Below are positions 1 through 64,000 of a DNA stretch of 64,000 bases, piece after piece. The notes beneath the pieces were generated by a model that searched no databases, was not told the origin of the DNA, and was given only the letters and a program-made list of their open reading frames with translations. The number at the start of each line of letters is the position of its first letter. Within the stretch, counting starts at the first letter, position 1. The position numbers and the translations under genes were made by a program. This DNA comes from Auanema rhodensis (lineage: Eukaryota > Animalia > Nematoda), in contig OZ059894.1 in assembly GCA_964057225.1 (NCBI GenBank), forward strand, positions 15,438,001 through 15,502,000, written 5' to 3'.

Positions 1-838
1 AGCTTTAAAAGTATCAAAAAAGTTTATTAAAGTTCCTAAAGATCAGCTTACTATGTTATAAGTTCGAAAGAAATATGTTAAGGATAGTTCAACTACATTG
101 ATGTGTCAAATATCATTTCAAACTTGAGGTCATTTAAGAATTCAAAATTTTTCTGAACAGAAAGCTAGTACTCTGATCGAATTTCTTTTCTTTTTTCATG
201 CTTTTCTTATCGATTTACCGCTCAGCATCTGTTCTGTTCAGAACGTTCTCTACTAAAAGCCGCCAAAGCTTTTAACTTTCTAAATTTTTTTTAAAATGTA
301 AAGTTAGACAGTAAACAATGGTTTTGGAAATATTTTCATATAGTTATCGTCTATTTGTTCCAAATATGAATTGACCTTTTTCTTATAATTGTACTGACAA
401 GGGAGTTCTCCATTCTCACTATGAGAGTGGAGAAACACTTCAATATATTCTAAAACTAGTTTAAAATCTTTTATTATGTTTCTATTAATTATATGTATAT
501 AAATATAATAAAGATATTATCGTTTCAACATATTCAAAATTCTATTTTTCCACATTTTTTTGAAAATATTTATTGATTTCATATATTCTATTTGATCATA
601 CTTTTTGAATCTCCAAGACATTTCCAATGACAATTGTTGCCTCTTAACCTCTTTTGCCGTTAAATGTTGCTAAAAATGCTTTTATGGCATCGATATTGAA
701 AGCAAAGCTATGAATGTCATGCTGGTGATTGGTTATTGTCCTTGTGCTGCTATTCCTCTTATTAAACTTTGTTTCTTTAATTTCACTCATATGCATCCAT
801 TATTCATCCTCTTCCTTTCATCTATGTACTTCTCACTA

Positions 839-845
<7 letters not shown>

Positions 846-893
<48 letters not shown>
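846..893. repeat. (CT)n microsatellite
   Basis: Uninterrupted CT run. Confidence 0.95.
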
Positions 894-898
<5 letters not shown>

Positions 899-2658
899 TC
901 TTTTTGTTTATATTCTATATAGTCTGATCCTCTATAGTATTATCCTTTGAACTGTGAAACTGTAAACTAGATATGAAAATCTCATTTCACATAAAATTCA
1001 AAATAAATCCAATTAGTACAGAATTTTAACGCATAGTATATAGTATACTATGCCATTTCTTTTCTTCAGATATTCTTCTCAAATATCATTCTGTTTTTGA
1101 ATATTATCAGGTTTCATCTGATTTATTTCGTATTTTTACTAATGTTTCTTTATACTTATATAAACTCTTTCTCATGATTTTTCACTTAAGAAACAGAATT
1201 GTTATTTCTACGAAATGGTCTCAGTATCATCTTTCTATAATAATGGGTATTATTATTAAAATTAATATTTCTCATTTTTGTAAGTTTATTCTAGAACTTT
1301 TCTCTAAAAATTATACCAAAATATGAATGTATAAAAGAGAAAAAAAAACCATTTTTATCATGATTAATAAGAAGAATATCCTGTAAAACTGGTCATTGGT
1401 TGCTAAAATCTTCGGTTTCTTTGAAATAAAAAGTGAACATAAATTGATAATGTTTATTGTTAAATGAAATACCTGAATTAGCTCATAAAATCATTTTTAT
1501 ACCGTGCTATTCATCAATTTTAAGATCATCTAATCAATTTTTTAAACGATGATAATGATCAAACAATCAACTTCACCTATTCATCTATCTTAACTATACA
1601 TATATAAATACAGTTTTATTTAACTAAATCATTAAATCAACTCGTAATATTCTTCTGAAATAATGAATGTTAGGCAATAATCAAAAGAAAAGATTTGATA
1701 TGGCATGTGATTTTCTCATATTTGGGCACCTTATTAAGTTATTTACTCTCATTTCCTTTCTCACATCTTTTTTGTCTGCGATAATGGCTTAATTCAACTC
1801 TATATTGATACATTTATTATAATATTATAATTAGTTAGTTATACTATATAGGAGAATTTCATATTTTCCTCTATTTCCATGGTAGAAAATCATGTCAAAG
1901 TATATTCTCCTTATTACCTCATCCTGTTCAACCAATTACGTACACATGGACTGAGCACATAGGTTAATGAACTAGCTTATCTATTTGTTCTGCTTTTTGA
2001 CTTGAATCCGCTGCAACTCACTTTGTTGCTGTAGCATGCTCATCTCAAAAGCGAAAAAAATCTTTCAAAAACCAGAGAGAAAACGAGGAAAAGAAAACAG
2101 AAAATGAGAGCACCAAGTGGTTTGACCGTTCAAACAGGACAATCAGCAAAAACTGAAAATTTTCACAGAAAACCTTAACAGAAAATGGAGCTCTGAAAGA
2201 CACAACCGCTCTGTGAACATTGTAGCAAAAAATGAGAAACATGTAACTCAAATTCCGTAAATTACACGTAGACGAGATATATACTGTATCATATACTCCA
2301 ATAAACCTTTAAAAATACAAAAATAATTATAAATAATAAACAATAATGTCATAATTTTTCAAATTGTACTATGAAACTTTAAGAAATATTTTGACTTTTT
2401 TGTTTTTCTGAAAATCCGTAAAACTTTATTTTATGGTTTTAATGATTTGTTCTAACACCACCTGACTTATTTTTCCCGAAATCAATTAGAGCTCTGTTTT
2501 CAAATTTTGATGTTTAATAAGTGGATTTGTAAAATGTTTCTGCTTAACAAAGTTTGAATTGAAATCTAAAATTTAAAGTTTAAAAACTAATTTGAAGAAA
2601 AGAAAATTAAAAGAAAAACCGTGAATTGGTCTATAAATAATTTTTTTAATTATTTCAG

Positions 2659-5600
2659 CTCGAACAAGCGGGGTTTTACTTGTAGCTGGTGTCGGTTCGT
2701 ATTGCGCTTATCGAATATGTACCAACTTCTTAGGCCGAAGGTAAGTAGATTGCCGACTTTTTTCATATTTCATTTCAACACAGATAAAACTAAGCATTGT
2801 AGTTATAGTTTGTTGTTTTTCAAGTCGTTTCATTTTCTTCTCTTCAATTAATTTGATTTTTAAAGATTTGTGTGGATGCTTCTGGAATCATCACGAATAG
2901 ATACCATACCAACAGCTGATCGTCGACTTCTATACGACTGCAATGTAAGTTACATTAACTACTTTATGTCTTTTGGAAATTTAATTTATCTTGTTTTTCA
3001 ATGTTTTATTAGTAACAATTGCTTCCTTTACTCTAGAAAGTATTTTTGCTTTACTTCATCATCCTTCATATTTTGATTTAAAACTTCAGTTTTTATAAAA
3101 TTGGGGCTGGTGAGAGATAGAGATAAGTGGGAGAATAAGTTGAAGCTTAACTTTTTTTCATAAAAAAAGTGTTCATGTAGTTATAAACCAATATTTTTAT
3201 TTTATTTTTTGAAAGATGATGACAGATAGATGGATTTATGTTCAAGTATAACTCTTTACTAATCAATAAAACATACAGACAAGATATATGATATAGTTAA
3301 GAGAATCAAATACTATTCTTATCATTAAGTTTATCTTTTGTTAATCTCTACCTTACTGTTTCTCTAAAATCCATCCATCTGTCTTTATTCTGTCGGATGG
3401 TGATAGGCAAGAACTTATGGTTATTACATCATATAACTATAACTAAAAGGGGGTCAATTATATAATATTATTTTATGAAAAATAAACATATAATATAAGA
3501 AATTTGAATGAATATAAACGATAAAGATATATAAAATAACTATCTCCCTATCGTTTCTATTACTTTTCTTAATTTCTATAAACTTAAATATGTATTTCAT
3601 GTTTTAAACTTTATCTTTGTAAATATTTTGATTAAAAAGTTAAGTTTATCTTGATTAATTTTAAGTTATTTGTGAACTATAATCATGACAAATCTTTTTT
3701 AATTATAATGAAAGCATTCAAATAATTCACAGCTAAGTTGTATTCGTGAAAAACTTTTTCCCTGATTGAAACTTACAGCAATGAAATTGTTTAATCTCAA
3801 TATTAGTACTCACTATTACGTAAAAATAATAATAATATATATTCTATTCAAAATAGTTTTATAGATTTGTAGTTAAAAATAGATTTTATACAGTTTTATG
3901 AACTTAACATTCTTCCATCTTTCTGTCAGCTAGGTGATAATGTATAAATGCCCTTGTAACTGTCAAAACGAATTAGAATGACTTATTCCAACTTAATCAG
4001 AACTTTGATTATATGTATCTCAGAACATCTCTTTGCTTCAATTGAAAAAGGATAAAAGTTCAAATGCTTTCAAGACAAAAAAAATTTGATCAATTTAAGT
4101 TTGGTATACCTTAAGTTGAAAAATAAGTTTTCCAAAAAACTTTGAAAATATATGAATTTATTAGAAACTGAAAAAATTCTGAAGCATTCACATATAAAAA
4201 TATTTTATAGATTCCTTTTGATGGCAGCTTAAGAATAGAAGAAATTGATGATGATGACGAGGAGAAACATGAAGATGAAGGGGATGCCGCTAGTGTCGAA
4301 GAATGGCGATCTCGGGTATCTGAGAGTAAATCTTTGAGCCAGGTAGATTCTTCAAATCATGCTATTGGTTAAGTAATAATGCATTTAAGATATCACGCTC
4401 TTCAAGACTTCGTACATCAACCAGAGCACGAGGGTTATTCTCCCTGCGTCATGCTCATCAACCTAGGGAAGGTGTTGTGAGTCGTCGAAGTAACAGTGGC
4501 TCACGTGAGAATTTTTATGAAAATTTTGAAAAAAAAAGCTGAAAGACTTACCAAGTACAACCGCTTTTTACGTCAATATTAAATTAAATAAAAATTATTC
4601 ACTCCCCCCCCCCCCCCATATCACGTGTACTTTCACGCATGCTTTGATATTCAAATATAACTTTTAAAGATAAAAATATATTTCTAATGAATTAATGTCT
4701 TCAGAATGCTCTGATCGATCTGAATCTCCATCTCTATCTGAACACTCAGTATCCCTACAAATAGTATGGGAAGGTGGACAAGACAGTTGGGATGATGAAT
4801 TTGCCAACGGTATATCTTTCTTAATTTACAAATGATTTTAATGTATTTTAAATTATTTCAGCTGCAAGCACATCAACAGCTCCACATCCAACTAGGTACC
4901 GGTTAGCACAATCATCCTCTAGCGTGAACCAACCAGCTCCAGATGCATCTGTTGGAGATTTATGTTCGATATTCGATGACGTAAAACAAGAAGGCACTTC
5001 TTTCTAACGATAATTTCAATTTTCAGGTTATGTCTGTAACATCTGGTCTAGATGTACCGGATGAAATGCTATTTGGAGAATCAGAAGATGCCATAGATGA
5101 ATCTGAAGAAACTCAATTAAGCCATATCAAATGCTTAACTGATAGCAAATACATGTATTCAAGTCTTGTTGCGGGGTATGAACATTAAGTTTGACAATGA
5201 TTTTCATTCAATTTCATTTTCAGTAGCGAATTTGGGTCAGAAACTGGTTCGGTATGTAGTACACCATCCCGTTTACGATCGTTAAGGAGGAGAAAGCCAG
5301 AAAATACCGGGTACATTTTCATTTTGTTTTAGTTTTCTGAAGAATTTGTATTTCAGCCTTTGGAGTTTTGCTGCAGAAGAGCCATGTACCTCAACATCAA
5401 ACAACAACTTGAACTTAATGACGGATAGTGCTTTAACAAGAAGTTCTCACTCAAAGAAAAGGTATAATTTCTTTGCAAATTCATATCATCTTCAATTTTT
5501 CATTTTTCATTTCTTATTTTTACCATTTAGTTCACAAGGACCATCTATGTTCGATTCTGCAATTGGAACCGATTTACTATCAAGTGATGACGGCTCCATC

Positions 5601-6860
5601 GGACAACCTAGGTAACAACATGCTACATCTTTTCTTTTCTTTTCTTCCAAAATTCAGCATGAAGCCTATCATTACTAAATTTGATTTTTGCTTTTCTTGT
5701 TGTTTTGTCTTTTTTTTTTGTAAGAAAAGATATTTTAGATATCGATTAAATCCATTACAAGAAGCTGATAACATTTCAATTGCACAAACTGATGTTAGTA
5801 TGGAATGGTGTGATGATGAAGGATTACGGTAAAAATTATTAAATAAAACACCAAAATTAATAAAAATTGTTTGAAAATTGGTGATAATCATTTTAAAAAT
5901 TAAAATTTAATGCTGAACTGATGATTTCTCTTTATTCTATAAATTTATTTCAGATATGGTATTGGAGGTGATCTTGATATTCGTGTTCCTGCAGATGGAT
6001 TAGATTGGGAAATGGATCCAACAACTCCAATTCATAGACCCAAGGTATGAATTCAAATTATTTCTTGAAGAAAGGAAGATAAATCAAAATATTTAAAAAA
6101 ATTCAACCATTTCCTTCCTGAAAATTAGTTCCCCCTGGTTAGATAATTTTAGAAAATGTTGCGCAGTAGTTTGATAATAGTTATTCAAATCAGATTATAA
6201 TATAATTTAACTTTATATTATAATTATTTCTGGATTTTACGTAGTTTCTCTACTATCTGAGTTTAAGTGAAAGAAAAACGTGAAAAAGGAGGTATAGATA
6301 TGAGAGAGACAGAGAGAGGGAGAGAGGGGGGGAGTGGGGGAGGGAGAGAGCTAAAAATAGAAATATTGAGATAGTGAGTTAAAGAAAAAATAAAATTGAA
6401 CGATCTATTATCCATTCGAAATTAAAATCCATAGCACGAGACGTGTTAATTCTTAGATTTGGAGAATGAAAAATTAATTTGATTAGTGACGTCATTGAGA
6501 ACTATTAAATTATGCAGAAGTTTTCATTGAAAAGAGATCTAAACAACTGAATTGTTAATATATAACAAGATATTGTTGTTATTACTATATATGAATAATT
6601 AATTATTATAACTATATAGTAAATTAATCAAAATATGAACAGAAGATGTTAAAGTTCAATATCAATGATAATCCATAACAAAAATAGTTTTATTATCAAG
6701 TTAATATTTATTTGAAATAATTATGATAATGATGATAATGTTTGGTGAATGAATTTTCTATACATATATAGTATATTTAGTTAATTTAATAGATTCATAG
6801 AATTTCTATATAGTATAGTATTATAGGATTCTATTCCATATTTCTCTCTCTCTCTCTCTC

Positions 6861-6913
<53 letters not shown>

Positions 6914-9900
6914 TACTTGTAAATTGTACTTTCATAATGAAATTTTAGGACAATAAGTAGATAGATAAGAGAGTATTGTATATCTCAACTAAGAATTCAT
7001 GAATAAACCATAGCCTTTAAGCGAAATGGTTTTTTGTTTCTATTGAAAAATTTAAACTTCTTACAATTATATTCAAAATGAAGAAGCTATTGTAGAATAA
7101 GTGAAAAATTTTATGTTTCAGGATCGAAGTATGTGTGTGTCCAGCATCTATAGGCCATCCTGCTTCAGAGATCTAATGGTTATAGCTTGTCAACAGTATC
7201 AGCCATATACACCACAGTTCAAGGTTTGAAATTAAGTTTTAAGAAAAGTTGTGTATGAAAGTGGTCCCTGTTAGAGCATGAAAATCATGTTTGAAAATTG
7301 AAATATGATGTTGAAGACGTCGTTTCGAATGTTTTCTATTTCCTTATTTTAACTTGTTTTGTGTGAAGAAATAATTTTGATTGTCGGCCACTTACATACA
7401 TATGTATTAGGATAACCAGATATTAAGTACAATAGATCTTTCTTTCGTTTATATTTTAAAAAATCAAAACGATATCACAATAACAGACAAACTAACTAAT
7501 AAGTTAAAGCTGGAAGAAGTATATACTAGGCTGCAAATACGATAAATATAATTGATAATATACATATAATGCTGATCATGCTAGATAATAACCCAAACTA
7601 AATGTAAGTATATAGATAGGAAGCCGCAAACATGCTAACCATAACATATAATTGAGCTAAAATTAGAATTAGAATGCTATTCACTTTTGCTTTTTTTTGC
7701 GGTTTCCTCCTTTGAGCTTCCCTGATTTGTAACTTGTTTTTAGTAAAACATATATATATATATATGTATACATGTTACGTAGAATTGCTATGAATAGCTA
7801 AAAACTTGAAAGATGTTGGTTAAGTTTGAAAGATAAATACGAATAACGTTTAATTAGAGCCCCTCCAAAGCACGTCACTATGTTTTACGATCATAGCATA
7901 TTCTTGAAAGTGTTGCACTTTCTCCAGCTGTATGTGTGTGTGTGTGTGTAGAATACCCCAATCAGGCGTTAACTAAAGATTGAATGAAATAAAAATTTAT
8001 GATTTTTGTGAAACAAAGCTCATCAAATGGCTCTGTCTTAACTTTGTTTTCTCTTTGCAGACTTTGTTAGATATGTACCATCGACAACGATTCCGAAAAC
8101 TAGGCCAGATTGATGGTGATATAACAGCTGAGAAGCAAATTCATCTGGCTCTCCATTCGTTGCTCTATCATCAAGTCCGTTTGCTGCCTGGAGTCACATG
8201 GCCTGAACTTGAGCAGGTGAGAAAGTTTTTAACTGTTTAATGAGCATACAGCTGACGGTATTTGGTAATTTGATTAGCTATTATACATATAATTATCAGT
8301 ATTCCCTGATATTCTCTGATATTTTGTCAGAAAATCTTTCAAAACAATTGATTTTGGTTTTAAAAATAGTTGGGTTCACATACGAATTCGATTGTACGGA
8401 TTTTGTATGGCGTAAATGAAGCACCATCCATGAATTAACGACCAGTGCTTCTGCCTTCACTTCAAATGCTTCTGGCTTTCTCCCTGACGACGAAGATGAC
8501 GAATAGAACGATAACGATGATCTGGCTGGCAAATGCAGTAGCATATGATACTCTGATTTCATATAGTGTTTGCTTATGGCCTAAGGCAAAACAAGATTCG
8601 ATTGAAAACAGAATTTGTCTTAAGGTCAGAAGTATCGCAGAATAGCTTGTAATGCATGTCGTGTGTGTGTCATCATATTGCGACATTCGAATGAACAGAA
8701 GGAAAAAAAAAGAATAATTTCATCATTTAATGTTTATAGTTTGGAAAAAAATATAAAATATCATATAAAATAGAGCTCAGAGAAAAAAAACCTTATAAAA
8801 GACTAAGATGTATAATATTATCTTAAATAATAATTTATATCATAATTATATGTTTATAGTTTGGGTTAATAGCTTATATATGTATGTAGTTAACAGGCAT
8901 ATAGACTGAATATGATAGATAGAATAAGCAATCTACTAGAATTTGGTTTTGTTTATGATGGAGAGGAAAAAAATATTTTATTATATCTCAAAGAATAGAT
9001 GATGATAGGATAGTTCACACAGGTTCTAAAGATAAACGCTTCATTATTCTTGTTGGGGTATGGGCAAGATAGCAATTGGATGAAATAATCATCACGGGAA
9101 TAATCATTAGGCTAAACTGGATTAAGGTAGTCCAAATTTTTCTGTAAAGTAATGGGTTTTGAGACTGAAGAAGAAGATGAAAATTTATGATAAGGCTGAC
9201 TAAGAGAGAATTGTGAGTGAAAGAGAGGGAGAGAGAAAGAGGAGAGGGAGAGAGAGAGATAGAGAGAGATAACGAGAGAATTAGACTGATTTGATTAAAT
9301 CAGAAGATTTGTTTTGAGATCTTTCAAATCTATTCATTAAAATTTTCCATTTCAATCACAATCAGTTGAATTGATTTAACATTTTTTTCCTTTTTTTTGG
9401 GGGATTTTTTTGGAAAACATCGGTTTGTTAGCAAGTAAAAACAATTCAGGTAATCTCAACAGCTGAAAATATAGATGCTCTATGGCTATGTTTTGACAGT
9501 TTCCTTAATTTAATCAAAATTCTACATATCTCAATCTAGTAATAATGCTTTTTACTATCAAAGATCAAAGATAGTTAAGAAGATAGAACAGAAGAGATAA
9601 GAGTGCTTTTCTAGGAGTAGCTAGCTAAACCTAATATGGCGAGTGAGCTTCGTTTTTCTTCACTATGACTGATCTATAGGCTGTTTCCACACAAACCCAT
9701 GAAAGTATGAAAAGGTTTGTGCGCTGACTCAGAAGCATTCGTCGTATGCTCTTAATAAAAGTGAAAAAAACTGACACAGAAACTGCTCATCTTATGTGCT
9801 TTGGAGAAAATGATTATAGTAAATGCATATTCCGAGCAGTGCCAAAGTCGAATCTAATGCTCTAAATGAACTCTGATAATCGTTGTTGATTTCAAATAGA

Positions 9901-11180
9901 TTCCGACGTCAGATTTTTTCATTTAACATACGAAGAAAGCTTCGTTGAGGATTTTAATTAGGTTTACGTAGTACTTCTATTCAGAGAGTATTATGAGGTG
10001 TTGGATAATGGTGAATATGAGATGGCAAAAGCAACCAGTCTCAGTGTCTACAGTAAGTAAAATAGACTTCTAAGCTCACGTAAATTTCACGTCAACATAC
10101 GTGTAATACGTGAACGCAGTTAGATGGAAATGAATGGATTGGGGGATATTAAATCAGCGCTGGTTAGTCAGACATAAGAGAATATAGTCAAGAATATTTA
10201 GAATACAAAATGTATAATATCAAATACTAATATTAATATATGATGATATATTGATACTGAAGATGATAAGAAAAACAAATGAATTGAGATGTGCTCGAAG
10301 AAAGATTTTGAAAAAGACGCGAAGTTGTGGTGTTGATGGAAAACAAAAGGAAAAACTGTATGAGATTCTCTGAATGTTCATAAGTAGTTTGTAATACTTC
10401 AGACTACGGTAATCACAGGAATATCTTCTCTTGCTAGTTATCAGTTGCGATTATCCCTTTCGACGCCTGCTAAGAAACCTGAGAACGTCTGATGAGAATT
10501 GCATCGGTCGTAGTTGCACATGCAGCGGAACAAAAATTCAGGACCACCGAATCGTGGTGAGAGAGGTCGTAGGTCGAATTTCTGAAAAAAGGCGATTAGT
10601 ATGAAGTTAGGATAAGCTTTTTTATGGATGAAATCTTTTTCAATGGTTGACTTCATGTTGAGAAGATCTCAATTTCGTCAATCGGCTATCTGTCTCATGA
10701 GCATCTGAACTACTGGCTACGTTATAGCATCGAGTCTTTCTTATTCTTGCTCTCGCAATATCTCTTTCTCTCACTCATTCTCTCTCTTTCTATATATATT
10801 TCTCTGTTTCCTCCTAGAAAGAGTGGTTGTAGCAATAGTAGTAGTAGTAGTAGTAGTTAGTAGTAAGTAGTAGTAATGATAGTAATAGTAGTATAGTACA
10901 GTGACCTGGAGTGCTAGAAGCTGAGCAAAAAGCAAAAGTCATAAATGAAACTAATTAAAAAAGGAAGTGAGATCACTTTTCGCATAAACTAAGTGCAGTT
11001 GAGAATCTATTGAACTCAAAAAAAATTTATTTTCCTTCAATTAAGTTGAAACTAGAATAATGTTGTCAACTTTCAAAGAATGTCAAAAGACTTGATCGGA
11101 AAACGAATTTGTAGATAGCCTTTTGTCATGAGATTGCGTCAGCATAATTATCTCGTTCTATGCATATATGTATATATAGT

Positions 11181-11217
<37 letters not shown>

Positions 11218-14200
11218 CATAAAAATCCTTTCTCACATCTATTATAACCAAGTTTTTTCTATTTTTTGCCTTTTGAAGACAAAATTTAAGAAAAAAGAAG
11301 CGGAACTGTTAGTGACTGTTATTGAAATATAAGACAATATTTTCAGCTTTCCTTCCTCTTCCTCTTAGCTATTTTATACAAAATGAATATACTATAATCT
11401 GCTCAAGAATGTAAACACAGTATCGATGATCATGAGCAGATGAGACGATATTTACAATATTTCTGAGTGATACAAATGAAAAAAGAAGTGTATTTCCTTA
11501 CCTCGTAGATACAGACTGTTAGAACTTTGTAGAAGCTGTCACCTTGTTTGAATGTGTTATCATATACGTAAGTACTATCCTCTTCGGGACCTGTAAATAA
11601 TATAATTTATATTATATATAGATTGATTAAAGAGAATAAGATTATATTCTTCTTTAATTCATTCATAAACTGACCAACTCCGAAGACTCGAGTTATAATT
11701 TGATTGCTCTGAGGAATGAATACACAATATTTCCATTCGTCATTTTTAACTTCTCTGATTTCACCGGTCTAGAAAAAAAGTTATTTAAATAAGGTATTGC
11801 TCGTTTGGTTCTCATGTGTTTGGAGAAAAAAATGTTTGAATAGTTGATGCTAAATGGATGACGTGGATGGCTATATAAGGAATAAGTGTTATGACATTCG
11901 ACCAATTTTCATTACTGTCATCTAGCCCAAAAATGCGAGATATATTATCATATCCCGTTCTTCTAGCCTGTCAACTAGCCTTGATTTTCTTATTTGACTC
12001 CATAGATGATGTCATCAAATGATTTCATCGTCATCTTATCATCATTATATCAAAATTAGAGAATTTGGTGTATGATTGGTTATCCTACGTAAAGATCAGA
12101 TGATGTGTGGTCGAGGAAGAACGAGGACACAACATCTGCATACATTCCGTAGATGCCAGTAGGAACTTGTTTCTTCACACATCACTCAACCTTGCGGATA
12201 TACAGAACCTCATGGCGAGCATTACTATTCACGGATTCTGTGGAAGATGATGATGCAATAATGTCCATCTTTCCTTATTCTTGAACCACAAAAGCCATCT
12301 CATTGCTTTCTATATTTCAAATTGAAAATGGTAATTTCTAAATTACCCGAAAGGGCATTCTGAACTCAGAATATTGACGGTCAACGAAGATGCGTTAAAC
12401 GGACACAGCAATATATAGAGTAAGTGAAAATGGGAGAAAGCAAGAGATACAAAGAAGGAAGAGAAGAAGGAGAAACTCCTACGAAAAGCATTCTTTTCAT
12501 TATATCAGCTTTCATCTAATTGAAAAGAGGACCATGACGGGTTAACTTGGTTTCAGCTCTTCAGCCTATACGTTACTGAAGCGTAGGAGTTGTCAAAGTT
12601 GGAAGATGACAAAAATGTATGAATGTTGCTAATTCCAATTAGCTTTGTATTTTTCAAGTTCGAACTGTTCTGTTTGAATAATTTTTGAAAGCTTCACCAA
12701 TTCTATATAAGAGTTTTGGATGAGCTTAGAGAAGATATATAATCATGATAAGGAAATGAAGACTATTTGAGATGAGATGAATGAAAAACACAGGAAATAC
12801 ATTAGAAATATTATGTAAACTATACGTACTGATTCATCGGATTCGAAACATGTTAAAGCAGCAGATTGAGCCAGAATGGAAAGAAGGCAGAGAAGCACAA
12901 ACATCATTATATTACCTGAAAGAAAATTAAGAAATACGGTTAAATTATGGTTGAGACGTTCGAAACACAAAACATAATCAGAAAAAAAAACATGGATATA
13001 GAACGACGAATAATGGAAAAGGATGAAAAACAAGAAAACGTTGTGGATTAGGATTGCTTAAGACTTAGTGAATGTCATCAAAAGACAAATAATACAAGTA
13101 GATATTGTGAAAGATATGATGGAGAGAAGACTAACGAAGAGAACAGGGCAATCAAGGTAGAATGAAGGTGAGAGAGAGAAAAGGAAATATATGGAATGAT
13201 AATAGAAAGTGCGATCAGGTGAAACTAAATTGAATTTTTGGCTGGGCTTCAAAGAAATTATATCCGGAATAAAAGGAAAAAAAAACAAATTTGTTTAAGG
13301 TTGTTGAGTATAGTTGATGCATTTTGAATTTTGTAAAAGTTTGGTGATATTCCAAAACAATTATGTAGAGGAAACGTCATGAATGAATGAAGAGGGATTG
13401 TGCTTTAATAAAAGAAATAGGAGGAGCTTGATCTTGAAAGAGGAAAATGGGAGGAGATTGAGGAGGAGACAACTCACTCTCTCTCAGAAAGAGGTAGAAA
13501 GAGGATGAAAGGAAAAAAGAGAAAAGCAGTCAGATAAAGCCTTATCTAGCTGTAGTAAATCGCTGCTTTGTTTCTTCATTTCTCTAATTCTCTGACTTTG
13601 ACGTATATTACTTTTGGAGTGCTCTCTTTCACCATCCTCTCTCATCCTTGCTCTCAAGTCTAACCGACCAGCGGCTACCCGTGAAAGACCGCCCATCAGC
13701 TCCACCCCCACCACTGCAGATCGGTTGAAAGAGCCCTGACTAATCGTAGTAATAGCCATCAAAAGTCGATCTTAAGCTCTAGATTGTGAAGCTTATATAT
13801 GGGATCGAAAAGCTAAGAGCTCACATCAGTTATGGAAACAATAAGAAAAGGAATGAAAAGCAGATGAACAAAGCCTATAACTGGTAAAATGATAATGACA
13901 CTGACGTCCATGTTCTCCGCCGCCGTCGAAGAACAAGCCAACGAATTGAAAATTAAAAATGTGGGCGGTACTTATCAAATGTTGCTCATTGCCCACTTGC
14001 TTGTTGGTAGAAAATGGAAAGAGTATAAGAGCAAAACGTGGAAAATACAATTAAGTTCAGTAGAAACAAGGAAAAGTGAAAAGACCTCTCAAACCATTTG
14101 TCGAGATATTCTGATTTACTAATGGTCTCCGTCACTTCGAATATTAAAAGCTTCAATAGTATAGGGGTGATGTCATTATAAAAAAAGCTCCTAGTGATCT

Positions 14201-17200
14201 ATTTGCTTCATGGTGCAATTATATTTTATTCACGTTCGAAGTTTTACGTGTATTTTCACGTGGAATATAAAAAGCATTTTAAGCGTGTATTCTATTGTGA
14301 ACGGTTGAACTACTCCATTTCTCACACCTACTTACCCATGCAACATATACATTCTTTATCTTTTTTTTTAAAGTTCGATTCAAACAAAAAAAAAAGGTAG
14401 AATTGTCGTCTGCAAAAGGCTAAAATGAACTTATGCTATTCTACTTCTGCTACATTGTCATGTCAACTGGGTTTGAACAATTTGAAGCTTCAAGTTTGCT
14501 CACTAGGTATGGTCGCATGCGGTCTCCAATTACTCACATGCATGCATGTGTATGTATATATAGATTGTCGGAAAAAAAATTAGAACTATGACAGGAAGAA
14601 TGAGGGCTACCACACATATGTTGTTATGAATTTTTCTATGCTGTTGACAAAATAGCTTGCCGGCTGACTCAGGGAATGTCTTTCAGCTTGTCTCATGCCA
14701 TTTGGTCTTCCAAAATACCAGCGGATATCTTCAGAAAATGCTGTGAAAAACAACAAAAAAGAAGACGTTGGTGCTACAATATATAACGAAATTGGAGATG
14801 ATGAAGCTCCAACAACTTCGAAGAAAAAACGAAAATGAATAAAGACCGTCAGTCAAACAGAATTCGTAGGCATCAGACTGAATCCAATATGAAGAATGGC
14901 TGTAGTGAGGGACTAGCAGATGCCAATTTCCTTTATACCATATATGATATTTGATATGAGAGAGGCTTCCGTTTTACAGGTTGTTCTGATCCAGAGAGCA
15001 TAACGAAATGGAAATCCTCCACAGAATTAGAATATGTGTGAGAGATTGGGCATCAAATCATTCCTATATCCAGATAGAAGTTCTTTGAAGCTGATGATGT
15101 AAAAGCTGTCAAATCGTGTTTTGTTTTGATCTACTGAACGTACTGAAAAAGAACTTATGATGTCCCGCCTCTTTTCATCATCAAGCGCTAAGCTTCAAGT
15201 ATCTTCAAATGGAAAAGCTAAACGAGCTTCAAACAATGATTGATTTGAAAACGACATTGAAATAAAGTAAAAAACTACTTCGAGACTCTGCTCATAAAAG
15301 GAAGGCAAAGACAATCGAGATGCCAAGCATTGTTGTTTCTTGAAGAGACAACGTCTTGAAAAAAGGATTCACAACATCGGCGAATCTGAAGAAGAGTAAA
15401 CTTCAACTATTACACTTGAAACGATGTGATGATGCATCATTCAAAGCGCTTGGATCTAACTGATAATCTGTAGATGAGTGCGATGAGTTGAATCAATGGT
15501 GTGACGCGTAATTAAAAGATGACGAGAATCCGGCACAAAATAATAATTAATTCTCAAAAGCAACGTCACGTTTCAAGTTGAAAAGGCGGAAAAAAATAAA
15601 ATAAACTGATATGCGTATGTATATTAGAGAGTGAAGTAAAAGAGAAATAATTGATATTCAAGTTCAAAAGCAAAAACAAAAAAATCACTGCAATAAGAAA
15701 GAAAATGAACTGGGAAGTTGAGGTCTCCATTCTCCTTCTCCTTCTCCTCCTCCTCATCTGAAGTTCTTGTGCTCTCAATGTTATGGACACATAAGCTACA
15801 TACTTTGAATAATGACGGACTTCTACGTGTTTGCTGTTCTAAATCTCACACGATCGGTCAGACCACGAGAATGGCCTTCTGGATCTCAACGCACATCAGA
15901 CCAACTATTTACGCTGTTATTGGAAATGATTATGATGCAGATGATGAAGACGTTCATCACGACAGAGAACAGGGCGAAGACGGAGAAGAAGATGTGGATG
16001 ATGTGATGCAACAGGCTGGCCGACAAGGTTGACCTTACGTAGTCATTGCGAAATTCTTTTCGAAGATATTGCGCATAGGGCGCGAGATCTTTTGAATTTC
16101 TGGCCTGGGTTGTCCTCATCTGCCTCTTCAGCCTTACAATGATCGTCATAGCCGTTCTCGTTTTCTCTCCCACTCTCTCACTTGCTGCCATCCATGAACC
16201 CATTGAGCTTTCGGCAGTTACGTCGTGTCCTCATCCACACTCTTAGCATGTCTCATGCCTCTCCAGGTAGTTCACTCATTCTCACACTCTCGTGAATGAT
16301 TATACTGTACAACAAGACACAACGTAGGTGTTCTTAGCACCTGGGGTCCTGTTGAGGTCAAAATGACGTGACAGTGAGACAAAAGACATAAATAGAAAAG
16401 TGATGTAGAGAAGAAGCCATGAAGTGGACACCATGAGTCGAACAGTCGCAAAGAAAAGTGATGAAATAAGAAGAATTGAAGACCATAAACCTGAAATTAT
16501 GAAGTAGAAATAAAAGTACAAAAGGCTTTAAATCAGAAGAAGAAAGAAACGGATATGAAAATGAAAAAGATATTCATATATTTTTGCATTAACAATATAT
16601 GATATAAGATTAGCTCCAATGGAAAGATTAAAAATGGAATCATCAGTTTACTCTGACCAGTTTTCTTGTTTCTGAACAGCTTATAACACAGAATAGTGTT
16701 ATGGTATATCTCAAAGTTTGAAAGCACAACTTCCATCGAACAGTGAAAATAGTCAGACTGAGAGCAAGTTGCCAATGAAAGAAATGAAGACAAGAAAAGG
16801 AGGGGTGGAGAATGTATGATGTTGAGTTCTTAGCAATTATTTTGTTTTTCTTGTCCACTTTTTCATAATTAAAAGCTTCAAAGTGTCTATATACTAGATT
16901 ATGGTGATTGGGAACAAGTTGAAAAATAGGATTACAAGACTTCTATTTAAAAAAAGTCAATAAAAAACTATTTGAACGCTCTTAATATGCATCTGCATCT
17001 AAAATTTATATTTCTAATTATTAAAAATTCAAAAAAAGTGTTTATTTAAAGATAAAATTTATATTTTTATGATTAGTTATTTAATATTTATCTAAACATG
17101 TAGAATATATTGATAACTACATCACTTTTATATATTTTTAATAGATATATATAGATATATCTAATCTATTTCTATATTATGAACTCGAAGGTTCAAGAAA

Positions 17201-20200
17201 TTTTAATAAAAAAAAGAAAAAAAAAGGAATTTTACAACAATATTAAAATATTATCTGTTATATCGTCATTATTAGCATCATCATATACATTTCTATTCTT
17301 TTTTTTGGATTTTAATGTCCTTTTAATCCGAATACTATCATTCTTACCAGCAGTTTATCCATTTCTCCATTTCATTTCAATCAAATTCATTCAGTCTCTA
17401 TCTCTCTCTTTAGCTTTTCCTTAATACTTTTCTCAACTTCTTTTCCATTTTTATCTCGATCTTCTTTCTCTTTCATTCATTCATTTACATCATCAAGTGT
17501 TTCATCAAAGCTTCAAAATCCTTATCTATATCATATCATATGCTACCAGAAATATGGTTTTATTTAGAAACAAAAAAAAATTAATTTGAAAGAAAATGAG
17601 ACTAAACTCTTGTCAGTTCAGTAAATAGCTTCAATGTTCAAATTACTAACGACACAAATGTAATAACAACTATTGAAAAAAAGAAAAGAAGTCAATGAGT
17701 TTGTGTTCCATGAACTGACTTCAACTGTGAGTTTAAATGTCGACGTGGCTTTAATGGAATGTCTTCAAGGTCTAAATATAGATTTATGAGTAGACGTAAC
17801 AGACAGCAGACAAAGTCGAACACAACGGAAACCAGTAGTGAGTTCCGAACTATAATCTATTTCCAATGTACATATCTATGCCACCGAATTATAAGAAGAA
17901 CACCATCAGCTCTACACGCCTTGCAATAACAGGAATCACCTGTTTCAAGAAAGAGAGAGAGAGAGGGAGAGAGAGAACTGTGAAGGTTGCAAACTTCATA
18001 TTGGCTAGCACAGCGTTTTGCTCAATTAACAGCACGCAAAAGCGAAGGTTTTGCTAGGAGATGAAGTGTATTTCTGCAGCTTTTTCGACTTCTGAAGCTT
18101 GTGATAATCAGCTCAAATTGAAATTTCTGTGGGGATGGGATTTGATTTAATCTAAAGCGTAAATCTGCGACTAGGGAGATAACAACTTGTAAGTGTTACG
18201 TATCAATCGTTTCTCCAGGATGTACGAGAGTTCAAAATCTTCAAAAAGGGGGAGAGATATAGAATTGAAGTATGAAACGTCATGATCGTTGGTTGTCTAG
18301 TAAGTCAGTCACGCAGAAATAGCCTATGGCATATTAGCATTTACACCGTTTCAATGTGAACTCCTTCTAAAGTGTAGAAGAAGAAGAAAATGTGAGACAG
18401 AGAGTGATATAGAGAGAAATATAGAAAGACGTGAAGAATGAGATTAATAAGGAGAATGAAATGAGAAGTGTAAGTTAGTTCAAAAGGTCCTGAGGAGGAC
18501 GTTAGACTGAGCAGTGCTCTTTCCAAAAGCACTAGTTGCACGTTTTTCCTTCTCATATCCGCTTTGTCACAACATACCCCCACCTTGAAATTCAAATTCA
18601 AGCTCATAATCTTTGGCAAAAAGTGCAGATTTGTTTAAATGTTATTACAAACTATTTCATCTGCTCTTAGCCTTATTTGAATAAAAAAAGTGTGAAACGA
18701 ATATGTAGAAGATATTGCGAGGTTAAGCAATTCAATGAATTTATTCAACTAAAATGTTGTAATTCACACTTTAAAATCAAGTTTCGCGAAATTGTCAATG
18801 ATGAAATCATAAATTAACTTAAGGTCTATTCTATTTAGAAAATTTCATTAAAAATCCGACGAACTGAAAATAGCCTATGCATAGATATATGTGAGCATGT
18901 CATTTTGTGACTTCGTCGTTACTAAAAATGGAACTTAAAAGCTTATAATTAATCGAAATCGAAGAGTGCATGAGACATATATAGAATAATTAGACAGCAT
19001 TTTTTCTATTTCTGACCTGGAAGCATATTATACACACAGATATTGTATATAACATCCTACACACATGTGTCAGATGAATTCCAAACAAGGAAGAACTTTA
19101 TTGGTCTGTCGTAATCAGAAGCAATGAATGGTTTTTGTAAATACATTCAATGTTTTGACAGCAGAAAAATGAATTATTAGTTTCTGACTTAAAACAGAAA
19201 TAGTGGACGATGGAGATGTCGACCAAAAAATTGGTAGAATGACAGATATCTTCACTTCTGATATGTATACTCTCCTTAAAAGCTATCAAAAATGGGCGGA
19301 GTTACCGTAATCTATTGGATATTATAAAATACTAAAAGATAAATATATATTCGGACACATGTAGTTATTATTACAAATTTTCATATTAAATTGTTTAAAT
19401 TTCATTGAAATGAACTGTGATGTAACAGGAAATTTATGAAAATATGGTTAAAGTACAACATAGTGGAGGTAATGCTGATACTCATCCTGTTACGGCAATA
19501 ACCCAATTTTTGAAAGATCAGAAATGGTTCTAAAGCGATCAGTAAATTATAAAACCTAATTACGACCGATAAGGTATGCGTGAGTGTGTGTATACGTGTG
19601 TGTCTGTGTGTGTGTGTCTGAGTGATTGAGCGTTAAATGAAAGCAAAAATAATAGGAAATATGACTACATCAAGGACAGAAGTAGGAGACCTTTCATGAT
19701 ATTGACGTTATAATGTTAGAGATTGCCTTTTGAATTGTTAGGTTATCACATTTGGAAAAGGTTTAACTCAATTCAATATGCTTGCTATTACCTCATCCAG
19801 ACACCAACTTCGTGAACCTTGATATGCAAAGGCTAAACCCGATTACGGATGAACAAAATAACTCCAATGACTTTTTACGAATCATCGACTGCTTCAGAAA
19901 ATAAATTTATAATTTTAATTTGCATAGTTATATGGATTTGTATAAATATAGATATTAACTTTGGTTTTTAACTACTTACAGCTAGTAGACTCTGAGATAT
20001 AGAGCTGAAGCTAAAGCATGTCTGTGAGCATAACGAACAGAAATAGCACGAATACGCAGGTTTTATTGTTTAGTTCTTCTTACTAGCCAGACGTATCTCA
20101 TAAACTTGATGATTATTGTTGTTCCGGTCCTAGATGGTCTTACGACCTAGTGTGTTACTCTTCATCAAGCATGTTGATACCAAGTCGGAAGGTTCAGCCA

Positions 20201-23200
20201 CTTAGTGGAGCTCCCACTGCGATGTACGTAACAAGTGGAGAAAGAACTCTTACCTTTTCAATGAATATAGCCTCTTAATGATTCTATTTTCTAATTCTAT
20301 CTCAATCGAATGCATCATCAACTTCATCTCCACGTTATCGAGACATTGCGTCATCGTTTCTTCAATCACGTGGCGAAGATGATCAGAACTAGCATCTATC
20401 TTTAAACCTTCTTACCAACTTCTCTCTTCTATTTCCACTCTGGATAGCCTTTCAAATTCATCATCTGCATCTCTATCTCTCTTTCTCTTAGTAGCATTCA
20501 TATTCCATCTGCATGTTTCTTCGTCAACATTCCAGATGACTATTCTGTCGATGACGCTACTCAAAGAGACACAAATTGCGTTTATCCACGTGGTTATTGT
20601 GATCCGTTTAAGGGCAAAGAAGTATAAATGAGTGTTGAGATGAAAGTACGAGAATGCTAGAGAAAGAAGTCAAGCAAGTATATAAGATAGAGAAAATCGA
20701 AGAAGAGCTAAGAGAGAGAAAAGAGATAGAGAGAGAGAGAGGGTACGAGAAAGAGTAATATAACGGAAAAAGAAAAAAAAGTGAAAATATTAGAATAAAG
20801 CAAAGATATAAATAACATGACCGTTTAATGTGTCTGCTCGATCTAAAATAATCTCCTCTCTTAGAATGATGACGTGAAAGTTCACGTAAAACTTGGAAGA
20901 AACCTCTTTTTACAAACGAGAAATAAAGACATTATAGATTAAAGACAAAAAAAAAGAAAGAAAATTAAAAATTTACTGAAAACATAAAACGTAATGTTCA
21001 TGCTTCAAAGATAAATTTTGAATTGTTTAAATGGACATAGGGGGCAAAGTACGAATGTGTCAAATATGCTAGAAGCATATTATGTGTTCATAACTTATAA
21101 CTTTTAAGATTATATGTTGTGAATTGCATCATTTTATAGTTTATAATATTAAAATTCATATAGATAACTTCATAAGGTGTTTTTTTTTGATTTTTATAAA
21201 GTAACCTGACTTCTGTTTGGGGTGTTGATCAGCATTGTTCTTAGATATTTAACTATTTGTATTTTTACAAATTATAAAATTTATTTATAAGAACTATACA
21301 TATAGTTATCTAATATTAATTTTAAAATATATCTTAAAGAACAAAACATTTTATAATTTTAAAAAATGTTAGAGAAGAGCTCTTTGCATATCTTCTTCAA
21401 AATCTTTGTCTACTACTCTCGGTCATCGTTATCATATTCATTATTTTTCTATTTTTAAAAGCTTTTTGTTTGAGTTTCACTACGCAACGAAAAGAGAATA
21501 AATTAATTTTTCTAATTTAGGAAGGAATTATATTGCTTATCCCTTTTATTTTCCTTTGTTTCAATGACTAACGGGGGGGGGACTTCCTTCCCTCTCTCTT
21601 TTTTTCGTTCACTTTCATTATTTTCTATCTCTCTCAATCTTTTACTCTCTTTATTATTATTATTAATATTGTCTATCTCTCTTTCTCTTTCTCTTTATCT
21701 TCAATTTTGAATGACTATTTTCTTTTTTTTCTCAAAAAATCTTCTTGAAAAAATGTAAATCTCCTTTTCTTTTAATAATCTCAATGAATAATAATTAAGT
21801 AAGTGTATTTCATCTTCAGTAATATTGAAGTTATAACTTCAAATTTTGGTATAAATTTCCAAAAAAAGCAATATATAGGCTTATATAAATGCTAATATCC
21901 ATACAAATTATATCATTTCAGGTGAGAGAGAAATTTAGTCGGATTGACCAGATAAAAAGTAGAAAAAGACAAAACAACATGGATTAATTTAATCAGTTTA
22001 TATCAACTTTAGCTCAAACTACCCAGAAAACAAGAAAAATAAAAGAAATTGAATAATAATAAAATAACATGAAAAAAAGAAAAATGACGACAGTTATGCT
22101 AAACCAAATGGCATAGTTAAGTGAATCAGTTATGTTAGCTTTTCAGGGAGATACAAAGGATAGAACCTTTTGTTAGGAAGATTTGAAAATAGGAGGAATT
22201 GCGTAACAGGAAACATTGAGATGGATATCGTTTTCATGATATTTTCTCATTTATTAAACTGTTTCACAAAACGGTTAATAGATAGAGTTTTTTCAAATCT
22301 ATTTAATTCAAAATTCTGGTAATAATTGAATATTATGAGAAAAGTATAAAAAAAAGTTTTTCCATTGGTAGAGAAACACGATTATGTGAGGGCAAGTAAA
22401 CTAAAAAAATACATTTCGGAGTACTACTGAACTCTCAGAATCGAGACCATGTAATTACTCTGCCAAAATATCTGAGTTGATGTGAACAACAGCAGTGTCA
22501 AGACGTCGTTGATTTGATATCCAGACGTGACAGCGATACACGAATCGTCGTGTAGTAGCCCAGAGAGCACAAATCCAGCTCACCCAGCTGTATGCTTGCT
22601 TAGACTCAAACTGTCGTGGCTTTCGTATTTACTTTTGAGGGCAGGACCGGAAGATGAGACTCTGGTGACCTGGGTGACCTTCGGATTAAGCCTATGATTA
22701 CTAGTTTGGGCTGATGAGGATGATGAGACAAAAGAATCTGCCTAAGATAGAGAGTAGAGAAGAAAAAAGAGCTCAGGTGAGCAAATGGTCTACCCACTGA
22801 GCAATTTGGGGTCAGAGCATCGTGCAGCTTGAGTGTGGTAAAATAAAAGAAAAAATTGGTAGGTTAGATAGATTGAGCCTAGTAGACATATTAATTAAGT
22901 TCAAATTAAATAATATGTCTTCGTTTACAATTGAGACTGTGTATGGATGGGTCACATTAGTTTTAAACTCAAAAGGCTTTAACCGATCCTCCAAAACTGA
23001 TAGATAATTCTAGGTTTACTATATAATGAAAGAAACAAAAAAAAAGAAAAAAAGAACTATAGTAGAAATGATGTGAAAGAAGATGTCTTAAATCTCTTCT
23101 CTATAATGAATTACTATCACATGAGAATGAGATATGTTCAAGAGGAATAAGCTTTGTTGCAAAGTATTTCATAAATAGATTTGTGAAATATAATTTGAAA

Positions 23201-26200
23201 AGCATACTACTGGTCATCTATGTTGCGTCATCATGCTGCTACTCAACTGCAACGTAATTGTATGTGTATGAGAAGGCCAAAAGCCATGAATGACTAACAT
23301 TTGCATACATACCGGACATTGAGGACCTCCTAATATGATGTAAGCTGATGATGATCAGCATTGAAAATAATGTAAAAACGATGATGAAGCATTTCTCAAC
23401 GGCTCTTTATCTTTTTCGCTTAAACGTTTCCGGAATTTCTTACTACTTCATTCACTTTAATATCCGTCTGACGACTTGATCTCAATGAAACGAGTACAAA
23501 ATCCTCAGTGTATCCTAAACCAAATGACATCATTCAGCTCTTTCTTTGAGATATATTTCAATCAGAAATGAAATGAATGATTATAAAGATTGTTGCATAT
23601 AAAGCAACTATCTTATTATATCAATAGCCTTAATGGTATTGTGTGAATCTGCTGTTGAATCTGTTCTGAATCTCTCTCATCTTTTTTCATTTTGATCTTT
23701 TAACTGTAAATTCTCTTAACAGATAGTTTTACATCTTTTATACAATCAAAGCAAATCCCATGTCATTTTGTATCGATGATAATCCGTATCAGCTGACGAC
23801 AAAGAAGTATTTCCTCTTTATCTTTTTTTCTTGACATAGATAATAACCAAAAGTATTTCATCAAATCGTTGATATTTTAAATCATTTGAACATATAATTC
23901 GAATTGAATTATGGTGATGATGAGTTGAAATGAATTATATGAGTTGCATATGAATTCTATTTAACTAATTATACTATATATAGCTTTGAAAACTAAATAA
24001 ATTGTACTGAGAATGTATAATATACATATTCTTTTTAATATTTTCCAGATGTTTTTTTTTTTCATTTGAAACATTTTAAAGAATAGAAGTTACGTAACAA
24101 TACTTTTTTTTAATATTATTTTTTGTTCTTAAGATAAGGGAACATACATGTTTCTCAGCTCTTTAGCTTTTGCAAGTTTTTAAACTTTAAAATTGACCAA
24201 CGGAAATAGAACATCGAGGGGAACGGAGGTAATTGACATGAAAAAGATCAGTTGATGAAACGGTGTGGTCAAATTATTTGACATGAGAAGCTGAGAAAAA
24301 CGAACGTGTTAGGGGACTGCCCAGCACAAAAAAGAAAAGAAAACAGATTTTTGTCTCATGTTGTCAAGTAATATGTGCATTCGGAACAACTGTTGTTTCT
24401 TCAATTTTGAGTAAGAAAAAAAAATTGAAAATCTAGTAAGGTTAGGCAAAGGGAAATATGATATTAAGATAAATATATTTGAAAAAAAAAACAAAAAATA
24501 ATAATATCTAAATATAAAATATTCTGAAAATAAACTAAATTCTGACAAATCTTCTTCTTTTGCAAGATTTTTAAACTACTTGTTTCATAAAGATTATTTT
24601 TAAAAGTTTAGTTCATTGATCAAAACGTAGTAAATTCAGAAATATTCAAAAAAAAAAAACTTTTTCAGCCAATGAACAGAGAATATGAAGTTATTTTATG
24701 TTTTTTATTTTCAGAGATTGAAAGATTGTTTGGATGAATTCGATTTTTTGCATAAATGGAAAGGACGGTCCATTAAAGATCTGCAACGTCATCTGCGTGC
24801 TATTTGGGATGTGGTAAGTAGTAAGATAAAGCTTTACAAGACATTCTATTAAAAACTTGTGTGATGGAAAAGCTAAAAAAAAGTCAAAAATATAGAAGAG
24901 AAAACAGGGAAAAAGAATTCTTGATCAAATATATTTCTAATATATGTATTTCTAATTTTCATATATTGTACTGAAAAGTATTAGGAATTATAGAAACTAA
25001 CTATGTTTTCATTTGATATAAGTTTCTTTCAAAAAAAAAGAGAAAAAGAAAAAAAAACCTTTCTTTCTAACTCCATATATAATAAATGAAATAAGAATAA
25101 TATACATAAAGTATGTGTGTTATGCAAAAATTGTTCATTAACCTAAGCAGAAGAAGACAAAAAACTGCAAAGAATAAGCAGTTTATATATGCAATTTTGT
25201 GAGAAAAAAAGGAAAAGAAGAAGAAGAAGAAGAAGAGTAATCAAAATAAGTAAAGTACTTGTAAATGAATAGATCTTAATTCAGATGTTTTTTTTTTTTT
25301 TTAAATTGAATTCTCCATTTACGTCAAGTATAAGTGACATTTGCATATCATTTTAATTTGATTTACAGTAATCATCGGTTGTATATCAGAAATTTTTTTT
25401 TTTTTTAAACAAAAAACTTTCTCTTAACTATATACATATAGTTTTAATTTTTTATTTTATTTAGGTGGATTTGCATCTTTTATCAGAAAATGATGATCAT
25501 ATCAAAGGATTTGAACTACTAATGGTACTTGAAGCTAAAAAGGTTTATGATCAAAAGATGAAAGGACGTAAAGGATTGTCATGGTTTGATTGTGATAGTC
25601 CTGCAACTATTATGCATTCACTGGAAGAGAATCAACCACTAACCGAGGTAAATCATTCATATAATTTAGAAAAAAGCCTATATTTGAACAAGAAAAAGAA
25701 TAAATATAAGTTGATAATGCTGTATGCAAATGCTACAACTAGAAATGCCATTTATAAACCATTGCGCAAATTCATAATCAGTTTACTATATCTGAATTAT
25801 GGTTTCGTTTTAGTGTAATTTTGATAATTTGTGCTTAAATCTAAAAATATAAAAAAGTATCAAATCAAAAAGCAATACGCGATAATGATTTGAATGAAAG
25901 TTGCGTCATCAATAGCACACAAAATTAAAAATAAATTATTTCATTTTAGCTTATTAGCTTTGAAAAGAAGCAATGTTGTCTTGATTCAATGTCTAATTAA
26001 GTTTATCATAACTTGTAATTGATAAAGCAAAACATGGCTTATCTGCGATGGTGGTTTGCAAATGTGGATAATCATGTTATTTCTTCAAAATTTCAAAGCT
26101 TATTTAGTTAATAAATTCAAAAATAGCGTTTATTGAGAGCATATCAGTAAAGCTCACATGCCCTTCTTCTTTTGTATTGTTGTGTTCTTCAACATTAATC

Positions 26201-27462
26201 TATTTATAAATGCCACCTTCTGATTTTTTATTTTTACCATAATCTCTTACTAGCTTTCCTCTATTTAGCAAATTCACCTATACAAGCTATTTTACATATT
26301 GTTTAGAAGCTACATCTTAAACTAATGAGATTCAGCTTTGCATATAAATACATATAACAGATTTAGATTGTTGTCTAATTTCGGTTTCGCTATCTTTCAG
26401 AGTTTAAGACAATTTACTATAAGTGCTCTTGAAGTTTCCACTTTTGATCAAAAATATTAATCAATTTGTTTGTTGATGTACTTTTTCTTTATATTATTTA
26501 ACTAGAACTATTCGGGATACATATATTTAGTTAAAATTGTCTCTATCTAATCAACTATGAAGTATTATTAGCTCAGACCATGCTTTTAGTATTTCAATCC
26601 AATCTGCAAAAGCGGGTTTTTCAAAATTAACTTCCTCGGCGGAACTTAACACTTTCAAATATTTGACAGTTTAGAAAACAGTGGAATCTTTTAAGCTTCA
26701 AGCCTCCTTATCCTATGCAACAAATTTCAAACATAACACTAGTAGATTTTTGAAAAATGAAGAAGAAGAATGAAAAATTCTTTTATGAAAGTCTTTCTGA
26801 AACATCTCGTAACAAACAAATTCAAATTCATTTTTTCTCAGCCACAGCATAGGGGATTTGAATAAGTTTTTAAACAATTATTCAATATCCTCTTTGAGAA
26901 TCAAAAAAAAAAAAAGAAAATTAACAATAAATATTTCTTTTTTAACTTTTTATCTTGTGTTATAGTTATATAATAATCAAACTATAAGTTGGTACTGAGA
27001 AATACGTAAAAAAGCTTGTTTTTCATAATTCCTTTTAATATCATCTATTAATATTAAAAAGATAAAGTTCTAATTATATTCATAGATCTCTTTTTATTTT
27101 AATTAAAACAAAATTGTGATTGTGATAGATATGAATAAAACAAATCCGATCTTGGTCAGGCTAGTTTTTTTTTGTTTGATTAGTCGAACATAATGCTTTT
27201 CAAGCTGCTCATACATTAAATTAGATGAAACGAAATAAGAAACAGAATATGTGAGGGAAGCTGATGGTTTATTAAATGAGAAACGGAAATAAATATTTTA
27301 GTTTTTTTAAAAATATAAATTATTCATTTTTATAATTTATATATGTACATAAGTATGTATACGTAACTAGCTCTCTCTCCTTTTCTGTATCTCTCTCTCT
27401 CTCTTTCTCCTTTACTTCTATCCCTCTTTCTCAATTACTATATGTAATAAATTACATAGATT

Positions 27463-27507
<45 letters not shown>

Positions 27508-28099
27508 CTGTATTTTCATCACAAAACAAAATGTCTTTTGTTAAAGAAGAAAAATAAAATCCATTTATCAAATAGATAAAAAGATAAAAGTTAAAGTCTT
27601 TATATCTATTTTCTAGATATATCACAAAGATGAGCACCAAAAAAAAACTTCAAACAATTACCGAGAATGTGATACATGAATGAAGTGGTGATTAGTATTC
27701 TGCTTCATTATATATAGCATTTTAAAATCTTTTTTAACTATTCATAAGAAAAAATTTTTTTGTTGATTAAGCTAAAAAAGAAAAGAAGATAAAAAGATTA
27801 AGCTTATTCAACTGAATCTATAGTATTCTTTGCTTGGTCAAAAAACATTTTATTTACAATACATATAGTTAGTTTGTAATATACGTAATATAGAAATATA
27901 AAACTTTAAATATTCTTTATGAAACATCTTTCTTTTGCAGATTGCCTGGAATCTGATCTGTCGCATTTCTGATTTGACGATAGAGCTCATCGATCTATCC
28001 ACAGTTCAAACTTCCTACATTGGAAATGGAGCTACCTCTTTGCCTTGGATTCGACAACGGTCTTCAACATTGCCACTATTTTTTGTTCCTGAAGACTAA
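2659..28099 (+). CDS. Membrane-anchored OTULIN/FAM105 (OTU-fold) family protein, predicted catalytically inactive (OTULINL-like); at least 643 aa, 17 exons, 5' end not found
   Basis: Phase-consistent GT-AG exon chain: 2659-2740, 2866-2944, 4211-4342, 4390-4504, 4705-4809, 4862-4980, 5027-5175, 5224-5310, 5357-5461, 5531-5611, 5739-5828, 5954-6044, 7122-7223, 8061-8216, 24715-24813, 25465-25647, 27941-28099 (TAA). The N-terminus has a hydrophobic segment (GVLLVAGVGSYCAYRIC). The C-terminal part (RDLMVIACQQY..QRFRKLGQIDGD..VRLLPGVTWPEL..FDFLHKWK..FELLMVLEAKKVYDQKMKG..DLTIELIDLS) matches human OTULIN blocks (MDIMDYCKKEW..QKFTSIRRVRGD..VGLPPWLQDPEL..YNWIKQWK..VKFLMLNRAIELYNDKEKG..HTIQVYRLS) in the same order. 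The gene model is more certain than the family call. Confidence 0.8.
6843..6911. repeat. (CT)n microsatellite
   Basis: CT run with one interruption, intronic. Confidence 0.95.
10441..12907 (-). CDS. Small secreted cysteine-containing Ly6/uPAR (three-finger)-like protein, 133 aa, nested antisense in an intron of the OTULIN-like gene
   Basis: Exons 12907-12830, 11768-11675, 11590-11502 and 10581-10441 join in phase to give MMFVLLCLLSILAQSAALTCFESDESTGEIREVKNDEWKYCVFIPQSNQIITRVFGVGPEEDSTYVYDNTFKQGDSFYKVLTVCIYEKFDLRPLSPRFGGPEFLFRCMCNYDRCNSHQTFSGFLAGVERDNRN. It has a signal peptide, the LxCF start and the terminal CxCxxDxCN motif. A TTTCAG acceptor lies 8 nt before the ATG. Confidence 0.85.
10836..10892. 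repeat. Imperfect (GTA)n microsatellite
   Basis: Degenerate TAG/GTA run. Confidence 0.85.
11184..11216. repeat. (TA)n microsatellite
   Basis: TA run. Confidence 0.95.
14425..14838 (+). other. Candidate small spliced ORF inside the 16.5-kb intron (47 aa from ATG 14695, or 77 aa if spliced from 14425-14506)
   Basis: TTTCAG acceptor at 14681-14686, ATG at 14695, ORF MPFGLPKYQRISSENAVKNNKKEDVGATIYNEIGDDEAPTTSKKKRK, and TGA overlapping AATAAA (14838-14843). An upstream AG|GTATGG donor at 14507 is in phase with ATG 14425. No homology recognised. Confidence 0.25.
22666..22680. promoter_or_regulatory. Nuclear-receptor direct repeat DR3 (TGACCT-ggg-TGACCT)
   Basis: Two perfect AGGTCA half-sites on the minus strand are spaced by 3 nt. 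More GGGTCA half-sites occur near 22809 and 22949. Function is inferred. Confidence 0.4.
27466..27506. repeat. (TA)n microsatellite
   Basis: TA run. Confidence 0.95.
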
Positions 28100-31000
28100 T
28101 ATCATTTGACTGTTTTCGACAAAGCTGAGCAAATTCATGTCTAAGGACGCCGAAATACATACTAGGCTCGAAAAATCCATTAATCTAAACTTTAAATCCC
28201 AATTTTTTCCATCCAAAACAAAAATCAGGAATTTTCATAAGCTATTTTAGAAATCTTTGCTTTATTCTCAGATTTTGAATCAAAAAAGCATCTAATACAA
28301 TTCCCGAACATGTCTTAAAGGTCTGTCTGATTTTTCAACGGATTTTTCATTGCCTTCTACGGTTTGTCGTTCAAAGGGTTAACATAACGTTTAGCTCTGT
28401 GTCTTGGTCCCGACAATACTTTTGAATATTTCGGTTTCTTTACAACTCGGGTATAATATGTGAATATAATCATTAGGGTAGTTAATGCTAGTTTGTTAAC
28501 AGAAACTTTTTTTAATTTCAATATGTATATCTTATCTTAAATCATTTTTATCTCATTTTGAACCTGGAAAATAGTTCAAAATAAGGTTGATGATTGAACG
28601 ATAAGAGAGGCTTTATAGCCAAATTTCAATTGTTGCACCTAGACAGTTTAATCTACGCATCTCAAAAACTTGGAAATTCATTTAGTTTATATTCATCAAA
28701 ATCATTGTTTTTTCTAATCAATTATATGAAAAAATACTCAAATATGTCATCAACATGAGTCATCATAAGGCAAATATCGTGACATTTGCAGCTGAAAAAG
28801 TTGAAAAAGTCGGTTTTCTTCTTTGAATTAAAAGAACAATCTCTTTAATAAACTTTATCTAAATACCCTCAATAATTAGAAACAATTTTCGTGAGAAAAA
28901 AATGAAAATTGTTTAAGTTCAATTGAGCTTTATCAATACATTTTGTGCATTTTGAGGGGCACAAACACAATCTATAGATACAAAGAGATTCTCATCTCCT
29001 CCATTTACCAACAACCAGTACTGTTGGCAATAACATCGGAATGTTCCAAAATAAGTTTTGTCAAAGTTCATATTCCAATGATCAGGATAATTAAAGCATT
29101 AGTTATGAAAAGCTATTGATGAATATGAATTAACTACTTTGAAAAGTGAGGGAGATAGATTTCAAAGAATATCAAATATAAGCCTTATTGATACTTATAA
29201 AAATGATTTATTTTTTATTTTTTCTTTTATTGATTAATGTAAAAAACATAATTTTATAATTTTAATGAAAACTTTGTCATCTATATTATAGTAAAACATA
29301 TTGTTTTCACTTCCATCATATTCTTCATATAAACTTTTGCTCATTTTGTTTTTTTTTAATAATTTTTGAGTTGTGTAGGTTTAACATCTAATAGAGTTAT
29401 TATATTAATTATATAATTATATATACATACGTATATATATTTATATATTTTATAATTATATTTATATGAATAAAATTTTTCTTTTTTTTTTTTTTTCGAT
29501 AATATTTATATTTCATTTATATTTATCTTTTTTCCTTTTTTGCTGCTACTATGAGGAACATAAAGAAGGATATAAAAAGAAAAGTTTCAGAGTACATCAG
29601 CATTAATTCCAGATTTAATGACTGAAATATCCCGTATTACGCTTGCAACAAACAATATATCTTTCAACTTTTACAAAAATGTCTTGAATGTAGCCAAAAG
29701 CGCTACTAATTAGTTCAACATTTCGTAAAATCTTCTCTCAAAATGCTGATAAAGTTTAGCAAATGTTCCAAAGTATTAAGTAGAAAACTGAAGCCATCTA
29801 GTTCATGCTGGAAAAAAATGTCACTCTTATTGTATAAGAAGAGACAATGAACAATCACGTGCGTGTTTTAATCTTAATATCTTCATCTCGAAATGTTGCA
29901 ATAAGGAATATCCTGAAAAGATGAAAAAAAAGAATAATAATATATAATATAAGGTATTATAATAATAAAAAACAATTTCTTAAAAGGTATTAATCTATAA
30001 AAAAATTATTATTTGCATATCTGAATATGTTAAGTTCGTCAAGGGAAACGAGGCATGCCCATAAAGGACTAACCGGAAGAACAAAAATCGAAAACAGTTC
30101 TAAATTTAGGTAATAATTAAACTAATAATATTACTTTTTCATATTTTGAGATTTTTATATATATTTTGAATTGATATTATGGGAAAGTTTCTCTTCCTCA
30201 ATATATATTAGACAATTTTTATTAAGCAAGATAGATTCATGATGTGTTATTCTTAACCAATTTCTGTGAAATTTTGTCTGAAAACAGTACTTCACAAGTC
30301 AGCTGATACTAATTTTAATGTTATTTCATATATTTAAGATGAGGAAGATGTTTCATTCACTTCCTATTACGTCTTACAATAGATATAAATAGTATAAAGA
30401 ATTTTTAAAAAAGAAAATAAATACAAAAGAGAGAAAGAACTTTCAGTTTTGCTTGTATCTTTAATTGATGTTTAGCATATTTTGAAGTAAAAAAGGAAAT
30501 AAATTGAACATTAAAACTATTAATCAATATTATTATCCTACCTGGTACGTCAGACGAGAATATTTGAACTTTCAGCTGGAAATTGCCTTCTGAACAGTTT
30601 TCAATTACATCGTCGTCGTTTTCTCTTTATATTAAAATACCGAAGTAGCATCATATATATTATGGGGATGTGCAAAGTATTCTAGGTTTCTTCATAATAT
30701 TCATCGTTTGACGTCGTTGTTCCCGAAATTATTCTTTGAAATTCGTCTTTATTTGGAATGATCTTCCTCATCTCTGTTTGATCTCATTAAAGCTTTTAAG
30801 GATATTTCTTCAAGAAAAATTTAGTAAAAGGGTAGTTAAAAATATTTTTTCTTTTTATATTTTGAAGAAATAAAATGAGTAATTATTGAAATATAAAATA
30901 ATAATAATACTAATATAATTTTAATAAAATAAGAAAAGATATTTTAAAATTTATTATACTTTATTCAAATAAAAGATATTTTTAGTAACATGTAACACCT

Positions 31001-31836
31001 ACTCTTTTCTTCTTTTTTTGCTTCATTATTCACTTATTTTATTAATTTATTGTTTTAATTATACGAAAATTACTCTAGTTTATAATTCAATTACAAAACA
31101 TATTTAGTGTTCATATTTCGGTCAAAAAAAAACTATTATCACTTGAAAATCGAATTATCTATTTGAAAAATGGCCATTTACATAAAAATATTGAAGAACA
31201 TTTACCGTAACTCATACCTAAAATTCATGTGATAATTGGAATTGTTTATAACATTTACAAAATCTATTTTTAAAAATAAAATAATTTCATCAGTCTTTTC
31301 TAGGTACTATGAAACTTAGTTCAAGCATTTTCTCAGAAGGATAATACCTGGGCGGGAATGGGCCTTAGTATATGGCATAATACTGGAATTATAATGAAAA
31401 ATACCTATAGTATCTATTACAAAATTCAATTTCATTTTGTTTATAATTATAAACGTCAAATACAAAAAACATTTATATTCTGTAGTTCTAATTCAAGTGC
31501 TGTCAAAACTAAAAAATACATAAAAAGAGAAATAAATACATTAATACATGGCAATCTGATTTTGTGAGCAGATATAAGAATTTCTCTAAAATAAGAATTT
31601 GCACAGAGAAGATGTTGCACAAGAGCACGGTCCCGTCTTTTACAAACTAAAGACATACTGAGTCTTACACAAATAATCTAGATAACTAGAAATGATTTGA
31701 AATATAATAAATAAATAAATAGGAAAAATAACAATATTGTAAAACAAGAATTGAGAAAGAGCTAGAGTACAAGATTGGTTGGAAAAAGGAGAGAAAAGGA
31801 GAAGAAAGGAGAGAAAAGAGAGAGAGAGAAAGAGAA

Positions 31837-31842
<6 letters not shown>

Positions 31843-31902
<60 letters not shown>
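31843..31902. repeat. (GA)n microsatellite within a longer purine tract
   Basis: GA run downstream of the stop codon at 32033. Confidence 0.95.
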
Positions 31903-31906
<4 letters not shown>

Positions 31907-32032
31907 AAAAGAGAGAGAGAAAGGGAAGGAATGATAATCAAACTGATGCGTTTTGAGGTCAATGGATGAAATACTCTTCTTCTTAAAGAATTGCTCATTT
32001 TAGTCAAAAACTAAATTGACTATTTTAATAAA

Positions 32033-35000
32033 TTATCGCTTTCCACTGGGCTTGAAAAGATATTCGAGCTCAGGTGCTATAGTGGGCAGTAAATCCTTTG
32101 GTGGCTCAAAGTTTCTAGCGAATTTCACAAACTGAAAAGGAAATGTCAAGAAGTTGTTATCCTAATTCAACGAATTTTAAATATATAATGGTAATACTTA
32201 CCTGTTCCTTGAACAGATCTAAAGCTCCAGCCGTATTAGCCCATCGTTGAATTCGCTGAAGATTATCTAAGCCGATTGTTCGATCTACATGACCTAATAG
32301 TTTAGCTTGGGAATCCAGTTTTTGAGATCCAAGAGCAACTGTAAATGACATAACAGGGTTAATGAAATCATCGAATTATTATATAACAACAGTAATGTTA
32401 TGTAATATCAATTACCTTCCATAATATCAACCATAACAGTCTCAACTGGTGTTCCTCGTTCAAAATGTGTTATAGCTTGATTAAATCCTTCATCAGCCTT
32501 ATTCAAAACATTCAAAAGTGCAGATGGTTTTACCTAGAATGCCAAATAGGTAAACATTTTCCATAAGTTTTCAGAAAGCATAATGAAATAATGAAACATA
32601 CAGTAGTTGGTGGATTTTCAGTTGCATCCAGTACTGCTGGTCCATATGGACTTTTACCTGCAGCGGCGCCACCTGAAAAATACGAAAATAAACTCAAATA
32701 ATTGCAAAAAAAAACTGATCATGAATGCTTTTAATATATTAAATATATATGTGAACTTTTGGAATGAGTAATTATAATAAGAATAGCTTACCAAGTCCTA
32801 CAGATGGAACTGCGGGAGGTGGATTTCCACCTGGGAAGACAGGTGGTCCATATCCATCTCCAGTAGGTCCTTTGGATGGTCCCAAAGCACTTTCACCGGT
32901 AAAGTAGTCAGATTCAGCTAGAACAAAGACACAGTTAATTTAAAATAAATTAATATCCGTCTTACATAATCCTGATTCACCACCACTAGGAGCGGTTGGA
33001 GATCCTCCACCGAATCCACTTCCACCTCCTCCGAATCCGCTTCCACCACCGCCGAATCCGCTTCCTCCTCCTCCTCCGAAGTGTCCGAAATTCCCTAAAA
33101 CATTCACAAAGTTAAAAATTAATTGGTATTGTTTCAAACCGGAGCCTCCAGAGCCTGATCCAAAACCTGATCCAGTCTCTAAGAACTCCTTGGGTGGAGC
33201 AACAGGTCTAAGCCCAGAGTTTTGTGGAATAAACACATCTTCTTTAGCTGTTTCTGGATTTGGCTGCTTGCGCTGTTTTGGTCGCTTTGCCAACTTTTCA
33301 GTTTTTTTTTCTTCAGTTGGGAAATTTAAAGCATTTCCGTTATTTCCTCCAATTCCAAACCCAACATTTGCGAACTCTGGAGGCAATTCAGATGGACCAA
33401 AGCCTAATCCAGCACCTGAAATGAATAAAATCAGAAATTAATCCATTGTTTTTCTCAAGTACCAGAATCTTCTGTTTCTAATCCAGATTCTTCTTCGCTT
33501 GCTGGAGCTTCTGTTGTTGTGGTTGTGGGTTTTGGTTTAGGTTTTGGTTTTGATTTCGTTGTAGTTGTGATCGGCTGAGGCTTGGGCTTTGATGTAGTTG
33601 GGGCAAATGCTGAAACGAATTAATTCTAACTGAACGAAAAATTCTATTGTTCTTCTAATTCTGATCTGATCTACATTTTCATTTTTTAAGCAGATACATA
33701 TATCGATTTCACATACTTGGGGCAGTTTGTCCAAAACCGGACTGAGCGGCAAATCCAAATTTACTTCTGGCATTATTTTGGAAAGGAGTCAGGTTGGGAT
33801 CTTCTGGAACCTGCTCTTCGGATGCAGTTTTTTCTCCTGAACAAGTCATTTGGATTCACCAATGAAACAAAAACGAATGATACCTGGACGTCTGATATGA
33901 AGACGTGGTCTTTGGCTGAGTTTTTGAATGAACTGATAGCTCTTGTATACAGGCGTAGTACGAGAATGGTAATCTCCAGCATTAGATGCTACAGGTGGTA
34001 AGTTGGAAATGGCTGGAGAAGGTAAGCGATGATGGAAGTTATAAGAAGATTCTTCTCTTTCTTCCGAAGCTGAATTTTAGACGAAATTTTGAAGGTTGAA
34101 AAATTGAATATAGTACCTTCAACAGATCGGAGAAGGGGACCGTGAATTCTAGCTCTTTGATTGGAGTTAATAGGAACTTGTACAGTTTCCGTGATATCAA
34201 GAGTTTGAGACTCAGCTTGCTTTGAGCTAGCAATAGGAGCAGCCTTAGCAAAAGGTGCCTGAAAAACATTTTTGTAAGAAATATCTGATTATATGACTTT
34301 TAATTGGAATTCGCGAAAGTTTTTTATAATCATAGTGCAGATACGAACTTCAGGTGTCTTTTTTTGGTTTGGAACTAATCCACTTTCTCCACTGGCGTAA
34401 TCTTCAAATTCCTCTTCGTCTGATTCCTTGGATGGGATTGGTTTTTGCGGAACAGCATATGGATAACTGATTGTCTTGAAGTTAATTCCAAGTTTTTTCC
34501 AACGTGTCTAAAAAGTGTTTTTAATGAGTTTCTATTTGATTAAATATCTTTAATCAATTTTATATTTAATGATTCAATAATACCTCTAAACGCTTTTTAC
34601 GGTCCTCTTCTTCATCAGCAGATAACGGTAAAACTGGATGAGTTGCATGAATATCCCCATGCTCATAGCTATCCTAGAAACATTTAAAATATTTTTTGAA
34701 TAAAAATAATAATTAATAGTAAAGATATAATAATATATTTTATATTATTATTAACCTTTTCATAAGAAGATGCTACTGCTGAAGAAGCAACAGGTTGTGG
34801 AAGTCGATTATATAATGCTGGAGGAACTTGTGCCCTTGGTACAAATGGCTAAAACAAATAATAATTTAAATAATCCACAATACATTGAATTTGAAAGCAT
34901 ATTTCTCTACCCTATTTTCTATATTCTTTACCAAATTTGTTATTAGTTAGGTTAGAAAAGGCAATATCTAGCAATCATACAAGAAAACATAACACATATA

Positions 35001-38000
35001 ATAAATATATACATATAGTTAGTTATTTTTTGATATTAGTTAGTAGAATTATAATTTTAAAAAAACTTTTTGGCAATGAATAATATTATTTTTCAATTTT
35101 TTATTATCTCAAGAAAAAAAAGTTGAGAATAAGTGAAATGAAATGGTTCATCTTCGTTTTCTTTTCACAAAGAGGTCAATCAAACGGGCTTCTTACATCA
35201 AAACTATTTTATGAATATACATCTAAGATATATAATGTAATTTCTTCTACTTCATTTAATATTAAAACTTATTATAAATATAAACTATTCAAATTTTAAC
35301 CTACTTTCTAAAAGAAAAAAAAATAGAAAATTGTATTCATTTTTAATGGGAAAATATACTTTCAATGACTTCTTTTCATTCACGTAACTACATTCACGTT
35401 TAATTTATTTTATTTTGAAAAAGTTCGCAAATCGGTTGATTAATGAATTAAAGTATTTTTAAACAATCCACTATGTTCATCATCATCATCATCATCACTT
35501 TTCTACATAACGGAACTACAATTTTGAGGACAAGATATGAACATCCTGATACAAGAAATAGAGCTTGAAGAAATGGTTCATACTATCCATTTCTATTTAT
35601 GAAATGAAAGTTTAATCATGATTACTTGATTCTATCTTAAGATATTAATCATTTCTTTACAATACGATCAGTATATTCATATATTATATAAAGATAGATG
35701 TATATACATACATATAGTATATTCTATCTCATCCAGATTCTGCATTTGACCCTTTGATATGAATTTCTATATCAAAGAATATGTATGTAGAAGTATGATT
35801 TGACTTGTTTTTCTAATCTTTCTTCTTGTATATAGTTATATGTTTTATATTAAACTATATAGAAAGACCGGACGTAAGAATGCAGTTCCAACATATAACT
35901 GAGGTTAACTGAGTGAAAATTAACAAGAATTCAAGTAATTTCGTCTTGAAAACAAAATTTCTTTGTTTTTTCTTTTAACTCTCTTTCACCTATTCAATCG
36001 TGGAATGCTGATCGCTTTCTTGATGAGAAGCGATGACAGCCAATTCGGATCCCTCGCTTCTCCCGTAAACGATAGCGAAAACCGTATGAACCAAATTAGT
36101 GAAGGTTTCAGATGTATATAGCACAGGTAACAGCTATAGCGAAATACAGATTGTACTACGGAGATGACCAATTCCTGTTCGTAGCACATCGACTTCTCAC
36201 CTGTACGAGATGTCGAACAAACTTCCATTTTCAATCATGACTTCCAATCACAAGAACAGTAAGGGTCAGTTAAATCCGTTTCTTCTGTATCAGACCTTGT
36301 ATGCTTGGCCATTCACATCTCAGTGGGATATTCGTCAGGAAATTCTGATACATTTATCATGATTTTCGATGATGAAAAGAGAAAATTTTTTTCTCGTAAA
36401 CGCATAAAAAGCGAAATAGAAGAATGCGATTCTTTGAACATCGTCTGACCTACTACAGTTAGAAACATGAATTTCCAATGATTATCCTTACCTTCTGGAC
36501 CTATTTATCCTAAGAATGAAGAAGTCCTTTTGACGTTCGTTTCTTTTGCAGCAACATGCAGAGCTAAGGTATGATGATGAAAAGACGACACTGATGACCA
36601 AGTATTATGATACAGAAAACGCGAGCTATAGTAGCCTGTTACGGTTTTCATGATTCTGGATACGATGGCGAAAACGATTGAGTTCACACTGTCTCATGTA
36701 ATAATGTGATGACTTCTTCATTTGAAATAGGTCAATATGACCTTAGGCTTATTGTTTCAGTATGTCCGAATGAATTTCGCGTGATTTGAAGTGAAAGAAA
36801 GAGAGAATATCTGGACCGTATGTTACATCACATCTATCTGTTCATCGGCTCAGACATTATCCAGAACTTAGATGTTTCCGATGCCCTTAATATGAGAGAA
36901 TATCATACGCAAACTATGTCTTCATATTATCTAAATTCGTTTTTCTCTTTAATATCTTTTGACTAATCCTAACTCTCTCTCTCGATCACTCCCCCCCCCC
37001 CATCTAAACCTATTACTAGTCATTACCACCCAATTTTTCAATTATAACGGTACAATCTAATAATCCAATAAATGTACCGGTATAGATTCAATTCATATTT
37101 GAAAAAAAAACATTAATTTCTATTGATGTCCAAGAATCGCGAAAGAAGGGGATATATGAATAGTATTTTCTAGAATGAAGGCAGGTTAGCATTCGTTTCA
37201 AAAGGTTGCAAATATGGCGCTTCAAGTTTTCGATTAAGCTTTTTTTATCTAAAAAATCCGATCTTTTCTTTCACATGTTGAAGATAATTTGGAATGAAGC
37301 AAATAAAAAATATTTCATATTGCTATAGGAAAGAACGTTTGTTGGTGTTCGCCATGCCTTACAGAATACAAAAGGTGCGAGAAGATGAAAGCTTTATACA
37401 TATGCATACATACTCAAACTTGTTTGTGTCCCCCCCCCTCCCAGTGTATAATGCCTACTATCCTCATACAATCTGGTAACATTCTCTGCTTTCTGCTTCA
37501 ACTCACAAACATTTTTCTTGCCCAATCCCCGTTAAAAAACGTAGAAGAACTTGGACGAATAAGATAATGATGAAATGAAGAACATATATTACCTTCATTC
37601 TCGCTTTCTCTTCATCTTTATTTCAAATTCGTCTCTATGCCTTTCCTTTGCATCACTTCATCTTCGTCCTCATTTAGACATTTGTTCCGAAAGAAGAAAT
37701 ACAAGTGATGTGTGCAGTATCCCTTTCTCTAAATTCACCCCCCCCCCCTCCGTACATGTCCCTTCAATCCTTGTTCTCTAGTTGTGTTGCCGCTCCTCAT
37801 CAACCTATCAATTTACCGTTAGTGTTTCATTCCATCAATGAAAATAGATCAGAAATTGGAATAAAATGAAAGTGGAAATTACACTTAGTTTTAACCGTTT
37901 GATTGACATTGTCACCTAGAATACAGGAAACACCTTAGCGCCTTAATTGAAACAATTTCAGGAACAATGTCCATCATCTTTCAGAATGAAGTATTTTCGT

Positions 38001-39755
38001 TTTTCATTGTTGGTTAGTAAAAGTCCAGAAATTTGCTAAGCTAGGTGGCAAGAGCGAATTGAACGAGAAACTATGTCAATCCGCTGGTATAATACTTCAG
38101 AATTCTGAACATGTCTGCTCATAGGTGTAAACTGCGACGTGATCGTCGGATTAGAAATTAAATCCTCATGACTTAGAATGAACTGATTCAAAAAATTAGA
38201 GAGAGAAAACTCAAGTACGTTTAGTAGAAAAGGAAATGCGTAAGAGAGAGAGTGAGAAAGAGGAGAACGCAAAGAGTTGAAATCCAGAAGTAGACAGGAA
38301 AAAGGAAAAACATTTAATAATCATTGTGAGCGATTAAGAACGAAGAAAGAGGCCTATTGATTTTACTGCTTAATTCTAGCTGAAACACACGAACTCACCT
38401 AGGCCAATAAAGGATGCGGTTACTGTTTTGTTTTGGAAGCCTGGGGAGATAGAGAGTGAAATCTTGAAATCCTCTTAAGGCTATTATTTTGGTGAGAAGA
38501 AATTCAAGCGGATTTTGCAACTTCAAGGTGTGAGAGGATGACCGAAAGCGAACTGTCCTCTTAGGACTAGTTACACATGTAATGAACACGAAATGTGATT
38601 CATACGTCGTGTGAAAACTTATACAAAACCACCAAACTAACCGGGAATTCTCTGATGTCCTCACGATATGCTTCTTGTCTTCGTACATTATGATGAACGG
38701 AGTGCAAACCTTCTGATTGAGTTGTCTGGAGAGGATGTATCACCTATAAGAGTTAAAGATTCGTCTTTAAATCTCAAAACTTCTATTGGGTCTCCAGATT
38801 CACATTTGCTTTTTTGTCTGTTTTGTCATCAATATTCACGAACAGTCACAAGACAAAGGAAAAAGAATTTTCGTTCGAATGTCCAATCTACCTGCAGTCG
38901 CCGGATTCCATGTAGACGTCGATATGAAGGTATATTGGCGAATGAACGATGATCAAATGTTTGGAACTCCTGAAGACAACTGTGTTGTTGAGAAAATCCA
39001 CATTCTTCTCTATATGAGAGAAGAAAAATGGAAAGATATAGGATAGGATAGAAGCTATTTGGCACAGGTTACTCGTTCAGTCTTTCCAGATTTTCATTTT
39101 TTTTTGTTTGAGTTTGGTTGGTATGGGTTGATGTTCATCTTGATGTTCATTCTAATAATTGATGATTTGTTTTTTGATTTTCATCCGCCGGAAACTGAAT
39201 ATTTGAGTTGAAGCTTGGTGTTTTGATTGATTGCATTTGATTTCTTATGCTTCTTTGATTAAAGCTTTTCCTCCGTACTTGAAGCAAGCTTGCTTGTTCT
39301 ATAACAGGGATTGACCAAAATGACAGAAGGATGATCACTGAATAAGATGACAAGAGGGAATGAGAGAACACTCTATTAGAGAAAGAGGAGAGATCGAACC
39401 TGATTTTCATAAACGAGAAAACTGGTTCTTTATTATGTATCCAACTAAGTTGTTAGTTCATATCCAGCTTGTGACGTCAAACAAACATTATTGCTCATCG
39501 TTTACGGGAATGTTTAGAATATTCGATCAAGAGATAAGTTGGCAAAAATCAAGAATACAATAAAGAGAAATGAGAAGCGTCTGAAGTATGTTCTTGAAAA
39601 CATCAAAAGATTTATATAAGTCCTTGTTGCTGACCACAATGAAGCTTCTATTTTGATTTCGCATATTGGCAAGATTTTTGATTCACTGTTTAAAAGTTTG
39701 AATTATACAGTTATCAGTAACACTTCCTCAATGTTTTTCTATTTCTTTCTTTCTT

Positions 39756-39827
<72 letters not shown>

Positions 39828-41788
39828 TCTCTTAGTATATGTCCATCTTTTTTTGATATATAGTATACACATGTCAAGACTGATGAAAGGATAATCAAGA
39901 TTAAAAAAAACTTTTACGAAAACAATTGACGCTTAACTAGACCAGCTTTATATACTACAAAAGCCTGCTTTATACCATGTTCTTTATATAGACAATCTTA
40001 GTTATATGATATCTCGCTCATTACAAATTGTGTTAAGAATCTATATTGACTCATATAAATCGCAAGCTTTCAAACAAAAAGATATTCTCTTCAATAAACT
40101 TAATGCTTTTATAACATATTGAGAATAAGCATTCTTATAAAAACATAAAAGAACACTGAATAATTAACAAAAAATGGAAGTAATATGAAAAGGAAGAGCA
40201 AAAAAATGGTTGAACCTTTGTCTTACATGTCTTTCAAAAATATTTCACTTTTCCTCTTCTCCCCCCGTTCGTTCTCTCTCTCACTTATTCTCTCTTTATC
40301 TATAGTTCATGTTTCATTAGATCACCTTCGTAGTTCTTTTCAAATATTAAACCGAAAGTGGCAATAGGCTACCTTCAGCAGTAAGTGAAATAGATCTCCA
40401 AAACTTTGACGAAATAAAGACGACAGCCAACGGAGATAATCATAGTCCAAGTGAGAATAGTCGTTCGTTTCAAATCGCACAACTTTTATATCCAGAGGAA
40501 TCAATAAATAAGATTTTATCATACAAAACTTATTTATAAAAGATTCACAACTCATATAAGATAAGTCGTAAAATAGTTTCATTGTACAATCTAGAAAATG
40601 TACGAAATTTGAAAAAAGAAAATAAGTTTTAAACACTTTAGATCGAAATTCGTTATGAAATTGTTCTTTGTTGAGTAATTTGTAATTCTCGTGGATTTTT
40701 GAAAGTATATTCGAAGTTGGAATTTGGTATTCTTTTAAGATTACGGTTTCCAAAAACGTTTGAGCGCATATTACCAGCATGCAAGCATGATGAAAGAAAA
40801 AAACAGAAATTTAAAATATCTCAAACATTAAAGTTATTTCTATTTATGGAAAATAGATGTATATATTTGTGAATTTAATACATAAGTGGGCATAAGAGCG
40901 TTTTTGTGAAAACTTGGTGCCTAAAATGTGGGATGTGGTCGAAACGTGTGAATTACATGGAATATGAGGTGTATAAGACATAGACACTCACGTTTTTGGC
41001 TTTCATATTAAAAAAAAGATGATACATACAGATGTTTCTTGTGAATGTGAACAAATTGGTGTGATAGCTAACCAAAAGACCAGCTTAAGAGCGTGAAAAA
41101 AGGTTTTCGTAGTGATGACATGGATGAATATTCGTTCTAAGCTAAATTAACTTGAGAAGTTGTGAATATTTGATGAATTATTATTATTTGAAAACAAAAT
41201 TGAAATTAATTTTCTTCAATCAACTGGTCAAAATTCCAGATTTCAGATGTGCTGAAAACTATTATTTCATTTCAGTTTTAGAAGAAAATCTGAATGTTAA
41301 AATCGGATCAACCAAATGAAACATTAGCACTTGTATTCCATAAAAAATAGTAGATTGTAATCATTCATATAGATATATGAATATTGCTTTCAAAATAATA
41401 AGAAAACGAAATATTTTGGAATACAAGATGTCAATTTGGTCTATTATTCCCATATTAGAGAGCTATCAATAAGCTAAACATAAACGAAATAGACTTGTGA
41501 ACTTCAAGAAATCAAGCATGATATGCTTGAAGACTGTGTTTTGATGGACAATCACCAATTCACCAACACCAAACATATTTTCCCAGATAATTATACTAAT
41601 TATATATTTTAGTTACAATGAGACCTGAACACGAGTGACCAATGCCATTATTTGATATGAAAAAAACTGACACAAGACGTTCATAAACGAACTAATAAGG
41701 AAACTGGTGAAAATGTATAAAATGGACTTACTGAGCAATAGGAGATTTGGACGAGAGCTGCGAAGACAGTAACTAATAAAAATAACAT
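32033..41788 (-). CDS. Large secreted Pro/Gly-rich low-complexity protein with an ordered helical C-terminal region; probable cuticle/apical-ECM protein, about 15 exons, 6.9-kb first intron
   Basis: Signal-peptide exon 41788-41732 (MLFLLVTVFAALVQISYCS) splices in phase to 34848 (PFVPRAQVPPALYN). Internal exons include an RKKR furin-type site and GGGGSGF repeats (about 33007-33078). Terminal exons 32533-32416, 32338-32202 and 32131-32033 encode ALLNVLNKADEGFNQAITHFERGTPVETVMVDIMEVALGSQKLDSQAKLLGHVDRTIGLDNLQRIQRWANTAGALDLFKEQFVKFARNF. Confidence 0.8.
36729..36743. promoter_or_regulatory. Perfect nuclear-receptor inverted repeat IR3 (AGGTCA-ata-TGACCT) with a RORE-type AT-rich 5' flank
   Basis: The sequence gaaatAGGTCAataTGACCTtag lies in intron 1 of the secreted-protein gene. 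Function is inferred. Confidence 0.45.
39756..39832. repeat. (CT)n microsatellite
   Basis: CT run with few interruptions. Confidence 0.95.
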
Positions 41789-42655
41789 TTTGTTAGTACA
41801 AATAGTACAGCATAGCCTAGACATATAGCCTTTTCTTCCAATTGCTTCGGAATGTAAGGGGATGCTTCACGAAGAGAAAGGAGAGAAAGAAAGGGAGTAT
41901 ATGATGGGCGGGCAATGGATTTCTGATAGTCCGAAAGGAAAAAAGGGGCGGAGTAGAACTGCTGCTGTGCGAAAGCAAGGAAAGAGACAGGCCATGAAGG
42001 CGGAGACAGCCCGGATATAGATTGTATGCCTTCATAGAACTTTCCACTATGGGAGATACAATACGATTGCGACATACGTACTCTCTCGTCCCTCGTTCTC
42101 TTTCTCCACTTCAATAAATTATCCTATCGCTGGAACTCTTTCTTAAATACGAATATCATTATGATTGAGTTCAAATTGATAAGATGATATGTATACGATC
42201 AGTAGGACACCATCGAAATACGTAATCGAAAAGGTTTTTTCTCAATTTAAAGTTGTGAACGAGTGCGATGCTATCTTACTTACTGTACCAAACTCATAAA
42301 AGCCATAGAAACGCTGTGAAAATTAGACATTTCTTTGAAAAACGATTTTCAAAGAAGAATAGTTTGTGTTTCATTTCTGACTTATAATAGTTTCCACTAC
42401 ATCTGGAGACCAAATACGAGAATTATAACCTAAATTCCAATTTCTATCACCATGAATACATGAGAGAAATGAAAGAATAAATGTTTATAAACTTACAAGA
42501 ACAGCTCATCGGCAGGGATTGTAAATTTATAATTTTATTTATATGATATGTTAAAATTTCTATACTTCTGTGTGTGTGTTGTATTAGTTATAATTTGCTG
42601 GTTAAGCTGAGAACTACGAGAATTAATTACTACATAGAACAAGAAACTTACCAGA

Positions 42656-42794
42656 TTATAACATGTTAATTCTTCCCGTATAAATCAAATGCAACTCGTT
42701 CGTAATCTCGTACATTAGCTTAAATCCGATTTTAGCTTCAAAAGGACTGTATAATCCTTTGGATCAAGAAAACGTTATTGACTTACGCTGCCAT
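42656..42794 (-). other. Candidate 32-aa two-exon micro-ORF on a multi-exon transcript directly downstream of RMC1 (microprotein, lncRNA or decayed gene)
   Basis: TTTAG acceptor at 42801, ATG at 42794, GTAAGT donor at 42786, a 40-nt intron and stop at 42656-42658, giving MAAPFEAKIGFKLMYEITNELHLIYTGRINML. Further GTAAGT donors at 42651 and 42496 and acceptors near 42430 and 42314 lie downstream of the stop. Confidence 0.4.
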
Positions 42795-43039
42795 CTTGAA
42801 CTAAAGATATGAATATAAAGTTGTTATACATACATTTAATTTCTTGTTTTGGACAAAACAAATTACCAAATTTAAGTTCTTATATCAATGGATGTTGTTC
42901 AATAATTTCATTAAATACATATGATTACAAAGAAATTTTTGTTTGGATGTTTATTAGAAGTTAAATGTATATACATAACCATATATACATACCGAACTCT
43001 GTACCAAAAATTAAAAATAATTTTTCAATATTTAAAAAG

Positions 43040-45893
43040 TTAATCGTAAAGAACATTAAGTGCTACTTCACGTTCAGCTTCTTCCAACTCTTCTTCAGAA
43101 AACAACCCGTTCAAATCTACTAAACATTTCACTGGTACTTTCCATTATTGTCTAGAAACGCTGACCTGGTTTCCCTTTTTTATTTGCTAGATGGTTTAGG
43201 ACAGCATACTGTACAAACCTATCCTTCTTATTGGCAGCTTCGATAAGTTTTGCATGACTATAGTTTGTATGACCACTTTGTGAGTCCAGAAACCTGAATA
43301 TAGATTGAATGAAAAATGTTCTTCTGTAACCCAATTACCGAACGGCATCAACCACAAGCCCTTTAGATAGAAGAACTTCTATGATTTCAGCAATACCTTT
43401 CTGCCTAAAATAGAATGAAAATTGAATAATTTTTCCAAAAAATAACAACCTGCACAAAATATCAACACCGGATTGGAAAAGCTGTTTACATCTTGCTTCG
43501 TAGCCAAGCAAGAGAGAAGCCAAAGGTTTTAAGTCAGAAATTACCTAAAATATTCCGATTAATTGAGAAAGATGTCAGTCATATTGTACCCGATAAGTTA
43601 CTAGTTGGTGAAGTGTCGTCATTTCTCCAGCATCTGCCAGCGTTTGAACAAGTAATTCGAGAAAATAATTCTAAAATGGCTTACTTAAAAAAGCATTAAG
43701 GAAAACAAGCATACATTTACTACTATTTCAGTTTTATATAAAGCATTCAAATATTGAAGCATTACATTACCCACATATTTCAAATCACCTGATAGATCGT
43801 CCTGAATAATAAAGTTTAAATTTCAAATTTCAAAGGTATACTAACCTTTAGAGGTATGAAGAAACCACTTATTAATTGAGCTTGTTCAATTGATGGGCAA
43901 TTAAAAGGCACGGGCATTAGAACAGACTTAGAATTCTCTGAGAATATCAAGTAAACCATCGACTTGGTAGAAGGAAAAATACCATTTTTTTGAGCAACCG
44001 ATGCATTATTTTCAGCTATGACACGAAATAATTTTCCTAACTATAAAAAAAAATTAAATTTATCTATGTGAGCTAATTGTACCACTCTTAACGAAATCTC
44101 CCGTTTTTTAACACAGTTCAGTAAAGTGGATATAGTTAATGAACTTTGATTGGCACGGTTCATCAAGAAGCGTAAAAGAAGAAACTTAAACAACGTTTAT
44201 AACTGATTATCAGATTATCTTACCTTGTCTTCAATAGATCCACATGCTTTCTCATATTGTACCATTAATTTATACATCATTCCCATCATTGGATCTATAA
44301 AAGAAGATTTAATCATAACTTAATATTAGTTAGCTAACCCGCTATAATGTAGGGCTGGAATATACGCCACATCATAGAATACAACGACGGAGTCGGAGTA
44401 CAGGATGGACTACCAGCTATAATTAAAGAGATAAATAGACAACAAATAAAATGAAATATACTGATTGAGCTAGTTATTATTGCTTCGTGGACTTCTTCAT
44501 TTGATAAATTGATATCAAAAATTTTCGACACACAACTAGGCTAAAATATAAATTTTAGTCTGTATGATGTGAAAGAAAATTGTTAGACCTGGTGATGAAC
44601 AATAATCAGATTATCAATTATATTTATCCCAATTCCGTTTATACCAAATCCTGAAATTTGGAAAAAAATTTCATACAAATTTTTAAATCTACTAGTACCG
44701 AGTGAGAGTACGTAACGAAGCTTTGAAGGCGCTTTTTCATCCGATGACAACTCGTACAAAGCGATGTCAGTGGTTTTATTCGAAGTACTATTCCGGACAT
44801 TATACCTTATGACTAGCAAATATAGTTTACCATATCTAAAATAAAATAAAAATGAAAAAAGGAACTAGAAATGAAAGATATGGAAAACTAGAGAAAAAAA
44901 ATTAAATAAGAAGTAAAAAATAATATAATAAAAAATTATGAGTAAAGTTTAATCAGTAAGCAACTTACAGAGACGCCATTAGAACATCTTTTTCTAATAA
45001 TTTTTCACTAGAATTTTGGCAACCGAGATCAACATCGAAACTCTTTATAGAGAAAAACATTAAAAAATAAATATCAGATATAGCATACCTTTAACCTAGT
45101 GAATTGGCCATGGTTTACTAAAATTGGTTGAATAGTTGCACTATTTGCTCCTGTACCAAGAATACATATACTACTCTCTGGCTGAAAAAAAAATTATTTC
45201 TTCAATTCAATATATACTTACATAATAAATACACCACGAAGCTGATACATTAGTAGATTTTTGTAACTTATAGGTTTTTTTCGTTTCATTAATAGTGAGG
45301 AGTTCCATACATTGTTTGCTTACTAATAATAACTGGAAAGGTAGGGTTAGAAATCAATGATTAAAAGTATACAAATAAACTAACCTGAGTATAATTAATC
45401 CAATCTACAGCAATCAACCGTTCCTGATACTTAGAATGAGCAGTAAATTCTATGGACCCTGTTGAGTCCGAACTTCCTACCAAAATTATATCCTATATTT
45501 GTTATTTTAGTTCCTAAAACCACCATTCACATACCACTGAACAAGCTTGTCTTTGAAAAACAACCATTTTTTTATTAGGAGAAAGTTTGACTAGCTCGGT
45601 GGAGCCTTTATCTCTAGTTCTGAAATACAGCTTGACGATTGTTAAATAAGCGAGAACGTATACCGAAGAGATATAACCTCTGAGCTTTCCAGTGATTTAC
45701 AAGTCAAGCCCAATCCTCCATTATTTCTTAATGTACATAGCTGAATAGAGTAAGGGAAAGATAAGTTTCCATGAATAAACAAATTTCTCACCATATTTGT
45801 ACCATTATCAAAAAAGTTGGTGGTCTCTGCTCCAGAATCATTAGACCTGCCATCGGGTTCGAATGACAAGGCAATGGTACCTACTTCTAGCAT
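43040..45893 (-). CDS. RMC1: Regulator of MON1-CCZ1 complex (RMC1/C18orf8/Mic1) orthologue
   Basis: Multi-exon ORF. N-terminal NFFDNGTNM..LRNNGGLGLTCK resembles VFFDEANKQVFAVRSGGATG. Internal GINIIDNLIIVHHQ resembles ALNVVDNLVVVHHQ. C-terminal EIIEVLLSKGLVVDAVRFL matches the Mic1 domain. The last exon ends ..EVALNVLYD-TAA at 43040. Confidence 0.85.
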
Positions 45894-46147
45894 AATATCA
45901 TTCGGTAATCTACAAATATCGATTGAGAAGTCTTGCGTTGGTAAATTACAATAAATGCCGAAAAGAAGAAGCTTTTCAAGGTATTGAAGGTCAATGACTT
46001 AAAAACTTGAAGTTTTTTTAAATAGGTACGCGATGTTGCGTACAAACATTTTATCATTAACTGAGACAAAACTTCAAACATTTGTTATCTACTTTATGTT
46101 TCTATTGGTTGTAACCTCATGTGGCTTCGATAATATAACTTTTAAGT
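45894..46147. promoter_or_regulatory. Probable bidirectional promoter between RMC1 and nuaf-1
   Basis: The two start codons are head-to-head and separated by 254 bp. Each is preceded by an AG acceptor-like site (near 45910 on minus, 46146 on plus). Confidence 0.55.
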
Positions 46148-47484
46148 ATGAAGCTATGTAGAAGACAATTTTTCGTCTTATCATCATCCCTATCAAACTT
46201 ATCATGTCGAAATATTTCTTCTAGTTCTAGCTTTTCCAACTTTCTTAAAGATGTTTCACAACAATCAAGCAGTTTACAGGTGTTATAAGAAATATTCTTA
46301 TTAATAATAAGCATTTACGCTTTTTTCTAGAAAGCTGGAAAAACTGACATTAAAACTAAAGTGAAAGTGCCTGTTTTTGGCGGTTCTGATACTCCAATTA
46401 ACATTAATTTTCCAAACAAGAAAGGAGTGTTCGGGTATGATCCAGATGTTTCGGCCAAAGATTTATTAAAATCTGTTCCAGAAGTTGCTTCTTCCCAAGC
46501 AAAGGTATTAGCTATATATTTTGCTTATAAGTAAACTACATGTTCTTTTTCAGCTGTTAAAAAAAGAATTGGTTGAAGATGGGGGAAGTATTGAAAAAGT
46601 AGAGCTCTTGGAAGATATAGGTTTATTAAGGCATAACGAGGCTCGAATCGAATATCGATTTGATACAGAAGAAGTTGAAACTTTTATAAACAAAGTCTAA
46701 TTATCAAATTTCAGGCCCGGTCCTTATGGCATACAGGTTGCGATAGTAATTGGAAAGAGGGATTTTCGCAATGTGAATTTGTCCCCACTGATAATGGAAC
46801 ATCTATATTCAGGTTTTTCCCGGATATTTCCCCAACTTAATTAATTCTTTTTTAGAGGAACAATTTCCACAAACGTTTTAAAAGATGGACGTATTGAGAG
46901 AGCCGGTTGGGCTTCGCTCAAATTGGAAGACCGCAGAGCATTTAATAGAAAAAAATATTTATCTAGATGGAAGAATTTCTCACATATGCTTGTGAAGGTT
47001 CCATTTGTTTTACATCTGATGCTAATTTACTTAATTTTCAGTGTAGAGGAGATGGACGAAGTTATAAATTAATGCTTCATTCTCCAATGGCAATAGACTT
47101 CACTTGGGGTGATTCATTTTCTTATCCTCTGCATACACATGGTGGCCCGTATTGGCAATATGAAAGAATTCCATTTTCTCGGTTAAACCAATGGTTATGA
47201 AACATCTTCTAGTATCTCTTTTTAGTTTTTTCCACACAGTTAACGGGAGAATTCAAGATAGGCAATACAGAGTAAATTTGGAGGACGTAAGGTAAAGTAA
47301 CTGCGAAAATATATTCAAATAAAAATATCTTTATAGTTCAATAGGAATAGTACTCATGGATAGAATTGATGGGGATTTTTCTCTGGAAATAGATTGTATA
47401 GGAGTTTATAATGATAGATCACATGTAGAAGATTTCGCGTATGAAACGTATACAATGCCAGTTTTTAACTCACACGGCTTTTAG
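46148..47484 (+). CDS. nuaf-1: Mitochondrial complex I assembly factor NDUFAF1/CIA30
   Basis: Ser/Arg-rich presequence ([25 protein letters not shown]). CIA30 motifs: [76 protein letters not shown]. Stop TAG at 47482-47484, followed by AATAAA. Confidence 0.93.
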
Positions 47485-47585
47485 AAAACTTAATAAATTT
47501 AGATAAAATTTAGTTCAAAAATTTTATTTACATCGGAAAGAATGTCACCAAAATACATTAAAATATTTTTATGCTTTCGAAGTCG

Positions 47586-48057
47586 TTATAAAACTATATC
47601 CTTCCTTTTAGAAACTAATGGAATATATGGTTCAACGTCAACCTTAAAAATTGTATTATTACTTTGTATTCGAGTAAATTTTTTTCTAACCCTATCGCCA
47701 TCTATTACATGCGGTCGCAAGGCCATAGCTCTGTTTGCAGACTCCTTGGATTCAAACGTTACTGACGCAAATCCTCTGTGTAAACCTGTTTCAGCATCCT
47801 AAAATAATAAATAATTTAAATTTAGGAATATAATACTTACAAAAAACATATTAACTGCTTTCACTTGACCAAACCTATTAAAATAAGTTTCAAGCTGATC
47901 TGAAAGAAAATATGATGAAATTACATCATATAAACGTAAACTTACTTTTACCCGTAACCCATTTAACATGTGTCAGATATACAGTTTGACCTGCCACTTG
48001 ATTATTCGTTGATATACTTCTCAAATTCCTACAAAGTGAAACTAGTGAACGTTTCAT
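47586..48057 (-). CDS. SLIRP: SLIRP-like single-RRM mitochondrial RNA-binding protein, about 111 aa, 4 exons
   Basis: Spliced product MKRSLVSLCRNLRSISTNNQVAGQTVYLTHVKWVTGKNQLETYFNRFGQVKAVNMFFDAETGLHRGFASVTFESKESANRAMALRPHVIDGDRVDVEPYIPLVSKRKDIVL. It has a basic presequence, and FDAETGLHRG and HVIDG resemble SLIRP FDKETGFHRG and HIIDG. Confidence 0.75.
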
Positions 48058-48332
48058 TGTAACAGAAGTAGCTCCTAATCAGCAGTTACACTGCCACTGA
48101 AATTGAAAAATATGATGTTTTTAAATATAAATGGATAGCAAACAAAGTTAAAACCAAATAATAAAAAAGACATCGGCAGTATATAATTTCAAGACGATCA
48201 GGGCCAAGTAGGTTTTAATGAACTTTGAAAATTATCGGTCATTTAAGTAAAGTATTCCCAGGCAACCGGTCGAATACGTATCAAAATACTCGTTGAAAAT
48301 AACCCGATCCTGTACTCCTAAGTCTAATCAAA

Positions 48333-49610
48333 ATGTCCCCGGATTCAGAATCTACGAAAAAGGATAAAAATAGCATAGACAACAAGTAAGCTTTATCTCG
48401 TGCTATAGCTCAAGCAGAAATATGAAAATGCGTGTGTTGTTTACAGCAATTGTAAAGAACGTACATCAGAAGAAATTCAAGCAACACATTCTTACCATAG
48501 CACAGAAAGTTTAAAAAGAGACTCTGAGCCTGATCTCACTGAACGATACACACTACACAGGGAAAATAGGTATATTGAACTTGGTATTGAATAGTCAGCT
48601 GGTAGTCACGTGACAATGAATCGTGAAGATTAAATAATCGATGTTGAAGGACATTATCGTCTTTCATATAAAACGGGAAGTGAAAGCATGATTACGGGTT
48701 TATGTAGTCATGAATTAAAATATGTTAAAAGGACATGTTTAAGATTTATTATTAAGGGCCAATAGTGACGACGATGGTAGTGTTTCGTATCTTATTAACC
48801 GTGAAGTTGATGGCACCGAGTTGATTCAACATCCATTACATATTAGCACAATTTCTAATGAAAATGACGATCTATTGAGGGATGAAGTGTGTGAGGTCCA
48901 AATAAAGAATAAATATATTCAATAACTCTGAAAATTTCAGATTCACGCTCAAGAAAAGGGTGCATGCAGTGTTTCTACACCAGATGTGGTTGATAATTGT
49001 TTCACGTATGCTACTGATGTAGTGTCTTCTGCTGTTGACGGGTTTGTTTGATTAAAGAATTCCTGAATTTTTTCTTATCTTTACTGTTTTTGTCACTTTT
49101 GTTTGTAAACATTTATTTTTAGTTTTCCTGATTTCAATATTTTCCCCTCTATTATTTCTTATATTTTCAAGGGTGTTATCTATCTTCAAACTCATCCAGT
49201 AAGAGCTTTCTCAACTTTAAGCATCATGGTCGTGTTTTATTATCAGAAACAATTTTGTTTTTAGACAGTTTCAACTACTTTATTTATTTTACTGTGTCTG
49301 TGGTGGATTTGGTCTCGTATTGATTTTTGTTTTTCGTTAATTATTGCCAATTTGGTGAATATTTTGAATCCCTGGGTTCATTCAATTGCCGTTGCACTTG
49401 AACAACTATTCCGACGTGGATTCCATTTAGCTTCCTATTCTCAGGAAGTTTGGGAAGTAAGAACTTTTTATCACGCATTCATATCAATTAGTTGAATTTC
49501 AGTCTTTTTACTGTGATTTTTCGATTAAATGGTGTCAGCAGTTCAAATTAATGTGCAACGTTACTTGCTCCCATCTTCAAAGAACTCTAGAAAGAGCACG
49601 TAGAGCTTAA
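48333..49610 (+). CDS. Uncharacterised membrane protein with an acidic N-terminus and a C-terminal four-cysteine motif; 5' exons tentative
   Basis: In-phase exons 48744-48895, 48941-49041, 49123-49228, 49265-49456 and 49503-49610 encode ..TVSTTLFILLCLWWIWSRIDFCFSLIIANLV..SFYCDFSIKWCQQFKLMCNVTCSHLQRTLERARRA. Upstream exons from ATG 48333 join only through a weak acceptor near 48649; ATG 48688 is the alternative start. Confidence 0.65.
48605..48614. promoter_or_regulatory. Palindromic extended E-box GTCACGTGAC (CLEAR-type consensus)
   Basis: Exact 10-bp palindrome matching the TFEB/HLH-30-type consensus. Function is inferred. Confidence 0.4.
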
Positions 49611-49688
49611 TATATTTCTACTAGATACTTGATATATTTGTTTTAACAATTTGAAAGTAAATGTTTATACTTGAATAAATTCTACATT

Positions 49689-50318
49689 TCAATAAAAATT
49701 ATTATGCATTGGTGAATGTCTATGATCGTATGGTAAAGGAGAAACCTGAATTAATGGCATTTTTTTCTGTTTAATTTTTGGTGTTAATCTGATTAAGCGA
49801 GTGAAACACAACCAACTTGCTGTCACCTAAATGAAATATGATGCTTAATTGGATTGTGAAACGTACGCTTAGTGCTACAAAAGCTTGAGCTATTCCTACA
49901 TGCACTAGATCTCTATAATAGCATTTGGCAACGTCATCCCGTAACATATCTTCCGTACAAGATATTAATTCTTTTTTATAAAACTTGAAAAAAAAGTTTA
50001 AAAGTATATAAATGATAAATATACCAGCTGAGATTGTTTAATGCAGTAGTCTAGAGCATGTAAAGTAGTGAAAACCATGGAGAAACAAGTGAAAATAATG
50101 AAATGGCGTTGATACGAAAAGACACCGAAGATAGAAATAAGAAAAAGTGTTAGAATAAGTTCATCTAAAAGTTCATAAACATAAAATAATTAAAAGATTT
50201 TTAACAAACCAAATAATGTTACTGCTTCTTGATCCCAGTAAATTGCTTTGGATAATTTAATAATCCATGTAATGGATATTCCAAAAGTGGAAAAAAATTC
50301 AAGAGAATCAAAAAACAT
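49689..50318 (-). CDS. Small uncharacterised multi-pass (3-4 TM) membrane protein, about 167 aa, 4 exons
   Basis: Phase-consistent exons encode MFFDSLEFFSTFGISITWIIKLSKAIYWDQEAVTLF / DELILTLFLISIFGVFSYQRHFIIFTCFSMVFTTLHALDYCIKQSQL / FYKKELISCTEDMLRDDVAKCYYRDLVHVGIAQAFVALS / VTASWLCFTRLIRL..NNFY-TGA. Confidence 0.7.
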
Positions 50319-50593
50319 ATTGTTATTAGTATTTTCCTTTAAAAAATTAATAAGAACATTTTCATTCAGAAGTTAAACCAACCAGTTCGATAGAAAGTTA
50401 GTAGAAAAATGAAACTATATTCTTAAATTGATCGGTTTACTACTTTGAACTTTTAAAATGCAAAACAATTTGTATTATAAAAAATTTATTTCAGGGATTT
50501 TTCTATGATTTAAAGTTTAAAAAGATCTCTATTCGATAAACTATATGAATGTGTTAAGACAATGTGCTAAAAACACTATTTACTCAGAGTAAT

Positions 50594-51448
50594 TCAAATT
50601 TTATGTGTGCCTCTTCTTTTTTCATTATGACGGGCAGAACGAACCAAAACATCATTGCTCATATAACCACCGTTGTAGCCTGTAGCATATGCAGGAAGGC
50701 CAGTAGATGGGTGTGGAAGGATTTGTTTTTCTTCGTATGGACCTGGTGGTCCAGGTATTTGCGGCACACATGGTTGTGGATTAATTGGAACTACATAGCC
50801 TGGAGAAGGCGTAGTGTATCCAACTTGGTAGCCATTGTTGGGATAGGGTTCTTCAGTTTGAGCATAATTTCCCTGAAAAAAAATGCAAGAAAAATAATTA
50901 AAATGTCTTAATTCTTACACTTGAAGCAGTATTGAATTGTTGATTTACATTTTGTCGTAATGCCGGTTTAGCAGGCTGTCCCAAGTTATTTTGATTATAG
51001 GTTGGTTGGGCAGCTAAAGGAGAAGCACTATCTTGTCGGGATCCGTAGTAAACTTGCTGGCTTTCTCTAGAAAACAAAACAAAATTTTTCAAATTCAAAA
51101 CTTTTTTTATTTACTTGTATACTGGAATAACCCCATTTTTTCTAACTCTACTACTGCGTTGAAAATTAGCATCAGTTATTGATGATACATCTACAGTACT
51201 TAACGAATTAGGATTTGGAGATATAACATTCGAGGTGGACACTCCACTTTCTTCTCCAAAGCTGGTACCATAGTGTGTTCCATAGGTTGTTTCGTAGTGA
51301 TTTCCATTGTTATTTCCATAATCTATACCAACAGCATAGCTACCATATCCACTAAAATTAAAGCTGAATCTTATTTTTATAAAAATAGAACTAACCAAGA
51401 AGCAAAGCCAATCAAAGTAGCTAGAAGACCAATAGTGAAGATCATCAT
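50594..51448 (-). CDS. Secreted Tyr/Gly/Pro/Asn-rich low-complexity protein (probable cuticle/aECM), 4 exons
   Basis: Signal peptide MMIFTIGLLATLIGFASC, then GYGSYAVGIDYGNNNGNHYETTYGTHYG, ending ..KRRGTHKI-TGA. TATATAA at 51479-51485 upstream. Confidence 0.8.
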
Positions 51449-52084
51449 TTTCTTAAATCTATAGTAAAAATGGTTGCCTTATATAGGAAAATGAGGTTAG
51501 AATCATATTCTTAACAAGTTATTCATTCGAAAAAAACATTAAATAATTAAATAAATAAATAAATAAACAAATGATAAATGAATAATAAAAACTTCAACGA
51601 TAGAAGGATTCAATTAGATGCTATTTTAAACAATGCTACAACTTTAAAATATATGAAAATCTTTTATTTTAACAGTTTTTATTTAACTTTAGGCGATGAG
51701 GAAAAATAAAATAATCAAAAGAAAACTAAATTGATGTAGTTTATATAATTGATTACGTTTATGAATCCGAAAATCACCTTGAAGTTAATGAAAATGTTTG
51801 TTTCAAATTAAGAGAATTAATGCGTAGATGAACGAATTAGCAGTAAGTTTGACTTGTTTGGTTTCAGATTAGCAGTAAGTTTGAATTCTTTGACTTTAAC
51901 ATACCATTCAAGTAGCTCCTTCTTCATTTTCTTTAAAGTTTTTCTTAACTTAGAATTGAGTTTTGCTAACCATTTGATTCACATTAATTAATCAATTTAT
52001 ATGCATGAAGAATAATTGCTGTATAGTTTTGTTTAATAAAGTTGCAAAACTTTTTGAGCTTGAATTGTCCACCTTATCATTAAG

Positions 52085-52239
52085 TGTAAAAGGCAAAATA
52101 AACCCGTCAGTGTAACTATGACATTAAGCGATCAGTAGGTCACGCTATTCGGGATCATCACTCGGAACGTTTATTTGAAGGAATCGAACTTTCTACCAAT
52201 TGGTAGAATTGGGCGCGTTTACCACTCGGCCATGTTTCC
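52085..52239 (-). mobile_element. tRNA-derived SINE-like element (or tRNA pseudogene with a 3' extension)
   Basis: The minus strand reads GGAAACATGGCCGAGTGGTAAACGCG (A box) and GAAAGTTCGATTCCTTC (B box/T arm). The acceptor stem does not close properly, and an unrelated body of about 85 nt follows, ending TTTATTTTGCCTTTTACAC. No clean target-site duplication is visible. Confidence 0.55.
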
Positions 52240-52391
52240 GTGGTGTACAATTCAACAAATGTGGAATAGCAAGTTTCAAACGAATGTAATGATAAATTGT
52301 ATTTTTAAAGAAATATACACAATTACTTCATAAATTTATTAAACATTATTTACATTTATGTTCAAGTAGCTGAGGTATTCTAGGTGATTCT

Positions 52392-53383
52392 TTAAGCTTT
52401 AACTTGCTTAGCGTTTTCATAAGGAGTTGAGATCGAAGGAGTAACTTCTCTTTGGGTAGTATCATCGTAGTTGAAACTAGTGGCTGGTGCACCAGCAGCA
52501 GGAGCATTAACATCATCATACTTGGGGCTGGCTGGAGGTGGTGGTGGTGGTGGAGCAGAGAAAGAGGAACTACCCTTCTAAAAACTTATATGGTTAACAC
52601 GAAGAATAATATTAGGAAAAGTCAAACCTGGTCTTCTTGATAAGCTGTTTGGACGGGAGAATTGAATCCTTCATTTGGTCCACTAGAAGCCTAAAATGTT
52701 AAAAACATTTAAAGTACATTCTCACTGTACACTTACATGATATGGGGGAATTTGTGGAGCGTGTTGGTTAGGGTTCATTGCTCCCATATAAGAAGGCCCT
52801 TCTGGGTATGTAGGTCTAGAGTAGCTAGGCTTTACATAGTCAGGTGCTGAATATTCTGGTTGTGGTTCAACATAATCAGGTTTAGAATATGAAGAAGGAG
52901 CTGTATATGATGGTTGAGAATATGAAGGAGATGGATACTGGAATCGTAACGGTATGAAAAATAAAAAAAAACTATGGTTACCTCAGGCTCTGGAGCGTGA
53001 TAGGGCTCTGGAGCGTGATAGGGTTCTGGAGCATGATATGGTTCTGGAGCGTGATATGGTTCTGGCATGTTATAGCTAGGCTCAGGCTGACTGTAGGAGG
53101 TATCAGGAGTGTTGTAGGATGGAGGAGGCATGGGTAAACCATAGGATGGTTCAGGAACGCTATATGAAGATTGTGGACTAGAATAGCTGGATTGATAAGA
53201 AGAAGCATAGGATGGACGAGCATATCCTCCTCTTCTATATCCACCGCCTAACATCCAATTGGGTTTAAAGAGATTATCCAAACTTGGATAAAAACCTAAC
53301 CCTGTTAATAATGGAGGAATTCCATACCCAAAACTATGCACAGACGTCGCAAGAACGCAAAGAATAGTTAATTGTTTGAACAT
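52392..53383 (-). CDS. Secreted Pro/Tyr/Ser-rich extensin-like protein with PEPYHA repeats (probable cuticle/aECM), 4 exons
   Basis: Signal peptide MFKQLTILCVLATSVHS. Exon 1 spans 53383-52982; three more in-phase exons end ..ENAKQVKA-TAA at 52392. TATATAAA at 53486-53493. Confidence 0.85.
52985..53065 (-). repeat. Coding 18-bp tandem repeat, four units of PEPYHA
   Basis: Direct reading of the repeated units in exon 1. Confidence 0.9.
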
Positions 53384-55870
53384 TGCTACTTGTGGGAGCT
53401 ATTGGTTTCACAATAGATCTTGTAGTTTTTTAGAAGGAATAAGAGGAAAATAGTTTAGAATGTGGCAATCAAGCTTCTGACACCCTTTATATAGAACTGA
53501 CATTGGTTTCAATTTTATTTATTACAACTTACTCTATTTAAGACACGTAATGTTCGCTGAAAACAATAGAAACTGTCCTTTGTGGACGAAATTATCACCT
53601 TAGCGGCTTCATCGTTTTCCATGTGTTCGGCAATTGATGGCCAATGACCCAGTCAAGGTCGGTTTGTACCCACGCATTACGTTGTCATTTGGCCAAGAGA
53701 CGATAGAATTTCGTAGATTAGTCATAATTCTTGTCTTATTATGCCTAATATGGCCGTGATTTCTTCGATAACTTTTGTAAAGACTTTTCTATCAATAACT
53801 ACTAATGAACAATAGGCAACTGGAGGTCACATCTTTTTAATATAATGACTCACACCACTTCGAAGCTGCGACAAGATTTGAAAATAATTTATCAAACGCC
53901 GTCTCGGCAACTTCTTTGTTCTTAATCGTTCATATTTGACACCTTTTCCGGAACGATATAAAAAGTCACTTTAAAAGAATCTTCATATTTAATGTCACAT
54001 AATGAATGTGATTACCCGAAAACTTATTAATATTTAAACAAGTTCATTTACTTCTTAAAAAGAAAATTAAATGAACGTATTGCCAAAAAAATCAAAGTTA
54101 TCAGTACATTGACAGCAATATAGAATCTTTCGTCCACAATTGCAAAAGTCAGTCTTATAAATGAACAGTTCTCACATGGCATGCACGTGGATGCCTTATG
54201 ACCATGTATTAGAAATGTAACCGCCAGTGTTCGGGAATTTGAAGTAAAATTATCTGTTAAAATTTTTCAAATTGTTACCAAGTTTTTGCTGGTTTCCGTC
54301 AATATTAATTGCTTTTTAAAATTAGAAACACAATTTTTATACTTTTTAAGATAATAATAAAGGAATTATTAAATACTTCTTCTATTTTATAAATTGTTTT
54401 GCCTTTTTTTAATCCTTTTGGATTGAAATATAAACTGATAGTCATTAATTCAAAGCATTGATATGAAAATTGATAAGTGATTGTCAGTTCAAACTACTGG
54501 TTTGTTTATAATTTTCCTATATAGACATATGTTAAAAGTTGCACGAACTTTAGAGTTTCTACAGAAATTCTAAAACTCAGTTAAACGTTCTATGATTTCT
54601 TTTTTAATTTAATATGATCGTACTTTGTTCCCGATATAGGTATGGGTAGATGAGAACTTATCAGGCCATTTAAAACATTTAAAAGCCTATGAAGAAACAG
54701 TTTTCCAGAGGGTTATAAAAATATTTGGAGTAAAAAGTATGTTTCTTAATCGTATTGTGGCGATTTTCACCTAGCTCTCTCAGATAATGTGAATAATTTA
54801 TCCAAATATTTAGCACTGCTTGTCCTATATAATGAAATATTGGTCACCACCTTGTAGTAAACTTGTTTCATTATCACCTTGTTGTTGTAAGGAGTATTAG
54901 AACATTTTGATTAGTTGATAGTCATGCAGAAATTTAACTTTAACGTTACTCTTTCATCCCTTATGTTTTTTAAAATCCTTTTTTATTCTAATAAACGAAA
55001 GTAAAAAATTAAGGTAAATTTATAGCGTTTTCAATTATATTATGTACTGTTTCACTTATTACTGCTAATGCTTTTTTTCAGTGCTCATGAAACTATTCCC
55101 CTATCCGATTTTGGAAATTATGACTTTTTTTCGTGAAATTTGCGCGTACTAATGTCCTTCGATTGGATGTGGCCCTAAAAGTTGCAAACTGTGGCAAAGT
55201 GGCGTGATATTTTACTTCCCATTTGCGATCATCGTGGAACGATTAGTATTTTGTCTGTTTTAGATTAGTTCAAATTGTTCATTAGGGTTCATATTCTTTT
55301 AAAAATGCGTCTGAATTCCAAAATCTGAAATAATTATAGAATAAATTACTTTTAATCCTAAATTTCTGTTTCTTATCTAATTATATTGACTAGTACATAT
55401 CTTTTAACATTGCTTTGATGTTCGGCTTGTTCTTAGTTCTTACGTACTGATAGGGTGTCGGGGTCAGACTGTACGGATTGAAATCTCAACCATGTTTTCA
55501 TTTCAAAGTCTCAAAGATTGCTTTGAAGATATTCTTTCACCTTTAATTGGAATATATTTGCACTTGATTAGACGATTCATTGTTTCCTTTATCTATTGCG
55601 AAATGGGACGAGCAATCGCCCTGAAATCTGTCTATCCCGTGATCGAAAGGAGATCTTTGGTTCACCATCACACCACAGACTGAATTAAAACTTTGTTTTG
55701 TTATTATGATATCTTCAATTTAATTTGTTAATAAATAGTAATGCCGTCCTATTCTTCTCTTTTCTTTAATGGTTTACGTTCAATGCTAAGTTTGATCTGT
55801 TTTCTTAACTTTTTGTGCTAATTCGTACTGGGGATTCCACAAATTGTACTAATTTATATTTCAGAGAATA

Positions 55871-58630
<2,760 letters not shown>

Positions 58631-59434
58631 AACGGATTTGACAGATTCGTTTGATTTATAAATGTATTTGAAATACAAAATACAATGTATAAGATGTGCC
58701 TTTTCCGAAAAGATGACTTTGAATTTGAGAATTATTGTTTTGTCCAATTGTTTTATTCGTATCAGACTTGTTATTTTTTTTAAGTTGAAACAATTCTTGC
58801 TCATGTGCAGTGAAATGAATTTTTTTCTTAAATCGTCTTAAAAATAAGAAAATTTTACATTTTTTCATAAAAAAAAAGTTGTTGTAGTAAAAGGCTGACT
58901 GGTTTTGCCCAATTTTAGAAATTATGAAAAGATATCAATAGGTAGAATGACCGTGATTCTCTTCGCTTCTAAAACAAGAGTAATAATGTAGATTCAAATA
59001 GGTATCTTTGAGAAAAGATAAAATCTCAGCATTCGACTCTTTATTACATGAAGATAAAAGTTATGAAAAGCACAGATGTACCCATAGAAGAAAGAGAAAA
59101 GAGAAATGATCATACACAGTCACGAAGTTCATATTAAATTTGAATTTTAGAAAGGAAAAATGTAAAAGATTTGAAAAGTTATTAACTTATTCACAAGTTC
59201 TTGTGAGTAAAAAAACGTTCGATGTTCTGAAATGGTTATATTTGTACAAGCATGGTCCTAATTAAATTAGAAGATCATTAACGTTTTTTCTTAACAAAAC
59301 AAAGAGGCATTATTAAATCCATGATACAAGCTTTTGGATTATTAGATCCTCAGGATATATTGTCTAAAAATTATTTCACAAGCTTAATTATACAAACAAT
59401 ATGGGCTATCTATAAGTTCTGGAGGATGCCAAGG

Positions 59435-61534
59435 CTAACATCCATATGCGAAAGGTGGCATTGTGTACATCTGATGTGGGGCACAGTGGATGCTGAATGG
59501 CCGTGGACGACGGCGCGGTTCATTTGTGCTAGAAGGATCAGAACTTGGTGACGTAGAAGCTGAGCACTTTTTATCCGACAAACGCCATGTGCTGTCTCTC
59601 GAAAATGTGCTGAATTGGTACGGGGAAGGCAGAGAGTTTCTTAATAAAAAAAGCATTGTTTATATAAATATTTCGAGACTCTTCATACCTCATGGCTTCA
59701 TGGCAAGCAATGTCTGCTGATGGAAAACCGTAACGGTAGTAATGTTGATCAGTGATATGAGGACTTGCAGGATATGGTAAAGTGTTACAATATCCAGGTG
59801 GTGGTAAGCTGAAATATGCCAGTTATCTTTATCTAGTTCATAAAAAACATTAAAAAAAGTTTTCGGCGAAAACTACTCACTTATATGCTGGAGGAGGATA
59901 GGGAATGAATGGATAGTATTGGAAATGTGACGGATAGGCTGGTCGAATTGTTAAGATAAGATTAGACGCATTTGCTGTCATAATATCCGTTACTTGATCA
60001 AGTGTTTTACCAGATAACTATAAATAAAACAAGTTTAAATATAAACATAAAAATATTTTAATTTTATGTTTGTACAGCCGCATGCGGAAAATGTCATGGA
60101 AAAATAGTGTGAAATTAACGTGATACAGCAGAATGAAATCATCATCCGAAATGATTTTGTCTGTTACATTTCAAATAAAATAGCAAAAACCTACATCTAT
60201 TCCATTAACTTCCAAAATTTCATCATTAACATTCAATAAATTTGTTGATGCTGCTAAACCATGAGGTAACAGTCGGGAAATAAAAATGGAAGGAACTTGT
60301 ACAGGACCCCATGCGCACATTCGAGTTGTGAACCCTGATAACATTAGTTTAAACAAGATATAAGAGAAGAAAGAAACCATTTTTGATGAAAAATCCTAAA
60401 GGTTTATTGGGATAAGTCTTGCATAATTGGACTCTTCTCAACTCCATAGGAAGAGAATCAGCATCTAATATACTAGAAACCTAGAAGAGAATTTCAATTA
60501 ATTTTAGACAAAGAAATAAAATATGATAGAACAGAAAAATTAATTAAACTAACTCTTCGAAAATCTTGAGGAGATGAAATAGAAACAGATTTTTTACGCT
60601 TTTGCATGACAGCCTCCGATATTCCGTATCCGAACTGTTCTTCCAATGATTCGCCCTGAACAACATTTTAAAAATGTGTAAAATTTAAGAAATCATCAAA
60701 TGTTAATAGGAAAAAACTAATTCTACAAAAGCTAGGTGTATATCAATCAAGCTATTTGAAAGGCTGAGGATTGGGTAATCTAGCTAGATAGAAAAACGGG
60801 AAACATAATCTGAAGTACCTTGTTCCGGAGCAGAATTCGAAGTGTTGACGGTCGTTCTTCAAGTGCTTTTCGCAGATTCTGAAACAAACCAGGATATGGT
60901 TAACGATCTTAGCTTTACATTACGTTTTTTATTTATTCAGAAGAACATATATGCTATTTCTCAGACTTCTTGTTAAGAATTTGATTTGAGAAATACTATA
61001 CGAAGCTACTGTTCCCACCTTCCACACTTCTCTCTCCCTTTCATCAAAACATTTAAGAGGCTTCTGTTTAGAAATGAAACATCTGTTTTCAAGTTGAGAG
61101 CAAAAGCTATACAGAAAAACTCGTCCACACTACTGATAATTCATATATTCTAGCAGAAGGAATAGGACATTTTTTTGGTCTATAAGACTATATCAAAGTC
61201 TATGATCTAAGAACATCTGGGATTGAGCGCTAAGGTCATCAAAAACTGACAGAATGCAGAATTTTCATGGTTTACAAGACTTACGTCATCATTAGAGATA
61301 GGCAAAGTAGTTCCATCTTTTGAAATATATGAAAGTGTTGTAGTTTCTTTCTGTTCATCAGTCAATCTATAATTTTGAAAATATCTTACTTGTCGGAAAT
61401 TTATAAACATACTTATGAATACCATGCACCATCTCGTTGAATTCATCACATGTTGGATATGGTATTCCTGTACCAACTGTGAGATTAAACCTTCGAAAAT
61501 CAGCTCCATAGTTAGATTTTATTGATAAACGCAT
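59435..61534 (-). CDS. Divergent PAR-6-family protein (PB1, semi-CRIB, PDZ) with a long Pro/Tyr/Ser-rich tail, 9 exons
   Basis: PB1: [48 protein letters not shown]. Semi-CRIB: [18 protein letters not shown]: [68 protein letters not shown]. Symbol withheld because orthologue versus paralogue is unresolved. Confidence 0.88.
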
Positions 61535-64000
61535 TGATTCCTTCAAAACATATATTAGAAATAGAAAAAGGCGTTTGCAAAATTGCCAAATAACAATAAA
61601 CTGGGCTAATCTCTAAAACCTTATTCAAGACAAAGGCAATATATAACCTCAATAAACAAGATATTTTCAATATAAAGTAAAATGAAGAGGATACTAAGGT
61701 AAAAAAGAATATGATGTGTTAACTTTTCTCAAAAAAAATGATCAAAGGATATAAGAAATTGCCGACAACAGACATGAAGCCATGATATCATTAAGAGTCG
61801 GCAAATGGTATAATAAAAGTTCAAGATAATAAAGTTTTAAAATACAAAAGTAGAACGGTATCTATAATATGCTACCGGTATTTAAAAAGTTGATTCATTA
61901 TACTAAAAAAAATGAATTATAAATGAAAGCGTTGGTAATGGACAATGTAACATCACATATGTATGCGAATAAAAACATATGATGTTTCATATAAATATAA
62001 AAAATTAAATAAACTATAAGAGAAGTGGATAGAAATATTTTAACAGAACAAAGCTCAATAAATGCTTTACCAGAATCTGTTGAAATTCCAATTTTGTGAT
62101 GTGGTTCAACCCTGTCAATGATCGGAAGGATCTTAAAGAAGAGGGCTTTTGAGTCTTTAGTTGTCGTCTTAAACCCATACCGGCGAAATACTAGAAAAAC
62201 TAGATGATGTTCTTTAGGTATCATTTTATCTGGGTTAGAGCACAAAAAGCATATCATTAACCGTTAGGTGTTAGTGTAAATTATGCAAAACGATACATGC
62301 CAACGTTTGTTTATCTATTAAAATTAGAGCGATAGCCTATCTAGATTTCAAAACAAAACAGAAGGACCAACATCAAAAAAAATCAGAAATTATAACAAAC
62401 AATAAAATAAAAAATAGAATATAAAGTGTATGACATTAAGAAAAACTACTTAAATATAGTAGAAAATGATAAATAAAGCAGAATGAAACATTTCTTCAAT
62501 GATTACCAAAAGTAAATCAATAGATGGTTTTGTCTATAGATGTAGGCTGCAAAAGGTTAAAAAAGGAACAAAAAAGGAGGATGTCTTGCTGCGTAGAATG
62601 GGTGAATGCTGGATGTATGACTATGATTCAATGGGAGACAAAAAAAGAGAGATAGAAGAAAATACTGTATGATTACAGGAGGTCAAAAGAGAAGAAAACA
62701 AAGAGAAAACGGGAGAGCTCGGCGATCATGAGAGTCTTAGGCCATGTTGAGGTCCCAGTCTTGGTTGGCCGATTACTATGGTAGAGCTATGCCCTAATAC
62801 AGAGGTCACCTCAATCGACATCGGTATTTCGATTACTCTTTGCTGCTAATAGGCGGACGGTAATGGCATAAAAGACCGCAGGAGATCATGTATGGCTCTC
62901 ACAATATTTGGGGGCTATCCAATGTATGAGAAGCACTGTATCCTAGAGCAATAGGGCAAATTATCTATGAACATTATAAATCTTAACTAAGTGTTTCGTA
63001 CAAATATATATCTATATATATACTAATGAATAAGAGCTGTTCATCATCCATAATGACATATCTGCATTATTTGAGTAAACACTAAGGTGTTAGGCAGATG
63101 AACCAGACGTTTATTAGAATAGTAATCATATTGGTAAAATAAATAAAAGAGAAGTGCTACCTTTCTGAGCTAACACATAATAACCATAAATAACATATGC
63201 GAGTGAAATAAAAGTTTTTGCTATTCTAATCATTTTTTACAGACAATCTTAGATGCGTTGTTATCTTCTTATCAGTTTTCCCACGGGTTGTTCTTTGAAT
63301 AAGCGGCATTTTTTGGCGCCTTATGTGAGAACAAGGTGTCATTCCAAAAAAGGTAACCGTGCCATTAGGCAATCATGTTATAAATAAGATATCAGGAAAT
63401 AGAATAAAATGAAGAAAGTACAATCTATCATGATCACAAAGCTCAAGTCTCAAAAAAGATGTTCAAAAAACTAAAAATGTGACAGATAGTTGGTCCGATT
63501 CAATATCTAGTTTATTAATGTATTAATTTACAATATGAATGTTTTAGATTACAAGAACTTTATGCTAATGTATGTCAAACCATTTCCATTTCTAATGTAT
63601 GCAAGTCCGGTTGTAGTTTTGATTAGGTCAAGAGATTTAGAATATTAGACGTTCACTATTTATTAAAACTAAAACATGCTATCTTAATGTAACGTGGTTA
63701 ATTGTATTGCTAATTATTAAGAAAAAAAATCCATAAATGTTAATTTTTTTTGACTTACCACGTTTTATATAAAATTAATATAGTAATATCATATTTTGAT
63801 GTTGCGTACACGAAATCATTTGATACATGTTGTAACAAAGTGCTGTTTGCTGTCAACGCTGAAGCTCTCGAACAAAATTAATGTTCAGAAGTAGATGTCT
63901 TGAGGCTATTTTCTGAAACCGGGCTGATACAATTGCTTCTCTATCTTAAGTTGTCCTATGGTTTATAGAACACCCACTCACAACACCTGAGAGATAAACT

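Follow-up and report, generated by a model that had tools for sequence, protein, structure and literature searches.

A probable ric-7 orthologue of Auanema rhodensis ends in a domain with a predicted OTULIN-like fold that lacks the catalytic cysteine and histidine

Do five short exons scattered over 21 kb of the Auanema rhodensis genome form part of a single gene, and what is the domain of about 230 aa that they jointly encode? The exons lie in a window of 64,000 nucleotides (GCA_964057225.1, contig OZ059894.1, positions 15,438,001 to 15,502,000), which is the whole stretch of DNA that we analysed. The initial annotation of this stretch had joined them into an OTULIN-type pseudo-deubiquitinase. 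As judged from sequence comparisons, they very probably constitute the 3' end of the A. rhodensis orthologue of ric-7, a level of confidence that applies to our explanation as a whole. The earlier reading was right, but it was already known, because the OTULIN likeness of C. elegans RIC-7 was published in 2024.

The five exons are real and join in phase 0, as had been proposed: they are stop-free, their lengths are multiples of three, they are flanked by AG and GT with acceptors of the nematode type (tttcag), and the last one closes in TAA. Searches were run exon by exon. The 687-aa protein P0002, which is annotated in Auanema sp. JU1783 and was located using exon 17 alone, served as the proxy for the joined five-exon protein. 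In tblastn, P0002 residues 455-687 fall on exactly the five stretches, in order and with 65-82% identity, and the protein is colinear with all exons of the ric-7 gene. Intron positions are at identical codons in the JU1783 genome and in the window, including the large intron, which interrupts the same codon (8216>24715) and spans 11.9 kb in JU1783 versus 16.5 kb here. Taken over all five exons, pN amounts to 0.16 and pS to 0.76, which indicates coding constraint, and purifying selection on the domain is clear between two species with saturated silent sites. Exon 15 is single-copy in the genome, and orthologues were found as uninterrupted open reading frames on mRNA-sized contigs.

The complete gene has 18 exons encoding about 689 aa, is spread over about 33 kb and starts 4.6 kb upstream of the window; the five exons of the initial annotation are its final five (Table 1). 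Its product consists of a conserved N-terminal domain of ~100 aa, which is the best-conserved part of the protein, a disordered and fast-evolving middle of ~350 aa, and the C-terminal domain of ~230 aa. By tblastn with P0002, the middle region is Ser/acid-rich and poorly conserved. Both architecture and length are like those of C. elegans RIC-7 (F58E10.1, isoform b, 709 aa), with its ordered N-terminus of ~100 aa, disordered middle of ~370 aa and structured C-terminal domain of ~240 aa, the last being OTULIN-like by structure in both proteins. Sequence homology to RIC-7 is found at the extreme C-terminus: the window protein ends in LPLFFVPED and C. elegans RIC-7 in PVPLFYIPDDE, the C. elegans side of the comparison being the last 11 residues, taken from a published repair template. 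The end of family member P0011 is identical to these 11 residues, and the family and window motif matches them too. Furthermore, CDJ91348.1, named "Protein RIC-7, isoform b", shares a 90% cluster with family member P0013. The Caenorhabditis-like member P0012 has only about 34% identity to the window domain.

Table 1. Exons of the A. rhodensis ric-7 gene and its large intron, in window positions unless stated otherwise
Feature	Position	Strand	Content and evidence
Exon 1	G000:C1:15433392-15433525		Outside window, about 4.6 kb upstream
Exon 2	2659..2740	+	N-terminal domain, hydrophobic stretch; 96% identity to P0002 residues 45-72; AG/GT and phase fit
Exon 3	2866..2944	+	End of N-terminal domain, motif ADRRLLY; P0002 tblastn, splice sites
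Exon 4	4211..4342	+	Acidic/Ser-rich disordered middle begins; P0002 tblastn, splice sites
Exon 5	4390..4504	+	Disordered region; P0002 tblastn, splice sites
Exon 6	4705..4809	+	Disordered region; P0002 tblastn, splice sites
Exon 7	4862..4980	+	Disordered region; P0002 tblastn, splice sites
Exon 8	5027..5175	+	Disordered region; P0002 tblastn, splice sites
Exon 9	5224..5310	+	Disordered region; P0002 tblastn, splice sites
Exon 10	5357..5461	+	Disordered region; P0002 tblastn, splice sites
Exon 11	5531..5611	+	Disordered region; P0002 tblastn, splice sites
Exon 12	5739..5828	+	Disordered region; P0002 tblastn, splice sites
Exon 13	5954..6044	+	Disordered region ends; P0002 tblastn, splice sites
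Exon 14 (first of the five)	7122..7223	+	OTULIN-like domain begins, motif RDLMV
Exon 15 (second)	8061..8216	+	Strand, 'Cys loop' (DGDITA), then helix; cysteine-free
Intron 15/16	8217..24714	+	16.5 kb; conserved non-coding blocks in colinear order, and a nested gene on the minus strand
Exon 16 (third)	24715..24813	+	Helical part, motif CxxFDFLxKW
Exon 17 (fourth)	25465..25647	+	Long helix, motifs LxVLEAKxVY and WFxxDSP
Exon 18 (fifth)	27941..28099	+	Four C-terminal strands, family C-terminal motif PLFFVPED, stop; histidine-free

The fold was modelled on the P0002 domain (C-terminal 233 aa), which is 74% identical to that of the window, and was predicted with a pLDDT of 85. The model has an OTU fold in its extended OTULIN form, in agreement with the proposed assignment. 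In a structure search with this model, OTULINL and OTULIN occupy the top eleven VIA ranks, with at least 20 more aligned residues than lower-ranked matches and TM scores of 0.64-0.71 versus 0.50-0.58. Whereas the expected structural match was found, the expected match to the Pfam profile Peptidase_C101 (PF16218) was not: it is absent from every exon, from P0002, from the P0002 domain and from a six-frame genome search at the locus, and the one match elsewhere in the genome is at chance level (E 1.39). Neither Pfam searches with each of the five exons singly, nor a search of PDB sequences with exons 15 and 17, nor a word search with exon 17 returned anything, and the family profiles A1 and A3 gave only chance matches against PDB sequences, with no OTU or OTULIN chain among them. 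The link between the domain and OTULIN rests on predicted structure, and no sequence method connects the two.

Sequence identity to the human proteins is low, at 13-14% for OTULIN/FAM105B (PDB 3znv, 4ksl) and 10-12% for OTULINL/FAM105A (PDB 6drm). The domain could instead have arisen within nematodes from a different OTU ancestor, for example an otubain-like one, and merely resemble the FAM105 pair, a scenario that we consider rather unlikely, given the superior ranks, TM scores and aligned lengths of OTULINL and OTULIN. OtulinL and Otulin likewise came out on top when C. elegans RIC-7b was analysed with HHpred. The otubains OTUB1 and OTUB2 fall below OTULIN and OTULINL in both score and aligned residues, and their catalytic Cys and His are absent from the window domain. 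Two further features set the window protein apart from its presumed relatives: unlike OTULIN, it has no evident PIM or PDZ-binding motif, and OTULINL does not have the 350-aa disordered spacer.

The suggestion that the domain is a pseudo-enzyme agrees with its residues: exon 15 encodes no Cys and exon 18 no His, so that the OTULIN triad Cys129/His339/Asn341 is absent, and the domain would be expected to lack deubiquitinase activity. The whole RIC-7 family is without the catalytic Cys and the catalytic His. The Cys and His that most members do keep (AC[EQ], YH[RK]RR, LYH) belong to other elements, and Pristionchus has lost the first two of these motifs. A missing Cys is, however, no proof of missing chemistry: OTULINL does not have the Cys either, yet it is reported to show a cryptic Ub-Ser esterase activity, and a recent preprint describes this ubiquitin esterase activity as weak. 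By analogy with what has been suggested for OTULINL, the RIC-7 domain might be an active ubiquitin or ubiquitin-like esterase or protease with unconventional residues, and both the purifying selection and the DG dipeptide of the OTU Cys loop, retained in the window and in P0002, could be read in this way. We nevertheless regard an active hydrolase as very improbable, since OTULINL retains two triad histidines (Asp139/His350/His352) and the RIC-7 family has none there. In addition, as read from alignment ranges, the positions equivalent to the catalytic ones (model positions 53-58 and 223) hold D/G/E/V/T/A and Ser, respectively, and both columns vary across the family. The HOIP LDD domain (PF18091) had no match in a six-frame genome search, which is a weak negative.

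The large intron raises the question of whether exons 16-18 are, or also are, a separate short gene with a promoter inside the intron, the 8216>24715 join not being the sole or main product. Proteins that cover only the exon 16-18 part are on record, namely P0003 (Heterorhabditis, 217 aa), P0010 (C. angaria, 166 aa) and P0004 (128 aa), but the majority are incomplete gene predictions, such as large introns tend to cause. Similarly, P0011 (229 aa) carries its own 70-residue N-terminus ahead of the exon-16 equivalent, yet nothing in the window corresponds to this N-terminus. The conserved non-coding blocks of the intron could include a promoter; they show no Rfam match and no unusual RNA folding (z -1.1 to +0.95). 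As full-length mRNAs carrying the exon 15-16 join are known from two other species, and an OTU fold cut in half would probably not be stable by itself, we consider a separate short gene distinctly unlikely. Automatic annotation often breaks or misnames ric-7 at the large intron.

For the mitochondrial function of ric-7 we draw on the literature. C. elegans RIC-7 localises to mitochondria and is required for their anterograde axonal transport, the genetic and imaging evidence coming from C. elegans only. By analogy, the N-terminal and disordered parts of the A. rhodensis protein may bring it to mitochondria and drive kinesin-1-dependent anterograde axonal transport. A model of the N-terminal domain (pLDDT 51.5) was of too low quality to be interpreted. 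Membrane anchoring had also been proposed; with a hydropathy peak of 1.2, a transmembrane helix cannot be claimed. Wu et al. 2024, who reported the OTULIN-like domain of C. elegans RIC-7, found that the axonal transport of mitochondria does not depend on it. In ric-7 mutants, human OTULINL gives no rescue. The domain, kept by purifying selection, would most likely be a non-catalytic protein-binding module with a role outside the mitochondria transport step.

The biological gain is small, amounting to one further RIC-7 orthologue. Beyond Wu et al. 2024, our analysis contributes the family-wide absence of Cys and His, itself a small addition to the published RIC-7 work, the purifying selection, and the annotation breaks at the large intron. 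It also illustrates that a reading of raw sequence without tools correctly pieced together a domain of 230 aa whose exons lie on either side of a 16.5-kb intron, and saw a fold that is hidden from sequence profiles. The question that is sharpened is the role of a conserved, transport-dispensable pseudo-OTU domain. One speculative answer, to which we assign little probability, is that the C-terminal domain of RIC-7 is a nematode descendant of the OTULINL lineage, an ancient organelle-membrane pseudo-deubiquitinase with a ubiquitin-related role at mitochondria or ER-mitochondria contacts, where it might bind ubiquitin or ubiquitinated cargo, or weakly hydrolyse ester-linked ubiquitin. If true, such descent would explain why the domain is conserved across rhabditid nematodes despite being dispensable for transport, and OTULINL would gain a genetically tractable counterpart.

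The five exons that the initial annotation had assigned to one split domain (exons 14–18 in the table) proved exact to the base: all are stop-free, have a length divisible by three and lie between a left-hand AG and a right-hand GT; the acceptors are of the nematode (t)nCAG type, and the last exon closes with TAA. Searched singly, none of the five gave a Pfam match, a PDB sequence search with exons 15 and 17 gave none either, and a word search with exon 17 was blank. An exhaustive representative search with exon 17 alone led to P0002, an unnamed 687-aa protein of Auanema sp. JU1783 (67% identical, mapped to residues 575–634); exons having been searched one by one, P0002 served as proxy for the joined protein. 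By tblastn, P0002 gives colinear matches in the window over residues 45–687, and residues 455–687 fall exactly on the five exons at 65–82% identity (74% over 231 aligned positions). The same search places twelve more exons upstream, while exon 1, including the ATG, lies outside the window, 4.6 kb upstream. With splice sites taken from the sequence itself, each of the 17 exons within the window is free of stops, is flanked by AG/GT and keeps phase with its neighbours; the gene product has ~689 aa. The introns also contain extended (CT)n/(GA)n microsatellites that translate as SLSLSL.

Features of the ric-7 locus (window positions unless a contig is named)
Feature	Position	Strand
Exon 1, with ATG	G000:C1:15433392 (source-genome contig)	
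Twelve upstream exons	2659-6044	
Exon 14	7122-7223	
Exon 15	8061-8216	
Exon 16	24715-24813	
Exon 17	25465-25647	
Exon 18	27941-28099	
Microsatellites	~800-920, 6814-6953	
Nested gene	10444-12913	minus
Nested gene exons	~12827-12913, 11658-11777, 11499-11603, 10444-10587	minus
Conserved intron blocks 1-6	14611-14736, 15093-15172, 15508-15568, 16004-16117, 16336-16372, 18582-18631	
Conserved intron blocks 7-11	18796-18856, 20550-20618, 22601-22690, 22831-22859, 24313-24398	

A profile word search recovered full-length relatives from several genera: Haemonchus (P0013, P0014), Pristionchus (P0016, P0017), a trichostrongylid-like transcript (P0015) and a Caenorhabditis-like transcript (P0012). One member of P0013's 90% cluster, CDJ91348.1, is named 'Protein RIC-7, isoform b [Haemonchus contortus]'. 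Furthermore, the translated 5' homology arm of a published ric-7::7xgfp11 repair template reads PVPLFYIPDDE before the GSGGGG linker; this C. elegans terminus is identical to the C-terminal end of P0011 and matches the family motif PLF[FY][VI]P[DE][DE], the window protein ending in LPLFFVPED. The name and the motif tie the family to RIC-7. The architecture fits as well: conservation is highest over the first 100 residues, the middle is Ser-/acid-rich and fast-diverging, and the last 233 residues fold in the AlphaFold2 model of P0002.

Comparative evidence from other species supports the predicted join of exons 15 and 16. In the Auanema sp. JU1783 genome the introns of the last five exons are all phase 0 and sit at matching codons; the large one follows ...LEQ, measuring 11.9 kb versus 16.5 kb in the window. 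P0012 (707 aa) and P0015 (701 aa) are unbroken ORFs on 2.6–3.0 kb contigs from four sequencing runs and, since the ORFs are uninterrupted, these contigs are spliced mRNAs with the same colinear join. For the five exons taken together, comparison with Auanema sp. JU1783 gives pN 0.16 and pS 0.76, silent sites being saturated while the protein is conserved. Exon 15 is single-copy in the 181-Mb genome. Within 24600–28600, 23% of words occur in four runs of one study, the RNA nature of which is a guess.

AlphaFold2 prediction of P0002:455-687 with the family alignment gave a pLDDT of 85.3 and a pTM of 0.85. In Foldseek against the PDB, the model matched OTULINL (6drm; E 6e-7, TM 0.71) and OTULIN (4ksl, 5oe7, 3znv and others; TM 0.64–0.71) above the otubains (TM 0.50–0.58), and these matches support the proposed OTULIN-type OTU fold for the predicted domain. 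Neither OTULINL nor OTULIN stands out as the nearest structure, their scores lying within one Z unit of each other; the domain may have a common ancestor with OTULINL or have arisen from a different OTU. The likeness is invisible at the sequence level: the expected Peptidase_C101 profile (PF16218) gave no match to P0002, nor to the locus when all six frames of the genome were searched, and the family profiles found no OTU chain among PDB sequences.

The OTULIN triad is Cys129/His339/Asn341, and the corresponding OTULINL positions are Asp139/His350/His352. We derived active-site equivalences from aligned ranges rather than residue-by-residue superposition. The C-terminal offset is constant (model residues 229–232 correspond to OTULIN 345–348), and therefore His339 maps to model residue 223, a serine in both P0002 and the window. 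Templates of near-equal length, namely OTUB2 (9-230), OTUB1 (48-271) and the shorter OTUD2, OTUD3, OTUD5 and nairovirus OTUs, through their catalytic residue numbers, put the Cys at model residues 53–58 and the His again near 223. Residues 53–58 are the loop after strand 46–50 plus the first residue of helix 58–71, with the sequence DGEVTA in P0002 and DGDITA in the window protein. Even without reference to an alignment, exon 15 (strand, loop and helix) contains no cysteine and exon 18 (all four C-terminal strands) no histidine. Since both residues are absent and the aligned columns differ across the family (the Cys site has A, T, S or V, the His site S, R or A), the domain is very probably not a cysteine protease, with the caveat that a 2026 preprint reports weak Ub-Ser esterase activity for OTULINL.

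The 16.5-kb intron harbours a small nested gene on the opposite strand, whose secreted-looking product starts MMFVLLCLLSILAQSAA. The annotation of Auanema sp. JU1783 has a gene nested likewise (133 aa, DUF5354), and the last exon in the window matches DUF5354 weakly (E 0.0075). Eleven colinear non-coding blocks are 75–97% identical to the Auanema intron, despite the saturated silent sites of the exons (pS 0.76). With no counterpart in Rfam and unremarkable RNA folding, the blocks probably represent conserved cis-regulatory elements, either for ric-7 or for the nested gene.

Database entries for RIC-7 orthologues are frequently 3' fragments of 128–217 aa (among P0003, P0004, P0010, P0013 and P0031), probably where gene callers stopped at the large intron, and they also bear names that have nothing to do with RIC-7 ('Mediator of RNA polymerase II subunit 13', 'BTB domain-containing protein', 'Pecanex-like protein'). 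An intron is retained in P0003, and part of P0001 is duplicated. P0011 (229 aa) is a short form whose own 70-residue N-terminus, with no counterpart found in the window, joins at the equivalent of exon 16; such a product would carry the second half of the OTU-like fold alone.

As Wu et al. (2024) have already described an OTULIN-like domain in RIC-7 and the locus is an orthologue, the finding is already known. The words 'catalytic' and 'ubiquitin' are absent from the whole text of that paper, and hence the lack of the catalytic Cys and His throughout the family and the purifying selection on the domain are modest additions. Membrane anchoring, also proposed initially, is not demonstrated by the sequence, the hydrophobic stretch of ric-7 exon 2 (in the N-terminal domain) peaking at 1.2 (Kyte-Doolittle); the model of the N-terminal domain is unreliable. 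A search of the genome gave no HOIP LDD domain, in line with the remark that C. elegans has no recognised LUBAC pathway, albeit as a weak negative. In C. elegans, RIC-7 residues 1–470 are both required and enough for mitochondria to be transported in axons, and residues 1–99 localise to the organelle. Transport does not need the OTU-like domain, and neither human Otulin nor OtulinL rescues the ric-7 mutant (Wu et al. 2024). By analogy, the gene most likely encodes the A. rhodensis mitochondria-transport adaptor, the OTULIN-like tail of which would serve as a conserved module for interactions, without catalysis and acting outside the transport step.
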